Assembly (NCBI GenBank): GCA_049968235.1
Contig: JBMFRC010000007.1
Location: 1 to 64,000, forward strand
DNA length: 64,000 bases
Direction: 5' to 3'
DNA from: Candidatus Hydrogenedens sp.
Lineage (GTDB): Bacteria; Hydrogenedentota; Hydrogenedentia; Hydrogenedentales; Hydrogenedentaceae
In this document: positions 1 to 64,000 of the stretch, one piece after another
How positions within the stretch are numbered: position 1 is the stretch's first letter
Layout: the number at the start of each line of letters is the position of its first letter
The notes under the pieces: generated by a model
Told to the model about the DNA's origin: nothing
Seen by the model: the letters and a program-made list of their open reading frames with translations, nothing else
Database searches by the model: none
Translations under genes and position numbers: made by a program

Positions 1-2
1 CA

Positions 3-443
3 AGCATTATAGCCAATCCCCAATTTCTAAGTCCTGAAAAAGATGACTATTGGATTAATATAGGGTCAATTGCATTAAAAAATCTAAATTTCCAACAAAT
101 ACCTATTAGTAAAATCGGATGTTATTACAATGAATTCCGTCGCTCCTGGCCCATCGAAAAACCAACCTCACAGAAATTAAGAAATCGCAAAGTCTGGACC
201 GTCAAAATCGTTGATAATGAATTACAAGTAACATCTGAAGAATTCAAACCTCTTATAACAGAAGAGACACAACAAGAATTCAATATAGAGAAATTCGTAG
301 CACCTATGTTGACGCCCGGCGGGGGCCCAATAGAACAAGCCCCCATATCCCCACCTGCAGAAATAACTACTCCACAGGGTGGAGGTATGGAAAGTGGTGG
401 ATTTGACCCGATGAAATCTTTACCTCCTTTTCCAAATCCATAG
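3..443 (+). CDS. 3' portion of a gene that starts upstream of the window; product unknown. C-terminal tail is Pro/Gly-rich and low-complexity (…PGGGPIEQAPISPPAEITTPQGGGMESGGFDPMKSLPPFPNP).
   Basis: I translated frame 3 by hand: 147 consecutive sense codons run from the window edge to the TAG at 441-443. That is improbable by chance in AT-rich DNA. The ORF is absent from the supplied track only because it has no in-window start codon. Confidence 0.4.
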   Translation, partial: SIIANPQFLSPEKDDYWINIGSIALKNLNFQQIPISKIGCYYNEFRRSWPIEKPTSQKLRNRKVWTVKIVDNELQVTSEEFKPLITEETQQEFNIEKFVAPMLTPGGGPIEQAPISPPAEITTPQGGGMESGGFDPMKSLPPFPNP

Positions 444-452
444 GTTTATGAT

Positions 453-1334
453 ATGACGATAAACCCTTTAATAAAAACAGTATATTATGACAGTGACAGG
501 CAAAAATCCGTCCTTCAAGTTCCTTTTGACCTAATTCGTGCTCGAGAAATACTCTGGGGGCTTGTTTGGCGTGAAATAAAAGCCCGCTATCGTTATGCAG
601 TATTAGGATTTTTATGGGCTATCATCGAACCTGTTACCTTAATGCTATTACTCCTTTTCGTGTTTTCTTTCGTTTTCAAACAACGCATTCCATCATCAGG
701 GAATTCCGAAATTCCAATGGCAACTCAAATTTTGTGTGGATTAATTTTCTGGCAATATTTTTCTTCTTCTGTATCGAGTGCAACATTATCTCTTATCAAC
801 CATCAAAATTTAGTTAAAAAAGTTTCTTTTCCTCGTGAAGTAATACCTCTCTCCTCTATTATTTACCCTATTGTAAATTTATCTATTGGTTTTATAACAT
901 TAATATCTATACATCTCCTATTACAAAAAACGATATCTCTACATATTTTTTGGATAGCAATTATTTTTCCTATTTTATTCATGTTTTCCGCTGGATGGGG
1001 CTTTATCCTTTCTGCTGGACATATACATTTTAGAGATATAGGAAACATGGTTAATGTAGGTTTAACTTTTGGTTTTTACGCTTCTCCTGTTTTTTATCCG
1101 TTAGAATGGGTCCGTCAAGCATGTGATAATCAATCACTTCCTCAATGGTTTTATTACCTGTATATTTTAAATCCCATGGTAGGAATACTAACCAATCTCC
1201 GGGAAAGCATTCTTTATGGGAAAACACCTCAATTCTCTTTTCTGATATACTCCGCAATAATCAGCATTATTTGTTTTCTTATTGGGATATACATTTTTAG
1301 AAGGCAATCTGCAACCTTTTCGGATTATTTATAA
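453..1334 (+). CDS. wzm: ABC-2 type polysaccharide/O-antigen export permease (Wzm-like)
   Basis: 293 aa with about 6 predicted TM helices. Lies directly upstream of, and abuts (1334/1335), an ABC ATPase. N-terminus has the typical RYR/YAVLG ABC-2 motif (WREIKARYRYAVLGFLW). Confidence 0.75.
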   Translation: MTINPLIKTVYYDSDRQKSVLQVPFDLIRAREILWGLVWREIKARYRYAVLGFLWAIIEPVTLMLLLLFVFSFVFKQRIPSSGNSEIPMATQILCGLIFWQYFSSSVSSATLSLINHQNLVKKVSFPREVIPLSSIIYPIVNLSIGFITLISIHLLLQKTISLHIFWIAIIFPILFMFSAGWGFILSAGHIHFRDIGNMVNVGLTFGFYASPVFYPLEWVRQACDNQSLPQWFYYLYILNPMVGILTNLRESILYGKTPQFSFLIYSAIISIICFLIGIYIFRRQSATFSDYL

Positions 1335-3455
1335 ATGATGAATGAACCTATTATAGAACTAAAAAACATTTCTAAAGAATATCCTATACGAAGGGGGTTT
1401 CGCGACCTCCGAGGACAGGGTGGTTTGTTGGACTGGATTCGGGGGAAAACAACAGAAAAATTCCGTGCCCTTGATAATATTAACTTTGATATTTATCGTG
1501 GAGAAACGGTTGGAATTATAGGGAAAAACGGTTCCGGTAAAAGTACTCTTTTAAAGATTATTGCTGGAGTTACAATCCCCACAGAAGGAAGAGTTCGCGT
1601 TTTTGGCAGAGTAGCATCATTATTAGAATTAGGTGCTGGATTTCATCCTTTACTTACAGGGAGAGAAAATATTTATCTCAATGCAGGTCTATTAGGGATG
1701 CGTAAAGCACAGGTTAATGAAGTCATTGAACAAATTATAGACTTTTCAGGTATACGTGAATTTATTGACCAGCCTGTTGATACATACAGTAGTGGTATGT
1801 ATGTTCGTATCGGTTTTGCAGTTGCCTCCTTTGTAAACCCGGATATATTTCTTGTGGATGAGGTATTGTCTGTAGGGGATGAAGAATTTCAACGCAAATG
1901 TCGTTATCGTATAGGGGAACTTCGGGAACAGGGAAAAACTATTGTTTTTGTATCCCATGACCTTGGCACTGTTAATGCTTTATGTAATCGTGTTTTTTTA
2001 CTTGACCATGGAAAATTAATAAACCGTGGTTCTGTATCAGCCACTATTGATTTTTATTTGAGACAGGTTGGTAGAGCAGAAGGAATACACACTATTTCAA
2101 ATGACAGGGAAAATCTTGAAGCCATTTTTAGTCATGGGAAAATCTCTTTGTTTTATTCCAAAAAAGAAATTACATCTCCACTAGGTATAGAAGGGATAGT
2201 TGTTCATCTTCATCAAATCCATAATTCATCTATGGGAGATTGGTCTGTTTTAGAGAGAGAAAAACAAACATTCGTTAGTAGTGGAACTTTATACCGTTTA
2301 CCATTACAATGGGAATGGAAAGCAACCGTAGAAAATAATTCACTTCTCTTATCACCTTCCTATAAATTGTTAAAAGAAATCCCTTTACAGGCATTAGAGT
2401 TTCGTATTTTTCTACCGGAGGTATATGACCATTTCTTTTATGCAGGTAATGAAGGTAAGTTTGCTCCTATTCTGCCCGGAAATTTAGGTTGGGTTCCTAT
2501 GGTCCCTCCTAAAATAGGTGAAAATTCTGCATTTTTACTATGTAATCATGCAGACTACCCTCTTTTGAAGATAGAGTTTGAATCCAGTGAACCCGGGATA
2601 TCTATTACAATAGGCAATACAGATTATATAGGACGTTCACGATTTATTAATTGTCATCTCCAGATTCCGGAAACAAGCAATCTTCAGAAATTCGGGACAC
2701 ATTCTATCGGCAACATTAAAATTTCCATCGCTACAAAAGAACACTATGAGTCATGGAAATCTTTATGGCTTCAACAAAGGACCATACATTTAAAACACAT
2801 CGAGATTCGATTAGGTGAGGGAAATATTGAATTTATAGATAAAAATACAATGAAACCTATTACTCAGGCGGTACATTTTCACACACAATTTCGTCTTCAG
2901 GGAATGTGGTTCCTGAGCCAGACATTTCTATGGAAAGCACCTTATAAAAAAGGCGATACATGGATAATGGAAGGGGAATCTCAACGCTTCCCTATTAAAT
3001 TAAAATGGGAGTTAACACCTGACCACCAGACCGATTGTCTTAATACTAAAATATGGTGCGAAACTATGGAAGAAATTGATTTAGACGAATACAATATTTC
3101 AGTAGGGTTGGTTTATATATATAATCAATGGGAAACAAGTTTGGAAAAGGGGCTTTTCCCGGAAATTTTACCTCAACAAACTGAATATCGACATTTAAAT
3201 AAAAATTACAACCCATCTCTTTATATAAAAGCACAGGGAGAATATTTGCCATCAATCTGTCTTTTCACTCATCAAGAAAACACCTTCCGGATGAGTGCTA
3301 TTAACCCTGAATACTCTTTAAGCGCAAGAATAATTCAGGCTATTGCCACTCCTGAACAAAAATCTATATTTCACTTAAATACAGGTACTCATTTTTTGTT
3401 TAATGGTGGTATTCAATTTCAAGTGAAAGAAAATATGAATCAGGATGTTAAATAA
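1335..3455 (+). CDS. wzt: ABC transporter ATP-binding protein (Wzt-like) with an approx. 450-aa C-terminal extension of unknown function
   Basis: Walker A GKNGSGKST. ABC signature YSSGMYVRIGFA. Walker B IFLVDEVLSVGD. H-loop SHD. N-terminal ABC domain is about 250 aa and the rest has no ATPase motifs. Confidence 0.85.
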   Translation: MMNEPIIELKNISKEYPIRRGFRDLRGQGGLLDWIRGKTTEKFRALDNINFDIYRGETVGIIGKNGSGKSTLLKIIAGVTIPTEGRVRVFGRVASLLELGAGFHPLLTGRENIYLNAGLLGMRKAQVNEVIEQIIDFSGIREFIDQPVDTYSSGMYVRIGFAVASFVNPDIFLVDEVLSVGDEEFQRKCRYRIGELREQGKTIVFVSHDLGTVNALCNRVFLLDHGKLINRGSVSATIDFYLRQVGRAEGIHTISNDRENLEAIFSHGKISLFYSKKEITSPLGIEGIVVHLHQIHNSSMGDWSVLEREKQTFVSSGTLYRLPLQWEWKATVENNSLLLSPSYKLLKEIPLQALEFRIFLPEVYDHFFYAGNEGKFAPILPGNLGWVPMVPPKIGENSAFLLCNHADYPLLKIEFESSEPGISITIGNTDYIGRSRFINCHLQIPETSNLQKFGTHSIGNIKISIATKEHYESWKSLWLQQRTIHLKHIEIRLGEGNIEFIDKNTMKPITQAVHFHTQFRLQGMWFLSQTFLWKAPYKKGDTWIMEGESQRFPIKLKWELTPDHQTDCLNTKIWCETMEEIDLDEYNISVGLVYIYNQWETSLEKGLFPEILPQQTEYRHLNKNYNPSLYIKAQGEYLPSICLFTHQENTFRMSAINPEYSLSARIIQAIATPEQKSIFHLNTGTHFLFNGGIQFQVKENMNQDVK

Positions 3456-4418
3456 ATGAATGAAATCAAAACTTCGGTAATTGTTCCTGCATATAATGAC
3501 CATAATAGGCTAATACACCTTCTTCATTCATTGGATTCATTAGAATACGAAAAACCGTATGAAGTTATTGTTATTGATGATGCTTCTACGGATGCAACAC
3601 CCGAAATATGCCAGAACTGGGCGAAACAATGGCATCTCTATGAATTCAGGTATTACCGTATGCCTGAGAACAGAGGTCCCGGCGTTGCTCGTAACACAGG
3701 ACTGGAAATATCTCGTGGAGATATTGTTGCATTCACAGATTCCGATTGCAGGGTTCATCCCCACTGGTTAAGCAGAATTACCTCTGCAATCAATATCGAG
3801 AAAAGAATCATTGGAGTAGGTGGTAGAGTAAAAGCAGTATCTGAAAAATCTATGTTTGCACGACATTTTTTATTTCATCGTGTATTAGAACCTCCCGAAA
3901 AACTTCACTATCTTGTTACCTGTAACTGTGCTTTCTTAAAAGCACCCTTGCTCGAAGCAGGTGGGTTCGCAGGTAATATACGTAATCCTGGTGGGGAAGA
4001 TATTTTCGCCAGTATTCACCTGTGGAAAAAAGGATGGCGTTTCTCTTTCCAACCCGATGCTATTGTATACCACGACTTTGATACTAATCTTCGTGCCTTC
4101 ATTAGAACATGGTATAACTATGGTTTCGGTTGTAGTATAGTAGTTCATCGTTGCTTGAACATAGATGAAATCTACCCGAATCCGGAACAAATGCCCGATT
4201 ATGAAAATTACTGGCCTGGCTATCTTATGCTTCCACCTATAACAGGTATCCGTAGCGGTATTCGTGATATGAAATATCAATGGAACAAATGTAGGCAAGA
4301 AAAACTATCCTACAAAAATACTTTTGAAATTCTGCTACTTACCCTTTTCCAGCGAATATCACACCTTTCCGGCTGGAAAGAAGGAAAAAAACAAGTTCAA
4401 AAAGACAACCCATCCTGA
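3456..4418 (+). CDS. Family 2 glycosyltransferase (GT-A fold)
   Basis: N-terminal VIVPAYN…VIVIDDASTDAT. DxD-like TDSD. Start abuts the wzt stop. Confidence 0.8.
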   Translation: MNEIKTSVIVPAYNDHNRLIHLLHSLDSLEYEKPYEVIVIDDASTDATPEICQNWAKQWHLYEFRYYRMPENRGPGVARNTGLEISRGDIVAFTDSDCRVHPHWLSRITSAINIEKRIIGVGGRVKAVSEKSMFARHFLFHRVLEPPEKLHYLVTCNCAFLKAPLLEAGGFAGNIRNPGGEDIFASIHLWKKGWRFSFQPDAIVYHDFDTNLRAFIRTWYNYGFGCSIVVHRCLNIDEIYPNPEQMPDYENYWPGYLMLPPITGIRSGIRDMKYQWNKCRQEKLSYKNTFEILLLTLFQRISHLSGWKEGKKQVQKDNPS

Positions 4419-4429
4419 CTTTACAATTA

Positions 4430-5641
4430 TTAAACCCTTCCAGTGCGGATATATAGCCATTCCTTCACTCGTTTTAAAGCAGAAGCAAAACCTTCTTTTT
4501 TAACTCGGTTCAGAAAGCGAACTGTTAATAAAATTGGATTTTTTGCACTCTTCTCCCCCCTTATTTTTAATTCTTTCCTGATATTTTCACTACGTTGACG
4601 AAGTTGTGAGGGACAATTGAGACAAATTTCAGGAATATTATTCTTTTTTTTCTGCAATTGCACCCTGATTGTGGTAAAAAAAGGACCCTTCCATATTTCA
4701 GATAAAGAAGAATCATGAACCGATGGATTGTCCTTATTCCAGAACATACAACAAGGACTGACTCTTCCATCAGCAGAAATGGTCATTGAGAGCATGGGTT
4801 CAAAACAATAAGTATCTACAAAATGGATAGTCTTTTCATTGTTTAAATCATCTTTATTCTCGCCCTCATCGGACCTATTGTTTATTCCTTCAAAACTTCC
4901 AAGAATAGAATCAAATGTATGATAAAGCCCTACACTTTCCGCTTTTGTTTTTGCAGATAAAAGTATCTCCTTGCATCTCTCTATTTCTTCCTTTTCCAAT
5001 ACAAATTTTTCCGCTTGTTTATTAAAAGGTTGTACCAATGTAGCATGAATACCTCCACAACCTGCCTCTAATGCCAAACTGACCATTTCTTCTAAATATA
5101 GATAGTTTGTATTTGTTATCGTGAAATTAATTCCCAAATCGGGAAGCAACTTACTCCTGTTCTGGCTAATATACTTCAAATTTTGAAATGCTTTATCAAA
5201 AGTTCCTTCCCCACGGATAAAATCGTTAACATCCGGATTAGGACCATCTATACTGAAAATTATCTGGTCCCATTTTAAAGAAATTAGTTTATCCAGTTGC
5301 TCTTTTTTAAATAAGGTTCCATTAGTATGCAGAACACAAAACATTCCATTCTGTTTGGCTAATTCTGCTAATTTTATTACAAGATTCCCGCGCACCATAG
5401 GTTCACCACCTCCCACAATATATAAATGTTTGGCTTCCATCGTGATGGAGTCCTGCAATAATTTCATCCACATCTCATCGGGTAATTCTTTTCCTACTGA
5501 CTTAAAATCATCCTCCCATTGCCAGCAGGTAAGGCATCGCTGATTGCACCGATTGGTAAGAAAAAAAACAATCTCATACAACGGGGATTGCCCTTCAACA
5601 CAATACTGCAATAGATTGGAACACTCCTTCTCGTAAGCCAT
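4430..5641 (-). CDS. Radical SAM enzyme with C-terminal SPASM/twitch-like Cys cluster
   Basis: CNQRCLTC (CxxxCxxC) near N-terminus. GGGEP glycine-rich SAM motif. C-terminal CCMFW…CLNCPS cysteine cluster. Confidence 0.8.
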   Translation of the reverse strand: MAYEKECSNLLQYCVEGQSPLYEIVFFLTNRCNQRCLTCWQWEDDFKSVGKELPDEMWMKLLQDSITMEAKHLYIVGGGEPMVRGNLVIKLAELAKQNGMFCVLHTNGTLFKKEQLDKLISLKWDQIIFSIDGPNPDVNDFIRGEGTFDKAFQNLKYISQNRSKLLPDLGINFTITNTNYLYLEEMVSLALEAGCGGIHATLVQPFNKQAEKFVLEKEEIERCKEILLSAKTKAESVGLYHTFDSILGSFEGINNRSDEGENKDDLNNEKTIHFVDTYCFEPMLSMTISADGRVSPCCMFWNKDNPSVHDSSLSEIWKGPFFTTIRVQLQKKKNNIPEICLNCPSQLRQRSENIRKELKIRGEKSAKNPILLTVRFLNRVKKEGFASALKRVKEWLYIRTGRV

Positions 5642-5751
5642 ATTTTCCTTTCTTTATTCACATAATATTCATCAATTTATATTACACTCTTATTCAATGG
5701 TATACTTTAATATATTATCACCACTATTTGCAGAATTGAATAATAAAAATT

Positions 5752-6816
5752 ATGACAGAAAATTTTTATAATTGGGAACAGATTACTATTTGTGCCACTT
5801 CTTGTTGTAATCTGCAATGCCGAATGTGTCCTGTTATTGTCCGTGACAAAAAAAGTCTTACACGGGAACAGGCATTGCATATCGCAGACTTTGCACTGCG
5901 TAACGAAGTAAAACGAGTTGTTATTGGAGGTGGAGAACCTACTCTATTACCCTATCTAAAAGAATTAATTGACAATCTCTCCCGAAATTCCATAGAAATT
6001 TGGATTCTAACAAATGCAACAAAATTGTCCGAGGAGGACATTCATTATTATGCAGAACATAAAAATGTAATTTTAAATATATCTATTGACGGTGTCGGTA
6101 AAGTTCATGACTACATTCGAGGAGAAGGAAATTTTGAAAGAACAAACAGAGTGTTTTTATCTTTAATAGAAAACGGTGCGAAGGTCGCAGTAAATACAGT
6201 TATTCAAAAAAGTAATTTCAACCATTCTATAGAAACATACGAATATTTCAAAAAGTACCCGCTTGTATGGCACGGTTTTTCTTTTGCAGAAACTTACCAC
6301 CAAAAGGAGTTAGTTCCTCTTGATAATTTGCCAGAAGCCCTAAATCAATTATATGAAATCCTTCAAAGAGATTCATTGGCGAATAAACATGTTTCATTAT
6401 CCCAGGAAATGATAAAAGGCTTTGAATTGAGTTTTCGTTACCCTGACCTTATCATGCATCCGGGAAAAAATTGTCCTATTCCTACTACTCATTTAGGTAT
6501 TGATGAAGAAGGATGGGTTCTTCCCTGCTGGCATTATCCATGGGTAAAAGATAAAAGCCGAAACATAAATAATAGGACCATAGACGAAATCATAGAAAAT
6601 CTGAATATAAAGAAAGAAATTTCTCATGCCATTGGTATTAATGGCTGTAAAGGATGTAGTACTGTATGCTATTTCTGGAATGAAAGGTTTAGAGATAAAG
6701 CAATGTATCCTAAGGGTAGATGGAAATGGCAAAGACGATGGATGTTAATAAAAATGATAACGCAAAATCGCTTTCCTCTTTTATATAATTTAGTCCGAAA
6801 AACAAAAATTTTTTAA
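5752..6816 (+). CDS. Radical SAM enzyme with C-terminal auxiliary Cys cluster (SPASM/twitch-like)
   Basis: CNLQCRMC (CxxxCxxC). IGGGEPTLLP. C-terminal CKGCSTVC. Divergently transcribed from the 4430-5641 radical SAM gene. Confidence 0.8.
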   Translation: MTENFYNWEQITICATSCCNLQCRMCPVIVRDKKSLTREQALHIADFALRNEVKRVVIGGGEPTLLPYLKELIDNLSRNSIEIWILTNATKLSEEDIHYYAEHKNVILNISIDGVGKVHDYIRGEGNFERTNRVFLSLIENGAKVAVNTVIQKSNFNHSIETYEYFKKYPLVWHGFSFAETYHQKELVPLDNLPEALNQLYEILQRDSLANKHVSLSQEMIKGFELSFRYPDLIMHPGKNCPIPTTHLGIDEEGWVLPCWHYPWVKDKSRNINNRTIDEIIENLNIKKEISHAIGINGCKGCSTVCYFWNERFRDKAMYPKGRWKWQRRWMLIKMITQNRFPLLYNLVRKTKIF

Positions 6817-6837
6817 AACATTAACATTATTATAGAT

Positions 6838-9189
6838 ATGGACGATTTAACATTGCATTCAGTAAAAATTTTTCCACCTACACGTGGATTTCTTTTCCAT
6901 ACCAATCATTATGATGAAATAATTCCCTTAGAAGACTTAAAAAAATGGGGGCGTATTCAATATGACCAATTCAAAGTAGAAAAAATTGATTTCTTCTCTG
7001 AGATTGACGATAATCTGAAAATACTGTCGGATTTAAGCAATTTTACAAAACAAGAATTTCAATGCAAAATATCCTGGGGAACAACCCTTTCTGAGCCTCC
7101 ACAAAATATTGAAATATTCAAAGAAGCTGGAATTTTAGACATTTTTCTGCTTATATCCAATCATACACAATCACAAATTTATACATGGATAAAAACATGT
7201 CAAAAATTAGATATACCTCTAAGAATATATTCTTCCATTTCCTATCTATTAGAGTTGAAACCATTTATAGAAATAGAATCTTTTAAATCTGTGGCATCGG
7301 TCGTTTTATTTGAAACATTTCCTTTCTCCAATAAATTCAAAAAATCAAACATACTTGCTAAGGAACAGATAAAAAAAATAAATGAACTCGTTCAGAAATT
7401 AATTCATTCACAAATTCCTTTGAGTATACTTGGAATACCCTTCTGCGTATTAGAATCTCTATATACTGCTTGTATTGTAAATTCTTCTCAGTTCTACGCA
7501 GATTCCGATTTTTACACACAACCTGCATTTGAATTTGCTCAAATGTTATGGAAATTCCGCACATACAAGATTCGCAAAATATTAGAAATGAAGTTGAGAG
7601 AAAAAATATCATTTCATAGCGGTATTGATAATATAGTCCTCCCCTGGATATTAAATCATCCCGCATTATACATTCCTCTCTGGGCATGGCATAAACTCAC
7701 ACGACACTTAAAATGGCGAAGAAATTATGAAACACTCCCCGAAAACACGAACCAGATAGAACAGCGGATAATTTACGAACAAAAAAAGAAAGAAAAGGAA
7801 TGGGGAATTTGTTCAAACTGTTATCTTAGATACATCTGTGATAAAGGAAATAATCCTTTTTGGGTATCACAGTTTGAACTTAAACCATCTTCGGGAAATC
7901 CCATTAGAAATCCTCTTTTCTTTCGTATTCATGCATTTCGATACTCCATGCAAACCGATTATGAAAAGCGTTCTCGATTCTCAACATTGGAACAACTTTA
8001 TGAAGAAGGTATTCAAATTACACTACATCATAAACCCTGGAAAGAAATTGCTCCTGAGGATTATGAGATTGAAAATCGAATGACCCATTATATGCCCGGA
8101 GCAGTCCGTTGGTTCTCTTTTAATTGTGGCGAATTACAAAGTACCCCTCTTTGTAAAACAGAACCACCCCTAACAATTTCTATCACTTTTGGAGGTGGTT
8201 TTGCAGAGCAAATCGGGTTTAGTTTCGGACCTCATATAAAAATTGTTTGTCCGATGATAGCCCAAAGTCATAAACTGACATTACATATAAATGAAAAAGG
8301 GCATTATATACTTATTCGAGATAAAGAAATTGTTTATCCTACAGAATTCTTTAATGCTTCATTAGTCCCACCAAGATTACCCCAGAAATTAGAGCCTCGT
8401 ATATCTATCTGGAATATTGATGGAGAAATTGTCACCCAGGGAATAACCTTATGGAAACCTGAAAAAGAGTCCGAGCAAATCAAAACAACTAAACCTAAAT
8501 TCTCCTTTTTATATGTTTGCTCTCGATATTCAAATCGTCTGCGGGCTTCTTTATTAAGCATTGCTCATCAAAAACAATTTGATTTAAATCAGATAGAAGT
8601 CGTTGTTGCTTATGTTCCTGATTTAGATGCCACTGATGATGTCCTTGACTGTTTTGAATCTACTTTCCCCAATATCAAAGTTGTTCGTTCTCCTTTCAGC
8701 CCAAGTTACTGGAAATCGAAAGGTTTCTTAATCAATGCTTCTTTGCCGTTATGCTCTGCTGATTGGACGATTTTAATTGATGCGGATATCATTCTTCATC
8801 CTGATTTTCTTTATACGATGGATAAAATTGAACCTGACATTTACTTCGTTGCTCCGGATGGCAGAAAAATGTTGACTCCGGAAATCACTTCCCAGATACT
8901 GTTAGGACTTATCCACCCATGGGAACAATTTAATACCCTACTTGAAGGACCCGGTGAATGGCGAAGAAGAGAGGCCGATGGGATTCCTATTGGATACTGC
9001 CAATGTTGTAGAAAAGAAGTCTTTCAAAAAATACAATATCCTGATTTTAACCATTTTGAAGGTGCGGATTGGTTTTTTGGAAGGTCTGTCGTGGAAATGT
9101 TCGGACCTGAACATCGTTTAATAGGCGTTCCCGTCCTTCATCTTGACCACGGTGGTAGCCAATGGTATGGTTCACAAAAACATCGCTAA
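6838..9189 (+). CDS. 783-aa multidomain protein. The N-terminal region lacks the radical-SAM Cys triad but has a SPASM-like CSNCYLRYIC segment. The C-terminal approx. 220 aa is GT2-like (GT-A, DAD motif).
   Basis: C-terminal FSFLYVCSRYSN…VVVAYVPDLDATDD…ILIDADIILHPDF resembles a GT-A glycosyltransferase. No CxxxCxxC anywhere in the protein. Confidence 0.45.
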   Translation: MDDLTLHSVKIFPPTRGFLFHTNHYDEIIPLEDLKKWGRIQYDQFKVEKIDFFSEIDDNLKILSDLSNFTKQEFQCKISWGTTLSEPPQNIEIFKEAGILDIFLLISNHTQSQIYTWIKTCQKLDIPLRIYSSISYLLELKPFIEIESFKSVASVVLFETFPFSNKFKKSNILAKEQIKKINELVQKLIHSQIPLSILGIPFCVLESLYTACIVNSSQFYADSDFYTQPAFEFAQMLWKFRTYKIRKILEMKLREKISFHSGIDNIVLPWILNHPALYIPLWAWHKLTRHLKWRRNYETLPENTNQIEQRIIYEQKKKEKEWGICSNCYLRYICDKGNNPFWVSQFELKPSSGNPIRNPLFFRIHAFRYSMQTDYEKRSRFSTLEQLYEEGIQITLHHKPWKEIAPEDYEIENRMTHYMPGAVRWFSFNCGELQSTPLCKTEPPLTISITFGGGFAEQIGFSFGPHIKIVCPMIAQSHKLTLHINEKGHYILIRDKEIVYPTEFFNASLVPPRLPQKLEPRISIWNIDGEIVTQGITLWKPEKESEQIKTTKPKFSFLYVCSRYSNRLRASLLSIAHQKQFDLNQIEVVVAYVPDLDATDDVLDCFESTFPNIKVVRSPFSPSYWKSKGFLINASLPLCSADWTILIDADIILHPDFLYTMDKIEPDIYFVAPDGRKMLTPEITSQILLGLIHPWEQFNTLLEGPGEWRRREADGIPIGYCQCCRKEVFQKIQYPDFNHFEGADWFFGRSVVEMFGPEHRLIGVPVLHLDHGGSQWYGSQKHR

Positions 9190-9213
9190 TAAACATTATC
9201 GGATTATCAACAA

Positions 9214-10479
9214 ATGAAAATCTGTTTCATTGATTTACTATTTAACTGGCCTCCTCGTGGTGGAGCTGATGTTGATGTTTTTAATGTCATGAAACAACTC
9301 TCTAAAAACAATCATGAAGTATTACTTCTTTCAATCTCTTCTTTTATGCAAAATAGGGGAATGTTTAAGACAGATTCCTTACCATTCCCTGCAAAAAAAA
9401 TTACAGTAGATTTTTCCGATAATCATTCTTTTGACATCCTTAAAAATTTCTTACTTTCATCAGTATCCCATCATCAACCCGACTGGATTATTATAGGAGA
9501 TTGTTTTTTTCTAAAACCTGTCATTACTTTATTCTTTGATAATACTCCTTTTCCTATAATCTGGCGACAATATGCATACGAACTTCTCTGTCAAAAAGAT
9601 ATTCTAAAATTTTTAAATAACAAACCCTGTCCTCTGGATTACCTTTCTGCACAATACATCTGCCAAAAATGTGGGCTATACCATCAAAAAGAAAAATTAT
9701 TGAAATTTGAAATAAACGTATGGATAGAAGAATACTTACTCACTAAAGCCTACAAATCAAATTATTCAGAAATATTATCAAATGCCCTCAAAAAGGTTCA
9801 AAAAATTATCGTATCTTCTGATACAATGGCAAATACATGGAAATGTTACCATCCCGAAATACTTATTTTTCCGGGGGGAATAGATACAGAACATTTTCAC
9901 ATAGAAAAAAACAAAAATAATGTAACAAAAAAAATCTTCATGTCTGGCAGAATTGAGGACACCGCAAAAGGTTTTCATGTCTTATATAGAGCATGTGAAA
10001 AATTAAGAAAGAAAAGAAACGATTTTGAACTCTTTTGCACCGGAGGTTGGAAATTTGGATTTCCAGATTGGATAAAATTTTTAGGATGGCTCGACTATGA
10101 AGAATTACCCCATGTTTATTCTGAAATGGACATTTGTGTTGTTCCCAGTATCTGGGAAGAACCCTTTGGAATTGTCGCATTAGAAGCCATGGCTACAGGG
10201 AGTCCTGTTATAGCAAGTAATATCGGAGGATTAAGGACAACGATTCTTCATGGAGAAACAGGTTTTTTATTTCCACCTAATGACGACGAAACTCTAATGA
10301 ACTATCTTGACCTACTCTTATCAAATGATACCCTCAGAAATGAAATGGGAAATAAAGCACAATCACATGTTCTCAATAATTACAGTTGGGGAAGTATTAT
10401 CACAAATTACTACGAAAAAGAGTTGATGAAACAGAATACCTTTTTAATCAATACACAACGGGATACATCCATTGGATAA
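9214..10479 (+). CDS. GT4-family glycosyltransferase (paralog 1)
   Basis: C-terminal EPFGIVALEAMATGSPVIAS (GT4 EX7E-type motif). Unusual N-terminus NWPPRGGADVDVFN. Confidence 0.8.
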   Translation: MKICFIDLLFNWPPRGGADVDVFNVMKQLSKNNHEVLLLSISSFMQNRGMFKTDSLPFPAKKITVDFSDNHSFDILKNFLLSSVSHHQPDWIIIGDCFFLKPVITLFFDNTPFPIIWRQYAYELLCQKDILKFLNNKPCPLDYLSAQYICQKCGLYHQKEKLLKFEINVWIEEYLLTKAYKSNYSEILSNALKKVQKIIVSSDTMANTWKCYHPEILIFPGGIDTEHFHIEKNKNNVTKKIFMSGRIEDTAKGFHVLYRACEKLRKKRNDFELFCTGGWKFGFPDWIKFLGWLDYEELPHVYSEMDICVVPSIWEEPFGIVALEAMATGSPVIASNIGGLRTTILHGETGFLFPPNDDETLMNYLDLLLSNDTLRNEMGNKAQSHVLNNYSWGSIITNYYEKELMKQNTFLINTQRDTSIG

Positions 10480-11737
10480 AATTCCAAAAATTATATTTAT
10501 TGATTTCAATTTTTCCTGGCCCCCGAATGGTGGTGCTGATATAGATACTTTTAATATATTAAAACTTTTTGCAGAAAGAGATTCTGATATTTTGTTTATA
10601 GGAATTGCCGAAGAACACTCTTCGGATAGAGGTAATTTTGACCCTCAACAATTACCTTTCCCATCTGTTCGCATTTCGATACCTTCTTCAAATTGGAATG
10701 TCAATATCATTTCAGAAAAAGTGTGTCGCCTTATACAAAAATATAAACCTTCTTTAATTTTTTTACAGCATGGTTATTTAATAAAGATACCCATTAGTAA
10801 AAACATAAAAGCAGTTTTCTCCGATATTCCGATTATTTCTAGAACTTTTGCTCATGAATTGTTTTGTCTTAGAAGTCCTTTACGATTTAAAGATAATAAA
10901 CATTGTCCTAAAAATATCTTCAAGACACCCGATTATTGCCTCCAATGTTCCTTAGAAGGCTTAAAAAAAGAACTATTATCGGGAATGTATAATACATGGA
11001 CAAAAGACTACATCCAGAGTAAAAGTTTTTCTTGGTCTTTTCTTAAATCATACTTACATATAGTCAAAAAGTGGAAAAAAGTTATTGTTTATAATAAAGA
11101 CCTCCAAACAGAATTATTAGAACAAGGTATTGATACAGTTGTAATCCCCGGTGGTATTGAAAAAGAATATATTACTGGGCAACCGGCATTCAAAAATAAT
11201 CAAACTCAAGAAAAAATAATTTTCATGGCAGGCAGGTGTGATGACCCATCTAAAGGAATGGGTGTACTATATGAAGCGGGAAATATTCTTTATCAGAAAA
11301 GAAAAGATTTTAAGATATATGTAACTTCATTCAATCTTAAACTCTATAATGACTGGTTTCTACCTTTAGGATGGCTCTCTCGTGAAGAACTATTTAATAT
11401 ATACAGACAATCCGATATATGTGTTATTCCCAGTCATTGGGCTGAACCCTTTGGAATAACCGCCTTAGAAGCAATGGCTTTAGGAAAAGCAGTTATTGCC
11501 AGTAAGATTGGCGGACTAAAAGAAACTATATTGGATAATCAAAATGGTCTTTTATTTGAACCTGGCAATCCACTCGAATTATCGGAAAAATTAAACTTAC
11601 TCCTTAACAATCCTCAAATCAAAATGACTTTAGGAAAAAATGCTCGAAAATCGGTGTTAGAAAATTACATATGGGATATAATCATTGATAAATACTATCT
11701 ACCTCTTATTGAAGATGTATTGTCAAAGGAGAAATAA
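10472..11737 (+). CDS. GT4-family glycosyltransferase (paralog 2; tandem duplicate of the upstream gene)
   Basis: EPFGITALEAMALGKAVIAS. N-terminus SWPPNGGADIDTFN parallels paralog 1. Overlaps paralog 1 by 8 nt. Confidence 0.8.
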   Translation: MDKIPKIIFIDFNFSWPPNGGADIDTFNILKLFAERDSDILFIGIAEEHSSDRGNFDPQQLPFPSVRISIPSSNWNVNIISEKVCRLIQKYKPSLIFLQHGYLIKIPISKNIKAVFSDIPIISRTFAHELFCLRSPLRFKDNKHCPKNIFKTPDYCLQCSLEGLKKELLSGMYNTWTKDYIQSKSFSWSFLKSYLHIVKKWKKVIVYNKDLQTELLEQGIDTVVIPGGIEKEYITGQPAFKNNQTQEKIIFMAGRCDDPSKGMGVLYEAGNILYQKRKDFKIYVTSFNLKLYNDWFLPLGWLSREELFNIYRQSDICVIPSHWAEPFGITALEAMALGKAVIASKIGGLKETILDNQNGLLFEPGNPLELSEKLNLLLNNPQIKMTLGKNARKSVLENYIWDIIIDKYYLPLIEDVLSKEK

Positions 11738-11743
11738 TAAATT

Positions 11744-12220
11744 ATGAAAGTTGGCTTATTTTATAGTTATGGTCCCCATTTCTTGAAAGCGATACATTTT
11801 CTTGTTGAACAATTTCCTGAGGATAATATTATTTTATTCATTCCGGAAGATTTCCCTTCTTATTACTTTGAGAAACTTCCTGTATCTATTGTACCCTTAC
11901 CGTGGAGTGGACAGCATATCCCCTTATTAAAAGGAATAAAAATATTTCTGAATATCATAAAAATAATTCGCTCCCAACGATTAGACCAGTTCACGGTACT
12001 ATTCGAAAGTCCTCGTCAAATTATGTTATGTAAATTATCCGGTGCTAAACATTCCTTCGTATATTCAATACATAAAGAATTTAAGCCCATCTCTCAGGGT
12101 TTCTTTCAATCTTTGACACGCATCTTAATTGCCCGTTTCAAGGGTTTATGCCTGTATTCATATATACTTCTCCATGTATCCCTTTGTAAACAACAGAAAA
12201 AGAAGCATTATCATTCTTGA
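11744..12220 (+). CDS. Hypothetical protein (158 aa); could be a degenerate glycosyltransferase fragment
   Basis: ORF immediately downstream of the GT4 pair. No recognisable motifs. Confidence 0.3.
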   Translation: MKVGLFYSYGPHFLKAIHFLVEQFPEDNIILFIPEDFPSYYFEKLPVSIVPLPWSGQHIPLLKGIKIFLNIIKIIRSQRLDQFTVLFESPRQIMLCKLSGAKHSFVYSIHKEFKPISQGFFQSLTRILIARFKGLCLYSYILLHVSLCKQQKKKHYHS

Positions 12221-12355
12221 TGAAACTATCTCCTTATCATTGAAGTCATTACATAAATTCCATTTTTCATAATTACTTCAATTAAAGTATAATGTTAACA
12301 TGGGATTATAAGTATCCTTACCAACAAAAAACTATAAATTCTGGAGGAATATATC

Positions 12356-13417
12356 ATGTGTTCTTTAAAACAAAAATTTTTGTTTCTTTTTTTATTCACT
12401 GCAATTATTATGTTCGTTACATCTGCTATAGCAGATGAAGATGATGATTTAGTAATGGGTAATTATCAGGGAACTATTTCAGGGAAAAACTGGGATGGTA
12501 AAAGTCTCAGGGCTCAAGTTGTAGCCCAAGGAGGTGGCAGGTATCGTTGTGTATTGCTCTATACTCAGGGTTCTGACCCCGAACAAAGGGCAGAGATTAA
12601 AGGAATAAAAGCACCTTCCGGACCCGCAGGGATTATGGAACAGGATAAAGAAAAAGCCAAAAGAATGGCAGAAATCAATTTTGATGGCGAAGTAGATTTT
12701 AAAGGCAACTTCGGAGGTAAAGGGAAAGTAACAGGACAAATTAAAAATGAGGTATTTATAGGCACTATCGAACAGGGGAAAGAAAAAGCAAAATTTGAAA
12801 TGAAACGAGTATTTTTACAACCACCCACTTTAGGACAAAAACCCCCTGAAGGTGCTATTGTCCTTATGGATGGTAAAAGTCTGGATATGTGGGATTTAAA
12901 ACCTCACTGGCAATTGGTTGAAGACGGTTCCGCACGTACTGTAGCCACAAGTTTATGTACAAAAGAAGAATATGGAGATGGGTTATACCATGTCGAGTTT
13001 ATGTGTCCTTTTATGCCCAATGAAACAGGTCAGGCAAGAGGAAATAGTGGCGTTTATGTTTTTGGAAGATATGAGGTTCAGGTATTAGATAGTTTTGGTG
13101 ATTTGCCGGCGGATAATCTTTGCGGAGGTATTTATAAATCTGCTACACCAAAAGTCTGTGCATCTCTTCCCCCATTACAATGGCAAACCTATGATATTAC
13201 TTTCACAGCTCCAAAATATGATGAAAATGGCAAAAAAATTAAGAATGCCTTTATCACCGTATATCACAATGGCATTCTTATTCATGACAATGTAGAACTA
13301 AAAGGACCGACCCCGGGAGGTGTAAGCGATCAGGAAGCACCCAAAGGCGTTTTAATGCTTCAAGACCACGGGGATGCTGTTCGTTATAGAAACATCTGGT
13401 ACAAACCAGCAAATTAA
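12356..13417 (+). CDS. Secreted protein with C-terminal DUF1080 (3-keto-disaccharide hydrolase-like, concanavalin-type) domain
   Basis: Signal peptide (MCSLKQKFLFLFLFTAIIMFVTSAIA). C-terminal LMLQDHGDAVRYRNIWYKP is the characteristic DUF1080 end motif. GGAGG RBS 8 nt upstream. Confidence 0.55.
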   Translation: MCSLKQKFLFLFLFTAIIMFVTSAIADEDDDLVMGNYQGTISGKNWDGKSLRAQVVAQGGGRYRCVLLYTQGSDPEQRAEIKGIKAPSGPAGIMEQDKEKAKRMAEINFDGEVDFKGNFGGKGKVTGQIKNEVFIGTIEQGKEKAKFEMKRVFLQPPTLGQKPPEGAIVLMDGKSLDMWDLKPHWQLVEDGSARTVATSLCTKEEYGDGLYHVEFMCPFMPNETGQARGNSGVYVFGRYEVQVLDSFGDLPADNLCGGIYKSATPKVCASLPPLQWQTYDITFTAPKYDENGKKIKNAFITVYHNGILIHDNVELKGPTPGGVSDQEAPKGVLMLQDHGDAVRYRNIWYKPAN

Positions 13418-13471
13418 TACTATAGATTAGTATAAAATAAATATTAGAAAGAGGTAAGAAGGAGTATTGTC

Positions 13472-14200
13472 TTGTTTTCTTTTTCCCTGATAATTCCCAC
13501 ATATAACGAAAAAGAAGAGATTGAAACAACATTACAATATACCCTTGACTATTTCCAAAAACAATCTTATTCTTTTGAGATAGTCATTGCAGATGATGGG
13601 AGTATAGATAATACCGTTCAACTCGCACAAAAGTGGGCAGAACAATATAAAGGGATAGTAAGAGTCATTGCATTCCCTCAAAATCGGGGAAAAGGAAGTG
13701 TTGTTAAAGAAGCCATGTTACACCACACAAATGGGAATATTCGTTGTTTTTACGATGCAGATGCTTCTACCCCAATTGAAGAAGTAGAAAAACTTATCCG
13801 TGAAATTAACAATGGATACGATATAGCTATTGCCTCAAGGGCTTTACCTGATTCTATCATTGAAATTCCTCAACCATTCTATCGTCAAACAATGGGTAAA
13901 ATCTATAATCTCATACTTCGTCTCTTCTGTCTCACCCATTTTAAGGATACTCAGTGTGGTTGTAAATGTTTTAATGAAAAATCTATAAGTATTGTTTTTC
14001 CAAGGCAAACACTAAAGCGATTCAGTTTTGATGCTGAAATACTTTTCATTGCTGAAAAACATGGACTAAAAATTAAAGAAGTCCCCACACGCTGGAGAAA
14101 TCGAAAAGAGTCACGTGTCCATCCAATAAAAGACTCATCTAAAATGTTTTGTGACCTTTTCAAAATTCGTTGGAATGCTTTCATAGGAAAGTACAAATAA
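13472..14200 (+). CDS. GT2 polyprenyl-phosphate glycosyltransferase (Dpm1/ArnC/GtrB-like)
   Basis: SLIIPTYNE…VIADDGSIDNT. DAD motif. 242 aa soluble GT-A. Start codon uncertain; the track uses TTG. Confidence 0.75.
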   Translation: MFSFSLIIPTYNEKEEIETTLQYTLDYFQKQSYSFEIVIADDGSIDNTVQLAQKWAEQYKGIVRVIAFPQNRGKGSVVKEAMLHHTNGNIRCFYDADASTPIEEVEKLIREINNGYDIAIASRALPDSIIEIPQPFYRQTMGKIYNLILRLFCLTHFKDTQCGCKCFNEKSISIVFPRQTLKRFSFDAEILFIAEKHGLKIKEVPTRWRNRKESRVHPIKDSSKMFCDLFKIRWNAFIGKYK

Positions 14201-14236
14201 AAAGTGAGAGGGAATTCTTTAAATCCCTCTCACTTT
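14201..14236. terminator. Bidirectional rho-independent terminator between convergent genes
   Basis: Perfect 12-bp inverted repeat aaagtgagaggg / ccctctcacttt with an 11-nt loop. Flanked by A-run upstream and T-run downstream. Confidence 0.7.
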
Positions 14237-14257
14237 ATTATCTAAAAGCAACCGAAA

Positions 14258-16228
14258 CTACGCCTTTGCTTCGGTTTTAGAGTTATCAGGTGCTTCTGCA
14301 GGTATAGGAAGGTTCTTTTCATAATCACGATATTTCGGTGGTAAACCTTCATATACATCGAATTCTAACCAGCGGTATTTCCCTTCTAATAATTTATCAC
14401 CAACTTTCCGATACATATAATTGTGATTCTTCTTAACAGCCTTGAAGTTGTTCTCAATTCTCTGACGTGCATTCTTACAGAACAAATCCGCTAAATCTTG
14501 TGGCGAATCATCATTGGGATTCTGGTTCATTAAATACTCCGCATAGGACAAACAGGAAGCCATCACAAATAGGTCAACACCAATATCCACATAATTCCCC
14601 AGAATTAACTGTTCATTCTCTAATTTCGGACCATACTTAGCCATTGTATGGAATATGCTACGAGCAAGTCTCTTACATGTCTTCGCTGTGTATTTCAGAT
14701 GGTCTCTATTTGTAGAATTTAATTTTTTCACATTGAAATTCGTGGATGAAGGCATCCATAATTTCGGATACCACTTTATATAAAATTTCAACGCATTCCA
14801 TATTAATTTAACCATGCTTTGACCTTTTTGAGGCTTCATTATCGGCATCACCAAACTGAAGTGAGTATCTAATGCTTCACGAGCCATAATTAAATGCATA
14901 ATCTCGGATGAACCTTCAAAAATTCTACCTATACGCATATCGCGCATAACACGCTCAACAAAGAATGGCCTTTCACCACGATTATAAAGGGATTCTGCCA
15001 TTTCATACCCTCTACCACCTAATATCTGAAGTAAGTCATCCATACCCTTCCAACCGAACTCTGTAGCAAAATATTTTGATGCCGCAGCCTCTAATCGAAT
15101 ATCCGCATTCTTCTTATCAGCAAAAGAACATGTAATAAATACCATAGCCTGTGTTGCAAATGTAGTTGCGGCGAAATCAGCAATTTTCTTTGCAATTTCT
15201 TGATGTTGTCCTATCGGTCTGCCCCATTGAACACGATTCTTAGCCCACCATTCCGCATCTTCAAGGGATCTCTTTGCTGCACCGACACCTGCGGATGGGA
15301 CACCTAAACGACCCGTATTTAATGTAGTAAGAGCTATTTTCAACCCCATACCCGGCTTGCCAATAATATTTTCTGTAGGCACTTTCACATTATTAAATCT
15401 CAACATACCGTTGGAAAGCCCTTTAAGACCCATAAATTTGCAACGGGTAACAACTTCAACACCAGGCCAACTTGTTTCAACAATAAACGCTGTGATTTGA
15501 GGAATTTCACGACCATTCTTTATTTTCGGTGGAGTTTTAGCCATCACAACAATTACATCCGCATCCGGACCATTGGTTGTCCATAACTTAACTCCATTCA
15601 GAAGATAATAAGAACCGTCAGGAGAAGGAGTGGCTGTAGTTTTCATTTGTGCCGGATCTGAACCTACTTCCGGTTCCGTTAATGCAAAGGCAGAAATTTC
15701 ACCTTTTGCTACACGAGGTAAATACTTCTTTTTCTGCTCCTCTGTGCCGAAGATCCGTAAAGGTTCCGGAACACCAATACTTTGATGTGCAGAAAGCCAT
15801 GTAATTGTACTTTGGCAATAACTTCCAATAAATGATAATACACGAGCGTAATTTGTAACCGATAAACCTAAACCTCCATATTCCGGTTTTATTTTCATTC
15901 CAAACAAACCCATCTCCTTCATCTTTTCTAACGCTTCTTTGGGATAGACACCTGTTTTATCTATCTCAACCGGGTCAACATACTTATCCAGAAAATCCTT
16001 GATTTTTGCTATTAATTCATCGCCGATTTTCTTGTCTTCTTCCGACTGAGCCGGATAGGGATGTAGTAAATCCCAGCGGAAATTACCACGGAACATTTCA
16101 GCGGTGAAACTGGGAAACTTCCATTCTGTTTCACGCGCCTCTTCAGCGAGTTCCATTGCTGCATCTTTTGCTTTTAAATCCTCTTTTGTAGCCATAGGTC
16201 TTACCCTCATCTTGGTTAAGATTTTCAA
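14258..16228 (-). CDS. Long acyl-CoA dehydrogenase (656 aa) with C-terminal extension
   Basis: ACAD core motifs (…LWTTNGPDADVIVVMAKT…, …GGRGY…). Extra approx. 250 aa C-terminal region. Confidence 0.85.
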   Translation of the reverse strand: MKILTKMRVRPMATKEDLKAKDAAMELAEEARETEWKFPSFTAEMFRGNFRWDLLHPYPAQSEEDKKIGDELIAKIKDFLDKYVDPVEIDKTGVYPKEALEKMKEMGLFGMKIKPEYGGLGLSVTNYARVLSFIGSYCQSTITWLSAHQSIGVPEPLRIFGTEEQKKKYLPRVAKGEISAFALTEPEVGSDPAQMKTTATPSPDGSYYLLNGVKLWTTNGPDADVIVVMAKTPPKIKNGREIPQITAFIVETSWPGVEVVTRCKFMGLKGLSNGMLRFNNVKVPTENIIGKPGMGLKIALTTLNTGRLGVPSAGVGAAKRSLEDAEWWAKNRVQWGRPIGQHQEIAKKIADFAATTFATQAMVFITCSFADKKNADIRLEAAASKYFATEFGWKGMDDLLQILGGRGYEMAESLYNRGERPFFVERVMRDMRIGRIFEGSSEIMHLIMAREALDTHFSLVMPIMKPQKGQSMVKLIWNALKFYIKWYPKLWMPSSTNFNVKKLNSTNRDHLKYTAKTCKRLARSIFHTMAKYGPKLENEQLILGNYVDIGVDLFVMASCLSYAEYLMNQNPNDDSPQDLADLFCKNARQRIENNFKAVKKNHNYMYRKVGDKLLEGKYRWLEFDVYEGLPPKYRDYEKNLPIPAEAPDNSKTEAKA

Positions 16229-16636
16229 TTGTTTATATACTTAATGATAAGTAAATAATAATTTACCACCATTTATACACAATTGTCAAAATGAAATTCA
16301 ACTAATCTTTGAAATATGTTAAACTCAATATCAAAATTTTTCATTATATCTTATTTAGCGAAACAAAATTAGTCTACTCAGCCTTTCAAAAAAATATCTA
16401 CTTTTACTAAACAATATCTATTTTTTTCTCACTTATATAAAACTTATATGAAAATGTAAATATAAAATTTTAAACCTTCGTATTTATCAATAGATATAAT
16501 ACATAGAATTCATATAACATCACAAGATGAATACATGATTAAAAATATGTTAAAATATTTCGTCATCCTTGGACTGGAAATGAATTTGGTCAAATCACTA
16601 AATAATATCAACTTAAAATTTTAGAAGGAGTTTATT

Positions 16637-17329
16637 ATGAATTACACAAACAAAATGTATTATGCCTTTTCTTTTATGGGAATAATGGTTCTTTTTATTC
16701 TGGCTTCTCCATCTGTATATGCAGATGGTAATCCTCCATCGGGGAAAATTGAATTGAAACTTGAACTTCCAGAACCATTCTTCGGTGGAACTCCCATTGA
16801 TTATTATAGCCCCAATCTAGAAGAAGAAGATTACAAAGACCGCCCACCTTATTATGTTCCCGAGGGTGTTACGCTTATTTCCAAAGATAAGCCTGTAACC
16901 AGTAGCGTCCCTCCAACTCGTGGTCAATTAAAACAAATCACAGACGGCGACAAAGATTATGGGAAAAAAAGTGTTGTTGAACTTCCCTCTGGTTTACAAT
17001 GGGTCCAAATAGAACTTGACAAAGAATATACCATTTATGCAATCGTCGTATGGCATTTCCACGAAGGCAAACGTGTATATAAAGATTTCATCGTAACCGT
17101 TGGAAACGACCCTGAATTTAAAGATGGTGGCAAACAGGTCTACAATAATGACTACGATAATTCCGCCGGTTTAGGTATTGGGAAAGATAAGGAATTTATT
17201 GAAAATAATAAAGGAAGACTTATTGGTATCGATGAAGGCGTCAAAGGAAAGTATATCCGGCTATACAGTAATGGCAATTCTTACAATGATATGAATCACT
17301 ATATCGAAGTAGAAGTTTACGGGAAATAA
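16637..17329 (+). CDS. Secreted F5/8 type C (discoidin)-like domain protein
   Basis: Signal peptide. QWVQIELDKEYTIYAIVVWH…KYIRLY…IEVEVYGK matches the discoidin/galactose-binding-like pattern. GGAG RBS. Confidence 0.45.
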   Translation: MNYTNKMYYAFSFMGIMVLFILASPSVYADGNPPSGKIELKLELPEPFFGGTPIDYYSPNLEEEDYKDRPPYYVPEGVTLISKDKPVTSSVPPTRGQLKQITDGDKDYGKKSVVELPSGLQWVQIELDKEYTIYAIVVWHFHEGKRVYKDFIVTVGNDPEFKDGGKQVYNNDYDNSAGLGIGKDKEFIENNKGRLIGIDEGVKGKYIRLYSNGNSYNDMNHYIEVEVYGK

Positions 17330-17356
17330 TTAATACTCTTCATACATGATTTCAAG

Positions 17357-17393
17357 GTGCCACCTTTAATAATTAAAGGTGGCATTTCTATTT
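17357..17393 (+). terminator. Rho-independent terminator
   Basis: 13-bp perfect inverted repeat tgccacctttaat / attaaaggtggca followed by tttctattt. Confidence 0.7.
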
Positions 17394-17447
17394 AATAAAA
17401 AGAAATTTGCCTTTTGAACTACAGTTGCTCATAATAGAAAAAAAAAC

Positions 17448-19103
17448 ATGTTAAATATGTATAAGACAAAATTCCTAAAATATCTTTTTGTTTTAATCTA
17501 CCTATTATTTTTATGTTCCGTTCTCATCTCCCGTTTTTATGGAATTTCGATTCGCCCCATGCATTGCGATGAAGCCAATCAAGCCTATAAAGCAGGCATA
17601 TTGCTGGAAAAAGGGCTTTATAAATATGACCCACATGAACATCATGGTCCTTTATTATACTATGCTACACTACCTATTTTTTATTTTTATGGGGTTCATC
17701 ATTTTCGTGATACGAATGAAATAATGTTCCGTGCAGTTCCCATTCTCTTTAGCTTATTAATCTTTTTATCCCTTTTACCCATAAAAAAATATATCGGGCT
17801 TATTGGATTTATTGTATCTTCAATTCTTCTTGCAGTCTCTCATGCATTCTTCTTTTACAGCCGTTATTATGTTCATGAAACCCTTTTTGTCTTATTCTCA
17901 TATCTATTTATATCCTCACTATGGTTTTATATCAGCAAACCTAATACTCTTTCGGCAATTTTTACAGGTACTACTTTATCCCTTGCTTTTGCTACAAAAG
18001 AAACCGCTCTCATAGTCTTCTTTACTACCACTTTATCTTTTATATTAACTTCCGTTTACTTAATTAAAACTTCTCCATTTACGGGTACAGATTCTGTAGT
18101 TCTTTTTCATTCTTTAACATGGAAAGAGATATGTAAACATATCATTGTTTTCTCCATAGCATTCTTTATTCCCTGGCTTTTGTTATTTTCTTCCTTCTTC
18201 ACCAATAAACAGGGATTGTTGGACTTTTTCCGTGCTTATCAGACTTACCTATTCAGGGCAAGTGGAGAAGGGTCCTCCGGGATTCATGACAAACCATGGT
18301 GGTACTACTTACAAATTTTGATTTATTTTAATAAAACCGTAGGACCTGTATGGTCAGAAGGATTTATAATTCTCTTATGTTGTATCGGAATTATTTTTTC
18401 TTTATATTTCTTAATCAAAATATTTATAAAAAAGAAATGTGACGTAAAAGAACATATTTTATCATCGTTTTACATTTTTTCATTCGTTCCTTTCTTTACA
18501 ACCTTCCTTATATTTTCACTCATACCTTACAAAACTCCCTGGAATATACTCTTCCCTCTTCTGGGTATGATAATATTTGCAGGCATCGGATTTCAGGCAT
18601 TATGGCAAAAATTTAGTAAAATATGGACACGTTCTATTTTATCCCTTATTTTATTGGCAGGGATATATCACTTGTCTTATCAAACATATCAGGGGAATTT
18701 TATTTATTTCGCAGATATTTCCAATCCGTATGTATATGCACATACAAGCACATCTCTTGTTAAAATGATGAACCGTATATATCAATTATCTGATATTCTT
18801 ATTAAAGAAAATCAAGAGCCTATTGTTTTTGTAATAGACCCAATAAACGATTACTGGCCCATCCCATGGTATCTACGCAAAATTGATAAAAAGGGGTTCT
18901 GGTCTAAAATACCTTCGAATATCGACAACATCCCTTTTTTTATAGTATCACCGGAATTAATGCAGAAATTTGACAAAAGTTTAAACATGCCCTATATGAA
19001 AGAAATATATACCATTCGTCCCGGTGTTTTTCGCTACCTCTATATTGAACAGCCTTTGTGGGATAAATTTATCGAAATTCAATCTACACAAAAGCATTCG
19101 TGA
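17448..19103 (+). CDS. Polytopic membrane glycosyltransferase of the GT39/GT83 (PMT/ArnT-like) type
   Basis: 551 aa with more than 10 TM helices. N-terminal loop HCDEANQAYKAGILLEKGLY…HHGPLLYY resembles ArnT/PMT_2-family proteins. Confidence 0.45.
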   Translation: MLNMYKTKFLKYLFVLIYLLFLCSVLISRFYGISIRPMHCDEANQAYKAGILLEKGLYKYDPHEHHGPLLYYATLPIFYFYGVHHFRDTNEIMFRAVPILFSLLIFLSLLPIKKYIGLIGFIVSSILLAVSHAFFFYSRYYVHETLFVLFSYLFISSLWFYISKPNTLSAIFTGTTLSLAFATKETALIVFFTTTLSFILTSVYLIKTSPFTGTDSVVLFHSLTWKEICKHIIVFSIAFFIPWLLLFSSFFTNKQGLLDFFRAYQTYLFRASGEGSSGIHDKPWWYYLQILIYFNKTVGPVWSEGFIILLCCIGIIFSLYFLIKIFIKKKCDVKEHILSSFYIFSFVPFFTTFLIFSLIPYKTPWNILFPLLGMIIFAGIGFQALWQKFSKIWTRSILSLILLAGIYHLSYQTYQGNFIYFADISNPYVYAHTSTSLVKMMNRIYQLSDILIKENQEPIVFVIDPINDYWPIPWYLRKIDKKGFWSKIPSNIDNIPFFIVSPELMQKFDKSLNMPYMKEIYTIRPGVFRYLYIEQPLWDKFIEIQSTQKHS

Positions 19104-19105
19104 AA

Positions 19106-20689
19106 TTATGAAGCAATCCATTGGCGAAGTGTCATTTTATCAATCTTGCCATTCGCCAGCATAGGTAAAACAGGACGAACATCAAATCTTCGCGGCACTT
19201 TAAATCCTGCCAGATGTCTTCTACAATAATCCCGTAACTCACTCTCTTTGATGGTAGCACCTGGTTTCGGCACAATAAAGGCATGCCCAACTTCCCCATA
19301 AAGGCTATCCGGAACACCAATTACGGCAGTCATTAATACCGATGGATGCATTTCCAGAATATCTTCTATTTCCTTAGGAAAGACATTCTCTCCTCCTGTC
19401 TTATACATTTCCGATTTGCGTCCACAAACAAATAAATATCCCTGCTCGTTTACCCACCCCAAATCGGAAGTATACAACCAACCATTGTTATCTTTCACTA
19501 AGGAGGTCGCAATAGGATTATTTAAATACTCTTTCATAACTACGGGCCCCCGAAAAGCAATCTCCCCAATTTTCCCCTGTGGAACTTCTTTTCGTTCTTC
19601 ATCCACAATCTTTACTTCATATGGAGGAACAATACGCCCTGTAGAACTAAATAAAAGTTCTACAGGGTCATTTGGACTTGCGAAGGTAGTAAAACCACAA
19701 ACCTCAGTAGAACCATAACCTGTCAATAATAAAAAATTATTTTTTTTGGCTAATTCCGATAACACCCTTACCATTCGTTCATTTGCTGCATACGCTCCCC
19801 AGACCATAACTTTCATAGAACTCCAATCCATCGAACGGAACTTGGCTGTACTCATTTGCATCAAATACATTGCTGGCACCTGCCCTAAATGGGTAATTCT
19901 ATGCTTTTCTATTTCCATAAGAGAACCCTCAGGTAAAAAACGGTCCATTAAAACAATAGTTGCCCCACTATATATAGCGGTATATCCCATTTCCACATCT
20001 GCGGCTACATGATTGATAGGGAAATGAAGTAAAATACGGCTATCTGAATCCCAAAACATGTATTGGCTTTCTATTTTCGCACTACACATTACTGCTCGAT
20101 GGGTATGTAATACACCTTTGGGCTTACCAGTAGAACCGGAGGTATACATTAATAAAACTTCGTCATTTTCATTTACTTCAGCAATTCTTTTATTTAAAAG
20201 TTTCCTGTACTTTTCATTTCCCCGATATAAAAACTCATTATATTCTATAAGTCCACTTCCTCTTGAGTCGCCGATAATAACAACTTCGTGTAAAAATGGG
20301 AATTTTTCCTTGAAATCAAGTATCATTTCAAGTAAGTCAATATTCATATAATGGTCTAATGCTAAAAGGACCTTGGGTTGAGAGTCTGAAAGGAAATAAT
20401 AAATTTCATCTCTTGAAAATTTTGGAGAAATACCCTGCCATATAGCACCTACCTTTGATGCTGCCATAAAAGATGTTATAAATTCAGGACAAGCCATCGA
20501 TAACAATGCAACACGGTCCCCCTTTTCTACACCCATCGAGACAAATGCCTCAGAAAGCAAATCCGTCTTTTCTTTGACCTGTTTCCATGTGAGATGAATA
20601 TCTCCAAAAATAACCGCATCACTGTCTGGCTTTACATTAGCCCAATATTCTACGCTTTGCCACAGTAATTTCCTATCCTCACTTTTCAT
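19106..20689 (-). CDS. AMP-dependent synthetase/ligase (acyl-CoA synthetase family)
   Basis: AMP-binding motif YTSGSTGKPKGV. C-terminal GRKSEMYKTGGENVFPKEIE. Confidence 0.85.
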   Translation of the reverse strand: MKSEDRKLLWQSVEYWANVKPDSDAVIFGDIHLTWKQVKEKTDLLSEAFVSMGVEKGDRVALLSMACPEFITSFMAASKVGAIWQGISPKFSRDEIYYFLSDSQPKVLLALDHYMNIDLLEMILDFKEKFPFLHEVVIIGDSRGSGLIEYNEFLYRGNEKYRKLLNKRIAEVNENDEVLLMYTSGSTGKPKGVLHTHRAVMCSAKIESQYMFWDSDSRILLHFPINHVAADVEMGYTAIYSGATIVLMDRFLPEGSLMEIEKHRITHLGQVPAMYLMQMSTAKFRSMDWSSMKVMVWGAYAANERMVRVLSELAKKNNFLLLTGYGSTEVCGFTTFASPNDPVELLFSSTGRIVPPYEVKIVDEERKEVPQGKIGEIAFRGPVVMKEYLNNPIATSLVKDNNGWLYTSDLGWVNEQGYLFVCGRKSEMYKTGGENVFPKEIEDILEMHPSVLMTAVIGVPDSLYGEVGHAFIVPKPGATIKESELRDYCRRHLAGFKVPRRFDVRPVLPMLANGKIDKMTLRQWIAS

Positions 20690-20728
20690 TTAATTTTATC
20701 CTCCTAAAATATAGTTTTATTTTAAATA

Positions 20729-21556
20729 CTACTTTCCAAAAATAATTATACCATTCTTTATTGCATAATCATTTCTCGGCGTCTTTATTTCAAAATACAA
20801 CTTATCATTTATATTACTTTCGTCCTTAAAAACTCTTATTGTTAATGTATCTCCACCATAAACAAAAGACGAAAAGCGAGCATATAAATATTTAATCCTT
20901 GTTTGAGTAGGGCTAAAACCATGTTCGAATATTTTTCGTACTGATTGGGATAAAGTTGCAGTTCCTTGATATACAGGGGCTGATAATCCGACTTTCTGAG
21001 AGAAAGCCCATGAAGTATGAATTGGGAAATGGATATCACTACACGCATCATATATTAGAGGGTCCATGGATTGAATATAAATTTTTTCTTCCCATAAAGT
21101 TCTTTCATTTTGCCTGTCAATTTTTATATTTCTAAAAAACAATTCTTTTCCTTTCCCATCATCTTCACATGGAATATCCCTTAATAAAGCACCTAATCCT
21201 TCAATAAAAACAATTTCATCTTTCATATTTCTTGCAATGTAATCTATCCATAATAATGTCCCGGATAAATGAGGAACAATGGCTTTTACCTCCCCTTGTA
21301 TATGCAAAGTCTCACCTGCATAAAAAGGTTGATACCAACGTAGTTCTTCAAGATAATGCACTTGCCTTTCCAGGACATCCAGAGGAAACCCTGCAGTATC
21401 CCAATATTCATCAAATCGAGATGAAATTTTCCATGTTAATGCTACCGCATACATCGGGTGTACCAATAAAGGATACACACGGTCATCATAAAAAACCGGG
21501 TGGGTTTCATATATTCCTGCTGAATATTTCATTGCTTCACGGGGAGATATATCCAC
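20729..21556 (-). CDS. Double hotdog-fold MaoC-like dehydratase/enoyl-CoA hydratase family protein
   Basis: C-terminal half DACSDIHFPIHTSWAFSQKVGLSAPVYQGTATL resembles the MaoC dehydratase motif. Confidence 0.45.
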   Translation of the reverse strand: MDISPREAMKYSAGIYETHPVFYDDRVYPLLVHPMYAVALTWKISSRFDEYWDTAGFPLDVLERQVHYLEELRWYQPFYAGETLHIQGEVKAIVPHLSGTLLWIDYIARNMKDEIVFIEGLGALLRDIPCEDDGKGKELFFRNIKIDRQNERTLWEEKIYIQSMDPLIYDACSDIHFPIHTSWAFSQKVGLSAPVYQGTATLSQSVRKIFEHGFSPTQTRIKYLYARFSSFVYGGDTLTIRVFKDESNINDKLYFEIKTPRNDYAIKNGIIIFGK

Positions 21557-21618
21557 CGTTAAAACCCTACTTTTTCGCCCTACAAATAAAGAATTTAATT
21601 TATTAGCCCATATTATAT

Positions 21619-22932
21619 TTATCCTACCGGAGGTCTGCCAATACTATAATAACGGAAGCCATAAGAAGCCATCGTTTTGGGTGTATAAAGGTTTCTTCCA
21701 TCAAACACTACCTTTTCTTTCATCAACTGAGCCATGCGTTCGTAATCCGGTCGACGAAATTCATTCCATTCTGTCAGAATTAAAAGTCCTTCTGCTCCTT
21801 CTAAAGGAGGATATTGTTTTGGAGCAATTTCAATTTGATTACCAAACCGCTCCCGTAATTTAGGTCCAGCCAGTGGGTCAAAAACCCTTAATATTGCTCT
21901 TCTTTTTAACAGTTCTTCTATAATAAAAATCGAAGGAGCATCCCGAATATCATCTGTTCTCGCTTTGAATGAAGCGCCCCAGATTGTAAGTATTTTCCCC
22001 TGTATATCCCCATTATAATGCTCTATAAGAACAGATAAGAATTTTTCACATCGTTCCTTATTTACTTTCTGAATAGCGTCAAAAAGATAATAGGATATTC
22101 CTTTTTCTTTGGCAAATAGCATACACAAGTCCAAATCCCGTGGTAACCAGATTCCACCATAACCGATACCTGGGAATAAAAATGTTTGCCCGATACGACT
22201 ATCGGCTCCAACGGCTTCTCTTACTTCACTAATATTGGCTCCCCAAACTGTGCATAAATCCGCTATTTGATTTATAATGGATATTCGTCCAGCCAGCATT
22301 ACAGCGGTTGCATATTTGCTTAATTCTGCACTACGCAAACTCATCAATAACAGTGGTTTACCTGTTCGTAGAAAAGGGCTATATATTTCTTTCATTATTT
22401 CCTGCACACGGACATCTTCACAACCTACGACTACGCGGTCAGGACGAAGAAAATCATCCACAGCCGTCCCTTGTTTTAAGAAATCGGGATTAACAACCAC
22501 ATCAAACGGATGCTGCGTATTTTCCCTTAACGTTTCTTTAATTTTATCAGCGGTTCCGGGAGGTAATGTCATCTTATTTACAATAATCCTATATCCCGTC
22601 ATAACCCTTGCAATTATCTTCACTACATCAAGGACAGGTTTAATAATATCATCTATTGTTGAGTAAGAAAGCACAGGGTCCATACATAAAAAAATAAGAA
22701 GACAGTTCTGAACCGCCTCTTCCAGAGAGTCTGTGAAAAAAAGTCGTTCTTCCTCGATATTTCGCGAAACCAGTTCGCTCAATCCCGGTTCATATATTGG
22801 GATTTCACCCTGTTTTAGTAAGGAAATCCTTTCTTTATCCCAATCAACACAGGTTACAATATGTCCACTTTCTGCAAAACAGGTACCTACTACCAATCCC
22901 TGATACCCCATCCCTATTACCGTCATTTTCAT
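21619..22932 (-). CDS. Nucleotide-sugar dehydrogenase (UDP-glucose/GDP-mannose 6-dehydrogenase family)
   Basis: N-terminal Rossmann MTVIGMGYQGLVVGTCFAESGH. C-terminal …DGRNLY… typical of Ugd-family enzymes. Confidence 0.7.
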   Translation of the reverse strand: MKMTVIGMGYQGLVVGTCFAESGHIVTCVDWDKERISLLKQGEIPIYEPGLSELVSRNIEEERLFFTDSLEEAVQNCLLIFLCMDPVLSYSTIDDIIKPVLDVVKIIARVMTGYRIIVNKMTLPPGTADKIKETLRENTQHPFDVVVNPDFLKQGTAVDDFLRPDRVVVGCEDVRVQEIMKEIYSPFLRTGKPLLLMSLRSAELSKYATAVMLAGRISIINQIADLCTVWGANISEVREAVGADSRIGQTFLFPGIGYGGIWLPRDLDLCMLFAKEKGISYYLFDAIQKVNKERCEKFLSVLIEHYNGDIQGKILTIWGASFKARTDDIRDAPSIFIIEELLKRRAILRVFDPLAGPKLRERFGNQIEIAPKQYPPLEGAEGLLILTEWNEFRRPDYERMAQLMKEKVVFDGRNLYTPKTMASYGFRYYSIGRPPVG

Positions 22933-23069
22933 ATTTTACTATCCTATATTAGGTTTGCTATTGTTAACCTATTATGAAATTACATAATATCATACTTATT
23001 CATTGTTCAAAAATTTATCAAATATGAATATTTACTAACAAATTAACCTTTTTAAATAGTGAACTTTCT

Positions 23070-25256
23070 ATGTTAAAAAAACTATGCATTCTACTAATTG
23101 CTATCCTTTTCTCAACTTATTTTTACTCTTTTTCAGAAGACTATCTACTCCCCGAAGATTTTACTCGTTTTGTAGTTCCAGATGACAGTGAAGTAGGCAC
23201 CGTAATGACGGAATATCTATGGTACCATCTTTTTAAGAGACTCGGGAATGGAAACACCCTTTTCAATAAAGAATATCTGCTCTGTGCAGATACATGGGTA
23301 AATGATTTTATAGAGCCACATAGAAACAAATCTATACAGGAGGTTCACCGGGAAGACCTTCTATCCATCCGAATAGACGATGAAGGCTACATTGATACAC
23401 ATCAACATCTTTCTCATGCTCATGATTCCGGTTGGCCCTTCCCATTATGGACACAGACCTCCGGTCAAAAAGATAAGGGAATAGGCTGGCATTTTCAACC
23501 GCTGGAACAGGTCCCCGGTTGGGTAGGTGAAAATTTACGACATGCTAAAAATGATTCTACATGTGGCGAAAATGCTATTAAACAGTGGGAACTCCAGAAT
23601 TTGACTTCGCATGGTATCTTTGAAAATAAGTGGAAATTGGAAATTACAGGCGAAGGTTCCCCTACCCTTACTTCAAAACTTAGCCTAAATCTAACTGCTG
23701 AGGATATTCCTTTTTTTCAATTGCGGTGGAAACGGGATATTCAGACACAAAACAATCTGCTTCCCTATATGGAATGGAAACGAGTAGGAGATAAGGATTT
23801 CTCACCTAAAAGAAGAATTTATTTCTATTATCAGAACACAGCACTCACCCCTCCCGGATGGGCTCATTCACATATTCCTGTCTACAAACACCCACAATGG
23901 AATGGAACTATTGACCGGATTCGCCTCTGTTTAGCACCCGGACCATGTTCCGGAACATTCCTTATAGACTCCTTTTTCTCTCTTTTTGATACACGCCATA
24001 CTATTAATAACCCCATTTATATTCTGGCTTGTCAGTATTACTTTAACTGGACAGGGGATATTGACTTTTTACGACAGGTTATTAATAAAATGCGATTAGC
24101 ACTACAATATCAGCGGAAAGAATTAGGTGGGGACACGAACCTTTGCATTGTTAACACCTGGATAGGACATGACGGTATCCCAGGCTATAAAATCATGGGA
24201 AAAGAAAAAAAATTTAACATAGGGCATGGGATAGGAAGTAATTATTGGGACTTGTTACCTTTTGGTGGATATGATTGTTACGCTACAAATCAATATCATG
24301 CTTCCCTACTTGCTATGGCAGAAATGGAAGAAGCGATTTTGCAACATCCGGAATGGAATATCCCCCGGGGTGCCCTAGCCCTTGACCCAAAAGAACTTCG
24401 TGAACATGCTCAAAAAGTCCGCGAAAAAGCCCAATCTCTGTTCTGGGATAATGACAAAAAACGTTTTTTTGCCTGTATTGACCGCAATGGAGAAAAACAT
24501 GACTATGGTTTTACTTTTCTAAATCTCGATTGTATCTGGTATGGCATTGCTTCTCATAAACAGGCAGATGAAATTCTCAAATGGCTCGATGGAGAACGAA
24601 TTATTGAGTCAGATACTTCAAAAGGGGATGATATTTACCATTGGCGGTTCGGACCACGTGCAACGACATTGCGGAACATTGATTGGTATGTCTTCTGCTG
24701 GTCACATCCTGAAAATATCCCATGGGGCGGGCAAGTTCAGGACGGTGGTGCTGTCTTAGGTTTTTCTTTCTATGATTTATGGGCAAGATTGCAAATATTA
24801 GGTCCGGATAACGCATGGCAACGCCTCAAAAAAATCGTGGAATGGGAAAAAGAAGTCCGTAGTGCCGGTGGATACAGAAAATATTACGAAGATGGAAAAC
24901 AAGGGACAACATTACAAGGGTGCAACACACCAGGCGGATTAGGAATAGATTGCGAATTTTTTGAAAGCAGTTTATTGCCTTCTATATTCACTTACGGTTT
25001 CATGGGCATATCACCAAGACCTGATAAACTCGAAATAATGCCTAACTTACCAGATAATATTAACAGCATGACCATTAAGAACTTAAAATATAAAGAAAAT
25101 GTTTTAAATATTACCGCTACACATAACGATTTAAGTGTTGAAGTAACAAAAAATATGCCTCAATTCCCTATTTGCATAAAATATGTCAACTCCAAACAAA
25201 CACCCTCTCAGGGAAAAGAAAAGACAATTTCCGAACTCGGAACCTATACATTTTAA
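23070..25256 (+). CDS. Secreted 728-aa protein, possibly a glycoside-hydrolase-like (alpha/alpha)6-barrel enzyme
   Basis: Signal peptide. Trp/Tyr-rich composition typical of carbohydrate-active enzymes. No family-specific catalytic motif recognised. Confidence 0.3.
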   Translation: MLKKLCILLIAILFSTYFYSFSEDYLLPEDFTRFVVPDDSEVGTVMTEYLWYHLFKRLGNGNTLFNKEYLLCADTWVNDFIEPHRNKSIQEVHREDLLSIRIDDEGYIDTHQHLSHAHDSGWPFPLWTQTSGQKDKGIGWHFQPLEQVPGWVGENLRHAKNDSTCGENAIKQWELQNLTSHGIFENKWKLEITGEGSPTLTSKLSLNLTAEDIPFFQLRWKRDIQTQNNLLPYMEWKRVGDKDFSPKRRIYFYYQNTALTPPGWAHSHIPVYKHPQWNGTIDRIRLCLAPGPCSGTFLIDSFFSLFDTRHTINNPIYILACQYYFNWTGDIDFLRQVINKMRLALQYQRKELGGDTNLCIVNTWIGHDGIPGYKIMGKEKKFNIGHGIGSNYWDLLPFGGYDCYATNQYHASLLAMAEMEEAILQHPEWNIPRGALALDPKELREHAQKVREKAQSLFWDNDKKRFFACIDRNGEKHDYGFTFLNLDCIWYGIASHKQADEILKWLDGERIIESDTSKGDDIYHWRFGPRATTLRNIDWYVFCWSHPENIPWGGQVQDGGAVLGFSFYDLWARLQILGPDNAWQRLKKIVEWEKEVRSAGGYRKYYEDGKQGTTLQGCNTPGGLGIDCEFFESSLLPSIFTYGFMGISPRPDKLEIMPNLPDNINSMTIKNLKYKENVLNITATHNDLSVEVTKNMPQFPICIKYVNSKQTPSQGKEKTISELGTYTF

Positions 25257-25282
25257 TAACTTAATATTTCCATTGTGGAATT

Positions 25283-28200
25283 CTAAAAACAGAAGCCGTC
25301 TTCGCTATTCCCAGGACAGAGGGAGTAATGTCCAATGTTAAATATCTGAATTAATCGTAATAATTCTCCAAGGTTAATTTGCCAATCTTGTGGATTGTAA
25401 TCGGATGAATGCGGATAGCAGGAATGGTCTCCATCTAAACCGGGAGAGTAACCATCTTCAGTCCCTTCTTCACAGTGATAACCTCGTATATTAAAGAATT
25501 GTATGACTCGAAGAAGTTCGGTTAAATTAATTGTTCCATCGTTATTTGAATCTGCTGAATGGTGTGTGATTACTTCGCCCTCACCTTCTTGCAAGCCTTC
25601 TCCTTCTATTATACCTTCACCTTCAAATGTTCCTTCAGTTACTCCTTCGCCATCCACTGCTCCTTCGCCTTCTGTTGGTGTTCCTTCACCTTCCATTATT
25701 CCTTCACCTTCCAGTGGTGTCCCCTCACCTTCTAATGTGCCTTCTATTATTCCTTCGGAGCAAGGTCCGGTAGATACATAAATAGTAACTACGGAGCCCG
25801 TAATTATTTGTGTTCCACTGGCTGGCTCCTGTCCAAAAACGATACCTGGTTCTACTCCATCATTGCATTCTGTAACAACACTTACAGTTAATTCCGCAGT
25901 GTTAATTTGGTATTCTGCGGATGACTGTGTTAATCCAATTACATATGGCACAATGGTCATACAAGGACCCAGAGATACTGTAATATCCACAGAAGACCCT
26001 TCCGGAACTTGAGTTCCTGCTGGTAAACTTTGTATAAAAACAATTCCTTCATCATACTGATTGGAACATTGATAATTGACATTACCTATTAAAAGATTTG
26101 CATTAGCAAGTATCAGTTCTGCTTGTTCTACCGCAAACCCAACTATAGCAGGAACATTTGTTGGGCATGGTCCTGAGGAAACTTTCATATCCACAGCATA
26201 CGATTCAGCAACAATATTGTTTTCTTCTGGTGTCTGTGAAAATACCGTTCCTGCTGGATATGCTGTGTTACATTGAACCGAGACCGAACCTCTGTTTAGT
26301 CCTAACTCTGTCAAGGTATTATTTGCTTCTTCCTGACCTAAATCTATTAGTCGCGGAATACTTACAAATTGAATAAGGGGAGTATCTTTCAATTGTGGGT
26401 AACTTTGTGTTTTGGATGGTACATACCACACATTTGCAAAATCCCAACCTGCAATTAAATATGTGTTTATATTTAATAATTCCGTAGTGGTTTTTCCTGT
26501 CCCTCCCCAAGAAGTATTCATACGACTTGTTATTACATTCCAGAATGAGTTCTTTGTTTCTCCTCCGGACTGATACCCAATCAATCCACCAATATAGCCA
26601 CTTATTCCTGATACTTTTCCAATCGAATAACAATTTTCAATAGTCCCCCCAGTAAGATAACCAACCAGTCCTCCTGAATAGAAGGAAGCTTTAACTGTTC
26701 CTGTCGCAAAGCAATTGGTAATAGTACCACCCGTATTCTTTCCGGCAAGCCCTCCTAAATAATTTTGACCATCTAAGTATACATTTGCCCAGCATTTACT
26801 TATTGCCCACGCATTGCTTCCAACAATGCCACCGCAATTATCACTCGCCTTAATTGTTCCTGTACTTGTGCAATATGATACATTTCCATCGTTAGAACCA
26901 ACAATTCCTCCTGCACCGAACGGTGTATTGGTTATATTCATATTAACCTCTGAATAACATTGAGTTACAATATCCTGGTTTTGTCCAACAATTCCGCCGG
27001 TATTTGAATTATTTTGAGAATTACTTAAAATAACATTTGCATAACAGTTTGATATATTCCCATTTTGATTTAATCCCGAAATTCCACCAAGATTGCCTTT
27101 ACCCAATAATGTTCCACTCACCGAAATATTGATAATAGCCCCACCTTCACAAACTCCAATCAAACCTCCTGTATTATTTTTGCCTGAAATGCTGACATCT
27201 TCCAAAATTAGATTTTTAATAATGGCATTTCCCGATATCTTTCCAAATAACCCTATATTATCAGTAGATGATCTATTAATTGTCAGATTTTTAATTTTAA
27301 AACCTTTACCATCAAAATAACCTGTAAAAGGATTATATTGGTTTCCTATAGGAGCGAATCCCAGCCTACCATTCCATTCCGCAGTATTACTCGCATCGAT
27401 ATCCTGACTTAATTCATATCCTCCGTCTAATGGATAATCTGCTGAATTTCCTATTAGTTGTAATTCATCTATACTTGATAGAACTTTTGTTGGTGGAGGA
27501 CAGGGACCATCTGACACAACTAAATTAACGCTATATCCTAAAGGGGCTTCCCAGCCGGGCAATGGGTCTGAGGTGACAACATTTCCATACCCAACGGTAT
27601 CTGAGCATTGATATGATATTTCGCCGACGGTCAATGATGTGGAGATAATTATATCCTGTGCCTCTTCGAGTGGAATGTTATATACAGAAGGTACAGTAGT
27701 GGTTACAAATAGATAAGGATACACAGTATCGTTATCATTGGTCCATGTAAATTCAAAGTCCCAGCCTTCTGCCTCGAATGTTGCACTTTCCAACATTTCT
27801 TCAGTTGTTTTTCCTGTTCCACCAGCGGATGAGTTATAATTCGAAGTATCTTTATCCCAGAATGAACGAATTACATTACCCCAATTGTAGCCTATCAACC
27901 CACCGGAATTGGTTGCACCTTCCGTTACTGAACCTTTAGAATAGGTTTCTTCTACATTGGCAAAATTTAATCCAACAAGTCCTCCCCCGTATTCATGACA
28001 GAATACATTAGAGTGTGAATAGCATCGGTATATTGTGCCTTGATTTACTCCTATCAAGCCCCCAACATAACTTTCAGAACTGATTACTTCACCTTCAGAA
28101 TAAGATTTGCGTATATACCCTTTATTCTTTCCTGCAATTCCACCGATGTATGAACTACCAGAAACATTCGCATTTACATTAGAAAAGTAAATTCCTGATT

Positions 28201-30079
28201 CAGCATCGTTATCGGCACAAATTCCACCGGCATAGTCTGTTGAAGAAGTAATTACAGAATTATCTATGATTGAACAGGTGTTTATACTGCCCCTATTCTT
28301 TGAGACCAGACCCCCAGTATAACTATTACCATTTGCTACACAGTCCGAAATAACTATTTTTTGTATACTACCAAAATTCTCAGACGCTAATACTGCTGTA
28401 CTATCACCACCTGTTATTCTTGCTCCCGAAAAGGTTAAATTCGAAATAGTTGCGGTTGTGTCTAAATATTTAAATAGAGCCACCCCTTGTTCATCAGGTC
28501 GATTTATATACAAGTTCGTAATAGTATACCCCCCGCCTATTATTGTTCCATTGAACCAGAATACATTCGTTCCAATTGGTGCAAATCCTTTGCCTTCATT
28601 CCACGAATAAGTTTCAAAAGCATCTATGTCTGAAGTAATTGTGTATGTCCAAAACAAGGGATAATTTATATTATTTCCGATAGATTGCAGGTCGGATATG
28701 TTATTTATAGATATACTCTGGTCGGGTAAAAACTTTACGAACAATGATGTGGAAGAGGACATTGTCCAAACAATAGGTGTTTCTATAGGGACTATGAAAG
28801 ATTTGTTTGTTCCGGAGTATAATTCATACCCGGCAAAACGATATCCATCATTTGCCGACGGCGTTAATTTAACTATGCTCCATAGGTTATACGGTGGTTC
28901 AGGTTGTGCATCTACAGTGCCATTTTCAGTGTAAATGGTTAGTGCTAATTCCTCCGTTGTGGAAGGAAAAATTTGCAGGTAGGGTCTTGTTTTACCACTA
29001 TCCTGCGACCACACTGAGGTGTAATCCCATCTGACGGATTGAAAAATATCCGGAACTAACATCTGGTCTGTATACAGTTGTCCTCCTCCTGCAGTCTGTG
29101 TCTGCTGTGTTGCATCAATATCAAAAAATGAAACTTGCACTTTTGAAGAGTCACCTGCTCCTACGAGTCCTCCAACATTACTTTTGCCATAAACAAGACC
29201 GGCGGAAAAACATTCTGAAACAATTGACGAATTACTTCCAATTAATCCGCCCACGGTATCCTTTCCAAATGTCCAGCAGGTAGAGAAACATTGAGTTATA
29301 GTTGAATAAGACAATGAAGTTGTTACACCTGCAAAACCTCCAACTTGACTTCCATCTCCATAAACCAAACCTGTTGAACAACACTGTTTAATCTGTGTAG
29401 AAGATGAACCTAAGACTCCTCCTATTGTATTTTGTCCTATAATAAAAATATCTTTTACAAAACAATTCTGGAGTATACCCTCACTCATAGTCCCTGCAAT
29501 ACCCCCTAAAAAAGCAACTCCATTTACTTTTGAATTTACTATTTTTATATCTTCAATAAGATGCCTTTCATCATACCCCGATTGATTTGTGGAACCTATC
29601 CGTAGAATACTTCCTGCTAAGCATCCGACATTAGTTCCTCCTGTTATTTCTGCATTTTCTATTATAAGATTTTTAACTTTTCCTACATAGAATTCAGGTG
29701 CAGAAGAACCATGAGAAATGATATGTGTAGCAACATATCTAAAAATACCGACATTGCTTTCATTCGGACGATTTATATGCAACCCCGTTATTTTGTGTCC
29801 CTGACCATCAAAAGTTCCACAAAAAGGTTCTGTATAAGTGCCGATAGGTTGAAATCCTTCACCTCCATTCCAGCCAAATGTGGCTAAAGCATCGATATCC
29901 TGAGTTAAGACATAATTACCATTACGAGGATAACCCGGGTCATTTCCAATTAGTTGCAGTTTTTCAATTGTATCAATCTGAACCTGTGCTGATAGGTTAG
30001 ATATACATACAGTAAATGACGCGACCACTATTAATAACAAATAATTTCTTTTTGCTATGTCCATATATAAAATCTCCAA
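25283..30079 (-). CDS. Giant secreted surface protein (1598 aa). Multiple GLUG-motif repeats, three PASTA-like modules, an EGEG-repeat linker and a C-terminal tandem dockerin-like module.
   Basis: Signal peptide. More than 20 GGLxG/GGIxG (GLUG-type) repeats. …GxVxxQxPxxGTxxxxGSxVxxxVSxGPC modules (PASTA-like). (EGEG)n tract. C-terminal D-x-N-x-D-G-x-I-N-x-x-ELLRxIQxFN in two copies. Confidence 0.75.
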   Translation of the reverse strand: MEILYMDIAKRNYLLLIVVASFTVCISNLSAQVQIDTIEKLQLIGNDPGYPRNGNYVLTQDIDALATFGWNGGEGFQPIGTYTEPFCGTFDGQGHKITGLHINRPNESNVGIFRYVATHIISHGSSAPEFYVGKVKNLIIENAEITGGTNVGCLAGSILRIGSTNQSGYDERHLIEDIKIVNSKVNGVAFLGGIAGTMSEGILQNCFVKDIFIIGQNTIGGVLGSSSTQIKQCCSTGLVYGDGSQVGGFAGVTTSLSYSTITQCFSTCWTFGKDTVGGLIGSNSSIVSECFSAGLVYGKSNVGGLVGAGDSSKVQVSFFDIDATQQTQTAGGGQLYTDQMLVPDIFQSVRWDYTSVWSQDSGKTRPYLQIFPSTTEELALTIYTENGTVDAQPEPPYNLWSIVKLTPSANDGYRFAGYELYSGTNKSFIVPIETPIVWTMSSSTSLFVKFLPDQSISINNISDLQSIGNNINYPLFWTYTITSDIDAFETYSWNEGKGFAPIGTNVFWFNGTIIGGGYTITNLYINRPDEQGVALFKYLDTTATISNLTFSGARITGGDSTAVLASENFGSIQKIVISDCVANGNSYTGGLVSKNRGSINTCSIIDNSVITSSTDYAGGICADNDAESGIYFSNVNANVSGSSYIGGIAGKNKGYIRKSYSEGEVISSESYVGGLIGVNQGTIYRCYSHSNVFCHEYGGGLVGLNFANVEETYSKGSVTEGATNSGGLIGYNWGNVIRSFWDKDTSNYNSSAGGTGKTTEEMLESATFEAEGWDFEFTWTNDNDTVYPYLFVTTTVPSVYNIPLEEAQDIIISTSLTVGEISYQCSDTVGYGNVVTSDPLPGWEAPLGYSVNLVVSDGPCPPPTKVLSSIDELQLIGNSADYPLDGGYELSQDIDASNTAEWNGRLGFAPIGNQYNPFTGYFDGKGFKIKNLTINRSSTDNIGLFGKISGNAIIKNLILEDVSISGKNNTGGLIGVCEGGAIINISVSGTLLGKGNLGGISGLNQNGNISNCYANVILSNSQNNSNTGGIVGQNQDIVTQCYSEVNMNITNTPFGAGGIVGSNDGNVSYCTSTGTIKASDNCGGIVGSNAWAISKCWANVYLDGQNYLGGLAGKNTGGTITNCFATGTVKASFYSGGLVGYLTGGTIENCYSIGKVSGISGYIGGLIGYQSGGETKNSFWNVITSRMNTSWGGTGKTTTELLNINTYLIAGWDFANVWYVPSKTQSYPQLKDTPLIQFVSIPRLIDLGQEEANNTLTELGLNRGSVSVQCNTAYPAGTVFSQTPEENNIVAESYAVDMKVSSGPCPTNVPAIVGFAVEQAELILANANLLIGNVNYQCSNQYDEGIVFIQSLPAGTQVPEGSSVDITVSLGPCMTIVPYVIGLTQSSAEYQINTAELTVSVVTECNDGVEPGIVFGQEPASGTQIITGSVVTIYVSTGPCSEGIIEGTLEGEGTPLEGEGIMEGEGTPTEGEGAVDGEGVTEGTFEGEGIIEGEGLQEGEGEVITHHSADSNNDGTINLTELLRVIQFFNIRGYHCEEGTEDGYSPGLDGDHSCYPHSSDYNPQDWQINLGELLRLIQIFNIGHYSLCPGNSEDGFCF
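25571..25760 (-). repeat. In-frame short tandem repeat DNA encoding the (T/I)-E-G-E-G linker of the giant protein
   Basis: Periodic gaaggtgaaggt-type units. The antisense frame yields the artefactual PSPS ORF at 25503-25781. Confidence 0.6.
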
Positions 30080-30158
30080 ATGTAAATTTTTTAGTTTAAT
30101 TACATTTTTTATACTTTTTCTTATTTCATATAAATGATTATATCTTATTCAAATATTC

Positions 30159-30196
30159 AAAAAAAATAGAGCAAAACAAATAATGTTTCGCTCTAT
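30159..30196 (-). terminator. Rho-independent terminator of the rplM-rpsI operon
   Basis: On the minus strand: hairpin (atagagcaaaac / gtttcgctctat, one mismatch, 7-nt loop) followed by a T8 run. Lies 28 nt downstream of the rpsI stop. Confidence 0.65.
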
Positions 30197-30223
30197 ATAA
30201 AATAGTAATTGTAATTTTTTGGA

Positions 30224-30625
30224 TTAACGTTTTGAGAATTGGAAGCGTTTTCTGGCACCCGGTTTCCCGTATTTTTTCCGTTCTACTTCTCGTGGATCAC
30301 GGGTTAATAAACCATAATTTCTTAGTGTTGTTCGTAAATTCGCATTTGCTTCCAATAATGCACGAGCAATACCATGCCGTAATGCTCCAGCCTGACCTGA
30401 TAATCCACCACCATCACAAAGAGCACGGATATCATATTTATCTTCCATCCCTGTAACTACGAGAGCTCGTTTTGCAATACGAACTAAAACCTCTCGTGCT
30501 AAATATTCCTCCACCGGTTTACCATTTACGATAAATTTACCATTACCGGGTTTAATGCGGACACGGGCAACTGCTCGTTTTCTTCTACCTGTTGCTACGA
30601 TTTCTTGTGTATTCGGGTCTATCAC
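30224..30625 (-). CDS. rpsI: 30S ribosomal protein S9
   Basis: GRRKRAVARVRIKPGNGKFIVNG…GGGLSGQAGALRHGIARAL…ARKRFQFSKR. Confidence 0.95.
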   Translation of the reverse strand: MIDPNTQEIVATGRRKRAVARVRIKPGNGKFIVNGKPVEEYLAREVLVRIAKRALVVTGMEDKYDIRALCDGGGLSGQAGALRHGIARALLEANANLRTTLRNYGLLTRDPREVERKKYGKPGARKRFQFSKR

Positions 30626-30645
30626 GGTTTTATTATCCTCCTGTC

Positions 30646-31083
30646 TTAATCTTTAACTTCCCAGATTTCTGGGTTTTGTGCCTGATGTTTATGTTCACTG
30701 CCAGCGTAAACTTTTAGGTGTTTTACAATTTTTCTTCCTAAACGATTATGGGGAAGCATTCCCCAAACGGCTAATTCCATAGCACGCGTTGGATGTTTTG
30801 CAACAATTTGCTCATAGGTGAACTCTCTTAATCCACCTTTATAGCCTGAATGCCTGTAGTATTTCTTTTGTTTTGTTTTATTTCCAGTAACAATAGCCTT
30901 TTCTGCATTGATAATAATTACATGGTCACCACAATCCATAAAAGGGGTAAAAATAGGTTTATGTTTACCACGTAATAGCCTTGCAGCTTCGGCTGCGACA
31001 CGACCTAATATTTTACCCTCTGCATTGATTAGATACCATCTCTTTTCAATGTCATTTATTTTCGGTATAAATGTTTTCACCAA
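30646..31083 (-). CDS. rplM: 50S ribosomal protein L13
   Basis: [43 protein letters not shown]…; conserved L13 N-terminus. Confidence 0.95.
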
Positions 31084-31269
31084 TGTTCTCCTCTTAATGA
31101 AAAAAAATAAACATACTTATTAATTTCTAAACTTCTGAAAATGTAACGGGAATAAAATTATATCAAAAATATCTTTTGATTATCAACTTAATTATTTAAA
31201 TATTCATATTTCATAGACCACTAAGATTATGAAAAAGATATAATATCATGTTATTATATTAATAGACAT

Positions 31270-31500
31270 AGTATACGCGAAAAGATTTTCCTTTTTCCTG
31301 CGGTGCTCGAGATGGACTGAGAAACGTGGTTCCTTAAAACTAATTTAAGGGAGTTCAAAGCTGAGAGCAAAATTCGAGTAGTCTACGATATGCCTTCAAA
31401 GTAAAGGAAATCGGATGGCTACCGTGAGAACACCCACTTATAAAAATTAGGTTCACAACGTTTCCAAAAAGTCCGACGACACACGCGGGATTTTTTTTAA
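31270..31500 (+). ncRNA. Candidate structured non-coding RNA (GC-rich island in an AT-rich divergent intergenic region, ending in GCGGGAUUUUUUUU). Class not identified.
   Basis: Local GC content is well above its flanks. No ORF. Terminal G/C segment plus U-run. I could not match tmRNA, SRP, RNase P or 6S consensus by eye. Confidence 0.2.
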
Positions 31501-31520
31501 AAAATTTTTGGAGTTTATTC

Positions 31521-31549
31521 TTGACAAATGATTTTCAATATGATATTAT
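31521..31549 (+). promoter_or_regulatory. Candidate sigma70-type promoter for the pil operon
   Basis: TTGACA (31521-31526), 17-nt spacer, TATTAT (31544-31549), about 105 nt upstream of pilM. Confidence 0.35.
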
Positions 31550-31656
31550 TAATAACAATAAATGATTTCGTAAATTATTAGTCTTACAGAAAAAGGCTAT
31601 TTAATATAATGATTGACATTATTAAATATAATGATAAAAAATAAGGACAAAAAAAA

Positions 31657-32853
31657 GTGTCATCATTTTCAAGACCTAAAAAAACAATAGGCATAGACCT
31701 GGGTGCACACTCTGTTAAAACATTACAAATGTCTAAACAAGGAAGAAAAATTTATATAGAAGAAGCAGGCTATGCAGAAATAGATTCTGAATTATCCATT
31801 GCAGACCCAATCAAAGCGAACACAGATGCTTTATTAACAGCACTTACAGGATTATCTCCTAAACAAAGCTATATAGTTTCCGCACTACCTGGAAATACTG
31901 CGGTTGTTCGTTATCCTAAAATCACATTAAAATCAAATGAAACAATAGCAAGTGCTGTTCAAAGGGAATCTTCTCAACATATTCCATTCGACTTAAATGA
32001 GGTATTTTTATCCTGGGATGTTATAGAAAAAGAATCAGAAGAATCTAAAGTACAGATACTTCTGGTAGCAGCGAAAAATGAGGCTATAAACAGCCGTCTT
32101 CGTATTTTCCAGGCATGTGATATTGCATGTTCGGTGTTTGATATAGATTCAATTGCGGTATATAACGCAATAGAAAGGTGTCATTTATTGCATCCCGAAG
32201 AAAGCGTTGCTATTTTTGACATTGGTTACTCTTCTTCAAGTATACATTTTGTTCGCGATATGAAATCTGTGTTTATCCGAGATTTAATGTGGGGGGCAAA
32301 AGATATTCTTGATGCTATCGTAAAGGAAAGAAAATGCGATTATAAACAAGCGGAAAAAGACTTAATTTTAGCAAGCAAAGAAGCCAAAGAAGAACATCCC
32401 GAAGCTGTTGAAATTGCCACACCTGAAGTAGGTGAAGTAGAAGAAGCAATTGTAGCAGAACCTGTTTCCCCACTTGAACCTTTAGATGATGAATTTGATA
32501 TTGATAGACCACCTGTAGAAGTTATAGGTTTTACACCAAAAAGTATAAGTGAAATTATGATTTCGCCTATGAATCGAATGGTGAGTGAGGTAAGACGCTC
32601 TTTTGATTTCTATGAACACCAACTTTATGAAAAACCTGTTAAAAAGATTATTCTTTGCGGTGGTATATCTTGTTATCCTTTAATTGGCGCAACATTAGTG
32701 GAAGAATTTGATGTAGATTCGGTCGAACTTGCTGATTTAACGACTTCAGAAGTTTTTCTTTCCAATTCAAAATCATTAGAAATTTTCAAAGAGCATTCAG
32801 CAAAATTTGCTGTTGCTTTTGGCTTAGCAGCACGAGGATTATCAGAAATATGA
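31657..32853 (+). CDS. pilM: Type IV pilus assembly ATPase-like protein PilM, with an acidic Pro/Glu-rich insertion
   Basis: Actin-like fold N-terminus IGIDLGAHSVKTLQM. First gene of a pilMNOPQ array. Insertion EEHPEAVEIATPEVGEVEEAIVAEPVSPLEPLDDEFD. Confidence 0.8.
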   Translation: MSSFSRPKKTIGIDLGAHSVKTLQMSKQGRKIYIEEAGYAEIDSELSIADPIKANTDALLTALTGLSPKQSYIVSALPGNTAVVRYPKITLKSNETIASAVQRESSQHIPFDLNEVFLSWDVIEKESEESKVQILLVAAKNEAINSRLRIFQACDIACSVFDIDSIAVYNAIERCHLLHPEESVAIFDIGYSSSSIHFVRDMKSVFIRDLMWGAKDILDAIVKERKCDYKQAEKDLILASKEAKEEHPEAVEIATPEVGEVEEAIVAEPVSPLEPLDDEFDIDRPPVEVIGFTPKSISEIMISPMNRMVSEVRRSFDFYEHQLYEKPVKKIILCGGISCYPLIGATLVEEFDVDSVELADLTTSEVFLSNSKSLEIFKEHSAKFAVAFGLAARGLSEI

Positions 32854-33581
32854 TAAGAATTAATTTATTACCCGAACAATATAGACCTGTAAAGAAATCC
32901 ATACTTCCATACTTTTTGGCAATGGTGATATGTGTTTTAGGTATTCTGTCTATTATTTTCTTTTACTTATCACTACACCAAAAAGTTATTCAAGTTGAAA
33001 CACAAAAAAGTAAACTCCAAAAAGAATATGACTCTCCAACTGAATTAAGAAATGAAGATGGAGAATTTATAACCCTATCAGGAGTTGTAAATGAATATCG
33101 GAAGTTAGATAAGAAAAAACAGGAATTAGAAAAAAGAGTGGCTGTTATTCAGGAAATTCTAAGTGACCGCATTATCTGGTCTGAAAACCTTTTCTTGCTT
33201 GCTACATTGACGCCAGAAAATGTTTGGTATGATAGAATTCGTGTTACATGGCAGACATTTCGGGAAAAAGTTATTAAAATAGACCAAAAAACAGGCAAAG
33301 CAGTTATTGACCCTAAAACAAAAGAACCTCAATTTGAACAGAAAAGTGTAAAGAAGCCTATTCTCGAAATCACTGGTTATGTAATTAGTGGAGAACAAGG
33401 TGAACGACAAATATCTCCTCTTATTGAAAATACAACAGACCCCGAAAAAGCATCCTATTTCGTAAAACAGTTTACTTTATTAAGACCTAAGATTGAAGAT
33501 ACAGAGTTTAATGGTTTTTCCGTTCGTAAATTTACATTAGAATATTTAATTGAAGCCAAACCGGGAGTCAAAAATGATTGA
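32850..33581 (+). CDS. pilN: Type IV pilus inner-membrane component PilN
   Basis: MIRINLLPEQYR start motif. Single N-terminal TM. ATGA overlap with pilM. Confidence 0.75.
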   Translation: MIRINLLPEQYRPVKKSILPYFLAMVICVLGILSIIFFYLSLHQKVIQVETQKSKLQKEYDSPTELRNEDGEFITLSGVVNEYRKLDKKKQELEKRVAVIQEILSDRIIWSENLFLLATLTPENVWYDRIRVTWQTFREKVIKIDQKTGKAVIDPKTKEPQFEQKSVKKPILEITGYVISGEQGERQISPLIENTTDPEKASYFVKQFTLLRPKIEDTEFNGFSVRKFTLEYLIEAKPGVKND

Positions 33582-34161
33582 TTTATTTCGTGGCAAAATA
33601 ACAATTAAAGACTGGGCAATTTTCGGGTTGGTATTGGCAGTTGTTGTTGGTTTATTTATTACTGCCTACCTGCTACTCTTTATTCCACAACAAAATAAGA
33701 TAGCACAGATACAAAATGATATTAATAATTTGCAAAAGAAGATTTCAGATGCAAAAAAAACCGTAGATAATTATGACAAATTACAGAATCAAGCGAAGAA
33801 GATGGACAATTTAGTAAAAATGTTTAATGAACGATTGCCCGAAAAAAGAGAAGTCCCGAAACTTATGAAACAATTTGAAAGTATGGGAGATAGCCTAGGA
33901 TTAAAAACGCAACTTACTCCCCTACCTACAACCGTAGACGCATCAAAAGAAGTAATTCCGTATCAGGTTGTGGCTAAAGGTTCTTTTCATCAGATTGTTG
34001 CTTTTATCAACTTATTAGAAAAAGACCAGCGTTATCTAAAAATTTCAGACCTTGATATTGGCCCTGAAAAAGCAGGGATTTGTGAAGCAAAATTTGTTCT
34101 TAGTACATTCCGTTTCGTTGAACAAGAAGATACTGGAACCCAACAACAGAAGAAGTCATAA
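33574..34161 (+). CDS. pilO: Type IV pilus inner-membrane component PilO
   Basis: Single TM, coiled coil then periplasmic domain. The likely start is MIDLFRG, overlapping the pilN stop; the track gives an alternative upstream start at 33550. Confidence 0.6.
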   Translation: MIDLFRGKITIKDWAIFGLVLAVVVGLFITAYLLLFIPQQNKIAQIQNDINNLQKKISDAKKTVDNYDKLQNQAKKMDNLVKMFNERLPEKREVPKLMKQFESMGDSLGLKTQLTPLPTTVDASKEVIPYQVVAKGSFHQIVAFINLLEKDQRYLKISDLDIGPEKAGICEAKFVLSTFRFVEQEDTGTQQQKKS

Positions 34162-34163
34162 CT

Positions 34164-34745
34164 ATGGATAACAGAAGACAAATAATCATAGCAGGAGCAT
34201 TGCTCGTTATACTTATCGGCGTTCTCTTCTATCAATTCGTTTTGGCAAGGCCCAATGCACCAACTCCTTCGCCAACAACCAATACAAAAACAACTACGCA
34301 AACCCTTTCAACAACAACTTCTACACAAGTAGCATCTACATCCACAAGCGGAACATCCATTGCACCTACGATTGATACTCTGGAACAAAATGTTGATGAA
34401 ATCATCGAAAATTTATTAACTGCTATTCAAATAGTCCAATTTAACTATCAAGAAATAGTTCCTCCCCGTAACCCAATGACACCACTGGTTGGGGTAATAC
34501 CAACAACAATATTTGAGGCAGAAACCCCTGTTCCTAATACAGAAGTAACACCGGGACAGGTTCTCAGTAAAAAGATTTCGGCGATTATCTGGGATGAATA
34601 TCAACCTTTAGCCATAATTGACAATAAACTTGTGGCAGAAGGATATACTTTCCCAGACCGTATACAAGTATATAAGATTGAACCAACACGGATTATATTT
34701 AAACTCGAAGATACAATTTTCCCGGTAAGATTAAAGGAGCAATAA
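34164..34745 (+). CDS. pilP: PilP-like lipoprotein/periplasmic pilus assembly protein with Thr/Ser-rich linker
   Basis: Its position between pilO and pilQ. N-terminal TM/signal. T/S-rich low-complexity linker. C-terminal beta-rich domain. Confidence 0.4.
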   Translation: MDNRRQIIIAGALLVILIGVLFYQFVLARPNAPTPSPTTNTKTTTQTLSTTTSTQVASTSTSGTSIAPTIDTLEQNVDEIIENLLTAIQIVQFNYQEIVPPRNPMTPLVGVIPTTIFEAETPVPNTEVTPGQVLSKKISAIIWDEYQPLAIIDNKLVAEGYTFPDRIQVYKIEPTRIIFKLEDTIFPVRLKEQ

Positions 34746-34746
34746 A

Positions 34747-37404
34747 ATGCAAAAAAGGAAAAACATCTGTTCCAATTTACAGCAATCTGCTATAATAGCA
34801 CCATGTAAAAAGGGGTTTTATGTTCCTGGTTTTCTTCTGTTTATTCCCTTACTTTTCATTGTTTGTTCACCATCCCTTGCTATTGATGATGGAACGAACT
34901 CTTTATGGAAACAGCAAGAAAATACATGGGTCTTCCAACTCAACAATAATCTCAATATGTCGTATCTCATATCGGAAAACAAAGAGAAAAATGAAATTAA
35001 ACTCACATTAGAATATTCCAACGGTATTTCTCTCTCTACGGAACAAATTTTACAAAACAAACCTGATTTTGTATCTATCGATTGTTCAAAAATAGACAAA
35101 TCTGGCATGGAATATACCTTTTCTATCGCATCCAACCATGCGTATAATGTCCAAAAAAACGAAAATAGTTTATCTATCATTTTTAAACCAGCGGGAAAAT
35201 ACCCTTCTGAAATTGAAAAGGTTGCTTCAGATATACAATCGCTCATAAATAATTCTAATATTAGAGGAACATCTATTGTTGATGAAAAAATTAACTCTTT
35301 AGACAACACAATATCTAAACTCCGGGTTGAAAATGAACTTAAATTAGCCAAACAAATCACACCTGAATTAATATTACAAAAACCCAATCAAGTTTTTAGT
35401 CAGAATATAAATGTAGCACAATCGCTTTCCGTTGGAAATGTAGGGAATCCAGAAAGAAAAATTGAAATTCGTGAAGCAAAACCTGTGGATACACCTCCCC
35501 CCCCACCCCCTCCTGCAGTAGAAAATACAGATACCCAACCGCAGGAGAATATTTCCCAAACACCTCCTGAAACACATAAAGAAGAAGCCTCTCAACAACC
35601 CCAAACTACACAGGAAACTCCCGCAGAAGAAGGAACGCAACCTCCTATGCCTCGTGAAGCAACACCGGAACAGGCAATCGATGCTACAGCAGAGATAACA
35701 AGAGAATTAAGAGAATTGCAAACTACAAATGAAGAACCAGATAAACAATTAGTTCCTATAACGCCAGAAGAAACAAAACCTGCAGGAAAAATAACCGAGG
35801 CAGAAAAACCAAAAGAGGAAATTTTATCAGAGGTAAAAATTAAACCTTCGCCTAAAGGTTTAGATACCATCACGGACTTTGAATGTGAACAGATGCCTTT
35901 AGCTAAAGTAGTTCCTTTATTAGCTTACAAAGCAGGGATAAATGTAATAGCGGGAGCAGACCTTAAAGGCAATGTTACTATGAGTTTGAAGCAAGTAACT
36001 CTTAGAAAAGCCATTGAAGCTGCTTTAAGAATGAATGGGCTTGGAATAATTCAAGAAGAAAATATCTATCGAATTGTTCCTTATGAAGAAGCGCTGTCCA
36101 GTGATAGAAGTACTATTGTTGTCCGTCTGGAAAACGCTAAAGCAACCGAAATAAGAAAAGTTCTCGAAGAAATTACAAAAGGGACAAAAGGTAGGGAATA
36201 TATTACCCTTAGTGCCAATGATACTACAAATGTAGTAATTCTCTCGGGACCAGAAGAAAACATTCAAGGTTTGGCACAAATGGCAAAGGAATTGGATATA
36301 GCCAAACCTATTATTCCTACAATAACAGCAACAATAAAACTAAACTATGCAGACCCCGACGAACTGGCAAAATCTATTCAAAAAATTCTCACACCTAAAA
36401 CAGGAAATGTATCTGCAGATGCTCGTGCAAGAAATATTATTGTAACCGATATTCCGGTGGTAGTTGAACAAGTAAAAGAAATTGTGAAAACCCTTGATAT
36501 TCCTGTTAAACAGGTCCTTATTGATACAATGGTTGTTGACGCTACATTAGGAGATGAATCACAAACAGGTATTGATTGGTTATTAAAATCGGTTCGTAAT
36601 CAGAGTTGGAGAGATTTTGTAATGTATGGACCTGAGGGTAGAAAAGTAGGTAATATTCAGCAACTTGATTTAGGTGGTGCATCCCAAACAGGTGATACGA
36701 TAGGCAACCTTACCTTCAATATTCTTACTCGTGAAATCGATTGGAAAGGTATAATTAAAGCCCAGATACAAAATCGGAATGGACATCTCATTTCCAACCC
36801 TGTTGTAGCCACTATTGAGAATAAACCTGCAACAATAACAATCTCTCAAGAAATTCCTTATATCGACCTTTCACAAACAAGTGAGGGAGGTGCTTTGACA
36901 AATACACGATTCAAACAGATAGGTACTGTTCTTGAGGTTACCCCGCGGGTTACTCATGATAATCATGTAATTATAGACATTAAGGGTAAAGAAAGCACTG
37001 TGGTCGGTGAGTTTAATGGTGTTCCCATTGAAGATATGAGACAGGTTACTAGCACACTTCATATTAATAGCGGTCAAACTATCTTTGTTGGCGGCTTAAG
37101 AAAACGCAATGATAGTGTAACCTCGCAGAAAATGCCCATACTCGGAGATATACCTGTATTAAATGTTGTCTTCAAATCTAATCAACGGAAGGCTCAAATT
37201 AATGAGTTATTAATCTTCCTTACTTGCTCTGTTTTAGAACAGGAATTACCGGAATTAACAGATGAGCAGAAAAAAGCCTATGACGACGCAAAACAGGCAC
37301 CTATGGATGCAGACCTCAGTAAATATATGGGACATGATATCCTTCACCCAAAAGATATATCTACTCCTCCCTATAAATGGAAAAGGGTCAAAAAAGACCA
37401 ATAG
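34747..37404 (+). CDS. pilQ: Type IV pilus secretin PilQ, with a long Pro/Gln/Glu-rich linker between N-terminal domains
   Basis: C-terminal secretin domain (…VLEVTPRVTHDNHVIIDIKGKES…IFVGGLRKRND…MPILGDIPVLNVVFKS…ELLIFLT…). PPPPPPPA linker. Confidence 0.9.
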   Translation: MQKRKNICSNLQQSAIIAPCKKGFYVPGFLLFIPLLFIVCSPSLAIDDGTNSLWKQQENTWVFQLNNNLNMSYLISENKEKNEIKLTLEYSNGISLSTEQILQNKPDFVSIDCSKIDKSGMEYTFSIASNHAYNVQKNENSLSIIFKPAGKYPSEIEKVASDIQSLINNSNIRGTSIVDEKINSLDNTISKLRVENELKLAKQITPELILQKPNQVFSQNINVAQSLSVGNVGNPERKIEIREAKPVDTPPPPPPPAVENTDTQPQENISQTPPETHKEEASQQPQTTQETPAEEGTQPPMPREATPEQAIDATAEITRELRELQTTNEEPDKQLVPITPEETKPAGKITEAEKPKEEILSEVKIKPSPKGLDTITDFECEQMPLAKVVPLLAYKAGINVIAGADLKGNVTMSLKQVTLRKAIEAALRMNGLGIIQEENIYRIVPYEEALSSDRSTIVVRLENAKATEIRKVLEEITKGTKGREYITLSANDTTNVVILSGPEENIQGLAQMAKELDIAKPIIPTITATIKLNYADPDELAKSIQKILTPKTGNVSADARARNIIVTDIPVVVEQVKEIVKTLDIPVKQVLIDTMVVDATLGDESQTGIDWLLKSVRNQSWRDFVMYGPEGRKVGNIQQLDLGGASQTGDTIGNLTFNILTREIDWKGIIKAQIQNRNGHLISNPVVATIENKPATITISQEIPYIDLSQTSEGGALTNTRFKQIGTVLEVTPRVTHDNHVIIDIKGKESTVVGEFNGVPIEDMRQVTSTLHINSGQTIFVGGLRKRNDSVTSQKMPILGDIPVLNVVFKSNQRKAQINELLIFLTCSVLEQELPELTDEQKKAYDDAKQAPMDADLSKYMGHDILHPKDISTPPYKWKRVKKDQ

Positions 37405-37571
37405 TTTACATTAATATAAATCTTAACCTTCTACTAAAACTATAAACTTCTGTCAATATTTATTTTATTCTTCTTACTTTGTCTGAATTTAGGTTGTAAC
37501 ATTAATAAAATATATTATATAATTTATTGTTTTTATAGATTGTAAAACAAATATATAAGGATTTTTATTCA

Positions 37572-38450
37572 ATGGAAACTATTAATTTACATAATTTTAA
37601 TCCAACTATAAAAATGTTATCTCTAATGAGAAAAAAGTCGGATTTAAAAAATTTATTATCTCCCCCACCCATTCAGATTTACGCAAACCGATTAAATTTC
37701 CATTCAAAGCAATTTGAAAAATATTTAAAATTATTTGATTTGCCATCTACCGATTTTTTGCCTATATCGTATCCTTTTATTTTAACAATGCCTATGCAAA
37801 TACAATTGTTTGCTCATCCATCAATACTTTTAAATCCTTTAGGATTTTTACATGTAAGCAATAATATGACATCATATAAACCTATCTCTAAAAATGAAAA
37901 AATGGAATCCTATTGCTATATAGATTCAACTCGATTAGTTAAAAAAGGCATGGAAATAGTTGTAAAAATCTTAATAAATATAAATTCCCAAACAATATGG
38001 GAATGTAAAAGCACCTATCTTAAATTTTCAAAAAAATATAGAGATGAAAAAGGAAATGAAAAAAAGACATTCTCTTTTGATTCATACGACAAATATGATG
38101 AAGAATACCATTGGCATGTATCAAGAAAAGATGCTTTTTCGTATGCTCATGTTTCTGGAGATTATAACTTAATACATCTCTCTTCGATATTTGCTCGCAT
38201 AACAGGTCTTCCTAAACCTATTATTCATGGTATGTGGTCTATTGGAAAATGTTTGCATTATTTAAATATAGACAGTCTGGGGTCATTATATTTTTACCAT
38301 GTATTTAAAGGACCTATCCCCTTAAATTCTTTTTGTAAACTGTGCATTATGAATATCCTAAATGATAGCAAACGTTTTGATTTATTTGTAGAAAACAATC
38401 CCCGTCCCTGTATACAAGGGATTATTTCCTCATCTCCTATAGAATCTTAA
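37572..38450 (+). CDS. MaoC-like (R)-specific enoyl-CoA hydratase/dehydratase family protein (double hotdog)
   Basis: C-terminal HVSGDYNLIHLSSIFARITGLPKPIIHGMW matches the MaoC dehydratase motif. The true start may be an internal Met. Confidence 0.5.
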   Translation: METINLHNFNPTIKMLSLMRKKSDLKNLLSPPPIQIYANRLNFHSKQFEKYLKLFDLPSTDFLPISYPFILTMPMQIQLFAHPSILLNPLGFLHVSNNMTSYKPISKNEKMESYCYIDSTRLVKKGMEIVVKILININSQTIWECKSTYLKFSKKYRDEKGNEKKTFSFDSYDKYDEEYHWHVSRKDAFSYAHVSGDYNLIHLSSIFARITGLPKPIIHGMWSIGKCLHYLNIDSLGSLYFYHVFKGPIPLNSFCKLCIMNILNDSKRFDLFVENNPRPCIQGIISSSPIES

Positions 38451-38568
38451 ACGACATATTTCTCCTATTGTCTTCTGACAAATTAAATCTATATAGAGTG
38501 AAATCGCACTCATAGTAATATTATCCACAGGTTATAAATACTCATCTATTCGGTATTACCTTTAATAT

Positions 38569-41763
<3,195 letters not shown>

Positions 41764-41888
41764 TTACTCCTTTACACGCTAATTTTTCTTTGGTAAGATA
41801 AAGGATAGAATGCTAAAATATCTTTCTATCACTGTGATATATTAAATGATTTATAGTATAAGTTATCAACTGACGGAGAACCTTAGTT

Positions 41889-42455
41889 ATGATTATACAA
41901 AGTATAGAGCATTGCAGTTTAAAAGGAATTATTCATTTTAGACTTGGTAGATTTAATGATATACGCGGTTTCTTTACAGAACTATATCATCAGGATGAAT
42001 TAAAGAAGGTAGGATTTTCCGAAATATTTGTTCAGGATAACCTAAGCAAATCCCAGAAGGGTGTGCTCCGAGGGATGCATTACCAATTAGAGCCTTACGG
42101 CATGGGTAAATTAGTGTGCTGTGTTAGTGGTGGTATATATGATGTTGTAGTTGACCTGCGAACAGGTTCACCAACTTTTGGGAAATGGGAAGGTTTTTAT
42201 CTTACAGAAGGGGATTTAAGTCTTTTATGGGTGCCTGTAGGCTTCGCTCATGGTTTTCTGAGCCTTTACGACAATACCCATGTATTATACAAATGCACCT
42301 CTTTTTATAATATGCAGGCAGAGCGTTCTGTTTCATATTGTTGTCCCAAGATAGGTATCTACTGGCCTCAACAACCCGTTATCATCTCTGAAAAAGACAA
42401 AAATGCACCTACTCTCGAAAAAGCAGAATACAATTTCCTCTACAAAGAAGAATGA
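41889..42455 (+). CDS. rmlC: dTDP-4-dehydrorhamnose 3,5-epimerase
   Basis: RGMHYQLEPYGMGKLVCCVSGGIYDVVVDLRTGSPTFGKW, the cupin RmlC signature. Confidence 0.85.
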   Translation: MIIQSIEHCSLKGIIHFRLGRFNDIRGFFTELYHQDELKKVGFSEIFVQDNLSKSQKGVLRGMHYQLEPYGMGKLVCCVSGGIYDVVVDLRTGSPTFGKWEGFYLTEGDLSLLWVPVGFAHGFLSLYDNTHVLYKCTSFYNMQAERSVSYCCPKIGIYWPQQPVIISEKDKNAPTLEKAEYNFLYKEE

Positions 42456-42468
42456 TTCGGATACTAAA

Positions 42469-44016
42469 ATGTCAGTAATTCCCCTTTTTTTTGATAAATT
42501 ACGAAATTTATTTCTTAGTAATTATATATTTTCCTTCTACTATATAATTGTACTTGTTATTATCCTTGTCACAATTATCTCTGCGTTATTTCCTTATCAA
42601 ACACAAAATTTTTTCTATGAATACTTAGGTAAAGCATTCACTCGTTCTCAATCCTTGAAAATTATTATTCCAGACAACTGTGAAAATGACCGTATCTGCA
42701 TATCATCACTTATGGATTCATTAAAACAGAAACATAAAAAAATTCTCATTAAAGAAGTAGATTGCGAAAAAACCGCTTCTCCTATTGATATGTTAGTAAA
42801 AGGGAAAGGGGATATTATCGTCACTTCATCTATATCTGCTTTGATGAAAAAAAAGGGATTTACTGCTCTCTCAACAGCAGGTGAAAAAGGGATTTATATT
42901 ATTGCTCCTAAAAATTATAATTTTGAAGAATTCCAAATGTTAGCCGGGAAAAAAATTGGATTTTTAGGAGACATAACTACAGGAATTTATATAACAGAGC
43001 AGTTAATAAAATTTTATCATTTTGATGTTCCTCCTGAATTACATTCTCAAAAGATTTACAATGTCGAAAAATCTTTCTCCAGTGGTGAAATAGAAGCAGT
43101 TGTATGGGTTGAAGGAATTAATTCTTCCATAATTCGAGATTTTTTAAGTAAAACATGGTATCAGATTGTTCCGATTCAACAATCAAAAGACTTTTCGGAA
43201 ACAATACCGGGATTACATATAAAAAACTTAAATATATCCCCCTTCGGTTCTATCGACTTAATTTGTATTAAAAATATTCTGGCTATTTCAAATAGAGTGC
43301 CTAATTCTATTGTCCGAGAAGTGATAACTGCATGGTTTTCCTCTGAATTTATATTATATTCTCCTGAATATGAGCCCACTTGTAGCGCTTTTATTCCACC
43401 ACCATTCATTGATATTCATCCTGTTGCTTTGACTTATTTTAATAAGGACAAACCTTTAACCAGAACAGAATTGACAACTCTTGCTTTTTCTTTTATTTCT
43501 ATTCTCATCGCAATCCTATTATTAAAACAACTTTTTCATATATGGCTAAGACAAAGGAATAAGCCCTATGAAAAAGAATTAGAGAAAAGATGGGAAGAAG
43601 TAACATCCTTAAAGTATCAATGGGAAGTAGGTCTTTCAAATGATGAGATACTGATTCGATTAAAGCGAATAAAATCCATTTATAACTGGGCATTGGAAAG
43701 TTATAAACAAAATTTTATCTCCGAAAAAGAAGTTATGCTTCTCTACTTAAATATTCTTCATCAAATATTAGAATTTAACGAACAATATTTTAAATATTTA
43801 AATAAGAATAAAACTATTGATAAACTTTCGATAAACGGATTAACAACACCATCAACACAAATTCCGGATACAGAAGTCCAATCACTTCAAACTGTTCCCC
43901 GAACTTTTATTGATGAAAAAGATAAATATTTGAAGACACCTGTACCACAACAACGTTCCAGGGAACAGATACAACAAATGTTATTATTTGACCATAACCA
44001 GGATAGTGAAAAATAA
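42469..44016 (+). CDS. Membrane-anchored protein with a periplasmic type-2 solute-binding (TAXI/PhnD-like) domain, a second TM and a cytoplasmic coiled-coil C-terminal region
   Basis: I chose the second in-frame Met (MSVIPLFF) because the track's start at 42403 overlaps rmlC by 53 nt. TM…GKKIGFLGDITTGIY…GEIEAVVWVEG is PBP2-like, followed by TM LTTLAFSFISILIAILLL. Confidence 0.35.
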   Translation: MSVIPLFFDKLRNLFLSNYIFSFYYIIVLVIILVTIISALFPYQTQNFFYEYLGKAFTRSQSLKIIIPDNCENDRICISSLMDSLKQKHKKILIKEVDCEKTASPIDMLVKGKGDIIVTSSISALMKKKGFTALSTAGEKGIYIIAPKNYNFEEFQMLAGKKIGFLGDITTGIYITEQLIKFYHFDVPPELHSQKIYNVEKSFSSGEIEAVVWVEGINSSIIRDFLSKTWYQIVPIQQSKDFSETIPGLHIKNLNISPFGSIDLICIKNILAISNRVPNSIVREVITAWFSSEFILYSPEYEPTCSAFIPPPFIDIHPVALTYFNKDKPLTRTELTTLAFSFISILIAILLLKQLFHIWLRQRNKPYEKELEKRWEEVTSLKYQWEVGLSNDEILIRLKRIKSIYNWALESYKQNFISEKEVMLLYLNILHQILEFNEQYFKYLNKNKTIDKLSINGLTTPSTQIPDTEVQSLQTVPRTFIDEKDKYLKTPVPQQRSREQIQQMLLFDHNQDSEK

Positions 44017-44039
44017 AATTTTAACAGATAGGGGTATCT

Positions 44040-44990
44040 ATGAAAAACCAATACATTTCGGATTTATATGAAGGAAACGAGGTAAATGACTATTTTATCC
44101 TTACGACAAAAAGTATAAGAGAACAACCCTCTGGAGATAGATTCTTAGGTTTTGTTGTTCGCGATAAAACGGGAGAAATGAGTGGTGTTTTATGGGATAA
44201 ACCAGAGGAAACTGCAAGAAGAATTGAAGTGGGAGATATTGTAGTCGTTAAAGGAACCATCAAATCGTATAAAGATAAATTACAAATTCATGCTACAAGT
44301 ATAATACCACTTGGAAAAGAACAATACGCAAAGGAAGATTTAATACTACCCGAAGAGACAAATACAAAATATCTAACAGAACTTTGGGCAATCCTTGATT
44401 CGATAAAGAATCCCTGGTTAAAAAAACTATTACAATCTATCCGTAACGATACACAACTAATTAATACTATGCAAAGTATACCCGCAGCTAAAAAATGGCA
44501 CCATGAAATTCGCGGAGGACTTCTTCGACATTGTTATGAATTGATAAAAATAGCATCCGCAGTTTGCGAGTTATATCCAAATGTAAATAAAGATTTATTA
44601 ATAACCGCCTGTTTTTTGCATGACATCGGAAAAGTCCATGAGCTAACGGATAATCCCATGCTCATTGATTATACAGATGCGGGAAAATTATTGGGGCATC
44701 TTGTCATCGGTGCTATTCTTATATCCGATAAAATACAAACAATTGAAGGTTTTCCCGAAGACTTACGATTACACTTACTCCACTGTATTTTGGCACATCA
44801 TGGGGAATTGGAAAAGGGTTCCCCTGTGGTTCCGAAAACATTAGAAGCCATGATATTACACTACTTAGACAATTTAGATGCACAAACCTACGCTTTAACG
44901 AGGATAGAAAAAGAGACCTTAAAAAAAGGAGATAAATGGTCTGAGTTCATCAATCTAATTTCACGACAAATCTGGACAAAAAAATTGTAA
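44040..44990 (+). CDS. YhaM-like 3'-5' exoribonuclease (OB-fold plus HD domain)
   Basis: N-terminal OB-fold (…FLGFVVRDKTGEMSGVLWDK…VVVKGTIKSYKDKLQI…) followed by HD motif H…LHDIGKV…HH. Confidence 0.6.
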   Translation: MKNQYISDLYEGNEVNDYFILTTKSIREQPSGDRFLGFVVRDKTGEMSGVLWDKPEETARRIEVGDIVVVKGTIKSYKDKLQIHATSIIPLGKEQYAKEDLILPEETNTKYLTELWAILDSIKNPWLKKLLQSIRNDTQLINTMQSIPAAKKWHHEIRGGLLRHCYELIKIASAVCELYPNVNKDLLITACFLHDIGKVHELTDNPMLIDYTDAGKLLGHLVIGAILISDKIQTIEGFPEDLRLHLLHCILAHHGELEKGSPVVPKTLEAMILHYLDNLDAQTYALTRIEKETLKKGDKWSEFINLISRQIWTKKL

Positions 44991-44999
44991 TTCTAATTT

Positions 45000-46007
45000 T
45001 TATCTCACATTATATTCCACAGGCTTACAAACTGCTCTAAAATTTTCATATGGAGTATCGCCCGGAATTTCACATCCAGCACCAATCATAAGCGGAGGAC
45101 CTACTTCTCTATATAATTCCAGATGTTTCTTATAGATAACTTCAGGAGTGGATTCCATAACCTCTCTTACAGGGTCAAGGTTCGTTACCAGAACTTTGTC
45201 ATTTCCAAGAATCTCTCTTGCTTCCTTCAAAGGGACAAACCAATCCAAATCATAAACATCGCAGGGCAAATCTTTCCAATAGTATAATAAATGGCGTGTA
45301 TTACCACAAATATGCAATCGAACCAATCCGCCTGCTTTTTTTATAGCATCCATCAAACGATATTCGTGGGGGAATATTAAATCACGATAAGTCTCCGGTG
45401 AAACCTGACTTGCAATAGCATCACCAATTCCAATAGTATCTGCCCCTTCTTTCAACTGAGCCAGAGCGAAATTAATTGCGGTATCCACACAAAAACTCAT
45501 CAATTCATTAACATATTCAGGTTGAACCAACAAATCCATCAAAAAGTCTGTTACTCCCCGCAAATCCGCAGCCTCTGCAGCAGGACCTTCTATCCATCCC
45601 ATTACAGAATATTCATTCTTAGCACGATTTCTCATTTCACGAACAGATAAAATTCGGTCGTACATTCGTTCTGCCTTATAAGGGTCCGGAATAGGAAGTC
45701 TCGTAAAATCCGGATTATCGCGTAGCGGAGGATTGGGACAACGTGGAACTGCATCTTCTGGATATTCTAATACCGTTCCAAAACCTGACGTTTCACGGAA
45801 AGGGTCTGATATTGCACTCCATTGGTCATAGCCAAAATCCCGGATACATGCCTCATTAGCATTAACAAGCACATTATAATCGGTCACAAACTGCCGATAA
45901 TTACATCCAATATAATGGGTTGCAAAAGACATAACTATAGGCAATCGAGGGAGGAAATCAACAGGCTCATTGCGAATTGTTTTGATATATCGTTCATAAG
46001 AGTTCAT
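45000..46007 (-). CDS. Uroporphyrinogen decarboxylase (URO-D) family protein (HemE/MtaA-CmuA-like)
   Basis: N-terminal …IRNEPVDFLPRLPIVM… resembles the URO-D family. 335 aa. Confidence 0.5.
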   Translation of the reverse strand: MNSYERYIKTIRNEPVDFLPRLPIVMSFATHYIGCNYRQFVTDYNVLVNANEACIRDFGYDQWSAISDPFRETSGFGTVLEYPEDAVPRCPNPPLRDNPDFTRLPIPDPYKAERMYDRILSVREMRNRAKNEYSVMGWIEGPAAEAADLRGVTDFLMDLLVQPEYVNELMSFCVDTAINFALAQLKEGADTIGIGDAIASQVSPETYRDLIFPHEYRLMDAIKKAGGLVRLHICGNTRHLLYYWKDLPCDVYDLDWFVPLKEAREILGNDKVLVTNLDPVREVMESTPEVIYKKHLELYREVGPPLMIGAGCEIPGDTPYENFRAVCKPVEYNVR

Positions 46008-46052
46008 ACCATACCCTTTAATTTATTGTTTAATTTTATATTAACATAATTA

Positions 46053-48902
46053 TTAAACAATATTACCTAATTTCGCCTTTAAATGTTGCCCTGTATATGA
46101 TTTCATTTCCTTTATTATATCTTCCGGTGGACCCTGAGCAATGACATATCCCCCCTGGTCACCTCCTTCAGGACCAAGGTCTATAATCCAATCGGCAGTT
46201 CGAATAACTTCAAGGTTATGCTCTATAACAATAACAGTATTCCCCAAATCTACAAGTTGATGTAATACTCGAAGCAATCTATCCACATCAACAGCATGTA
46301 GTCCTGTGGTAGGCTCATCGAGGATATAAAGTGTGTTTCCAGTATGCCTTCTTAACAATTCCGTTGCTAACTTAACACGCTGTGCCTCTCCTCCTGAAAG
46401 TGTTGTTGCGGGTTGACCTAAATTAATATATCCCAGACCCACCTCAAAAAGGGTTTCTAAGGGGCGAGATATTTGAGGAATATTTTTAAAGAAATCCATT
46501 GCATTTTCAACAGTCATATCCAGCACTTCTGCTATATTTTTACCTTTATACTGGATTTGCAAAGTATCACGGTTATATTTTTTTCCATGACAAGTATCAC
46601 AGGGGATATATACATCCGGGAGAAATTGCATTTCAATAGTTAAGTAACCATTCCCTTCACAGGCTTCACAACGTCCCCCTTTCACATTAAAACTAAATCT
46701 ACCCGCACTGTATCCGCGTGCTCTTGCTTCAGGAACTTTGCTGAATAATTCACGAATAGGTGTAAATAAACCGGTATATGTAGCCGGATTAGAACGAGGG
46801 GTTCTTCCGATAGGTGATTGGTCTATATCTATTACTTTATCAATGTTGTTTATCCCTTCTATTTGTGAATAGAACAGCTTAACTTCGGGTTTCTTTTTTA
46901 ATATGGCATTTTGAACTGCAGGGAATAAAGTCTCATTGATTAAACTGGATTTTCCGGAACCCGAAACGCCTGTTACACAAACAAACACCCCTAAAGGAAA
47001 CGAGACATCTATATTTTTCAAATTATTTAAAGAGACACCTTTTATAGTAAGCCATTTATTTTGAGGTTTTCTTCGTTTTTCGGGGCAAAAAACATGAAAT
47101 TTTCCAGCAAGATACTTTCCTGTCCATGAATCAGCACACTTTGCAATCTTTGACGGCGGTCCTTGAGCAACAATTTTTCCACCATGAATACCTGCACCGG
47201 GTCCTAAATCAATAACATAGTCCGCAGAACGAATTGTAGATTCATCGTGTTCAACCACAATAACGGTATTTCCCAAATTCCTGAGTTTTATCAGTGTTTC
47301 AATTAAACGATTTGTATCGCGAGGATGCAATCCAATACTGGGTTCATCCAGGACATAAATAACACCGACCAATCCCGAACCTATTTGACTTGCTAAACGA
47401 ATTCTTTGTGATTCCCCTCCCGATAATGTCCCAGCATTACGGTCTAAGGTTAAATAATCCAGACCCACATCCATAAGAAATGATAATCGCAAATTAATTT
47501 CCTTCAACACTCTTTCTGCTATCTTTTTTTGGAATTCAGTCAACTTTAAGTTTTCAAAGAATGCCCGTGCTTCTTTAATAGACATTTTTGTTACATCTAC
47601 AATATTCTTTCCATCTATTCGAACAGCACGCGATTCCGGTTTTAATCTTGTACCCTGACAGGAACGGCATATATGGGTTGCCATATATTTTTCTATCATT
47701 TCCCGAGCACGATTTGAAGTTGTTTCTCTATACCGTCGTTCTAAATTAGGAATAACCCCTTCAAAAGGTTTATAAGTTTCATAACTACTATTTGCCATAT
47801 GATATGTAAAACGGATATATTCATCTCCCGAGCCATAAAGAATAATCTCTTTGAATGTATCCGGCAAATCCTTCCAGGGGGTTAAAGGACTTTCACCATA
47901 ATGTTCACAGATAATACGCAGTGTTTTTCGATACATTGAATCAAGAATAGGTCGCTGACTCCAGGGTTCAACAGCACCTTCTGCTATTGACAAATCGGGA
48001 TTGGGAATAACAAGTTCAGGGTCAATTTCCGTCACAGTTCCTAAACCGGTACATGCGGGACATGCCCCATGAGGATTATTAAAAGAGAACATACGAGGTT
48101 CTAACTCTTCAATAGAGATATTGCAGTCAATACAGGAAAGTTTCTCACTTTGTAATATTTCCTGAGGTTGACTTCCCGGGAATTCATACCAAATACGAAC
48201 TAACCCATTCCCCAGTTTCAGAGCCGTTTCTATAGAGTCCGTTAATCGTTTTTGTATATCGGATTTAATAACAAGCCTATCTACTACAACCTCAATATCA
48301 TGTTTTTTATATCGTTCTAATTTTATTTCATCGTCCACATGATAAATCGTTTTGTTTACACGAACTCGAACAAATCCAGATTTTTTAATTTCTTCAAATA
48401 ATTTTGTATAGTTCCCTTTTCTTTGACGAACCACAGGGGCTAAAATTTGAATTTTGGTTTGTTCTGGAAAGCCCATAATATTATCTACAATCTGTTGGGG
48501 TGTCTGAGCGGAAATTACTTTACCACATTTATAGCAATAGGGTGTTCCAACACGAGCGAAAAGCAATCGTAGATAATCATATATTTCAGTTACAGTTCCG
48601 ACCGTAGAACGCGGGTTTCGATGAACGGTCTTTTGTTCTATCGAAATAGCAGGGCTTAACCCTTCAATCAGGTCAACATCCGGTTTTTCCATTTGTTCAA
48701 GGAATTGTCGTGCATATGCGGATAGACTTTCGACATATCGTCTCTGCCCTTCCGCATAAAGAGTATCAAAAGCAAGGCTGGATTTCCCGGAGCCACTCAA
48801 CCCGGTAATTACAATCAGTTTGTTCCTTGGCAAATCCAGATTGATATTAGCGAGGTTGTGTTGTCGTGCCCCACGGATAATAATATATTCGGATTTATTC
48901 AT
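46053..48902 (-). CDS. uvrA: Excinuclease ABC subunit A
   Basis: 949 aa. Duplicated ABC ATPase modules ([23 protein letters not shown]…; [15 protein letters not shown]…). Zn-finger Cys pairs. Confidence 0.95.
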
Positions 48903-48934
48903 AAAACACAGTATTTTTCTATTTTTTCAAACGA

Positions 48935-50905
48935 TTATTGGTTGGCTTGAACATTTTCAGATGGGATTGTAGGTGGTTTAACAATTAAAGATTCCTCAAT
49001 ATTCCCATCAATAATAATATCACCTTTAACAGTCTTTAACAGAACAGTATATTTTCCTTCTCGAATCTGGGCTTCTGCTTCTTGTTTCATTCTAGAAAAA
49101 ACACCCATTAAAGGAAGGGCAGTATCAATAATTCCCTCTTGCGTTATGGCTTTTAATTTACAATCTGTTTCAGGTGATAAAAGAATACTAATATTTCCCT
49201 TATCGGTTGAAATGTCAATATCGCCTAATATTCCATTCAGAGCCAAAAAACGAACATCTCCTTCCTGCAATCGTGCTACAACCTTCGATTGAATATCTTC
49301 TAAATTCACATTTGCCTGAATAGCCGTTATATTAATAGGTGCTTTAATATTTTTCAATGTCGCCAACCCACCACGAATCGCTATTTCTCCATTACTACCC
49401 ATATCTTCTATTCGTATATTCCCTTTTTGATTTGATACAAAATAAGGACCTTTACATGTTAATACAGAAACGACACCTGACCCTTGATTTATTCGTAGAG
49501 AACTCTCCATATTTTCACATGCAGTTTGTCCTTCTTTTGACTCTATAGAAACACCCATATGGGAAGGACAAAATATCTGAATATCCACCCTCCAATCTGA
49601 AAGATATTCGGGAAGAGCATCAAAATTTCCCGAAGTCATAATATATATTCTATTTTCTGTTCGATGAAGGTTTGCTGACACTTTCTCCAATGCTGATGTT
49701 GCTTTATCTGCAGAAGAAACCCAAACCAAACGGGTTGCTTTTACTCGTATTTTATTATCACCTGACGGGAGAATACGAACATCTCCTTTTTGATTGTTTA
49801 TTATTAAAACATCCTCGGGAGTTATTTCTTCCTCTACGGAAAAAACTTCACTAAAAGGTTTATAGTTTGATATAGTACTCTGAGGACTGGATAGAAATGT
49901 GTCGCTTCTAAAAAGAGCTACCTCCGAAAATACCGCTGTTATTTCAATTTTTTGTTTCGCATCCGGATTGGTTAAGTCTAAAGTACTCAATGAGCCTGTA
50001 CTTTTTTGAAGAATAGGCACATCCGTACTTAACTGACTTCCTAATAAACTCCCTTTCACTTCTAATTGTGATGTATCTTCAAACTTAATACTTGATTTGC
50101 CACTATCTGTATGCAAAATATACCTTCCTACTCCTAATTTTTGTAGTTTTAGTTCTCCTAAAAGATTATAAATACTAACTTCCCCTTGCAAATCATATAT
50201 CTCTGCATTTGTTCTCGAAAGATAGAAAAAACCACCATTTGTAATTTTTTTCGCTTTTAGCGGAAATTCCCCCTGTGTTCTCACTGAAACCTTGCCATTA
50301 ATATTTTCAAGTTCTATCGAACCATACTGTTCGTTAATCGTTACAGTTCCATCCACATTGGATATTCGCGTATCTCCAAAAAAATTATCAACAGAAATAT
50401 TTGCAGAACGAGGTAGTGTAATCACATAATCAATTTTTATAAATGATACACTCTCTTCGGGAAATTGATTTTCAATTAATAGTGTATTATTTTCGTTATT
50501 GATTCGTGGCTGGAAATTACTTGCTGTTTTTTCAAGAACATCTTGATTTTGCCCACCTAAGGTTAGGGTCGTCTGCACAACTACTAACGGCTCACTCCAC
50601 GATTTAATTTCAACGAGTCCAAACTCATTTTTTATCAAGACATTTATATTTTGAGATACAGAGACCTGATTTTCATAGTTCTTTGTAATTGTATATGGGA
50701 CAGATTGTTGATTGCCGAAAAGGTTTGACCTTAGTACCTCATCTGCATAAGAACCAATCTGATGAATACCTTTTATAACGGTATCAAACCCTGTTTTAAC
50801 GCCATCCAGAAGTTTGTCCTGTCCGTATGAGGAGGAGGCATACAGGTAGACACAAATAAAAAATATTAATAACTTTTTCAAATTATTGTTTCTATAATGC
50901 ATCAT
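48935..50905 (-). CDS. Secreted beta-strand-repeat (DUF4097/adhesin-like) protein
   Basis: Signal peptide. Repetitive G-x-I/V-x-I/V beta-solenoid-like segments (…GDVRISN…GKVSVRT…GNIRIED…). Confidence 0.4.
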   Translation of the reverse strand: MMHYRNNNLKKLLIFFICVYLYASSSYGQDKLLDGVKTGFDTVIKGIHQIGSYADEVLRSNLFGNQQSVPYTITKNYENQVSVSQNINVLIKNEFGLVEIKSWSEPLVVVQTTLTLGGQNQDVLEKTASNFQPRINNENNTLLIENQFPEESVSFIKIDYVITLPRSANISVDNFFGDTRISNVDGTVTINEQYGSIELENINGKVSVRTQGEFPLKAKKITNGGFFYLSRTNAEIYDLQGEVSIYNLLGELKLQKLGVGRYILHTDSGKSSIKFEDTSQLEVKGSLLGSQLSTDVPILQKSTGSLSTLDLTNPDAKQKIEITAVFSEVALFRSDTFLSSPQSTISNYKPFSEVFSVEEEITPEDVLIINNQKGDVRILPSGDNKIRVKATRLVWVSSADKATSALEKVSANLHRTENRIYIMTSGNFDALPEYLSDWRVDIQIFCPSHMGVSIESKEGQTACENMESSLRINQGSGVVSVLTCKGPYFVSNQKGNIRIEDMGSNGEIAIRGGLATLKNIKAPINITAIQANVNLEDIQSKVVARLQEGDVRFLALNGILGDIDISTDKGNISILLSPETDCKLKAITQEGIIDTALPLMGVFSRMKQEAEAQIREGKYTVLLKTVKGDIIIDGNIEESLIVKPPTIPSENVQANQ

Positions 50906-50908
50906 TAT

Positions 50909-52327
50909 TTACTTGTTAAATAAATATCCAAATATTTTCTTTATTATTGTTAATCCATTATCGGAGGTATTTTGTTCCACAAGATTTATTTCTGAAGATG
51001 TTCCCTTATATACATTTTCCACAATCTTCTGAACTTCAGACTTAACCAGCCCGCGTAAAGGTACATTCGCTAACATACCATAGACCGGTGCAGTTGCTTG
51101 CTTTGCCAAATCAGGATTTGCTTTTACTGTCTCTACAGCTTCTTTTAAATCATTTAAATATTCATCCACAACTCTATCATGCAATGGGTTTATCATGAAA
51201 TGAATGCTCGCAGGTTTTTGCTGGCGGTCAATATGCCATCCTTTTGCTTCTAAAATATCTGCTACTGCATAAATATTTACTTTTGGAGTTTTACTACAAT
51301 AAGCAAATAACGGTCCCTGTGGTTCACCCACAATTTCCAAGTCAGGAATCTCTTGAATACCTTTCTTAAATTTCCTAACAATCTCCGCTAATTTCTTCGC
51401 ATTTTCAAGATACCTGTTTTGGCCCAAACCCATAAGAGTTGCCCATGCAGAAGCAATGGCTCCTCCGGGACGGGTACCTGTTAGACCGGGCGTCATCACA
51501 ATACCGCCAGGAAAATCTACTGAAATAAATAATTGATACTTCATTATATCCATAGAACGATACAAAATAACAGAGGCACCTTTGGCAGAATAGCCATATT
51601 TATGTAAATCTGCAGAGATAGATGTTACCCCAGAAATACGGAAATCAAAAGGAGTAATATCTTCCCCTAATTTCTCCAACCATGGGAGAATAAAACCTCC
51701 AACACACGCATCAACATGTAAATATAAATGATATTTTATTGCTAAATCACTCAATTTAGATATAGGGTCAATAGTTCCATAGGGATAATTGGGGGCAGAA
51801 CCAACCAGAGCAATGGTCTTCGGCGTTATTCTTCGTTCAACTGCATCTACATCCACTTTCCCCGTTTTATCCACAGGAGCATGTATCATCTTTATATCAA
51901 AATACTCTCCTGCTTTAAGAAAAGCAACATGTGCTGAGTCAGGAATAATAACCTCAGGGATAAAATACTTATCTCGGCGTTCTATCCGTACTTTATCTCT
52001 ATATGTTTTCATTGCTAACAAAATACTTTCTGTGCCACCAGAGGTCATACAACCCACAGTATTATCATCCCCATTAAGCAAAGAAGCAGTCATCTGAACG
52101 ACTTCTGCCTCAAATTTCTTTAAACTTTGAAATGCCATTGGATTTAATCCATTTTCATGGATATACATATTGTATGCGTCTTTAACAAGTTCTGAATGTT
52201 CTTCTGAAAAATGGAATACAAGACTAAATATCCGACCATCTTCCCAACGAGCATCATTTTGCCGGGCTAATTCTAATTCCTTTAAAATTTCTTCTTTTGA
52301 TTTCCCTTCCTCTGGAATAGTTATCAC
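50909..52327 (-). CDS. PLP-dependent group-II-decarboxylase-fold enzyme, sphingosine-1-phosphate lyase-like
   Basis: GGTESILLAMKTYRD. HVDACVGGFILPW. SADLHKYGYSAKGASVILYRS…GGIVMTPGLTGTRPGGAIASAWA…KGWH…PASIHFMINPLH closely parallels motif blocks of eukaryotic and bacterial S1P lyases. Comparison is from memory, not a search. Confidence 0.65.
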   Translation of the reverse strand: MITIPEEGKSKEEILKELELARQNDARWEDGRIFSLVFHFSEEHSELVKDAYNMYIHENGLNPMAFQSLKKFEAEVVQMTASLLNGDDNTVGCMTSGGTESILLAMKTYRDKVRIERRDKYFIPEVIIPDSAHVAFLKAGEYFDIKMIHAPVDKTGKVDVDAVERRITPKTIALVGSAPNYPYGTIDPISKLSDLAIKYHLYLHVDACVGGFILPWLEKLGEDITPFDFRISGVTSISADLHKYGYSAKGASVILYRSMDIMKYQLFISVDFPGGIVMTPGLTGTRPGGAIASAWATLMGLGQNRYLENAKKLAEIVRKFKKGIQEIPDLEIVGEPQGPLFAYCSKTPKVNIYAVADILEAKGWHIDRQQKPASIHFMINPLHDRVVDEYLNDLKEAVETVKANPDLAKQATAPVYGMLANVPLRGLVKSEVQKIVENVYKGTSSEINLVEQNTSDNGLTIIKKIFGYLFNK

Positions 52328-52409
52328 TTTGGGTCTCCTATCTTACATTCTTTATCACAACTTTGAGATAAAATTATACCTTAAATCTATCACCAATTCT
52401 GAAATAAGT

Positions 52410-53237
52410 TTATATCATGATACTGCGAAAAACTGCGATGGACTCTACAATGAGATGATAAACGACCCACGCAATTCCGACAGACTCAAAAATGACCAAA
52501 AGGGCAATTTGGGCATCCCGAATATTTCGGAATGTTTTATCCCAGTCATTTCTTAACGGTAAGCCACCCATAATAGCAGACAAAATGCCTGTCCACATAT
52601 AAAATAAAAAAGACATAAATATGAATGTATAAACTTTGTCGATATTAGACAAATTACCATTATAATAAGATACCCATCTACTGTGTAATAACTCGATACC
52701 TTGTAATAAGTAAAAGGCTATACAATAAACAAGACTTAATAGAAATAAGGTTAAAATTAATTGATAAATAAGTAAACCCCAATGAATTTTTTTACCACTA
52801 TAAATACCTGATGAAAAATAAAGATAAAAATAAAAAGATAGATAAATAATAAATCCGATACCAAAACACAAACCCAAAATAGAAAATAATATTCTTGTCA
52901 ACAAAACAGGTATCCGAATTCTTGCAGATAATCCTGCACAAACACCTAACCATATCCTATTCTCATAATCTAAAGTAAGTTCTTGAGAGAAATTTCTTAG
53001 ATGGAGTAATTTTTCAGCCTGTAATGCAGGTTCACCAAACTCTTCATATAAAATCTTGTATAATTCCTCATCATGAATATAATTCTTACCGTTTTTTTTG
53101 AGTGTAGATATGATTTTAGTTTTTAGTTCAAGAAGTATTTTCTTTCTGTTTTCAATATCTATTGATGAATTTAAAGAAGTATTTACTTCTGTTAAGTATT
53201 TGTTAATTATAGTTTCCTGTTTATAGGTTATAACCAT
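52410..53237 (-). CDS. PspC-domain membrane protein
   Basis: RIWLGVCAGLSARIRIPVLLTRILFSILG matches the PspC domain, followed by several TM helices. Confidence 0.5.
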   Translation of the reverse strand: MVITYKQETIINKYLTEVNTSLNSSIDIENRKKILLELKTKIISTLKKNGKNYIHDEELYKILYEEFGEPALQAEKLLHLRNFSQELTLDYENRIWLGVCAGLSARIRIPVLLTRILFSILGLCFGIGFIIYLSFYFYLYFSSGIYSGKKIHWGLLIYQLILTLFLLSLVYCIAFYLLQGIELLHSRWVSYYNGNLSNIDKVYTFIFMSFLFYMWTGILSAIMGGLPLRNDWDKTFRNIRDAQIALLVIFESVGIAWVVYHLIVESIAVFRSIMI

Positions 53238-53489
53238 TTTTCTCCCCCAAATTTTAAATGATTATACACTATTTTTATATTAATTTCCCAACACTTTTTA
53301 AAACCTAATTGTTATTTTTCAGTCTAAATGACTGAAAATCAATGTTTATTTTACTATATCTGAAACATTTCTAAAAATACTATAAAAGTTATTAATTTAT
53401 GAAATTTAACTTACTAATTTAATATAATTTCACAACAAAATTATAAAATCATATATCAAAATAACATTAATTTACACAAAAATTAAGGT

Positions 53490-55199
53490 TTGGCGGTTAT
53501 GAACACATTTACAAAAATTCAATTGCTTTATCACATTGCTAAATGGAGAGCAACCTGGGACTGGAGAAATACAAAAAAAGCAATTCGTGTTCCTGGAAAT
53601 CCTAAATTCATGGGTGCTCGTGAAGCAGTCGGTATGATTAAAGATGGCTCTGTCATTGCAACCTCAGGGCTTGCAGGTAATATGCGAGCCTCATTTATGT
53701 GGTGGGCAATTAAGGAAATGTTTCAGGAAACAGGGCATCCTTGTAACTTAACGATAGTTAGTGTCGGAGGACAGGGTGGAAGAGGTAAGATTCCCGGAAC
53801 ATTAGAAGAATTAGGTTTACCCGGACTTTGTACACGAATTTTCACTGGACATACAGAAACCTATAAATCCATTTTAAAATTGGCGGACCAGGGTCATTGT
53901 GAAATCCAAATTATTCCACAAGGAACTCTTACATTGATACTAAAAGCCATGGGAGAAGAAGGAAAAAACTATGTTATCAACAAGACAGGAGTAGGAACTT
54001 TCATAGACCCACGAACAGGTAGAGGGACACCGTTATTTAATGAAAACGAACCTCAATATGTTTCAATTATAGATGACGAATATTTTAAATATGAATGTCC
54101 CTGGCCTGATGTTGCCATCTTCAATGCCCCTTCCGCAGATAAAGAAGGGAATATTTATCAAAAAAATGCTGTCATGATTGGTGAAAGTTATGAGATAACA
54201 AAAGCAGTTAAAAAACGGGGGGGAATTGTAATTGCTAATGTGGCTCAAATTGTAGACAAGGGACATGATGAAATATTTCTACCCGCTTCAGATATTGATG
54301 CCATTGTAGTCTGGAAAGGGACAGAACAAACGGGTGGAGTAAAACATATTCATCATTGGGATTTCCTAACATTAAATAGTAAAACAGCCATAGATGAAGG
54401 TATTGCAAGAGTTCGTTTCGTAAACAAGGTATTAGGAATTACTCCTCGCAGAACTACTGCGGATGAAGTATTAGCCCGACTTTCAGCAAAAATATTCGTT
54501 CAAAATTCCCAAAAGGGCGATTATGTAGATATTGGCGTTGGACTTCCTGAGGAGGCTTCCCGTCTTCTTTATGAAAGTGGTGTTCTAAATGACATTACTT
54601 TGATGACAGAAAGTGGTGTTATGGGAGGGCTACCAGCACCCGGAATATTTTTTGGTGCGGCAATTAATCCTACCGAAATTGTTTCGTCTGCTACTGTTTT
54701 TCAACGAATGTATCAACGGTTAGACAGTGTTATTTTAGGTGCTTTAGAAGTAGATGGTAGTGGAAATGTAAATGTTTCTAAGCGTGGGGAAGGTGCTATT
54801 AATTATGTAGGACCGGGTGGTTTTATTGACCTAACCACATCCGCCAAAAAGGTATTTTTCTGTGTAGCATGGGGAAATCAGTCGGAAATAAAAGTTGAAG
54901 ATGGAAAAGTAAAAGTATTAAAAGCAGGACAACCTAAATTTATCGAAAAAGTAAGCGAAATTACATTCAATGGACAAGAAGCTTTAAAAGTGGGTAAAAA
55001 GGTTTTTTACATAACTCATATTGGTGCCTTTGCCTTAACAGAAAGAGGTATGGAATTGCGATGGATTATGCCGGGAGTGGATATAGAAAAAGACATTTTG
55101 AATGTTATTAAAATGCCTTTTGTACTTCCCGAAAATGGACCTATTGTAGTTGATGATACTATTATTTCAGGGAGAAACTTTAAACTGAATTTTGAATAG
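53490..55199 (+). CDS. CoA-transferase family protein (fused alpha/beta, acyl-CoA:acetate/3-ketoacid CoA-transferase-like)
   Basis: N-terminal …AREAVGMIKDGSVIATSGLAGN…. 569 aa. The track start is TTG; an ATG at 53499 is an alternative. Confidence 0.6.
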   Translation: MAVMNTFTKIQLLYHIAKWRATWDWRNTKKAIRVPGNPKFMGAREAVGMIKDGSVIATSGLAGNMRASFMWWAIKEMFQETGHPCNLTIVSVGGQGGRGKIPGTLEELGLPGLCTRIFTGHTETYKSILKLADQGHCEIQIIPQGTLTLILKAMGEEGKNYVINKTGVGTFIDPRTGRGTPLFNENEPQYVSIIDDEYFKYECPWPDVAIFNAPSADKEGNIYQKNAVMIGESYEITKAVKKRGGIVIANVAQIVDKGHDEIFLPASDIDAIVVWKGTEQTGGVKHIHHWDFLTLNSKTAIDEGIARVRFVNKVLGITPRRTTADEVLARLSAKIFVQNSQKGDYVDIGVGLPEEASRLLYESGVLNDITLMTESGVMGGLPAPGIFFGAAINPTEIVSSATVFQRMYQRLDSVILGALEVDGSGNVNVSKRGEGAINYVGPGGFIDLTTSAKKVFFCVAWGNQSEIKVEDGKVKVLKAGQPKFIEKVSEITFNGQEALKVGKKVFYITHIGAFALTERGMELRWIMPGVDIEKDILNVIKMPFVLPENGPIVVDDTIISGRNFKLNFE

Positions 55200-55218
55200 G
55201 CAAATTACTATTGATTTA

Positions 55219-55962
55219 TTAATTCGATTTTTGTTTATCAAAGTGATTGTCCAAAATTTGTGGAAGTTTCTCGATATATTCAAGCCAATTTTTAAACAGG
55301 AAATCTGCCGTTGTGGAAGTCATATATTTAAAGTTTATCCCGGCAAAAAGGCCCGCATAACCACCTGCTCTTTTTATACCAATAATATCTGTGGGTTCCA
55401 GGTCTCCGAGATGTAGCATCTCTTCCGTTTTCACCCCTAATTCATAAGCGGTTTTTTCAAACATTACGGGTTGAGGTTTGGAAACACCTTCTTCATCCGA
55501 AAAACGATATGAGGAAATATATTGTGCGAAGCCATGTATCTCAAGTAATTTCAGTAATGACTTTCCCGGTGATATGCCTGTATCTGAAATAAGACCTACA
55601 GGAACAAATTGCGAGGTATATCTAACTGCATCTAGGGCATTTTCTATAGGTTCCGGTTGAAATACTAATATGGCAGTAGCAAATTGTTCTGCAAGAAATT
55701 CATATTCACTTTTATTAAGGTCTATACCTAATTGTAACGAAACCATATCCACCGCGTCTTCGGGTGTTAATGTTCTTTGCTCTTCAATATGACATCGTGC
55801 AAATTCTTTACCCACCATTGACATCGACTCTAGAGCCACCTCTAACGATATACCCTGCTTAAAAGTATTTACTATGGCTTTTGCCCGGTATTCCTGTCTT
55901 TCTTTACTTAATGCATCCCGAAACAGAGTCCCCCAAAAATCAAAACTTACTGCTTTTATCAT
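55219..55962 (-). CDS. HAD-superfamily hydrolase with variant motif I (FDFWGTL: Asp+2 replaced by Trp)
   Basis: MIKAVSFDFWGTLF at the N-terminus. C-terminal GDLEPTDIIGIKRAG motif III/IV-like. Confidence 0.65.
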   Translation of the reverse strand: MIKAVSFDFWGTLFRDALSKERQEYRAKAIVNTFKQGISLEVALESMSMVGKEFARCHIEEQRTLTPEDAVDMVSLQLGIDLNKSEYEFLAEQFATAILVFQPEPIENALDAVRYTSQFVPVGLISDTGISPGKSLLKLLEIHGFAQYISSYRFSDEEGVSKPQPVMFEKTAYELGVKTEEMLHLGDLEPTDIIGIKRAGGYAGLFAGINFKYMTSTTADFLFKNWLEYIEKLPQILDNHFDKQKSN

Positions 55963-55980
55963 GTATATCTACTCCAATAA

Positions 55981-57387
55981 TTACTTATTCCTCAAAATAT
56001 CTTTAATCTGACTTTGAACCGCATTCACCATTTCATCTTCTACAGTGGGCGACCACTTTACAGGAGAAGCATATTGCTCTTGAATCACACGTGCCTGGTA
56101 TATATCCTGACGAACAATCTCTCGTGTCGGTATATATAAGTTATGTTCACCCATATACCCAAATAGCATAATTGGATGTTCAGAACGAAAAGTATCTTTG
56201 ATACGCATACCTATTGGGGCACATACTTCCCCCTGCAAAGCAACAAAAATAAGTTCACCTATTTTAACAACTATAGACTCCTCAAATCTACATGGAAATT
56301 CTCTGCCATCCGGGTTATTTTCGATTAAAAATTCATCATCTGTGCAAATCATATCTGAAGTTTTCTGTGGAAAAGGTATCTTCTCTTTGTAATGCTTAAA
56401 TAATGAACGAACCCAATTCGTATCGCGTTCAGGGGCAGGGTAATGTATATAACCGATATCCGTTGGATAAAAAAAGGCAAGTCGTTGAACATCATCAAAA
56501 GGTATCGGTTTGCTTAATGATAAGGGAATAACTTGGAAAGAACTACGAATATTCCCATCTATACTTTTTTGTTTCTCTATAGCAATTCGAATGACCTCAT
56601 CAGCCAATTCTTTGCCATATTTTTGGACAATAGGCATAGGAGCATGCATCATATTCTTAGTAAATTGGTTTCCACCACAGGCATCTGCAAATAACACCAT
56701 CGTATCCGGAAATGCCTCTTCCACATATTCTATGGCATAACCAAAATGTCCGGTATCAATTACATTATTCTGCTCTCGTATCTGTAAAGGGTGGGTAGGG
56801 TGGTTAAAAAGAATGGCTACAGGAATTCCATCATCTTTTACTACTTTTAACTCTTGAACTTCATAATCCACAGGAGCACTCCCCAAACTAAACAAATGAT
56901 AAACATATCCGAACCCAAATTCTAACGAAACGGGTCCTATTTCATGGTTAATTGCTTCTTGAATTAATTGATAAATTTTTTCCGCCAACCATCTACCATA
57001 TTCAAAATTTTCCGGAACAATTTGTATAGGTGCGCAATGATTATGAGTTGCTAGTGGAATAAAATTTTCTACAGGTATATTTAATTCTTTTTTCAATCGT
57101 TCACGAAGAATAGGTGTCGCAACATCAAGACAGTTTAAGTCATAGGTTACTATTATTATTCGTTGGACACCATCATTGAGAACAAGAACACGTGCATAAA
57201 TATCTCTTCCTACCTTATTCATTTTATTGCCAAACACACCAACGGGTTCACGGGATACATCGGGTGTTATTATGCCTTTGGCAACACCCGCAGTTAACGG
57301 ATATGAATCAAAAACTGAAATAAAAACCGACGAAGAAAATAACAAAATAATTAACATTACTTTCATAAAATATTCATATACACACAT
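55981..57387 (-). CDS. Neutral/alkaline ceramidase-like protein (N-terminal catalytic-domain type, 468 aa; lacks the long C-terminal tail domain)
   Basis: Signal peptide. AGVAKGIITPD…GRDIYARVLVLNDGVQRIIIVTYDLNCLD…LATHNHCAP mirrors the neutral ceramidase N-terminal pattern (A.ADITP… / THTHSGP). Comparison from memory. Confidence 0.45.
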   Translation of the reverse strand: MCVYEYFMKVMLIILLFSSSVFISVFDSYPLTAGVAKGIITPDVSREPVGVFGNKMNKVGRDIYARVLVLNDGVQRIIIVTYDLNCLDVATPILRERLKKELNIPVENFIPLATHNHCAPIQIVPENFEYGRWLAEKIYQLIQEAINHEIGPVSLEFGFGYVYHLFSLGSAPVDYEVQELKVVKDDGIPVAILFNHPTHPLQIREQNNVIDTGHFGYAIEYVEEAFPDTMVLFADACGGNQFTKNMMHAPMPIVQKYGKELADEVIRIAIEKQKSIDGNIRSSFQVIPLSLSKPIPFDDVQRLAFFYPTDIGYIHYPAPERDTNWVRSLFKHYKEKIPFPQKTSDMICTDDEFLIENNPDGREFPCRFEESIVVKIGELIFVALQGEVCAPIGMRIKDTFRSEHPIMLFGYMGEHNLYIPTREIVRQDIYQARVIQEQYASPVKWSPTVEDEMVNAVQSQIKDILRNK

Positions 57388-57537
57388 ATAATTCTCCTTA
57401 TATAAATTTGATTAAATTTATTTATCATAAATTTCTTTTTAACTACCATTATATATATAATATCAATCAGAATAAATTTATTAAATTTATTGTTTTTGCA
57501 ATAGATATAATCCGTATATTGGCAGGAATTATTAAAT

Positions 57538-59070
57538 ATGCCAGTCAAAAAAGAAAAAATTCTGATAGTCGATGACGAACTAATTATCCGTGAATTACTT
57601 TTTGACCTTTTGACGGAAGAGGGTTTTTTTGTAGAGATGGCACCTGATGGGGAATCTGCACTAAAAACGATTCGTGAAAATAGTGATATTGCTGTTCTAT
57701 TTACAGACATTATGATGCCTAAAATGGACGGCATTACCCTGATACATAAAGCAAGAGAACTTAATCCGGGTATTGTCCCTATTATAATGACAGGATATGC
57801 TACCATAGAAACAGCAAGAGCGGCAGTGAAAGAGGGGGCTTATGATTATGTGCTAAAACCTTTTAATATCACAGAAATTAAAACAGTAGTAAACAACGCA
57901 CTGGAACGGAATCGACTTATACAGGAAAACGCTCGCTTAAAAGAAATTACAGAATTATTCAAGATTAGTGAAAACATATCCTCAATGCGAGACGAGGAAC
58001 AATTATTTAGATTTATATTAAATGCAGCATTGGAACATACCCAGGCAAAACGAGGTTCTATCCTTGAACTCGTTGATGATGGCAAATATCTTAAAGTGGT
58101 TGCCAGTACCGGATTACCTTCAGAACTTAATGGAAAAGTCATTCCTATTGATTTTAAGACTATCTCAGGAATTGTTGTGAAAAACATAGAACCATTACTA
58201 ATTGAAGACATCAATCAAAATCCCGATTTACAAAATTTCTTAATCGGATTAAAGAACACATCCTTTATTTCAGTTCCATTACAGAGAAAAAAATCGGAAT
58301 TTATGGAATCGCATCCTCTTGTAATTAATGAACAGGATGTAATTGCAGTTCTCAATGTTACAGATAAATCTGATGGTGAAGTTTTTTCAGAAACGGACTT
58401 GAAAGTATTAAAAATCATAGCCAATCATGGTGCATCAGCAATAGAAAATGCTCGATTAATTCGCGAAATAGAATCTGCACAAAGAGAAATCGTATTTACA
58501 TTAGGTGAAATTGTAGAAACTCGTTCCCGAGAAACAGGTAGCCATGTAAAAAGGGTTGCAGAATATTCAAAATTATTAGCATTAAAATTAGGTCTATCCA
58601 ATAAAGAGGCAGAAATTCTCCGATTAGCCTCACCGCTTCATGATGTAGGGAAAGTGGGAATACCTGATGCCATATTAAATAAACCCGGGCCTTTAACACC
58701 CACTGAATTTGATGTAATAAAAACCCATACAACTATCGGATATGATATGTTAAGCAAAGCCAAAGGCATTGTATTACAATCTGCGGCTGTAATTGCTTTG
58801 GAACATCATGAACGCTATGATGGGAATGGCTACCCCAATGGGAAAAAAGGAAAAGATATACATATTTTTGGAAGAATTGTAGGAATAGCGGATGTATTTG
58901 ACGCTTTAGGAGTAGAACGAATATATAAAAGAGCATGGACTTTGGATGAAATCAAAGAGTATTTTGCGGAACAACGAGGAAAACAATTTGATCCCGATTT
59001 AGTAGATACATTTTTTTCCAACATTGAAGAAGTATTACAAATCCGCGATAGATTTCCTGAAAAGGATTAA
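57538..59070 (+). CDS. Response regulator with REC, GAF and HD-GYP (c-di-GMP phosphodiesterase) domains
   Basis: REC: ILIVDDE…TDIMMPKMDGI…K. GAF region. HD-GYP: LHDVGKVGIPD…HHERYDGNGYP. Confidence 0.8.
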   Translation: MPVKKEKILIVDDELIIRELLFDLLTEEGFFVEMAPDGESALKTIRENSDIAVLFTDIMMPKMDGITLIHKARELNPGIVPIIMTGYATIETARAAVKEGAYDYVLKPFNITEIKTVVNNALERNRLIQENARLKEITELFKISENISSMRDEEQLFRFILNAALEHTQAKRGSILELVDDGKYLKVVASTGLPSELNGKVIPIDFKTISGIVVKNIEPLLIEDINQNPDLQNFLIGLKNTSFISVPLQRKKSEFMESHPLVINEQDVIAVLNVTDKSDGEVFSETDLKVLKIIANHGASAIENARLIREIESAQREIVFTLGEIVETRSRETGSHVKRVAEYSKLLALKLGLSNKEAEILRLASPLHDVGKVGIPDAILNKPGPLTPTEFDVIKTHTTIGYDMLSKAKGIVLQSAAVIALEHHERYDGNGYPNGKKGKDIHIFGRIVGIADVFDALGVERIYKRAWTLDEIKEYFAEQRGKQFDPDLVDTFFSNIEEVLQIRDRFPEKD

Positions 59071-59103
59071 ACTGTCCAATCTTGTTTACTCTTTTAATAA
59101 GGA

Positions 59104-61803
59104 CTAATATTCATAGGCTCCCATATCATAATCAGACCCATCCCCGGTAACACCTGAAATGGCGTCTCGTCCACGGAGATTTCCTTCAATATCTGTCAAT
59201 ACATTTCCCCATTCATTAGGACTTGTATCCATTCCTCTGTCGATACAAGGAGAACTACTATTCAATCTAAAATTACCGGCACTCGGGAAAATAAATAATG
59301 GGTCTGAACTTATATTTCCTTCTCCATTCTTCACCTGCTGTGTGTTACAATACATAAAAATTGCATCATTCCCGAGAGAATATGTCCCCTGTCCAGAATT
59401 TTGCCATATAATAGTATTCGCAAATGCTACATTGCTATAGTAGTTAAACACAGCCCCACCATGACTCGTCGTTGTTAAATCTGCTTGATTATCATATAAG
59501 GTACAGTTTGAAAAAACAACATTTTCACACAGGTCTATATGCACCCCACCCGTTCTTTCAATAGAAGAACTAAAATCATAAGCCTTATTTCTAAATCCTA
59601 TGGCATTTACAATTTTTGCAGAACTTTTTGTCATATAAATCATTCCTGCACTTGCTCGGGAAAAACCCCTATGGTCATTTGTAGAAACCGTATTATTTCT
59701 AAAATCTGAGTTTCTCAAATTTATATCGCTATACCATAGGTAAATAGCCCCTCCTAATGCTTTTGCGAAAGCACCATAAACCCCACCGTTAACAGTCCCA
59801 TGCCCTATCCCTTCTGCGGAACATGCATTTGAATAGAACAAACAGTTATCTATAGTTAATGAAGTATTGTAAGCAAATATTCCTCCACCAGCAGACACAA
59901 CGGTTATGTTCTGTGTAGAGGTTTGCCAAGTTCCTTGTGATGAAATTCGATTTGACTCAAAACGAGAATTCTGAATATTAATTACACTGTCTGTCACATA
60001 AATAGCAGAACCATAATTATAACTGGAATCGGATGAAACATTTTCTATTACATTCTCAATGAAATTACAGTTATATAAAGATAATTTCCCACTGATACAA
60101 CATATGCCAGCACCTACTCCGACTGATTTATTCTGGAAAAATGTACAGTTCTTGACAACCATTTTCTTTGCGGGAATATATAGACCACCTCCATCCTGAG
60201 CATCGCTGTAAACATAATCATAGCGGGCATCTCCCCCTTTTATTATGAATCCATTCAGTTCGCTATAATTTTCACCTTTAACTACATGCCAGGCTGGTTG
60301 TCCATCTCTTGCGATACTGCCATTTATAATAGTGATATTTGTTTGATAATTTCTTTGATTTAGTTCAGTTTCCGTACCTTGAAATCCCCCATAGACATTC
60401 ACCAATTCTCGAAGTATTAATGCTCCATAAGGATTTAAAGGATTTGAACGAACTTCATTATAATCTCCCGCAGAAACCCATACCTCTCCTCCACCTAACT
60501 CGAACGCTCTATCTATCCCTTCTTGCAAAGTAGGAAATGCTGTTGCCCATGATAATCCATCAGGTTCAATTTCTTCTTTTTGCCCCTTTGTCTGAGGTTT
60601 TTTTACATATATTCGTGAACCCTGGATTATTTCAATATAATCTGTTTTTTGTTTTATACTTTGTCCTGCACTGGTCGTAACGATTAATGTTACGGTATAA
60701 ATTCCCGGAGATAGATATGTGTGAGTAGGATTCCTCAAGAAACTAAAACTTCCATCCCCGAAATTCCACTGCCAGGCTGGTTCTGTTCCATTGCCCATTT
60801 TACTTTCATCACGGAACTCGATTTCATTATTGATTATGTTTTTTACAGGGGTAGCCGAAAAGTCTGCTATGGGAGGATAAGGAAAGGAACTATAAATACG
60901 TATGTAACCCGCTAAAATAGAAAGCGGATATATCAATCCATCAGGATAACTGGTAGCCATCACATTTTCTGCATAAATAGAATAAATATCATTAAATTCA
61001 GCATTTTCAGAGACTTTAAACCTCAAAATAGCATATATGCCTGATGACATTCCTGAAGTGGATGTGCCTGTTGTCGTTAATCTAAGTTTCCCTGGAATGA
61101 TTTGTCCTACTGATAGATTTCGACCTGTATTTTGAATCGCCGGTCCTATCATAAAATCCAGATATTGTATCCGATTGGAATTGAAAATCAGGTCAAACTG
61201 AACATATCCTAATATAACATTTTTAGTTTCAAGAGTAAGCGGAATATTTATTTCTGTATTAGGAACTGTATCCTTTCTATCAACAACAATACGAGCATAA
61301 TTATATGTCTCTCCTTCTCCTTCCCCTTCCAATACTCCTTCCGCAGAACCTTCTCCTTCGAAACCTTCCGGAGTCCCTTCAGGTGCCCCTTCAATAATTA
61401 CAGGACATAAAACAGGGCGAAAACCATCTTCTTTAGATGGGTCTATTTCATAACCACATACATTATAAAACTGAACCAAACGAAGAAGCTCATTTAATGT
61501 TATTCGCCAGAAATTATTCGGTTCATAATCGCTATCATGGGGTTCACATGACTGGTCCCCCGCTCCCGGTGCATATCCGTCTTCTCCAGCAGGGTCACAA
61601 TGATAGGCACGGGCATTAAAAAACTGGATTACACGTAGTAATTCGCTTAAATCAATTTTATAATCTTGATTCTTATCTGCAGTATGATAATCTCCCTTCC
61701 CAACCGAATCAACTGCATAGGAAGCATTACTTAAAATCCCGTTTAATACACACAAAAAAATGGCAGTTACAAACAGCCCTAACAATGTTATTTTACGTCT
61801 CAT
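59104..61803 (-). CDS. Secreted 899-aa protein: N-terminal tandem dockerin-like module, EGEG linker, PKD domain and right-handed parallel beta-helix (pectate-lyase-fold) region
   Basis: Signal peptide. DLSELLRVIQFFN…ITLNELLRLVQFYN. EGEGSAEGVLEGEGEGE. WQWNFGDGS…NPTHTY (PKD). Repeated NxxFxxN beta-helix turns. Confidence 0.65.
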   Translation of the reverse strand: MRRKITLLGLFVTAIFLCVLNGILSNASYAVDSVGKGDYHTADKNQDYKIDLSELLRVIQFFNARAYHCDPAGEDGYAPGAGDQSCEPHDSDYEPNNFWRITLNELLRLVQFYNVCGYEIDPSKEDGFRPVLCPVIIEGAPEGTPEGFEGEGSAEGVLEGEGEGETYNYARIVVDRKDTVPNTEINIPLTLETKNVILGYVQFDLIFNSNRIQYLDFMIGPAIQNTGRNLSVGQIIPGKLRLTTTGTSTSGMSSGIYAILRFKVSENAEFNDIYSIYAENVMATSYPDGLIYPLSILAGYIRIYSSFPYPPIADFSATPVKNIINNEIEFRDESKMGNGTEPAWQWNFGDGSFSFLRNPTHTYLSPGIYTVTLIVTTSAGQSIKQKTDYIEIIQGSRIYVKKPQTKGQKEEIEPDGLSWATAFPTLQEGIDRAFELGGGEVWVSAGDYNEVRSNPLNPYGALILRELVNVYGGFQGTETELNQRNYQTNITIINGSIARDGQPAWHVVKGENYSELNGFIIKGGDARYDYVYSDAQDGGGLYIPAKKMVVKNCTFFQNKSVGVGAGICCISGKLSLYNCNFIENVIENVSSDSSYNYGSAIYVTDSVINIQNSRFESNRISSQGTWQTSTQNITVVSAGGGIFAYNTSLTIDNCLFYSNACSAEGIGHGTVNGGVYGAFAKALGGAIYLWYSDINLRNSDFRNNTVSTNDHRGFSRASAGMIYMTKSSAKIVNAIGFRNKAYDFSSSIERTGGVHIDLCENVVFSNCTLYDNQADLTTTSHGGAVFNYYSNVAFANTIIWQNSGQGTYSLGNDAIFMYCNTQQVKNGEGNISSDPLFIFPSAGNFRLNSSSPCIDRGMDTSPNEWGNVLTDIEGNLRGRDAISGVTGDGSDYDMGAYEY

Positions 61804-61922
61804 TTAAAAATATTCCTATTCTTTCCCAGGCCTTAGCCCCGTATATTATTATGTAAAAATCCTTTTAAACTATAATATATATATAAAAATAACATTTTTC
61901 ATGTGTTTTTTGCAAGATTTTT

Positions 61923-63590
61923 TTAATGGAAGAAACTTTTTTTACAGGTTCCGAAGATATTCCCACAGGTTGTTATGCTAAGTTCCTTAATATAATTTTC
62001 AAGTTCACCCATAGTTATTGTCTGATTCTTATTCGCATCAATTTCTGAGAAAAATTCCTGTGTAACCTGAGGATATTTTTGTATGATTTCTGAAAAAGTT
62101 AGCACTCCATCTCCATCTATATTACAATAACTGAATGTGGAGAATATCTGCAAAACAAGGTTTCTCTTTTCATCTTTATCCAATGTTTTAATTTTCTGAT
62201 AACTGACATCTAGCGTAATATAAAAGGCGTGTGGAATATAGACCTGCTTTTGAGGGGGAGTTATATATCCATCTATATCAGAAAAAATAATTTTATAAAA
62301 ACCTATTGGAAATATTGCTATTTCACCGGATTTCTTCCATTCTTCCTTTCCTTGTATCTGCCATCCAGCATTTAACTTAACTACTTCATCCGGGAAAATA
62401 TTAACTACGATTCCTCCCGATTTCCAATAATTTACTTCTATAACTTTATCCTCGTTCTCACCAATTTCTACTTGAATATATTCAGAAGTTGACCAACCTA
62501 CCGGTTGAGTAAAAAACACTTTATAAATACCTGCATAAAGATTTTCTACTTTATCACCACTATTATACAGATTATCATCACCTTCAATTTGCCACTGAGC
62601 ACCACTTAAAACCGCATCATTAGGAGTTAAAATAACCGTTAATGAACTATATAATGGGGTTTCTCCCTCTCCTTCTAAGGACCCTTCCGGAATACCTTCC
62701 GGAATACCTTCCAAAATACCTTCACCTTCCGGAGGTTCTCCTTCCCCACACCCCACACATCCTCCTCCATTATCTTTCTTTGCTGGATTCAAGACACTCC
62801 CTTTATATCCCTCTACACCATACCCTTTTATTATATTCCACCGATATTCACCATAATTGCAGACCCCATCCCTATCCGCATCCCCTACCTTACTTAAATA
62901 CCTCGCCATACTTAAATCAAATTGACTCATATCCGGCATCGGAACATATATCGGTAAGTCTTCTATCATCCCTAAAAGCATATCTATTGTCGTCTTTTCT
63001 CCTACCGTTGTCAATCCCGATACTACCCCTTCAAATTTACTCCTATCCAATAGTATAAATACCACAGGCTGAACCAACTGTATTTCATCTGCATATAACC
63101 TCGTGCTTTCTACATTATAGCGATATGCCTGCTTCACACAACAATGTATCTCCTGAGTATTTTCCCTCAATACTTCATCTAATAACCACGCTTGAACTAC
63201 ATCTATCATCCCATTCGTATCCAAATCTGCCGTATCCGGTTCCTCTCCTACATACTCATACAACCACCGTAAATCTTCCTCAAAATGGCTCTCTCCCAAT
63301 ACATCATCACATCCCCCTATACACGGCTCTATATTGCATGGGTCAAACAAACCCTCTCCTTCCCCTTCTATCACTCCTTCTATACTACCTTCGATAATAA
63401 CCTCTCCTTCCATCACTCCTTCTATACTACCTTCTATTACTCCTTCTCCATTTACCATGCCCTCCGTTATCCCTTCATTACTTACAATCGTATCATTTGC
63501 GAACAATGCTTGTTGTAAAAAATACCCCCAAAAAATAAGCATAAAGAATGCAAAAACACTATTCCTATACGCTTTACTTTTCTTATCCAT
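61923..63590 (-). CDS. Secreted protein with two EGEG-type acidic linkers and a C-terminal EF-hand/dockerin-like Ca-binding pair
   Basis: Start chosen at the internal Met (MDKKSKAYRNSVFAFFMLIFWG… signal peptide) rather than the track's 63704. (IEGx)n and (PEGx)n tracts. C-terminal NIDGDGVLTFSEI…DANKNQTITMGELENYI. Confidence 0.5.
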   Translation of the reverse strand: MDKKSKAYRNSVFAFFMLIFWGYFLQQALFANDTIVSNEGITEGMVNGEGVIEGSIEGVMEGEVIIEGSIEGVIEGEGEGLFDPCNIEPCIGGCDDVLGESHFEEDLRWLYEYVGEEPDTADLDTNGMIDVVQAWLLDEVLRENTQEIHCCVKQAYRYNVESTRLYADEIQLVQPVVFILLDRSKFEGVVSGLTTVGEKTTIDMLLGMIEDLPIYVPMPDMSQFDLSMARYLSKVGDADRDGVCNYGEYRWNIIKGYGVEGYKGSVLNPAKKDNGGGCVGCGEGEPPEGEGILEGIPEGIPEGSLEGEGETPLYSSLTVILTPNDAVLSGAQWQIEGDDNLYNSGDKVENLYAGIYKVFFTQPVGWSTSEYIQVEIGENEDKVIEVNYWKSGGIVVNIFPDEVVKLNAGWQIQGKEEWKKSGEIAIFPIGFYKIIFSDIDGYITPPQKQVYIPHAFYITLDVSYQKIKTLDKDEKRNLVLQIFSTFSYCNIDGDGVLTFSEIIQKYPQVTQEFFSEIDANKNQTITMGELENYIKELSITTCGNIFGTCKKSFFH

Positions 63591-63652
63591 ATAATTCTTT
63601 CTATATCTGTTCTTAATTATATCCTTTAAAGAGGAGATTTTGTTCAATAAAT

Positions 63653-64000
63653 TTAAATTTCTTCTATAGCCATTGCGGTTGTCTTTACAAGATGTGTCTT
63701 CCAATTTAGTTTCCTGATTAACTCTTTACCTTGTTTTTTAGACTCTACAATAACAAAAAAGGTTGACCCACTACCTGTCATTCCCACATACGGAAAACCC
63801 ATTTTTTTTATTTTTAATTTTAATTCATATAATTCTGGATAAATACAAAATGCGGGTAATTCTAATCGATTGTATATAACCTTCTTCCAATTCCTTTTCC
63901 GTAATGCATATATTACTTTTCTAAACCTAATACTATATTTAATTGCAACTACATGTGAAGGTCGAATACTTAATGCGGGATGTTGATACACCTTTGCGGT
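63653..64000 (-). CDS. ispE: 3' portion of a GHMP-kinase gene, probably 4-diphosphocytidyl-2-C-methyl-D-erythritol kinase; start lies beyond the window end
   Basis: C-terminal GHMP motif MTGSGSTFFVI, positioned as in IspE. Reading frame is open to the window edge. Confidence 0.4.
   Translation of the reverse strand, partial: TAKVYQHPALSIRPSHVVAIKYSIRFRKVIYALRKRNWKKVIYNRLELPAFCIYPELYELKLKIKKMGFPYVGMTGSGSTFFVIVESKKQGKELIRKLNWKTHLVKTTAMAIEEI

What the first reader, a model, noticed from the sequence alone, without database searches (positions are those of the whole stretch)
4430..9189. Divergent radical-SAM/SPASM pair plus a degenerate SPASM-GT2 fusion inside an ABC-exported glycan cluster
Two radical-SAM enzymes with C-terminal auxiliary Cys clusters are transcribed divergently. 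Next to them is a 783-aa protein whose N-terminal part looks radical-SAM-like but has lost the CxxxCxxC triad. It retains a CSNCYLRYIC segment and a GT-A glycosyltransferase C-terminus. All three are embedded between wzm/wzt and four glycosyltransferases. SPASM enzymes normally act on peptides (RiPPs, sulfatase maturation) or make C-C/C-S bonds, and their presence in a Wzm/Wzt polysaccharide locus is unusual. Two readings seem possible: radical sugar modification (C-methylation, epimerisation, cross-linking), or a glycosylated RiPP-like product. I could not find a small precursor-peptide ORF of 60 aa or more nearby.
Basis: inference. Interest (0 to 1): 0.55.

Follow-up and report, generated by a model that had tools for sequence, protein, structure and literature searches.

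The report
Radical-SAM enzymes in a glycan locus
A sugar-polymer export locus of the uncultured phylum Hydrogenedentota carries two active radical-SAM enzymes next to a large glycosyltransferase whose front half is a dead copy of a radical-SAM enzyme, which suggests an undescribed radical step in building a cell-surface glycan.

Summary
The genes at 4430-5641(-) and 5752-6816(+) are intact, divergently transcribed radical-SAM enzymes. Their C-terminal Cys patterns are Twitch-like (one auxiliary cluster, as in BtrN), not full SPASM. The 783-aa protein (P6, 6838-9189) has three parts: a pseudo-radical-SAM domain, a beta-sandwich and a GT-A glycosyltransferase.

The pseudo-domain call rests on homology. 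The N-terminal 400 aa align with a real 420-440-aa radical-SAM family, here called rsam440 (hhalign probability 99.6%, E 8e-23). In other Hydrogenedentota that family sits directly upstream of P6. P6 has lost the CxxxCxxC loop and GGEP but keeps four Cys in 85 of 88 family members.

P6 was found mainly in Hydrogenedentota. Of 79 loci, 26 have a radical-SAM gene from one of three families (rsam440, rSAM-A-like, rSAM-B) within 4 kb, 23 have an unusually long Wzt, and 30 have a GT4.

No conserved precursor-peptide ORF exists and the exporter is Wzm/Wzt-type, so the RiPP reading is not supported. Neither enzyme passes the anSME threshold, and the window has no sulfatase.

Radical tailoring of a sugar in a Wzm/Wzt-exported glycan is the best reading. 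The chemistry and substrate remain inferred.

The parts
453..1334 (+). wzm, ABC-2 permease of the glycan exporter
   Evidence: PF01061 ABC2_membrane 1.6e-13. The best NCBIfam hit is Wzm/RfbD, below cut-off. A wzm lies within 9 kb of P6 in 19 of 79 loci.
1335..3455 (+). Long Wzt (706 aa): ABC ATPase plus a 456-aa C-terminal extension made of two tandem modules of about 225 aa, fold unknown
   Evidence: ABC_tran 1.3e-22. TagH/Wzt-like NCBIfam hits. Internal repeat E 5e-6. No family matches the C-terminal part. It is 35-43% identical over its full length to the Wzt of L006 and L008.
3456..4418 (+). GT2 glycosyltransferase (GT2a)
   Evidence: PF00535 7.9e-33. The best NCBIfam hit is MftF-like at 135 bits, below the cut-off of 280. 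It is present in type I and type III loci.
4430..5641 (-). rSAM-A, a radical-SAM enzyme with a BtrN-type Twitch domain. CxxxCxxC lies at 5525-5548. The four auxiliary Cys (C279, C297, C340, C343) lie within 4613-4807.
   Evidence: invariant C32/36/39, C279, C340, C343; C297 at 90% or more. In one search BtrN's Twitch region is matched at E 1.5e-13. In one search the four Cys align with four Cys of BtrN's Twitch region.
5752..6816 (+). rSAM-B, a radical-SAM enzyme with five invariant C-terminal Cys (C241, C259, C299, C302, C306). CxxxCxxC lies at 5806-5829 and the auxiliary Cys within 6472-6669.
   Evidence: Homologues sit next to P6 (L091) or next to wzm/long-wzt (L008 and L092).
6838..8037 (+). 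P6 residues 1-400: pseudo-radical-SAM domain. It is a partial TIM barrel followed by a helical region. CxxxCxxC and GGEP are lost. Four Cys are kept at 7444-7446, 7810-7812, 7819-7821 and 7837-7839.
8038..8472 (+). P6 residues about 401-545: the most conserved part of the family, an all-beta domain
   Evidence: Secondary structure of the model. Many invariant residues. The Foldseek alignment to GlfT2 spans 422-442 columns, longer than the GT-A domain alone.
8500..9189 (+). P6 residues about 555-783: GT-A glycosyltransferase domain. DxD is at 8779-8787 and the invariant HLDHGGSQWYG lies near the C-terminus.
   Evidence: PF00535/PF13641. Foldseek hits to GlfT2, K4CP, SpsA and others at E 1e-13 to 1e-8. 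D648/D650 are invariant in 88 of 88 sequences.
9214..10479 (+). GT4 glycosyltransferase (GT4a)
   Evidence: PF00534 4e-35. A GT4 follows P6 in 30 of 79 loci.
10472..11737 (+). GT4 glycosyltransferase (GT4b)
   Evidence: PF00534 2.2e-28. Conserved in type I and many type II loci.
11744..12220 (+). p158, a conserved 150-160-aa protein of unknown family that follows the GT4 genes
   Evidence: No Pfam or NCBIfam hit. Present in 21 of 79 loci.
12356..13417 (+). DUF1080 / 3-keto-disaccharide-hydrolase-family protein, a member of the type I locus only
   Evidence: PF06439 5.7e-38. Syntenic in L001 and L011-L014, L016.
13472..14200 (+). GT2 glycosyltransferase (GT2b), the last gene of the co-directional block
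   Evidence: PF00535 4.4e-26. Followed by a convergent acyl-CoA dehydrogenase gene.

Best explanation
This is an ABC-transporter-dependent (Wzm/Wzt) glycan assembly locus found mainly in Candidatus Hydrogenedentota.

Its core enzyme is P6, a cytoplasmic three-part protein:
- an inactive paralogue of a radical-SAM enzyme that still carries a four-Cys metal site;
- a beta-sandwich;
- an active GT-A transferase. The beta-sandwich plus GT-A layout resembles GlfT2.

P6 works with GT4 and GT2 transferases to build the glycan. The glycan is then exported by Wzm and a long Wzt that has two extra C-terminal modules.

The two intact Twitch-type radical-SAM enzymes, rSAM-A and rSAM-B, are tailoring enzymes of this pathway. 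Each would cleave SAM to a 5'-deoxyadenosyl radical and abstract a hydrogen from a sugar carbon. The substrate would be either a nucleotide-sugar precursor or the lipid-linked chain. The auxiliary cluster would handle the second electron. The outcome would be an oxidised (keto), epimerised or otherwise rearranged sugar.

The pseudo-radical-SAM domain of P6 most likely binds the same substrate or docks the active radical-SAM partner. In other members of the phylum that partner is its paralogue rsam440, encoded directly upstream.

Shown:
- domain identities and catalytic motifs;
- homology of the P6 N-terminus to rsam440;
- recurrent gene neighbourhood;
- absence of precursor-peptide genes.

Inferred:
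- that the substrate is a sugar;
- the type of radical chemistry;
- that the four Cys bind an Fe-S cluster;
- any physical complex between P6 and a radical-SAM enzyme.
For: 1. Catalytic competence of both radical-SAM enzymes. CxxxCxxC and GGEP are present and invariant across their families.

2. Twitch type. The four Cys of the rSAM-A auxiliary region (three invariant, C297 at 90% or more) align with four Cys of BtrN's Twitch region, and BtrN is the only solved structure that matches that region. BtrN oxidises a sugar-like cyclitol and its auxiliary cluster has four Cys ligands (PMC9012708). BlsE, a radical-SAM decarboxylase of a sugar nucleoside, is also among the closest solved relatives.

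3. The P6 N-terminus is a pseudo-radical-SAM domain.
- hhalign to rsam440 at 99.6% probability over 382 columns, with the cluster loop deleted and GGEP replaced.
- The profile search of 1.8 billion proteins finds Radical_SAM proteins once the P6 family is exhausted, 10 of 10 tested.

4. The four-Cys site is kept in 85 of 88 family members. In the wider metagenomic set, five of 30 sequences lack two or more of these Cys; three of them (P0018, P0019, P0021) also lack the PFC Cys and keep only the middle one.

5. Neighbourhood, from 79 species-level loci.
- 26 have a radical-SAM gene within 4 kb of P6: 17 rsam440, 8 rSAM-A-like and 7 rSAM-B.
- 23 have the long Wzt, 30 a GT4 and 21 p158.
- rSAM-B homologues outside the genus sit next to P6-GT4-GT4-p158 (L091) or next to wzm/long-wzt (L008 and L092).

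6. The GT-A domain is intact, with DxD in 88 of 88 sequences, and GlfT2 is the top structural match.
Against: - No substrate or product is known for any of the three radical-SAM families. All NCBIfam matches are far below the curated cut-offs.
- About two-thirds of P6 loci show no radical-SAM gene within 4 kb, so P6 can work without an adjacent partner.
- Distant relatives of rSAM-A (about 30% identity) lie in radical-SAM arrays or next to a polyprenyl synthase, not in glycan loci.
- The solved structures most similar over the radical-SAM core are peptide-modifying enzymes such as SkfB and PqqE.
- No priming phosphoglycosyltransferase and no nucleotide-sugar pathway gene is in the locus, so the sugars involved are unknown.
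- The literature searches found no precedent for radical-SAM tailoring in a Wzm/Wzt pathway.
Confidence: 0.55

Rival explanations
1. The locus makes a glycosylated RiPP-like peptide. The radical-SAM enzymes cross-link a ribosomal precursor, the transferases glycosylate it, and the ABC system exports it.
For: The SPASM/Twitch subfamily is rich in RiPP maturases, and SkfB, PqqE, SuiB and CteB are among the closest solved structures. GT2a's best named hit is the mycofactocin glycosyltransferase MftF, below cut-off. The GT4s weakly hit TIGR04157, a transferase family of a Bacteroidales radical-SAM peptide system.
Against: - Gene gaps in the block are 11-135 bp, and every small ORF overlaps a large gene.
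- An all-against-all comparison of 956 non-overlapping small ORFs from 85 loci and the first 20 kb of the window found one sizeable conserved sense-strand family, a small protein in five loci with no radical-SAM gene within 4 kb of P6; it looks Trm112-like to me, which I did not test.
- The candidate 54-aa ORF in L008 is a duplicated fragment of wzm.
- The catalytic motif starts at residue 32 in rSAM-A and 19 in rSAM-B, which leaves no room for an N-terminal peptide-recognition domain.
- The exporter is Wzm/TagH-Wzt type.
Confidence: 0.05
2. The radical-SAM enzymes are protein maturases. They would resemble anSME or the metalloenzyme and tungsten-cofactor maturases, and would modify a residue of a partner enzyme (a sulfatase, P6 itself or another locus protein) rather than the glycan.
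For: - rSAM-B aligns with anSME over its full length in PDB (4k36, residues 18-356 against 12-371, E 2.8e-12) and hits TIGR03942 over residues 16-303.
- rSAM-A's best NCBIfam hit is a tungsten-cofactor oxidoreductase maturase.
- A Cys-type sulfatase with a CSPSR motif follows the P6 block in L091, and a sulfatase-superfamily gene neighbours rSAM-B in L092.
Against: - The TIGR03942 score is 57.9 bits against a cut-off of 349.
- rSAM-B has five C-terminal Cys, not the larger set a two-cluster SPASM domain needs.
- No sulfatase is found among the window ORFs scanned.
- The L092 protein lacks a C/SxPxR motif.
- The steady partners across loci are P6, wzm/wzt and GT4, not sulfatases.
Confidence: 0.15
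3. The radical-SAM enzymes modify the lipid part of the product, meaning the polyprenyl carrier or a lipid anchor of the glycan, rather than a sugar.
For: Distant relatives of rSAM-A sit with a polyprenyl synthase and B12-radical-SAM genes in L010. The archaeal tetraether synthase appears among the weaker PDB and NCBIfam matches. An acyl-CoA dehydrogenase, an AMP-binding enzyme and a MaoC dehydratase lie just downstream of the locus.
Against: Those relatives share only about 30% identity, and the matches cover the generic radical-SAM core. The downstream fatty-acid genes are on the opposite strand. They flank the type I loci with downstream sequence (L001, L011-L014, L016); in the census no type II locus shows the adjacent acyl-CoA dehydrogenase. 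The Twitch domain of rSAM-A matches BtrN specifically.
Confidence: 0.1

Closest known systems
BtrN, the Twitch-domain radical-SAM dehydrogenase of butirosin biosynthesis (PDB 4M7S/4M7T)
   Same: rSAM-A has the same auxiliary-domain pattern, C-x17-C ... C-x2-C. Its four Cys align with four Cys of BtrN's Twitch region. Both have a short N-terminus with no peptide-binding domain. BtrN acts on a carbohydrate-like substrate (PMC9012708).
   Different: rSAM-A is 403 aa against about 250-270 for BtrN, with a long insert between the core and the Twitch region and a C-terminal tail. The match to BtrN is limited to the Twitch region. The genomic context is a polysaccharide export locus, not an aminoglycoside cluster. 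No activity is known.
Anaerobic sulfatase-maturating enzyme (anSME, PDB 4K36; TIGR03942)
   Different: rSAM-B scores 57.9 bits against a cut-off of 349. It has five C-terminal Cys, too few for the two auxiliary clusters of a SPASM domain (PMC9012708). The window has no sulfatase among the ORFs scanned.
Pseudo-radical-SAM proteins of peptide systems (IPR026418 in Bacteroidales; TIGR04347 in haloarchaea)
   Same: The concept is the same: a radical-SAM paralogue without the catalytic cluster, encoded beside an active radical-SAM enzyme and, in some clusters, a glycosyltransferase. These proteins are thought to work in partnership with the active enzyme (PMC10352776).
   Different: No sequence match to any pseudo-radical-SAM model was found at E 0.1 or better. 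Here the pseudo-domain is fused to a glycosyltransferase and derives from a different family (rsam440). The context has no precursor peptide and uses a Wzm/Wzt exporter.
GlfT2, the polymerising galactofuranosyltransferase of mycobacterial galactan (PDB 4FIX)
   Same: It is the best structural match to the whole P6 model (Foldseek E 7e-13, 422 columns), and the alignment is longer than the GT-A domain alone. From my own knowledge, GlfT2 has a beta-domain ahead of its GT-A domain and mycobacterial galactan is exported by a Wzm/Wzt-type transporter.
   Different: Sequence identity is 10-12%, and TM-scores are low because the domains sit differently. P6 carries an extra 400-aa pseudo-radical-SAM domain. 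No UDP-galactopyranose mutase gene is in the locus. Sugar specificity is unknown.
Wzm/Wzt O-antigen pathways in which the Wzt C-terminal domain reads a chain-end cap (E. coli O9a type)
   Same: An ABC-2 permease plus an ATPase with a C-terminal extension, encoded with the transferases.
   Different: The extension is 456 aa in two tandem modules and matches no Pfam or NCBIfam family. No terminator kinase or methyltransferase gene is present. The radical-SAM enzymes are the only candidate modifying enzymes.

Membership tests
Radical SAM superfamily (rSAM-A and rSAM-B) | A CxxxCxxC motif for the SAM-binding [4Fe-4S] cluster, a GGEP-type SAM motif, and a PF04055 score above the gathering threshold | tested here: met
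   CNQRCLTC with GGEP in rSAM-A and CNLQCRMC with GGEP in rSAM-B. PF04055 scores 81.5 and 70.6 bits against 29.5. The Cys are invariant in both family alignments.
SPASM domain (two auxiliary clusters) | A Cys-rich C-terminal domain able to bind two auxiliary clusters (PMC9012708); from my own knowledge, the 7-Cys motif CX9-15GX4C ... CX2CX5CX3C ... C | tested here: not met
   rSAM-A passes the PF13186 HMM (46.7 bits against 21.5), but only four Cys are conserved: CX12GX4C ... CX2C. rSAM-B scores 18.9 bits, below 21.5, and has CX17C ... CX2CX3C.
Twitch domain, BtrN type (one auxiliary cluster with four Cys ligands) | Four Cys aligned with four Cys of BtrN's Twitch region; BtrN's auxiliary cluster has four Cys ligands (PMC9012708) | tested here: met
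   rSAM-A residues C279, C297, C340 and C343 align with four Cys of BtrN's Twitch region (4M7S/4M7T). The profile hit is E 1.5e-13, restricted to the Twitch region. For rSAM-B the spacing is the same, but no direct alignment to BtrN was obtained.
Anaerobic sulfatase-maturating enzyme (TIGR03942) | A score above the curated cut-off (349 bits), a full SPASM domain, and a sulfatase substrate with a C/SxPxR motif | tested here: not met
   57.9 bits for rSAM-B; TIGR03942 is not among the 25 rSAM-A families shown. No sulfatase among the window ORFs scanned.
RiPP biosynthetic cluster with a radical-SAM maturase | A precursor-peptide gene near the maturase | tested here: not met
   No free intergenic space and no conserved small ORF across the loci compared. 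The L008 candidate is a wzm fragment.
RiPP biosynthetic cluster with a radical-SAM maturase | A peptide-recognition (RRE) domain on or beside the maturase | tested here: inconclusive
   The catalytic motif begins at residue 32 in rSAM-A and 19 in rSAM-B, so there is no room for an N-terminal RRE. No dedicated RRE model was run, and some RiPP maturases lack one.
Known pseudo-radical-SAM families (TIGR04150/IPR026418, TIGR04347) | A match to the family model | tested here: not met
   NCBIfam scan of P6 residues 1-400 at E 0.1 or better returned only HxsC at E 0.037 and no pseudo-radical-SAM family.
rsam440 family (uncharacterised radical-SAM enzymes of Hydrogenedentota): P6 N-terminal domain as a degenerate member | Full-length profile homology, the catalytic CxxxCxxC motif, and the C-terminal PLC ... 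CxxCx5CD Cys set | tested here: inconclusive
   Homology is met: hhalign 99.6% probability, E 8e-23, 382 columns. The catalytic motif and GGEP are not met, being deleted or replaced. The four C-terminal Cys are met. P6 is therefore a paralogue, not a functional member.
GT-A fold glycosyltransferase, family GT2 (P6 C-terminal domain) | A GT-A fold with a DxD metal and nucleotide-sugar motif | tested here: met
   Foldseek hits to GT-A structures at E 1e-13 to 1e-8. D648-x-D650 is invariant in 88 of 88 sequences. PF00535 scores 22.5 bits, just under 23.3, for this copy, while PF00535 and/or PF13641 are on record for most listed homologues.
ABC-transporter-dependent (Wzm/Wzt) glycan pathway | An ABC-2 permease and a Wzt/TagH-type ATPase encoded with the transferases, and a Wzt carbohydrate-binding C-terminal domain | tested here: inconclusive
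   The permease and ATPase are met. The C-terminal 456 aa match no known Wzt_C or other family.

The most novel reading that the evidence does not exclude
The pseudo-radical-SAM domain of P6 still holds a [4Fe-4S] auxiliary cluster and forms a complex with an active radical-SAM partner: rsam440 in most of the phylum, rSAM-A and rSAM-B in the genus Hydrogenedens. Radical modification of a sugar would then be physically coupled to its polymerisation. This would be the first radical-SAM-dependent step in a Wzm/Wzt polysaccharide pathway, it would define a phylum-specific envelope glycan, and the long Wzt modules may read the modified sugar.
Probability: 0.3. Interest if true: 0.75.

Novelty: new variant of a known kind. 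Interest (0 to 1): 0.6.

Why it matters
Radical-SAM enzymes that act on carbohydrates are known from aminoglycoside and nucleoside antibiotic pathways. They have not been described as tailoring enzymes of ABC-transporter-exported cell-surface polysaccharides.

This locus shows a conserved link, found mainly in one phylum, between such enzymes and a glycosyltransferase that has absorbed a dead radical-SAM paralogue while keeping its auxiliary Cys site. If the coupling is real, three things follow:
- a new kind of sugar chemistry in envelope glycans;
- a clear case of a pseudoenzyme domain recruited into a transferase;
- a marker gene for the envelope of Hydrogenedentota, a phylum for which I know of no cultured representative.

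It also offers three uncharacterised radical-SAM families with a defined and testable context.

Tried and rejected
1. Profile-profile comparison of the P6 N-terminus with the adjacent rSAM-A and rSAM-B families was not significant (probability about 1%). The true paralogue is rsam440, which is absent from this window.

2. A single-sequence NCBIfam scan of P6 residues 1-400 gave only HxsC at E 0.037.

3. The whole-protein Foldseek search was dominated by GT-A hits. The N-terminal domain had to be modelled on its own.

4. The promoter and terminator consensus scan over 1-16700 was at background: 77 promoter-like sites against 66 +/- 8 expected, and 14 terminator-like sites against 11 +/- 4. It says nothing about operon structure.

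5. Small ORFs. The 54-aa and 55-aa ORFs beside the L008 radical-SAM genes looked like precursors, but the 54-aa ORF is a duplicated 5' fragment of wzm. The 55-aa ORF was not followed up. The only sizeable conserved sense-strand small-ORF family across loci is a small protein in five loci with no radical-SAM gene within 4 kb of P6.

6. anSME reading. It was rejected on score, Cys count and the absence of a sulfatase. The sulfatases in L091 and L092 keep it alive as a minor rival.

7. Literature searches on radical SAM combined with Wzt/O-antigen, polysaccharide/SPASM/epimerase, capsular polysaccharide and Hydrogenedentes found no relevant precedent. The Xanthomonas hit was unrelated.

8. Named relatives of rsam440. 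Eight remote radical-SAM hits were scanned against NCBIfam and none reached a curated cut-off.

Full report
**What is in the window**

Bases 453-14200 carry a co-directional block with one inverted gene:
- wzm (453-1334)
- a 706-aa wzt (1335-3455)
- GT2 (3456-4418)
- rSAM-A on the minus strand (4430-5641)
- rSAM-B (5752-6816)
- the 783-aa protein P6 (6838-9189)
- two GT4 genes (9214-10479 and 10472-11737)
- a 158-aa protein with no family (11744-12220)
- a DUF1080-family protein (12356-13417)
- GT2 (13472-14200)

A convergent acyl-CoA dehydrogenase gene ends the block. Gaps between genes are 11-135 bp. P6 is 100% identical to a hypothetical protein of a Candidatus Hydrogenedens MAG.

**The two radical-SAM enzymes**

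Both have an intact CxxxCxxC motif and GGEP, and both pass PF04055. Both motifs are invariant across their families.

Their C-terminal domains are not full SPASM domains.
- The rSAM-A family conserves four Cys: C279-x17-C297 ... C340-x2-C343. Three are invariant and C297 is conserved at 90% or more.
- The rSAM-B family conserves five: C241-x17-C259 ... C299-x2-C302-x3-C306.

For rSAM-A, the only solved structure that matches this region is BtrN. The profile E-value is 1.5e-13, and the four Cys align with four Cys in BtrN's Twitch region. BtrN is a Twitch enzyme that oxidises an aminocyclitol, and its single auxiliary cluster has four Cys ligands (PMC9012708).

rSAM-B aligns end to end with anSME. 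However, it scores only 57.9 bits against the 349-bit cut-off of the anSME model.

No curated NCBIfam family is reached by either protein. Neither has room for an N-terminal peptide-recognition domain.

**P6 is a pseudo-radical-SAM domain, a beta-sandwich and a GT-A**

The AlphaFold model (pLDDT 80) has four regions:
- six beta/alpha units in residues 16-198;
- a helical region to about residue 400;
- an all-beta domain in residues 400-540;
- a GT-A domain in residues 555-780.

The whole model matches GlfT2 best (Foldseek E 7e-13 over 422 columns), followed by many GT-A enzymes. The DxD motif (D648/D650) is invariant in 88 of 88 family members.

Fold alone is therefore suggestive. The stronger evidence comes from sequence profiles.

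In many related loci the gene directly upstream of P6 is a 420-440-aa radical-SAM enzyme, called rsam440 here. An alignment of 18 of these matches the P6 N-terminal alignment at 99.6% probability, E 8e-23, over 382 columns. In that alignment:
- the rsam440 loop TCNqRCYFC is deleted in P6;
- GGEPT is replaced;
- the PLC/PFC Cys and the CxxCx5CD motif line up.

An HMM of the P6 N-terminus was searched against 1.8 billion representative proteins. It finds the P6 family and then, at E 1e-15 to 1e-6, proteins that all carry PF04055 (10 of 10 tested). By contrast, comparison with the rSAM-A and rSAM-B families that flank P6 in this window is not significant.

**A retained four-Cys site**

C203, C325, C328 and C334 are all present in 85 of 88 P6 proteins from species-representative genomes. 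In the wider metagenomic set, five of 30 sequences lack two or more of these Cys. Three of them (P0018, P0019, P0021) have also lost the PFC Cys and keep only the middle one. The equivalent Cys are conserved in rsam440.

The inference is that the domain keeps the auxiliary metal site, either an Fe-S cluster or zinc, while having lost SAM chemistry.

**Distribution and neighbourhood**

A scan of one genome per species (185,579 species) found 112 relatives of P6. Of the 80 loci returned, 56 are labelled Hydrogenedentota, Hydrogenedentes or Hydrogenedens. Another 14 are labelled uncultured Nitrospirales or Nitrospiraceae. One of these, L013, shares the full type I synteny at 67% identity, so that label is probably wrong (inference).

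Among the 79 loci in which the census found a P6 ORF of at least 600 aa:
- 26 have a radical-SAM gene within 4 kb of P6 (17 rsam440, 8 rSAM-A-like, 7 rSAM-B, 1 also B12-type);
- 23 have a Wzt of 600 aa or more;
- 19 have wzm;
- 30 have a GT4;
- 21 have the p158 protein;
- 13 have tandem P6 copies.

The layout seen in the window is kept in the genus-level group, which comprises L001 and L011-L016. rSAM-B homologues also recur outside that group:
- L091: rSAM-B, P6, GT4, GT4, p158.
- L008: a B12-radical-SAM gene, rSAM-B, wzm and a 714-aa Wzt that is 35% identical to the window's Wzt over its full length.
- L092: wzm, wzt and GT2, followed by two rSAM-B paralogues.

Three different radical-SAM families therefore recur with the same transferase and exporter core. 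Chance adjacency does not explain this.

**Testing the RiPP reading**

There is no unoccupied DNA for a precursor gene. An all-against-all comparison of 956 small ORFs, taken from 85 loci and the first 20 kb of the window and not overlapping large genes, found one sizeable conserved sense-strand family. It is a small protein present in five loci that have no radical-SAM gene within 4 kb of P6. The one promising ORF, in L008, is a duplicated 5' piece of wzm. The exporter is of the polysaccharide and teichoic-acid type.

**Testing the anSME and housekeeping reading**

This reading fails on score and Cys count. No sulfatase was found among the window ORFs scanned. Sulfatase-family genes do neighbour the block in L091 and L092, so a protein-maturase role is kept as a minor rival.

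Distant relatives of rSAM-A (about 30% identity) occur in other contexts. These include an array of at least 15 tandem radical-SAM genes in an Aenigmarchaeota MAG and a locus with a polyprenyl synthase. The broader clade is therefore not tied to glycans.

**Most likely mechanism**

The transferases, with P6 as the large and possibly polymerising enzyme, build a glycan in the cytoplasm. Wzm and the long Wzt export it.

rSAM-A and rSAM-B would each abstract a hydrogen from a sugar carbon. Their single auxiliary cluster would accept or return an electron, as proposed for BtrN (PMC9012708). The result would be a keto, epimerised or rearranged sugar.

The dead radical-SAM domain of P6 would either hold the same substrate or dock the active enzyme.

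These steps are inferred from family resemblance and gene context. No tool here can identify the substrate.

**Novelty**

Carbohydrate-acting Twitch enzymes and pseudo-radical-SAM partners are both known. The latter are described for Bacteroidales peptide systems (PMC10352776). P6 matches none of those pseudo-radical-SAM models.

The literature searches returned no radical-SAM tailoring in a Wzm/Wzt pathway and no radical-SAM/glycosyltransferase fusion. I rate this as a new variant of a known kind.

Noticed in passing
L009:1-16933: An Aenigmarchaeota MAG carries at least 15 consecutive co-directional radical-SAM/SPASM genes of 337-385 aa. They are distant relatives (about 30% identity) of rSAM-A. 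A 67-aa ORF sits inside the array.
   Followed up: no
L008:6096-10068: A B12-radical-SAM gene and an rSAM-B homologue lie upstream of wzm. They are bounded by a 54-aa ORF that repeats the first 37 or so residues of Wzm. This looks like an insertion that duplicated the 5' end of wzm.
   Followed up: partly
window:2085-3455: The C-terminal 456 aa of Wzt form two tandem modules of about 225 aa (internal BLASTP E 5e-6). They match no Pfam or NCBIfam family and are conserved in the long Wzt proteins of L006 and L008.
   Followed up: partly
window:7624-7707: P6 residues 263-290 form a highly conserved hydrophobic and basic motif, IDxxVLPWILxHPxLYxPxWAxHKLTRHL, with D264, K286 and R289 invariant. Model confidence is low here and rsam440 has no clear counterpart. 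It may be a membrane-association or interaction segment.
   Followed up: no
window:11744-12220: The 158-aa protein has no family hit but follows the GT4 genes in 21 of 79 P6 loci. By eye it has a Rossmann-like N-terminus and a hydrophobic C-terminal helix.
   Followed up: partly
L034, L035, L036, L038, L045, L053, L057, L061, L072-L074, L085: Tandem duplicate P6 genes occur in 13 of 79 loci. Some genomes also carry a second P6 locus elsewhere.
   Followed up: no
L091:6914-8278; L092:6834-8447: A Cys-type sulfatase with a CSPSR motif follows the P6-GT4-GT4-p158 block in L091. In L092 a sulfatase-superfamily protein without a C/SxPxR motif occupies the slot where rSAM-A sits in the window.
   Followed up: partly
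window:1-441: This is the 3' end of a gene that, by synteny with L001, corresponds to an 838-aa beta-helix protein (weak Beta_helix/NosD hits) immediately upstream of wzm. It may belong to the same glycan system.
   Followed up: no
window:25283-30079: A 1598-aa protein on the minus strand carries four PASTA domains and GLUG motifs. Next to it are ribosomal protein genes (S9 and L13) and a pilM/pilO/secretin cluster at 31657-37404.
   Followed up: no

What the first reader, a model, noticed from the sequence alone, without database searches (positions are those of the whole stretch)
25286..25570. Tandem dockerin-like module shared by two secreted proteins
The last approx. 95 aa of the 1598-aa protein read SNNDGTINLTELLRVIQFFN…YHC…EDGY…NPQDWQINLGELLRLIQIFN. 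They are nearly superimposable on residues 40-130 of the 59104-61803 protein (DKNQDYKIDLSELLRVIQFFN…YHCDPAGEDGY…NFWRITLNELLRLVQFYN). Each half fits a dockerin/EF-hand-like D-x-N-x-D-G-x-I-N-x-x-ELL pattern, but the spacer is longer than in classical type I dockerins and contains conserved Cys and EDGY. The module sits C-terminally in one protein and N-terminally in the other, always next to an (EGEG)n linker. That points to a portable anchoring or sorting module, perhaps cohesin-dockerin-like or a lineage-specific cell-surface attachment system. I see no cohesin-like partner in the window.
Basis: seen in the sequence. Interest (0 to 1): 0.65.

Follow-up and report, generated by a model that had tools for sequence, protein, structure and literature searches.

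The report
New dockerin-like docking module, with cohesin
Two secreted proteins of this uncultured Hydrogenedentota bacterium share a ~95-residue calcium-loop module that no domain database recognises, that ends dozens of large surface-type proteins per genome in this phylum, and that most likely plugs them into cohesin domains, one of which sits unnoticed in the second protein of the window.

Summary
The last 93-95 aa of the 1598-aa protein (25286-25570, minus strand) and aa 39-134 of the 899-aa protein align at 58% identity (E=1e-36). Each copy is an internal duplication with a ~51-aa period.

The module belongs to a very large family that Pfam and NCBIfam do not model. There are at least 581 confirmed copies among GTDB species representatives, almost all in Hydrogenedentota, and up to 31 ORFs from one MAG in my sample. 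About 102 of 106 copies sit at the extreme C-terminus of signal-peptide-bearing adhesin-like proteins, usually after an E/G-rich linker.

- Loop 1 is a canonical EF/dockerin Ca loop. Loop 2 is one residue longer.
- Each helix is followed by a hairpin carrying Cys pairs that are gained or lost together.

Best reading (about 0.5): a new, expanded dockerin class for cohesin-based surface display. Binding itself is untested.

The parts
25283..30079 (-). Gene for the 1598-aa cargo protein. Order of parts: signal peptide, GLUG-repeat regions, at least 4 PASTA domains, E/G linker, C-terminal module.
   Evidence: ORF list. Pfam gives PASTA E=6e-39 and Glug E=8e-33. A 1610-aa protein with the same GLUG/PASTA/C-terminal-module architecture lies in L002.
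25574..25759 (-). E/G-rich linker of the cargo protein (aa 1441-1502, 61% E+G).
   Evidence: The same kind of linker lies upstream of most family members.
25286..25570 (-). Module copy 1, at the extreme C-terminus. The core is aa 1506-1598 (25286-25564). It has two Ca-loop + helix + Cys-hairpin repeats.
59104..61803 (-). Gene for the 899-aa protein. Order of parts: signal peptide, N-terminal module, E/G linker, cohesin, PKD, right-handed beta-helix.
   Evidence: Pfam PKD_4 E=2e-16. Orthologues P0073, P0074 and P0097 share the architecture.
61402..61689 (-). Module copy 2 (aa 39-134), N-terminal, directly after the signal peptide. Its loop 2 and second Cys pair are variant.
   Evidence: pLDDT is about 90-95 in the two-domain model.
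61309..61401 (-). E/G-rich linker between the module and the cohesin (aa 135-165).
   Evidence: Predicted disordered, pLDDT 46-52.
60889..61305 (-). Divergent cohesin domain (aa 167-305).

Best explanation
**What the module is.** It is a previously unmodelled, expanded class of dockerin-type docking domain. Each of its two ~51-aa repeats has three parts:
- a Ca2+-binding loop (canonical in repeat 1, one residue longer in repeat 2);
- an 'F' helix with the near-invariant face ELLR(V/L)IQFFN;
- a beta-hairpin (G-Y-H-C ... T-E-D-G-Y-x-P-G) that classical dockerins lack, pinned by a disulfide.

**How I think it works.** Proteins are exported by their Sec signal peptide and fold outside the cytoplasm, where Ca2+ and disulfides form. 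The module, held on a flexible E/G-rich tether, then docks non-covalently onto a cohesin domain of another protein. Dozens of large adhesin-like proteins would in this way be assembled on or tethered to the cell surface.

**Roles of the two window proteins.** The 1598-aa GLUG/PASTA protein is a cargo. The 899-aa protein is both docked (through its N-terminal module) and a docking platform (through its cohesin), like an adaptor scaffoldin.

**Shown versus inferred.**
- Shown: the family, its size and position, the motif anatomy, the confident fold model, the cohesin in the window, the recurrent fusion and gene adjacency with cohesins, and the absence from Pfam and NCBIfam.
- Inferred: Ca2+ binding, the disulfides, surface location, and above all that the binding partner is a cohesin.
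For: 1. **Tandem F-hand anatomy, as in dockerins.** In 92 copies loop 1 is D(100%)-x-N/D(100%)-x-D/N(100%)-...-I/V(100%)-...-E(100%). Both helices carry invariant E-L-L-R-x-I-Q-x-x-N. AlphaFold2 places a helix after each loop and none before it.
3. **It is used as dockerins are used.**
   - It sits at the extreme C-terminus in about 102 of 106 ORFs.
   - It usually follows a flexible linker.
   - The carrier proteins have signal peptides and unrelated cargo domains.
   - There are many paralogues per genome: up to 31 ORFs from one MAG within only 80 sampled loci, and at least 581 loci overall.
4. **Cohesins are physically linked to it.**
   - In the window the module is fused to a cohesin, and this fusion is conserved in orthologues.
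   - 50 of the top 120 hits of a profile that itself contained a cohesin are signal peptide-cohesin-module proteins of 234-286 aa, so this count is biased towards such proteins.
   - L017 encodes a larger protein with a cohesin followed by the module.
5. **Gene neighbourhoods repeat.** In three independent contigs (L081, L082, L085) a cohesin-module gene lies directly beside genes for signal peptide-cohesin-C-terminal hydrophobic helix proteins. L045 encodes a two-cohesin protein with a C-terminal hydrophobic helix 3 kb from a module gene.
6. **Classical dockerins are rare where the module is abundant.** I found 1 clear hit against 106 module ORFs in about 1 Mb.
7. **Paralogues are unusually alike, which fits one shared partner surface.** Mean pairwise identity is 0.575, against 0.29 for the cohesin in the same proteins.
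Against: - **No binding evidence of any kind.**
- **Sequence similarity covers a single Ca loop plus helix, which any EF-hand shares.** The repeat unit is more than twice the classical length, and position 12 is Glu as in EF-hands, not the Asp I recall as usual in dockerins.
- **AlphaFold2 did not place the module of the 899-aa protein on its own cohesin.** pTM is 0.58 although both domains are confident. A protein that carries both is not expected to self-bind, so this is a weak negative.
- **The neighbouring cohesins may have other partners.** The operons with cohesins also encode classical dockerins, which could be the real partners of those cohesins.
- **Conservation is lopsided.** The cohesins seen are poorly conserved (21-35% identity) while the module is almost invariant across the phylum. 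No cohesin class stands out as the partner.
- **Few cohesins near module genes.** Only 3 cohesin-bearing ORFs turned up next to 106 module ORFs in the loci and window searched.
Confidence: 0.5

Rival explanations
1. A cell-envelope anchor that binds something other than a cohesin. On this reading the Ca2+- and disulfide-stabilised module tethers secreted proteins to a conserved non-cohesin receptor, such as an outer-membrane protein, LPS or exopolysaccharide, or an S-layer. It would work as SLH domains or CBMs do. The cohesin-module proteins would use their cohesin to capture classical dockerins and use the module only to stay on the cell.
For: - The module is almost invariant across the phylum, while all cohesins seen are very divergent. 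That suits a conserved non-cohesin ligand.
- Classical dockerins are encoded in the same operons as the cohesins and could be their true partners.
- The cargoes are adhesin-like surface proteins that need tethering.
- There are many conserved aromatic and His residues.
- AlphaFold2 predicts no cis docking.
Against: - No known carbohydrate- or envelope-binding family matches.
- The closest folds are protein-binding dockerins.
- Repeated fusion and adjacency specifically with cohesins would be a coincidence.
- No candidate receptor was identified.
Confidence: 0.25
2. A C-terminal secretion or sorting signal. The module would be recognised by a dedicated export or attachment machinery, in the way a T9SS C-terminal domain is, and might be cleaved afterwards.
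For: - The position is almost fixed: the second motif lies about 30 aa before the stop codon in about 102 of 106 ORFs.
- There are dozens of otherwise unrelated cargo proteins per genome.
- The distribution is lineage-restricted.
- The organism is a diderm with secretins, and one cohesin-module gene lies beside type II secretion genes.
Against: - A conserved orthologue group carries the module at the N-terminus, directly after the signal peptide. Other copies are N-terminal or internal (L023, L062, L044).
- Proteins with 2-3 tandem modules exist, one of them from a Candidatus Buchananbacteria MAG.
- The predicted fold is two helices with Ca loops, not the beta-sandwich I recall for T9SS C-terminal domains.
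- There is no hydrophobic helix or basic tail of the kind seen in sortase- or exosortase-type signals.
- Conservation is far higher than I would expect for a signal.
Confidence: 0.1
3. A Ca2+-dependent structural cap or calcium sensor, meaning an ordinary EF-hand pair with no docking role.
For: - The best sequence matches are EF-hand loops of troponin C and calmodulin (E 0.02-0.1).
- 12-14 of 47 members touch Pfam EF-hand models.
- Position 12 of loop 1 is Glu, as in EF-hands.
Against: - All those matches are below threshold and cover one loop only.
- No entering helix precedes either loop in the model, so these are F-hands rather than EF-hands.
- It does not explain the terminal position, the tether, the dozens of unrelated cargoes, or the link with cohesins.
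Confidence: 0.07

Closest known systems
Type I dockerin (Pfam PF00404) of cellulosomal and non-cellulosomal cohesin-dockerin systems
   Same: - A tandem duplication of Ca-loop + helix (F-hand).
- C-terminal, on a flexible linker, on many secreted paralogues per genome.
- Both helices are equally conserved, as I recall for dockerins with a dual binding mode.
- Dockerins are the best structural matches.
- It co-occurs with, and is fused to, cohesins.
   Different: - Each helix is followed by a Cys-bearing beta-hairpin with an invariant E-D-G-[YF].
- Loop 2 is a 13-residue D-Y-N-P-Q-D-W variant.
- Position 12 is Glu.
- It scores below the Pfam gathering threshold.
- The cargoes are adhesin-like (LRR, InlB B-repeat, PASTA, GLUG, Ig), not mainly glycoside hydrolases.
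- The host is a diderm of an uncultured phylum.
Adaptor and anchoring scaffoldins (proteins carrying both cohesin and dockerin), and the Clostridium perfringens NagH/NagJ cohesin-dockerin pairs
   Same: - The 899-aa window protein and the ~260-aa cohesin-module proteins combine a cohesin with a docking module.
- Neighbouring genes encode cohesins with a C-terminal hydrophobic helix, echoing the enzyme-to-adaptor-to-anchor hierarchy.
   Different: - Candidate anchoring is by a C-terminal hydrophobic helix with a basic tail, not by SLH domains or sortase motifs. No NCBIfam sorting-signal model matches it.
- There is no CBM and no enzyme-rich cargo set.
- Which cohesin binds which docking module is unknown.
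EF-hand pair (calmodulin / troponin C type)
   Same: Loop 1 fits the 12-residue EF-hand loop, with Glu at position 12. There are weak profile hits.
   Different: - No entering helix is predicted.
- The repeats are separated by about 50 aa that include hairpins and Cys pairs.
- The setting is extracellular and terminal.
- All scores are below the curated cut-offs.
T9SS C-terminal sorting domain (Por_Secre_tail)
   Same: A ~90-aa domain at the extreme C-terminus of many large, otherwise unrelated secreted proteins in one lineage.
   Different: - The predicted fold is different: two helices plus Ca loops, where I recall a beta-sandwich for the T9SS domain.
- N-terminal and tandem copies exist.
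- Sequence conservation is very high.

Membership tests
Dockerin type I (PF00404) | Score at or above the Pfam gathering threshold (22.9 bits). | tested here: not met
   The window module scores 18.3 bits (E=0.003), and the match covers only profile positions 34-57. Only 3 of 47 relatives match at E<0.01, the best at 4.4e-6.
Dockerin type I (PF00404) | Two tandem Ca-loop + helix (F-hand) segments. | tested here: met
   There are two loop + helix units per module: H20-32 and H71-83 in the model, with no helix before either loop. The repeats align to each other at E=1e-10. The period is about 51 aa, longer than the roughly 30-40 aa I recall for dockerins.
Dockerin type I (PF00404) | Ca-coordinating residues at loop positions 1, 3, 5, 9 and 12 in both repeats. 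| tested here: inconclusive
   Loop 1 has D, N/D, D/N and E, each 100% conserved, with N/S/D at position 9. Position 12 is Glu, not Asp. Loop 2 (D-Y-N-P-Q-D-W-x-I-x-L-x-E) needs a one-residue insertion to fit. Metal binding itself was not tested.
Dockerin type I (PF00404) | Dockerin fold. | tested here: inconclusive
   [not shown]
Dockerin type I (PF00404) | Binds a cohesin. | not testable with these tools
   The evidence is only circumstantial: fusion to and adjacency with cohesins. The single-chain AlphaFold2 model of module + cohesin gave pTM 0.58, so there was no confident docking.
Cohesin (PF00963), for aa 167-305 of the 899-aa protein | Direct match to the Pfam model. | tested here: not met
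   There is no Pfam hit even at E≤10.
Cohesin (PF00963), for aa 167-305 of the 899-aa protein | Sequence homology to bona fide cohesins. | tested here: met
   phmmer over 1.84 billion proteins gives P0075-P0082 at E=2e-13 to 3e-9. All of them match Pfam Cohesin, and one (P0077) has 8 cohesin matches, a CBM_3 and a dockerin. The best PDB sequence hits are cohesins (E=0.0011).
Cohesin (PF00963), for aa 167-305 of the 899-aa protein | Cohesin beta-sandwich fold. | tested here: met
   [not shown]
EF-hand pair | Helix-loop-helix with an entering helix, and a score above the curated cut-off. | tested here: not met
   No helix precedes either loop. EF-hand_1 scores 18.6 bits against a cut-off of 25.4.
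C-terminal sorting domains (T9SS CTD; PEP-CTERM, LPXTG or MYXO-CTERM type) | A strictly C-terminal position, together with either a beta-sandwich fold (T9SS) or a motif + hydrophobic helix + basic tail. | tested here: not met
   Conserved N-terminal, internal and tandem copies exist. The model is helical with Ca loops and has no hydrophobic tail. No NCBIfam model matches.

The most novel reading that the evidence does not exclude
Hydrogenedentota, with scattered relatives in Kiritimatiellae and a Candidatus Buchananbacteria MAG, use a distinct, phylum-wide cohesin-dockerin system built on a new dockerin class.

- The new class is about 95 aa long, has disulfide-pinned hairpins, and comes in two subtypes: a 4-Cys 'cargo' type and a 2-Cys 'adaptor' type.
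- The system would assemble dozens of adhesin-like proteins into a hierarchical surface complex: cargo, then cohesin-module adaptor, then membrane-anchored cohesin.
- It would be a non-cellulolytic 'adhesome' on a diderm envelope.
Probability: 0.4. Interest if true: 0.75.

Novelty: new variant of a known kind. Interest (0 to 1): 0.62.

Why it matters
- **It would broaden what cohesin-dockerin systems are for.** They are known mainly from cellulosomes of Gram-positive anaerobes. A separate, unrecognised docking-module class that ends dozens of large adhesin-like proteins per genome in an uncultured, globally distributed phylum would show the plug-and-socket principle used for general surface display on a diderm cell.
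- **It would explain a large block of unannotated sequence.** Every NCBI-named protein that consists of little more than the module is called 'hypothetical protein'. Those names come from metagenome-assembled genomes.
- **It would give an annotation handle.** An HMM of the module finds the secreted surface proteome of these organisms.
- **It might be useful in protein engineering.** A new, small, Ca-dependent, possibly orthogonal binding pair could be of value.
- **It has a practical consequence for assemblies.** Many copies in public data are cut at contig ends right at the E/G-rich linker, which suggests these repetitive linkers break assemblies and leave such proteins truncated in MAGs.

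Tried and rejected
- **Pfam and NCBIfam on the module and on both full proteins.** Only sub-threshold Dockerin_1 and EF-hand hits, and nothing in NCBIfam.
- **Profile search of the module against PDB sequences.** Only weak EF-hand loop matches, E≥0.02.
- **Pfam on the cohesin-like region, and a word-indexed homologue search.** Both found nothing. The exhaustive phmmer search was needed.
- **AlphaFold2 of module + linker + cohesin as one chain, as an interaction test.** Both domains were confident, but pTM was 0.58, so there was no confident docking. This is uninformative, because an adaptor need not bind itself.
- **AFDB Foldseek search.** The library was not available.
- **Clustering cohesin domains by architecture, to find a class specific for the module.** There was no clean separation.
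- **NCBIfam on the C-terminal hydrophobic tails of the anchored cohesins.** No PEP-CTERM, MYXO-CTERM or other sorting model matched.
- **A regex for classical dockerins.** It proved too insensitive on positive controls, so I replaced it with a small HMM.
- **Literature.** No paper contains the motif. Two Hydrogenedentota genome papers (PMC11406978, PMC10866078) do not mention dockerin or cohesin. PMC7038595 uses 'cohesin' and 'dockerin' only as functional categories of MAGs.
- **Chance or low-complexity artefact.** Rejected: E=1e-36, and there are hundreds of homologues.
Full report
**1. The observation**

The window holds the two ORFs described. One is 25283..30079 (-), 1598 aa. The other is 59104..61803 (-), 899 aa. 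Coordinates 25286-25570 are the last 95 codons of the first ORF.

BLASTP of the two module regions gives 58% identity over 92 residues, E=1e-36. The first repeat of one copy aligns to the second repeat of the other at E=1e-10. The module is therefore an internal duplication with a period of about 51 aa.

A six-frame motif scan finds only these two copies in the window. Both copies adjoin E/G-rich linkers of 62 and 31 aa, each 61% E+G. Both proteins begin with a signal-peptide-like hydrophobic segment.

**2. The family**

*Size and range.*
- A homologue search with the 99-aa module returned 72 proteins at E down to 3e-41.
- Every one that carries an organism name is from Candidatus Hydrogenedens or Hydrogenedentes MAGs, except one from Kiritimatiellae. 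The NCBI-named ones are almost all 'hypothetical protein, partial'.
- The best 80 loci are mostly from MAGs titled Hydrogenedentota, Hydrogenedentes or Hydrogenedens. The rest are titled 'uncultured Nitrospirales bacterium' or 'uncultured bacterium'.
- The closest is Ca. Hydrogenedens terephthalaticus, at 85% identity.
- The 899-aa protein is identical to a gene on contig JBMFPN010000074.1 of NCBI assembly GCA_049969095.1.

*Position and carriers.*
- The 80 loci contain 106 module-bearing ORFs, up to 31 of them from a single MAG.
- In about 102 of the 106, the module is at the extreme C-terminus. The second ELLR motif lies about 30 residues before the stop codon, and the tail reads ...EDG[FY]CPGxx.
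- Most complete carrier proteins begin with a signal-peptide-like segment.
- Most have an E/G-rich linker before the module. The median E+G fraction in the 50 aa upstream is 0.56.

*Cargo domains.* A Pfam census of 39 carrier proteins found the following:

| Pfam family | Proteins (of 39) |
|---|---|
| InlB B-repeat (Flg_new_2) | 14 |
| PASTA | 12 |
| LRR_4 (other LRR models fewer) | 10 |
| Bact_surface_Ig-like | 6 |
| GLUG | 6 |
| CHRD | 5 |
| P_proprotein | 4 |

Beta-propellers, Ig, fn3 and beta-helix also occur. This is an adhesin or surface-protein repertoire. It is not a glycoside-hydrolase set.

**3. Anatomy of the module**

Conservation was measured in 92 aligned copies.
- **Loop 1** reads D11(100%)-x-N/D13(100%)-x-D/N15(100%)-G/N-x-I/V18(100%)-x-L20-x-E22(100%). 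This is a canonical 12-residue EF-hand/dockerin loop.
- **Loop 2** reads D61-Y62-N63-P64-Q65-D66-W67-x-I69-x-L71-x-E73. It needs a one-residue insertion to fit the same pattern.
- **Helices.** Both loops run into helices with an invariant E-L-L-R-x-I-Q-x-x-N.
- **Hairpins.** Each helix is followed by G-[YF]-H-C ... [TS]-E-D-G-[YF]-x-P-G.
- **Cysteines.** Four Cys are about 98-99% conserved in the cargo-type copies.

In 40 cohesin-module proteins the first Cys pair is always present. The second pair is either both present (6) or both absent (34), and never one alone. I read this as two disulfide pairs. That is an inference.

**4. Structure of the module**

AlphaFold2 on a 47-sequence alignment gives pLDDT 92.9 and pTM 0.82. 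The order of elements is loop, helix 20-32, hairpin 35-47, loop, helix 71-83, hairpin 87-98. No helix precedes either loop.

| Test | Result |
|---|---|
| Foldseek vs PDB | 7 of the top 11 hits are dockerins, at E about 1 and probability ≤0.25 |
| hhalign, 92 modules vs six classical dockerins | 81% probability, over 25 columns only (one F-hand) |
| Pfam | Dockerin_1 at 18.3 bits (cut-off 22.9); 3 of 47 relatives hit it; 12-14 of 47 touch single EF-hand models |
| NCBIfam | Nothing |
| PDB sequence profile | Only weak EF-hand loops |

Dockerins are therefore the nearest known kind. Membership of the classical family is not established.

**5. The missed cohesin**

Residues 167-305 of the 899-aa protein looked cohesin-like by eye. 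The tests went as follows.
- Pfam and the word-indexed search found nothing.
- The best PDB sequence hits were cohesins: 5nrm_A and 5nrk_A at E=0.0011, then 6kgc_A and 4uyp_A.
- An exhaustive phmmer search over 1.84 billion representatives gave 59 hits.
- P0075-P0082 (E=2e-13 to 3e-9) all match Pfam Cohesin. One of them, P0077, has 8 cohesin matches, a CBM_3 and a dockerin.
- AlphaFold2 of aa 30-312 folds this region at pLDDT 93-98.

P0073, P0074 and P0097 are orthologues. All share the order signal peptide, module, E/G linker, cohesin, PKD, beta-helix. The N-terminal placement is thus a conserved feature of this one protein family.

**6. The module and cohesins elsewhere**

*Fusions.* A profile of the module + cohesin region found 813 proteins among the 8000 candidates scored. 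Of the top 120, 50 are proteins of 234-286 aa with the order signal peptide, cohesin, C-terminal module. One of them NCBI names 'cohesin domain-containing protein [Candidatus Hydrogenedentes bacterium]'. Because the query profile contained a cohesin, this count is biased towards such proteins. L017 encodes a large protein with a cohesin followed by the module.

*Gene neighbourhoods.* The arrangement repeats in independent contigs.

| Locus | Arrangement |
|---|---|
| L081 | classical-dockerin/TSP3-like protein; cohesin-module; cohesin + C-terminal hydrophobic helix + RRVRR tail; a second cohesin with a C-terminal helix. Two further small classical-dockerin proteins and another module protein lie alongside. 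|
| L082 | classical-dockerin/TSP3-like protein; cohesin-module; cohesin with a C-terminal helix |
| L085 | three consecutive cohesin genes with a C-terminal helix; cohesin-module. On the other strand, another cohesin-module gene and a classical dockerin. |
| L045 | a signal-peptide protein with two cohesins and a C-terminal hydrophobic helix, 3 kb from a module gene |

*Relative abundance.* In about 1 Mb around module genes, a small classical-dockerin HMM that recovered all five positive controls found only one clear classical dockerin, against 106 module ORFs.

**7. Mechanism**

The most economical reading is that the module is an expanded dockerin class. It would be exported by Sec, folded with Ca2+ and disulfides, held on an E/G tether, and docked onto cohesins.

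In the window, the GLUG/PASTA protein would be cargo. The 899-aa protein would be both cargo and platform, like an adaptor.

The strong and symmetric conservation of both helices points to one conserved recognition surface. Module mean pairwise identity is 0.575, against 0.29 for the cohesin in the same proteins, with no correlation between the two (rho=-0.02).

Several points count against this reading.
- Nothing here shows binding.
- AlphaFold2 did not dock the module onto the cohesin in the same chain (pTM 0.58). This is a weak negative, because adaptors should not self-bind.
- The structural similarity to dockerins is below significance.
- Classical dockerins in the same operons could be the true ligands of those cohesins.
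- No cohesin class stands out as the partner.

My estimates are:

| Model | Confidence |
|---|---|
| Cohesin-docking module | about 0.5 |
| Non-cohesin envelope anchor | about 0.25 |
| C-terminal sorting signal | about 0.1 |
| Plain EF-hand Ca module | about 0.07 |

The sorting-signal model is contradicted by the conserved N-terminal copies and by the tandem copies, one of them in a Ca. Buchananbacteria protein.

**8. Novelty**

The module is absent from Pfam (2025 copy) and NCBIfam (June 2026). It has no solved relative by sequence. The motif strings ELLRVIQ, ELLRLIQ and LLRVIQFFN occur in none of the searchable papers. Two Hydrogenedentota genome papers do not mention dockerin or cohesin.

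I file it as a new variant of a known kind, a dockerin-type docking module. It comes with a substantial unrecognised cohesin-linked system in an uncultured phylum. InterPro member databases other than Pfam and NCBIfam could not be checked here.

Noticed in passing
window 61923-63704 (-): The 593-aa gene next to the 899-aa protein has E/G-type linkers too (GEGVIEGSIEG..., EGEGILEGIPEG...). It has dockerin-like single loops (DLDTNGMIDVVQ, GDADRDGVCNYGEY). It ends in a canonical EF-hand pair (Pfam EF-hand_1 at 28.2 bits, above the cut-off), not the module. The adjacency is kept in GCA_049969095.1 (L084). L041 holds a 301-aa relative with the same GDADLDGVCN motif that does end in the module.
   Followed up: partly
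L081 8647-12650; L082 3-2775; L085 514-3828: A recurrent gene cluster. Its order is a protein with an N-terminal classical dockerin and a TSP3-like Asp-rich C-terminus, then a signal peptide-cohesin-module protein, then one to three cohesin proteins ending in a hydrophobic helix with a basic tail. Several tails have a G-C motif before the helix. No NCBIfam sorting-signal model matches them.
   Followed up: partly
P0132 (356 aa) and P0144 (335 aa, Candidatus Buchananbacteria): These proteins have an N-terminal hydrophobic segment followed by 2-3 complete tandem copies of a divergent version of the module (YHSADVNKDYKID ... ELLRLVQFYN ... GEDGF). The module therefore reaches beyond Hydrogenedentota and is not always terminal.
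   Followed up: no
40 signal peptide-cohesin-module proteins, versus cargo modules: There are two module subtypes. The cargo type has four Cys and a ...EDG[FY]CPG tail. The type on the small cohesin proteins mostly lacks the second Cys pair (34 of 40) and ends ...EDGFAPGP. This could mark two binding specificities.
   Followed up: partly
L001-L080: About a quarter of the module ORFs are cut at a contig end. Many database hits are short 'partial' proteins that begin inside the E/G-rich linker. L017 has a masked run inside such a linker. The repetitive linkers seem to break assemblies, so these proteins are systematically truncated in MAGs.
   Followed up: no
loci from CAYYRW01, CAYXPO01, CAZZMK01 and CAZJTZ01: Several MAGs rich in this module are titled 'uncultured Nitrospirales bacterium'. 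Their module proteins are 55-79% identical to the window copy, as are those from MAGs titled Hydrogenedentota. The titles may be mislabelled. I did not check this with marker genes.
   Followed up: no
window 59104-59271 (-), aa 844-899 of the 899-aa protein: [quoted passage not shown]
   Followed up: no
window 23070-25256 (+); 34747-37404 (+); 38569-41760 (-): Three neighbouring genes are worth noting. A 728-aa signal-peptide protein with a weak GH65 C-terminal match converges on the cargo gene. There is a secretin gene (Secretin, Secretin_N, STN), which shows a diderm envelope. There is also a GH2 beta-galactosidase.
   Followed up: no
window 30062-30079 (-): The 1598-aa ORF is called from a TTG. 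An ATG five codons downstream (MDIAKRNYLLL...) is an equally plausible start and precedes the signal-peptide-like segment.
   Followed up: no

What the first reader, a model, noticed from the sequence alone, without database searches (positions are those of the whole stretch)
25283..30079. 1598-aa surface protein combining GLUG repeats with PASTA-like modules
The central 1000 aa carry more than 20 GGL(V/I)G-type GLUG repeats, of the kind seen in IgA1-protease-like and adhesin proteins. Residues approx. 1180-1440 contain three units of the form (I/V)xG…A…L…G…Y…QxPxxGTxxxxGSxVxxxVSxGPC. These resemble PASTA domains, which normally occur in PBPs and Ser/Thr kinases rather than in giant secreted adhesins. 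A 60-aa (EGEG)n linker and the dockerin-like tail follow. Taken together, the GLUG repeats, PASTA-like modules and dockerin-like tail are an unusual domain combination.
Basis: partly seen in the sequence, partly recalled or inferred. Interest (0 to 1): 0.5.

Follow-up and report, generated by a model that had tools for sequence, protein, structure and literature searches.

The report
Secreted GLUG β-helix/PASTA surface protein
This gene from an uncultured Gram-negative bacterium (Candidatus Hydrogenedens) encodes a large secreted protein with no recognisable enzyme domain, built from three β-helix "GLUG" modules, four true PASTA domains, an acidic linker and a dockerin-like docking tail; the domain calls are right, but the design recurs in this phylum and is already auto-annotated, so it is only moderately interesting.

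Summary

GLUG+PASTA is not rare: 19 of the 120 best homologs have both. I found no paper describing it.

Most likely this is a secreted adhesin-like display protein docked through its Ca²⁺-type tail, with PASTA acting as stapled spacer or glycan-binding modules. The function is inferred, not shown.

The parts
25283..30064 (-). Coding sequence of the GLUG/PASTA protein (1593 aa from the ATG at 30064; stop codon 25283-25285). Residue numbers in this report follow the 1598-aa numbering.
30074..30077 (-). GGAG Shine-Dalgarno, 9 nt upstream of the ATG at 30064.
   Evidence: read directly from the sequence
30166..30196 (-). Terminator-like hairpin (13 pairs plus a T-run) after rpsI. It marks the upstream boundary, so this gene is its own transcription unit.
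29984..30064 (-). Signal-peptide-like N-terminus (aa 6-32: MDIAKRN + hydrophobic core + SNLSAQ). Orthologs have equivalent N-termini.
   Evidence: inferred from sequence features, no predictor was run
28955..29983 (-). GLUG β-helix module 1 (aa 33-375; 5 strict GLUG turns). The most divergent of the three.
   Evidence: 16 bits alone; aligns along its length with modules 2 and 3
28724..28927 (-). Probable divergent InlB B-repeat (Flg_new_2) domain, aa 385-452.
   Evidence: 17.3 bits against a cutoff of 23.6. PF18998 is common in GLUG homologs.
27704..28717 (-). GLUG β-helix module 2 (aa 455-792; 6 strict turns).
   Evidence: (37 bits)
27491..27694 (-). PASTA domain 1 (aa 796-863), with Cys825 and Cys860.
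   Evidence: (34.9 bits)
26384..27484 (-). GLUG β-helix module 3 (aa 866-1232; 8 strict turns), with N-cap and C-cap.
26156..26359 (-). PASTA domain 2 (aa 1241-1308), with Cys1270 and Cys1305.
   Evidence: (33.9 bits)
25952..26155 (-). PASTA domain 3 (aa 1309-1376), with Cys1338 and Cys1373.
   Evidence: (45.4 bits)
25751..25951 (-). PASTA domain 4 (aa 1377-1443), with Cys1405 and Cys1440.
   Evidence: (53.5 bits)
25571..25759 (-). Acidic E/G-rich (EGEG)n linker, aa 1441-1503 (63 aa, 60% E+G).
25286..25570 (-). Dockerin-like two-repeat tail (aa 1504-1598). Each repeat is a Ca-loop, a helix (ELLR[VL]IQ[FI]FN) and a Cys-closed hairpin. It has four conserved Cys.

Best explanation
The gene encodes a Sec-exported, non-enzymatic, modular display or adhesin-like protein of a Gram-negative Candidatus Hydrogenedens species.

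The order of parts is: signal peptide, GLUG β-helix 1, InlB-B-repeat-like domain, GLUG β-helix 2, PASTA, GLUG β-helix 3, three PASTA domains, a 63-aa acidic E/G linker, and a 95-aa dockerin-like tail.

Shown: all domain identities; the β-helix fold of the GLUG module; the absence of any detectable catalytic domain; the conserved chromosomal position; and that the tail is a portable module present on dozens of diverse secreted proteins per genome.

Inferred: (i) the three β-helices are the ligand-binding heads; (ii) the PASTA units are small α/β modules, each stapled by a disulfide, that space and stiffen the protein and may bind glycan or muropeptide; (iii) the acidic linker is a flexible tether; (iv) the tail binds Ca²⁺ through at least its first, canonical EF-hand loop and docks the protein non-covalently to a partner on the cell surface or on a scaffold, as dockerins do.
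For: Domain identity:
- GLUG scores 111 bits and four PASTA units each pass the Pfam cutoff.
- The PASTA region aligns to solved Stk1 and PknB PASTA structures at E 1e-13 to 7e-10.

GLUG fold:
- The AF2 model has pLDDT about 97 over 350 residues.
- That domain is the non-catalytic NTD2 gating domain of the M26 IgA1 proteases (PMC9637739).

No enzyme: there is no HExxH motif, and no catalytic family appears in Pfam or NCBIfam.

PASTA Cys pair:
- Among GLUG+PASTA proteins, 37 units have both Cys, 30 have neither, and the one exception is cut off by the protein's end. States are mixed within single proteins.
- 21 of 29 units in tail-bearing representatives have the pair.
- The isolated PASTA1 keeps both Cys, so the pairing is within the domain.
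- The first Cys replaces the conserved PASTA Tyr.

Tail:
- Loop 1 matches D-x-[ND]-x-[DN]-x-x-[IV]-x-L-x-E, with E12 in 223 of 224 copies. The Cys pattern is CCCC in 173 copies and CCxx in 45, with 6 others.
- The family has 2,668 cluster representatives, and at least 581 copies in species-representative genomes, dozens per Hydrogenedentota MAG.
- Of 164 copies, 120 are C-terminal, 22 N-terminal and 22 internal, and 13 proteins have several copies.
- In 58 proteins it accompanies 88 Pfam families, including peptidases, LRR, Ig, PKD and β-helices.
- A second protein in this window carries it at its N-terminus.

Context:
- A T4P secretin cluster is in the window, and the phylum is predicted Gram-negative (PMC11406978).
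- Synteny rplM-rpsI-gene-GH65C-like is conserved in three other assemblies.
Against: - No experiment or ligand is known for any GLUG module. The literature calls the motif 'of unknown function' (PMC9723798).
- The export route across the outer membrane is not identified, so a periplasmic location is not excluded.
- No cohesin-like partner was found. The one candidate segment in the window had no Pfam hit.
- The AF2 model of the PASTA unit was low-confidence (pLDDT below 50), so the disulfide geometry is untested.
- The second Ca-loop of the tail has a non-canonical 13-residue form.
Confidence: 0.6

Rival explanations
1. The PASTA arrays are the functional cargo. They would bind peptidoglycan or muropeptides of other cells, so the protein attaches Hydrogenedens to bacterial necromass or prey cell walls, with the β-helices as accessory binders.
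For: These are genuine PASTA domains related to the PknB and Stk1 sensor PASTAs. PASTA recurs in 13 of 147 tail-bearing secreted proteins and in arrays of 7-9 units in other GLUG proteins. In a diderm, the cell's own peptidoglycan cannot be reached from outside, so an external target would make sense (inference).
Against: Many PASTA domains do not bind peptidoglycan (my own knowledge of the PASTA literature, not tested here). No ligand-binding residues could be evaluated. The apparently 'PASTA-only' proteins turned out to be truncated ORFs, or possibly truncated. PASTA always sits at inter-module or pre-linker positions, which is typical of spacers.
Confidence: 0.17
2. The protein stays in the periplasm. 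Its PASTA domains would bind the cell's own peptidoglycan, and the tail would dock to a periplasmic or outer-membrane partner.
For: Only a Sec-type signal peptide is evident and no outer-membrane translocation signal was identified. Disulfide-rich modules fit an oxidising periplasm.
Against: The protein is large, and its adhesin-type β-helix and InlB-repeat architecture is typical of surface proteins. Homologs end in TM anchors or true type-I dockerins. Tail-bearing cargo includes M4 and M14 peptidases, LRR and Ig domains, typical of exoproteins.
Confidence: 0.1
3. The tail is a secretion or sorting signal, analogous to a T9SS C-terminal domain or PEP-CTERM, and not a docking module.
For: 120 of 164 copies lie within 15 residues of the C-terminus. 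There are dozens per genome, on diverse cargo.
Against: 22 copies are N-terminal, directly after the signal peptide, including ORF 59104..61803 in this window. Another 22 are internal, and 13 proteins have 2-4 copies. This does not fit a terminal sorting signal. The fold is a pair of EF-hand-like loop-helix repeats whose best structural matches are dockerins.
Confidence: 0.1
4. It is an IgA1-protease-like (M26) enzyme or a PASTA Ser/Thr kinase or PBP-type sensor.
For: There is a sub-threshold Peptidase_M26_N match (25 against 27.7 bits) and a partial match to NF033483 PknB_PASTA_kin (132 against 450 bits). One related cluster is named 'Ser/Thr kinase PK-1' in NCBI.
Against: There is no HExxH motif, and no M26 catalytic, kinase or transpeptidase domain and no TM segment. 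The M26_N match covers only the N-cap of a GLUG module. The NF033483 match covers only its PASTA part, model positions 364-563.
Confidence: 0.02

Closest known systems
NTD2 β-helix (GLUG) domain of M26 IgA1 metalloproteases (S. pneumoniae 6XJA/6XJB/7JGJ; G. haemolysans 7UVK/7UVL) and the stand-alone BACOVA_03286 (3N6Z)
   Different: Here there are three tandem copies, with no M26 middle or C-terminal protease domains and no HExxH motif. The modules are combined with PASTA and a dockerin-like tail instead of G5 or LPXTG elements.
PASTA domains of PknB/Stk1/PrkC Ser/Thr kinases and class B PBPs (PF03793; 3M9G, 3PY9, 2KUI)
   Same: A clear sequence family match for all four units. Three of them form an extracytoplasmic tandem array, as in PknB and Stk1.
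   Different: They are not attached to a kinase or transpeptidase, and there is no membrane anchor. The host is a Gram-negative phylum. The conserved Tyr is replaced by Cys, paired with a Cys just after the terminal Gly-Pro (inferred disulfide). One unit is inserted between β-helix modules.
Type I dockerins of cellulosomal and non-cellulosomal proteins (PF00404)
   Same: An internally duplicated Ca-loop plus helix. It is mostly C-terminal, sometimes N-terminal or multi-copy, preceded by a flexible linker, and present on dozens of diverse secreted proteins per genome. Dockerins are its best structural matches.
GLUG/Flg_new adhesin-like proteins of archaea and Bacteroidota (for example those noted in Methanimicrococcus blatticola, PMC9723798)
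   Same: Large secreted or membrane-bound proteins that combine GLUG modules with InlB B-repeat (Flg_new) domains. They are proposed, but not shown, to be adhesins.
   Different: Those use TM anchors, T9SS C-terminal domains or other anchors, and mostly lack PASTA.

Membership tests
PASTA domain (PF03793) | Match to the family HMM above the curated gathering score | tested here: met
   The whole protein scores 132.2 bits against 23.2. The four units alone score 34.9, 33.9, 45.4 and 53.5 bits.
PASTA domain (PF03793) | Sequence homology to PASTA domains of solved structure | tested here: met
   3M9G and 3PY9 (Stk1) at E 1e-13; 2KUI and 5E12 (PknB) at E 7e-10 and 9e-6. The alignments run through complete units.
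PASTA domain (PF03793) | Small α/β fold (one helix packed on a three-stranded sheet) | tested here: inconclusive
   In the AF2 model, PASTA2 shows a helix plus strands but pLDDT is below 50, because only 6 alignment rows cover it.
PASTA domain (PF03793) | Binding of β-lactam, muropeptide or peptidoglycan | not testable with these tools
   Needs binding assays.
PASTA Ser/Thr kinase (NF033483) or class B PBP | Kinase or transpeptidase catalytic domain and a TM anchor | tested here: not met
   NF033483 scores 132 bits against a cutoff of 450 and matches only model positions 364-563, its PASTA part. No kinase or transpeptidase Pfam hit was found.
GLUG motif (PF07581) | Match to the family HMM above the gathering score | tested here: met
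   111 bits against 20.5. Module 3 scores 97.8, module 2 scores 37.3, and module 1 scores only 16 alone but aligns along its length with the other two.
GLUG motif (PF07581) | Periodic GG[LIV]xG turns of a β-helix, as in IgA1-protease NTD2 and 3N6Z | tested here: met
M26 IgA1 metalloprotease | HExxH zinc motif with a downstream Glu, and the M26 middle and C-terminal domains | tested here: not met
   No HExxH motif anywhere. Only Peptidase_M26_N is matched, below threshold (25 against 27.7 bits), and the match covers a GLUG N-cap.
Dockerin type I (PF00404) | Match to the family HMM above the gathering score | tested here: not met
   14.4 bits (whole protein) and 18.3 bits (tail alone) against 22.9. 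Only the second half of the model is matched.
Dockerin type I (PF00404) | Two duplicated EF-hand-like Ca²⁺ loops, each followed by a helix | tested here: inconclusive
Dockerin type I (PF00404) | A cognate cohesin partner | not tested
   One candidate segment in ORF 59104..61803 had no Pfam hit. No genome-wide search for a partner was possible.
InlB B-repeat (Flg_new_2, PF18998) | Match to the family HMM above the gathering score | tested here: inconclusive
   17.3 bits against 23.6, E 0.005, for aa 385-452. The equivalent position in homolog P0009 carries PF18998.

The most novel reading that the evidence does not exclude
The LLRVIQFFN tail would be the docking half of an undescribed, phylum-wide surface-display system in Hydrogenedentota. 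This would be a Cys-stapled, enlarged dockerin analogue with a still-unknown, non-cohesin receptor. It would organise dozens of exoproteins per cell. This conserved GLUG/PASTA protein would be one of its core cargoes, with disulfide-stapled PASTA modules that bind peptidoglycan of other cells, for scavenging necromass or attaching to prey.
Probability: 0.2. Interest if true: 0.6.

Novelty: new variant of a known kind. Interest (0 to 1): 0.33.

Why it matters
PASTA domains are usually discussed as peptidoglycan or β-lactam sensors of Gram-positive kinases and PBPs. Here they are genuine PASTA domains with a Cys pair, used as building blocks of secreted β-helix proteins in a Gram-negative candidate phylum. 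This widens the known context of the family. It also shows how PASTA-driven auto-annotation can mislead: one relative is named a Ser/Thr kinase.

The tail is the more useful lead. It is a large family (about 2,700 clusters) with no curated model, and it marks much of the Hydrogenedentota exoproteome. It could identify the cell-surface toolkit of an uncultured, globally distributed phylum. It might also supply a new Ca²⁺-dependent docking pair for protein engineering, if a partner exists.

None of this changes a long-standing question, so the interest is moderate.

Tried and rejected
- **IgA1-protease or kinase reading.** Rejected: no HExxH motif and no catalytic domains.
- **Cohesin-like segment in ORF 59104..61803 (aa about 145-305).** My impression from reading the sequence. 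Pfam at E ≤ 10 found nothing, so I dropped it.
- **'PASTA-only cargo' proteins as evidence that PASTA is functional cargo.** P0246 starts inside a GLUG C-cap and P0227 has no signal peptide, so these are truncated or possibly truncated ORFs. I withdrew the claim.
- **Homolog search with the PASTA3-4 tandem alone.** Only 3 hits, because of the word index. Uninformative.
- **AF2 of PASTA2 appended to GLUG module 3.** pLDDT below 50, so the disulfide geometry could not be checked. The tools give no access to model coordinates.
- **AFDB50 fold search of the tail.** The library was unavailable.
- **Rfam and tRNA scans of the window.** Nothing found.
- **Co-transcription with rplM-rpsI.** Unlikely, given the strong terminator-like hairpin at 30196-30166.
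- **Literature searches.** No paper holds both 'GLUG' and 'PASTA domain'. The four papers that mention both Hydrogenedentes and dockerin are general metagenome surveys by their titles and abstracts; I did not open them. The two Hydrogenedentota genome papers listed contain none of the terms PASTA, cohesin, adhesin or EF-hand.
Full report
**1. The observation**

The ORF at 25283..30079 on the minus strand is real and is by far the longest in its neighbourhood.
- The TTG at 30079 lies inside a GGAG Shine-Dalgarno (30077-30074) that sits 9 nt upstream of an ATG at 30064.
- The identical NCBI protein (MGC9052870.1, MGC8738280.1, MGC8845344.1; [quoted passage not shown]) starts at that ATG and has 1593 aa.
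- Residues 6-32 look like a Sec signal peptide: a basic n-region, a hydrophobic core and SNLSAQ. Orthologs have equivalent N-termini. No predictor was run on this.
- A strong terminator-like hairpin (30196-30166, 13 pairs plus a T-run) separates the gene from rpsI upstream.

**2. Domain anatomy**

Pfam gives PASTA at 132 bits (E 6e-39, four stretches) and GLUG at 111 bits (E 8e-33). Peptidase_M26_N, Dockerin_1 and EF-hand match only below threshold. Piece-by-piece scans and an internal alignment resolve the following parts:

| Part | Residues | Evidence |
|---|---|---|
| GLUG module 1 | 33-375 | 16 bits alone; aligns along its length with modules 2 and 3 |
| Probable InlB B-repeat | 385-452 | 17.3 bits against a cutoff of 23.6 |
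| GLUG module 2 | 455-792 | 37 bits |
| PASTA1 | 796-863 | 34.9 bits |
| GLUG module 3 | 866-1232 | 98 bits |
| PASTA2 | 1241-1308 | 33.9 bits |
| PASTA3 | 1309-1376 | 45.4 bits |
| PASTA4 | 1377-1443 | 53.5 bits |
| E/G-rich linker | 1441-1503 | 63 aa, 60% E+G |
| Two-repeat tail | 1504-1598 | sub-threshold Dockerin_1 and EF-hand |

- The PASTA gathering score is 23.2 bits, so all four units pass on their own.
- The linker is encoded by imperfect 18- and 39-nt repeats.
- There are 19 strict GLUG motifs at 26-30 residue spacing (5+6+8), against 0.94 expected by chance and a maximum of 6 in 2000 shuffles.
It missed PASTA1 and placed the PASTA block about 60 residues too early.

**3. What the GLUG modules are**

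- By sequence, no solved structure matches the GLUG region.
- An AlphaFold2 model of module 3, built with 26 module sequences from homologs, has pLDDT about 97 over residues 1-350. It is an all-β solenoid with helical caps.
- In the M26 proteases this β-helix (NTD2) is a non-catalytic gating domain (PMC9637739).
- The window protein has no HExxH motif and no M26 catalytic, kinase or PBP domain. It is therefore not a protease, kinase or PBP.
- The only literature on GLUG proteins I found calls the motif "of unknown function" and suggests adhesion (PMC9723798).

**4. The PASTA modules**

- The PASTA region aligns to the solved Stk1 (3M9G, 3PY9; E 1e-13) and PknB (2KUI; E 7e-10) PASTA arrays.
- Every unit has two Cys exactly 35 residues apart: 825/860, 1270/1305, 1338/1373 and 1405/1440.
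- In the alignment to Stk1, the first Cys replaces the conserved PASTA Tyr (…SYSDKY… against …QCSNQY…). The second follows the terminal Gly-Pro.
- Across 68 PASTA units from GLUG+PASTA proteins, 37 have both Cys and 30 have neither. The single exception is cut off by the end of a partial protein. Both states occur within single proteins (P0008, P0018, P0020, P0066).
- Among tail-bearing representatives, 21 of 29 units have the pair.
- The isolated PASTA1 keeps both Cys, so the pairing must be within the domain.
- I infer an intradomain disulfide staple.

**5. The tail**

- The consensus is HSADxNxDxxIxLxELLRVIQFFN…HC…TEDGYAPG…C.PH.SDYNPQDWxIxLxELLRLIQFFNSGGYHxCP…TEDGYCPG.
- No Pfam or NCBIfam model reaches threshold.
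- AF2 folds it at pLDDT 92.9 and pTM 0.82, as two loop-helix repeats each followed by a small hairpin.
- Loop 1 is a canonical EF-hand/dockerin loop: D1 in 218 of 224 copies, N/D3, D/N5, I/V8, and E12 in 223 of 224. Loop 2 is a conserved 13-residue variant.
- The four Cys occur as CCCC in 173 copies, CCxx in 45 and other patterns in 6. This implies C1-C2 and C3-C4 pairs.
- An exhaustive search finds 2,668 cluster representatives at E ≤ 1e-3 and 1,996 at ≤ 1e-10.
The best 80 are all in Hydrogenedentota-type MAGs, and single genomes contribute dozens.
- Of 164 copies, 120 are at the extreme C-terminus, 22 directly follow an N-terminal signal peptide and 22 are internal. Thirteen proteins have 2-4 copies.
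- In 58 proteins the tail accompanies 88 Pfam families, including InlB repeats, PASTA, Ig, CHRD, GLUG, LRR, β-helix, FGE-sulfatase, PKD and M4 and M14 peptidases.
- This window holds a second example: ORF 59104..61803(-) has a signal peptide, the tail, an EG linker, PKD and a right-handed β-helix.
- This behaviour fits a portable docking module. It does not fit a terminal sorting signal.

**6. How unusual the combination is**

- Of the 120 best homologs, 20 carry PASTA and 19 carry both PASTA and GLUG.
- Seven of these are the protein itself or close orthologs at 65-73% identity (one of them a partial protein).
- The rest include proteins with the same EG linker and tail (P0008, P0018, P0020, P0036), with a true type-I dockerin (P0011, P0097), or with a C-terminal TM anchor and up to nine PASTA units (P0009, P0035, P0110).
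- Where names exist they are Hydrogenedentota. One cluster is named "Serine/threonine-protein kinase PK-1", most likely because of its PASTA domains.
- PASTA typically follows directly after the GLUG C-cap (…YPYL…VP.v.G…), so GLUG-PASTA looks like a recurrent supermodule.
- No paper in the library contains both "GLUG" and "PASTA domain".
- The architecture is therefore undescribed in print, but common in data and already auto-annotated.

**7. Context**

- The organism is low-GC (about 36%).
- It encodes a pilM/pilO/secretin cluster next to the gene, and it belongs to a phylum predicted to be Gram-negative (PMC11406978).
- The order pilM | rplM-rpsI-[this gene]-GH65C-like (convergent)-UDP-glucose dehydrogenase-MaoC-AMP ligase is conserved in three other assemblies whose orthologs are 65-67% identical.
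- This is a stable, vertically inherited chromosomal gene. It is not in a variable island.

**8. Explanation and verdict**

Most likely (0.6) this is a Sec-exported, non-enzymatic, adhesin-like display protein.
- The three β-helix heads bind a ligand.
- The disulfide-stapled PASTA units act as stiff spacers, possibly with glycan-binding ability.
- The acidic linker acts as a tether.
- The tail docks the protein, probably in a Ca²⁺-dependent way, to an unknown surface or scaffold partner.

The domain identities, the GLUG fold, the absence of catalytic domains, the Cys co-variation and the portability of the tail are shown. Adhesion, disulfide formation, Ca²⁺ binding, docking and extracellular location are inferred.

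The rivals are:
- PASTA as a peptidoglycan-targeting cargo (0.17).
- A periplasmic location (0.1).
- The tail as a sorting signal (0.1).
- An enzyme or kinase reading (0.02).

The finding is a correct domain call on a protein whose architecture is a lineage-typical variant of known modular surface proteins. Interest is moderate to low. The tail family is the best lead to follow.

Noticed in passing
window 59104..61803 (-): An 899-aa protein with a signal peptide, the same LLRVIQFFN two-repeat module at its N-terminus (aa about 40-135), an EGEG linker, an unassigned 150-aa β-rich segment, a PKD domain and a right-handed β-helix. It shows within this window that the 'tail' is a portable module.
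   Followed up: partly
window 61923..63704 (-): A 593-aa protein with two E/G-rich (EGxEG) linkers and a C-terminal canonical EF-hand pair, but no LLRVIQFFN module. Otherwise no Pfam family. E/G-rich linkers appear to be a house style of this organism's secreted proteins.
   Followed up: partly
window 31657..37404 (+): A type IV pilus assembly cluster (PilM, an unassigned ORF, PilO, an unassigned ORF, and a secretin with an STN domain), divergent from rplM. It is consistent with a diderm envelope. pilM is also adjacent to rplM in an ortholog locus (L083).
   Followed up: partly
window 23070..25256 (+): A convergent 728-aa neighbour with a signal-peptide-like N-terminus and only a GH65 C-terminal domain hit. 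It keeps this position in the loci of P0005 (GCA_000402275.1 and a JGI metagenome contig); the P0003 locus has a 736-aa gene there with no Pfam hit on record.
   Followed up: partly
window 25503..25781 (+): A 92-aa 'PSPS…' ORF on the opposite strand. It is a shadow of the EGEG-linker coding repeats, not a gene.
   Followed up: no
loci L002, L008-L009, L011-L015, L017-L018 and others: MAGs titled 'uncultured Nitrospirales bacterium' carry many copies of the Hydrogenedentota-type tail at 55-79% identity. Either these bins are taxonomically mislabelled or the module occurs outside Hydrogenedentota.
   Followed up: no
P0354 (OQB39478.1), in the P0110 cluster: A GLUG+PASTA surface protein of a Hydrogenedentes MAG is named 'Serine/threonine-protein kinase PK-1' in NCBI. 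This is probably a mis-annotation driven by its PASTA domains.
   Followed up: no
tail homologs P0121-P0192: Most word-index hits to the tail are 75-170-aa partial ORFs at contig ends. My inference is that assemblies break in the repetitive EGEG-linker DNA, so tail-bearing proteins are systematically fragmented in metagenomes.
   Followed up: no
P0193 (2552 aa), P0196, P0207: Some proteins carry 3-5 copies of the tail module, in tandem in P0196 and P0207 and spread along the protein in P0193. They could be scaffold-like or multivalent docking proteins.
   Followed up: no

What the first reader, a model, noticed from the sequence alone, without database searches (positions are those of the whole stretch)
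50909..57387. Ceramidase-like and sphingosine-1-phosphate-lyase-like genes in one neighbourhood
A secreted neutral-ceramidase-like protein (55981-57387) and a PLP enzyme resembling S1P lyases (50909-52327) lie within 6.5 kb. Between them sit a CoA-transferase and a HAD hydrolase. The HAD motif I reads FDFWGTL, so the usual second Asp is replaced by Trp. In eukaryotes ceramidase, a phosphatase and S1P lyase are consecutive steps of sphingolipid turnover, and the CoA-transferase could activate the released fatty acid or aldehyde product. Bacterial sphingolipid catabolic loci are poorly described. The ceramidase-like protein is also unusually short (catalytic domain only).
Basis: partly seen in the sequence, partly recalled or inferred. 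Interest (0 to 1): 0.65.

Follow-up and report, generated by a model that had tools for sequence, protein, structure and literature searches.

The report
Ceramidase-like and lyase-like genes, unlinked
A Hydrogenedens genome really does carry a short ceramidase-fold enzyme gene and a sphingosine-phosphate-lyase-family gene 3.6 kb apart, but they stay together only in very close relatives, so there is no good evidence that they form a sphingolipid breakdown pathway.

Summary

The pathway reading is not supported.
- Among 79 genomes with the ceramidase-like gene, a lyase lies within 10 kb in only 4. Among 80 loci with the lyase, only 1 has the ceramidase-like gene. All five are close Hydrogenedens relatives that share a >20 kb block which includes uvrA.
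- Rearrangements in two relatives split the region into three units: ceramidase-like + HAD, CoA-transferase, and PspC + lyase + LiaG-like.
- The real pathway needs a sphingosine kinase, not a phosphatase. No kinase is in the 64 kb window.
- The HAD belongs to a subfamily with invariant D-x-W, so it lacks the phosphatase general acid.
- The CoA-transferase is YdiF-like.
- The lyase's clade has Asn in place of the phosphate-binding His129, and here Phe in place of Tyr105.
- The ceramidase-like protein lacks the GDVSPN serine and the C-terminal domain.

Most likely these are independent genes of uncharacterised subfamilies of known families.

The parts
55981..57387 (-). Short (468 aa) exported protein with the neutral-ceramidase catalytic fold ('CERL'). 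Putative Zn site: H115, H117, H199, E387, Y418, Y430.
55219..55962 (-). HAD-fold hydrolase of a D-x-W-x-T subfamily, 18 bp downstream of CERL and probably co-transcribed with it.
   Evidence: Pfam Hydrolase E 1.4e-12. Trp at Asp+2 in 136 of 138 representative homologs; motifs II-IV conserved. Closest PDB entry 2om6, which also has FDVWNTL. Adjacent to CERL in 6 of the 79 genome loci, all close relatives; the same pairing recurs in the look-up loci.
53490..55199 (+). Fused alpha/beta family-I CoA-transferase, YdiF/FadX-like, on the opposite strand. Convergent with the HAD gene and divergent from the PspC gene.
   Evidence: PDB 2ahu YdiF 204 bits. NCBIfam FadX 210 bits, far below its cutoff of 750; Pfam CoA_trans.
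52410..53237 (-). PspC-domain multi-pass membrane protein, 82 bp upstream of the lyase gene.
   Evidence: Pfam PspC E 3e-10. Stays next to the lyase in L160, L162-L166.
50909..52327 (-). Soluble S1P-lyase-family PLP enzyme. PLP Lys is K243. Belongs to the bacterial 'Asn/Thr' clade, lacks the N-terminal ~70 aa of StSPL, and has F38 and N62 at the StSPL Y105 and H129 positions.
   Evidence: alignments; residue roles; clade statistics; MfnA model 264 bits, below its cutoff of 299.
48935..50905 (-). 656-aa exported LiaG/DUF4097-like protein, 3 bp downstream of the lyase gene.
   Evidence: NCBIfam LiaG E 5.5e-8. DUF4097 (faint) in the ortholog. Syntenic with the lyase in all close relatives.
46053..48902 (-). 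uvrA, a housekeeping gene inside the same conserved synteny block.
   Evidence: Translation. UvrA domains in orthologous loci. tblastn 82-94% identity in relatives.
57538..59070 (+). Response-regulator/GAF/HD-GYP protein, divergent from CERL. A conserved neighbour only in close relatives.
   Evidence: Pfam; tblastn.

Best explanation
The region holds three independent units that are neighbours only through shared ancestry within the Hydrogenedens lineage.

(1) CERL + HAD. CERL is an exported, single-domain, Zn-dependent amidohydrolase with the neutral-ceramidase fold. By analogy with P. aeruginosa and human neutral ceramidase, Zn is held by H115, H199, E387 and Y418, with H117 as general base and Y430 stabilising the transition state, and the enzyme cleaves an N-acyl amide. 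Its natural substrate is unknown and need not be ceramide.

(2) A YdiF-type CoA-transferase.

(3) PspC-domain protein + S1P-lyase-family PLP enzyme + LiaG-like protein (+ uvrA...). The PLP enzyme is a cytosolic dimeric fold-type-I enzyme that most likely performs an SPL-type retro-aldol cleavage, or a related reaction on an amino alcohol/amine substrate, with a head-group pocket different from that of characterised SPLs.

Shown: family and fold assignments, residue conservation, and lack of conserved linkage. Inferred: chemistry, substrates and operon structure.
For: Fold and family.

Zn-site motif mapping and invariance.

Linkage test from the CERL side: 79 genome loci with up to 10 kb of flank (shorter where the contig ends); a lyase is present in only 4 (L001, L002, L004, L005), all at 65% identity or more.

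Linkage test from the lyase side: 80 metagenome loci; CERL, HAD, CoA-transferase, PspC and LiaG-like are each found only in L080, at 74% identity.

Close relatives share a >20 kb block that includes uvrA, URO-D, a dTDP-sugar epimerase and a GH2.

Breakpoints: L003 breaks right after the HAD gene. In L008/L160 a 9 kb insertion lies between the CoA-transferase and PspC genes, while PspC-lyase-LiaG-UvrA stay together.

A 55%-identity Hydrogenedentota lyase has neither PspC nor CERL upstream.

Immediate CERL neighbours in other phyla fall into 114 different Pfam families; none of the 25 commonest is PLP_deC, HAD or CoA_trans.

No kinase, Spt or PAP2 in the window.
Against: The closest characterised relatives of both proteins act in the same catabolic route, and the pair lies within 6.5 kb in five or more Hydrogenedens-level genomes down to 62-65% protein identity. 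Weak lineage-specific coupling therefore cannot be excluded.

In the L008/L160 genome a second, distant ceramidase-like paralog (CERL2) sits 3.9 kb upstream of the lyase.

The Zn-ligand mapping rests on sequence motifs, not on a 3D superposition that I could inspect.

No whole-genome view was available, so unlinked kinase or sphingolipid-synthesis genes may exist.
Confidence: 0.65

Rival explanations
1. A genuine sphingolipid (or sphingoid-like N-acyl amino-alcohol lipid) salvage locus specific to Hydrogenedens. Secreted CERL deacylates ceramide-like lipids from detritus, the base is taken up and phosphorylated by an unlinked kinase, and the SPL-like enzyme cleaves it to aldehyde plus phosphoethanolamine.
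For: The family and fold assignments match consecutive-pathway enzymes. The compartments fit: CERL exported, lyase cytosolic. The co-location persists in relatives down to about 62-65% identity.
Against: There is no conserved linkage outside one lineage, and rearrangements separate the units. No kinase is in the 64 kb window. The genes are in separate transcription units on both strands. His129 is replaced by Asn and Tyr105 by Phe in the phosphate pocket. The GDVSPN Ser is absent from CERL. The HAD is not a canonical phosphatase, and a phosphatase would run the pathway backwards.
Confidence: 0.1
2. The SPL-like enzyme works with its flanking PspC-domain membrane protein and LiaG/DUF4097-like exported protein in an envelope or membrane-lipid homeostasis module, unrelated to CERL.
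For: The gaps are 82 bp and 3 bp on the same strand. The trio stays intact in every Hydrogenedens-level locus, including the genome where a 9 kb insertion removed CERL from the vicinity. PspC plus DUF4097/LiaG-type pairs are a recurrent envelope-stress association (my own knowledge, not tested here).
Against: The trio is absent at 55% identity and in 79 of the 80 lyase-clade loci. The commonest partner of the clade is instead a DUF819 transporter-like protein, in 25 of 80 loci. uvrA follows in the same string, so the linkage may again be mere synteny.
Confidence: 0.12
3. The CERL family is an N-deacylase of amino-sugar-containing glycans or glycoconjugates rather than a ceramidase.
For: In other phyla CERL loci repeatedly hold a second short ceramidase-like paralog family, CERL2 (about 23 of 79 loci). 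They also hold DUF7133/HEAT proteins (14 loci), GH2 exo-beta-D-glucosaminidase-like enzymes (8), sulfatases including the N-sulfoglucosamine sulfohydrolase type (8), DegT aminotransferases and Gfo/Idh/MocA oxidoreductases. The nCDase Ser motif is replaced by an invariant CGGNQF.
Against: Each association covers only a minority of loci. No biochemical precedent for this fold acting on sugars is known to me. In the window itself CERL sits next to none of these genes.
Confidence: 0.13

Closest known systems
Neutral ceramidase (P. aeruginosa PaCD/CerN, PDB 2zws; human ASAH2, PDB 4wgk)
Sphingosine-1-phosphate lyase (StSPL 3mad; human SGPL1 4q6r/8ayf; yeast Dpl1p 3mc6; Burkholderia 5k1r; Legionella LegS2 4w8i)
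   Same: 44% identity to StSPL and 41% to human SPL over the catalytic core. The PLP Lys (K243), H242, D206, H133, G98/T99, K249 (=K317) and N59 (=N126) are conserved.
   Different: It lacks the N-terminal ~70 residues of StSPL and the TM anchor of eukaryotic SPLs. H129 is Asn in 119 of the 120 closest homologs, S353 is Thr in 120 of 120, and Y105 is Phe in the Hydrogenedens subclade. No activity data exist for this clade.
P. aeruginosa sphingolipid-responsive genes (cerN next to plcH; SphR-regulated sphA and sphBCD), recalled from my own knowledge
   Same: A bacterium with a secreted neutral-ceramidase-fold enzyme used on exogenous lipids.
   Different: That system has a full-length nCDase, a sphingosine-sensing regulator and no SPL. 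Nothing comparable, whether regulator or conserved operon, was found here.
HAD-fold protein PDB 2om6 ('probable phosphoserine phosphatase', Pyrococcus horikoshii)
   Same: The same D-x-W-x-T motif I (FDVWNTL) and core motifs.
   Different: Only 42 bits of similarity. From my own knowledge, the PDB name is a structural-genomics label, not a tested function.
E. coli YdiF, family-I acyl-CoA:acetate CoA-transferase (PDB 2ahu)
   Same: Full-length match of 204 bits and the same fused alpha/beta architecture.
   Different: The substrate range was not tested here. It falls far below the NCBIfam FadX equivalog cutoff (210 against 750 bits).

Membership tests
Neutral ceramidase (PF04734 / EC 3.5.1.23) | Catalytic-domain fold | tested here: met
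Neutral ceramidase (PF04734 / EC 3.5.1.23) | Sequence match above the Pfam gathering score | tested here: not met
   25.2 bits against a cutoff of 32.1, one short stretch at 173-226. No NCBIfam hit. No PDB sequence hit with either the single sequence or the family profile.
Neutral ceramidase (PF04734 / EC 3.5.1.23) | Zn ligands His/His/Glu/Tyr plus catalytic His and Tyr (PaCD H97, H204, E411, Y448; H99, Y460) | tested here: met
   Motif mapping onto PDB sequence segments: H115/H117 in THNH, H199 in PTH (17 residues before GYA, as in PaCD), E387, and Y418/Y430 with the same 12-residue spacing. All are invariant in 27 family members. The mapping is by sequence, not by an inspected superposition.
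Neutral ceramidase (PF04734 / EC 3.5.1.23) | GD(V/L)SPN motif with the essential Ser (human S354) | tested here: not met
   The equivalent segment is an invariant CGGNQF; the Ser position aligns with F242 or Q241. That the Ser is essential is recalled from the literature and was not checked here.
Neutral ceramidase (PF04734 / EC 3.5.1.23) | C-terminal Ig-like domain | tested here: not met
Neutral ceramidase (PF04734 / EC 3.5.1.23) | Hydrolysis of ceramide | not testable with these tools
   Needs an enzyme assay.
Sphingosine-1-phosphate lyase (EC 4.1.2.27) | Fold-type-I PLP enzyme with the Schiff-base Lys and PLP-binding residues | tested here: met
   K243 (=K311), H242, D206, H133 and G98/T99 are conserved.
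Sphingosine-1-phosphate lyase (EC 4.1.2.27) | Closer to characterised SPLs than to group-II decarboxylases | tested here: met
   222-389 bits to the six SPLs with structures, against 129 bits to MfnA and 80 bits or less to GAD. The NCBIfam MfnA model scores 264 bits, below its cutoff of 299.
Sphingosine-1-phosphate lyase (EC 4.1.2.27) | Substrate phosphate/head-group residues Y105, N126, H129, K317, S353 (StSPL numbering) | tested here: not met
   N126 and K317 are kept. Y105 is F38, H129 is N62 and S353 is T285. Across the clade: Asn in 119 of 120, Thr in 120 of 120, Tyr/Phe 71/49. StSPL and human SPL both have Y/H/S.
Sphingosine-1-phosphate lyase (EC 4.1.2.27) | N-terminal segment or membrane anchor | tested here: not met
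   Query residue 4 aligns with StSPL chain position 71. The ORF cannot be extended upstream. The whole clade has 0-16 extra N-terminal residues.
Sphingosine-1-phosphate lyase (EC 4.1.2.27) | Cleavage of S1P or sphinganine-1-P | not testable with these tools
   Needs an enzyme assay.
HAD phosphatase | Motif I DxDx(T/V), with the second Asp as general acid/base | tested here: not met
   The motif is FDFWGTL. Trp is present in 136 of 138 representative homologs. Motifs II (S126), III (K162) and IV (D187, D192) are present.
Sphingolipid catabolic locus (ceramidase -> sphingosine kinase -> S1P lyase) | A sphingoid-base kinase is present | tested here: not met
   No DAGK_cat/LCB-kinase domain in any ORF of the 64 kb window that was scanned.
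Sphingolipid catabolic locus (ceramidase -> sphingosine kinase -> S1P lyase) | Linkage conserved across lineages, or co-transcription | tested here: not met
   4 of 79 and 1 of 80 loci, all close relatives. Three strand-separated units. Breakpoints in L003 and L008/L160.

The most novel reading that the evidence does not exclude
In the Hydrogenedens lineage the exported ceramidase-fold amidase and the cytosolic SPL-family lyase cooperate, with an unlinked kinase, to scavenge sphingoid or related N-acyl amino-alcohol lipids from detritus. This would be a sphingolipid catabolic route in a free-living, non-pathogenic candidate phylum, run by divergent single-domain forms of both enzymes.
Probability: 0.1. 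Interest if true: 0.7.

Novelty: new variant of a known kind. Interest (0 to 1): 0.3.

Why it matters
As a "sphingolipid catabolic locus" the finding would matter, because such loci are barely described in bacteria. The comparative evidence does not support it.

What remains is more modest. Two large, uncharacterised bacterial subfamilies of medically well-known enzyme families are delineated here.
- A single-domain neutral-ceramidase-fold Zn hydrolase, found in Hydrogenedentota, Planctomycetota, Acidobacteriota, Gemmatimonadota and others.
- A soluble SPL-family clade with an altered phosphate pocket, often paired with a DUF819 transporter-like protein.

Both are currently labelled "neutral ceramidase" or "sphinganine-1-phosphate aldolase" by some pipelines without evidence. 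Knowing their real substrates would correct metabolic inferences about sphingolipid turnover in environmental metagenomes.

Tried and rejected
1. MfnA/GAD-type decarboxylase for the PLP enzyme: rejected. SPLs score 222-389 bits against 129 or less, although the best NCBIfam model is MfnA, below its cutoff.

3. Direct sequence-level confirmation of nCDase membership with a family profile against PDB: found nothing. I therefore obtained real nCDase segments by querying PDB with a remembered human fragment and mapped motifs by hand.

4. Promoter and terminator scans to define operons: counts were at or below the shuffled expectation, so uninformative.

5. HAD as an S1P phosphatase: rejected. D-x-W is a feature of the whole subfamily, and a phosphatase is the wrong pathway step.

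6. CoA-transferase as activator of the aldehyde or fatty acid: not supported. It is YdiF-like and on the opposite strand.

7. Literature searches for Hydrogenedentes sphingolipids, bacterial SPL + ceramidase clusters, DUF819 + SPL, and short ceramidase homologs gave nothing relevant. The primary StSPL paper is not held.

8. The first attempt at a Pfam scan of all neighbours exceeded the residue limit. It was repeated with 7 DUF7133 proteins left out.
Full report
**What is there.** The window comes from a Candidatus Hydrogenedens sp. MAG: both query proteins have 100%-identical NCBI entries. Around the finding the genes are, in window order:
- URO-D/MtaA-like, 45000-46007(-)
- uvrA, 46053-48902(-)
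- a 656-aa exported LiaG/DUF4097-like protein, 48935-50905(-)
- the PLP enzyme, 50909-52327(-)
- a PspC-domain membrane protein, 52410-53237(-)
- a CoA-transferase, 53490-55199(+)
- a HAD hydrolase, 55219-55962(-)
- the ceramidase-like protein 'CERL', 55981-57387(-)
- a divergent response-regulator/GAF/HD-GYP gene, 57538-59070(+)

The two focal genes therefore lie in different strand-defined units: [CERL-HAD, 18 bp gap], [CoA-transferase, opposite strand] and [PspC - 82 bp - lyase - 3 bp - LiaG-like - uvrA ...].

**The PLP enzyme.** phmmer against all PDB chains puts it firmly with S1P lyases. StSPL scores 389 bits (E 2e-115), human SPL 364, a protozoan SPL 332, yeast Dpl1p 320, Burkholderia 313 and Legionella LegS2 222. 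MfnA scores 129 and glutamate decarboxylases 80 or less. The best NCBIfam model is MfnA, but below its cutoff (264 against 299). That is a library artefact, since the NCBIfam scan returned no SPL family among its hits.

I used the residue roles summarised for StSPL in PMC10243590 and the printed alignments. The PLP-binding set is intact: K311=K243, H310, D274, H201 and G168/T169. K317 and N126 are kept. Three head-group contacts differ: Y105 is F38, H129 is N62 and S353 is T285. In the 120 closest homologs (50% identity or more, from many phyla) the H129 position is Asn in 119, the S353 position is Thr in 120, and the Y105 position is Tyr in 71 and Phe in 49. StSPL and human SPL both carry Tyr/His/Ser.

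The protein starts at StSPL chain position 71 (about residue 70), and the ORF cannot be extended upstream. It is therefore a soluble member of a large bacterial clade that is sister to the characterised SPLs, at 44% identity to StSPL and 41% to human SPL. Nobody has shown what this clade cleaves.

To map the active site I retrieved real nCDase sequence segments with their numbering. The mapping is:
- PaCD THTH (H97, H99) = THNH (H115, H117).
- P-V-H204, 17 residues before GYA = P-T-H199, also 17 residues before GYA.
- PAE411FT = QGE387VC.
- Y448-VTTREEYAAQE-Y460 = Y418-IPTREIVRQDI-Y430.

All of these residues are invariant across the family. Two nCDase hallmarks are missing. The GD(V/L)SPN motif serine is absent: the segment is an invariant CGGNQF. 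The C-terminal Ig-like domain is also absent. All family members have a hydrophobic N-terminus, consistent with export. 'Ceramidase' as a function is unproven.

**The genes in between.** The HAD motif I is indeed FDFWGTL. An exhaustive HMMER search of 1.84 billion representatives found 523 relatives at E 1e-10 or better. In 138 aligned representatives the Asp+2 position is Trp in 136, while the nucleophile Asp and motifs II-IV are conserved. The closest solved structure, 2om6, also reads FDVWNTL. This is therefore a distinct HAD subfamily that lacks the general acid which phosphatases use, not a one-off mutation. The CoA-transferase is a full-length match to E. coli YdiF (204 bits).

**Is the neighbourhood conserved?**

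From the CERL side I fetched 79 genome loci from GTDB species representatives, with up to 10 kb of flank on each side, and searched them by tblastn with all the window proteins. An SPL homolog lies in the fetched flanks in only 4: L001, L002, L004 and L005, with CERL at 65-91% identity. L003 (74%) keeps CERL-HAD and then breaks. L008 (82%) keeps CERL-HAD-CoA-transferase and then breaks. The other 73 loci come from Hydrogenedentota at 59% identity or less, Planctomycetota, Acidobacteriota, Gemmatimonadota, Omnitrophota, Bacteroidota and others. They have none of the partners.

From the lyase side, 80 metagenome loci gave the partners only in L080, at 74% identity.

Look-ups of lyase orthologs at 73% and 64% identity show the same block of more than 20 kb as the window. 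It runs PKD protein, RR-GAF-HD, CERL, HAD, CoA-transferase, PspC, lyase, LiaG-like, uvrA, URO-D, OB/HD, one further ORF, dTDP-sugar epimerase, GH2. This is whole-block synteny that includes housekeeping genes. In the L008/L160 genome a 9 kb insertion separates the CoA-transferase gene from PspC, while PspC-lyase-LiaG-uvrA stay together. A Hydrogenedentota lyase at 55% identity has neither PspC nor CERL upstream.

A Pfam scan of 116 immediate CERL neighbours outside the Hydrogenedens group hit 114 different families. None of the 25 commonest is PLP_deC, HAD or CoA_trans.

**Pathway logic.** Ceramide catabolism runs ceramidase, then sphingosine kinase, then S1P lyase. A phosphatase reverses the middle step (pathway outlined in PMC10243590). 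A Pfam inventory of the window's ORFs found no DAGK/LCB-type kinase, no Spt-like oxoamine synthase, no PAP2 phosphatase and no ceramide synthase. The inventory covered the ORFs of 150 aa or more that are not shadowed by a longer gene, plus two ribosomal-protein genes.

**Most likely explanation (about 0.65).** These are three independent units that are adjacent through shared ancestry. CERL is an exported Zn amidohydrolase of the nCDase fold, acting on an unknown N-acyl substrate. The lyase is a cytosolic SPL-family enzyme with a modified head-group pocket.

**Rivals.** They are: a lineage-specific sphingoid-lipid salvage route (about 0.1); a PspC/lyase/LiaG-like envelope module (about 0.12); and a glycan or amino-sugar N-deacylase role for the CERL family (about 0.13). 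The last is suggested by recurrent but minority neighbours in other phyla: a second short ceramidase-like family, DUF7133/HEAT proteins, GH2 exo-glucosaminidase-like enzymes and sulfatases.

**Verdict.** The family resemblances are right. The 'sphingolipid catabolic locus' reading is not supported. Both proteins are divergent variants of known families with untested substrates. Interest is modest (0.3).

Noticed in passing
L080-L159 (e.g. L099:2620-3786:+); not in the window: In 25 of the 80 loci with homologs of the SPL-family clade, a DUF819 (PF05684, CPA/AT-type transporter-like) gene lies directly upstream on the same strand. That is 22 of the 46 loci that have at least 1.5 kb of upstream sequence. 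The 24 DUF819-linked lyases that could be scored all have Asn/Thr at the StSPL H129/S353 positions. This suggests a transporter-enzyme pair with an unknown substrate.
   Followed up: partly
L160:4785-6122:+ (= L008:19228-20562); homologs in about 23 of L001-L079: There is a second family of short (about 445 aa) ceramidase-like proteins, 'CERL2', with motifs SASHTHHGGP and GACGDVTQVN. It is only about 20% identical to the window protein. A member lies within 10 kb of a CERL gene in about 23 of the 79 genome loci across several phyla. It is absent from the window.
   Followed up: partly
window 55219-55962 (-): The HAD belongs to a sizeable subfamily (523 representative clusters at E 1e-10 or better) with an invariant D-x-W-x-T motif I. 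It includes the structural-genomics entry 2om6. The chemistry of this subfamily appears to be uncharacterised.
   Followed up: partly
window 48935-53237 (-): The PspC-domain membrane protein, the SPL-family enzyme and the LiaG/DUF4097-like exported protein form a tight same-strand string (gaps of 82 and 3 bp). The string survives a rearrangement in a relative, which is an odd place for a lipid-type lyase.
   Followed up: partly
window 59104-61803 (-) and 61923-63704 (-): These are large exported proteins with PKD domains and an EF-hand/dockerin-like repeat (DKNQDYKIDLSELLRVIQFFN...). Orthologs carry cohesin and beta-helix hits.
   Followed up: no
window 14258-21556 (-): A loose group of fatty-acid-type genes lies about 30 kb from the finding: a long acyl-CoA dehydrogenase of ACAD9/VLCAD type, an AMP-binding acyl-CoA synthetase and a MaoC dehydratase. 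A second MaoC-domain gene is at 37572-38450.
   Followed up: no
window 57363-57806 (-): A 147-aa ORF overlaps the CERL start and lies antisense to the response-regulator gene. It has low-complexity composition and is probably not a gene.
   Followed up: no
window 25283-30079 (-): A 1598-aa protein with four PASTA domains, GLUG motifs and a weak match to the M26 peptidase N-terminal region. This is an unusual combination.
   Followed up: no
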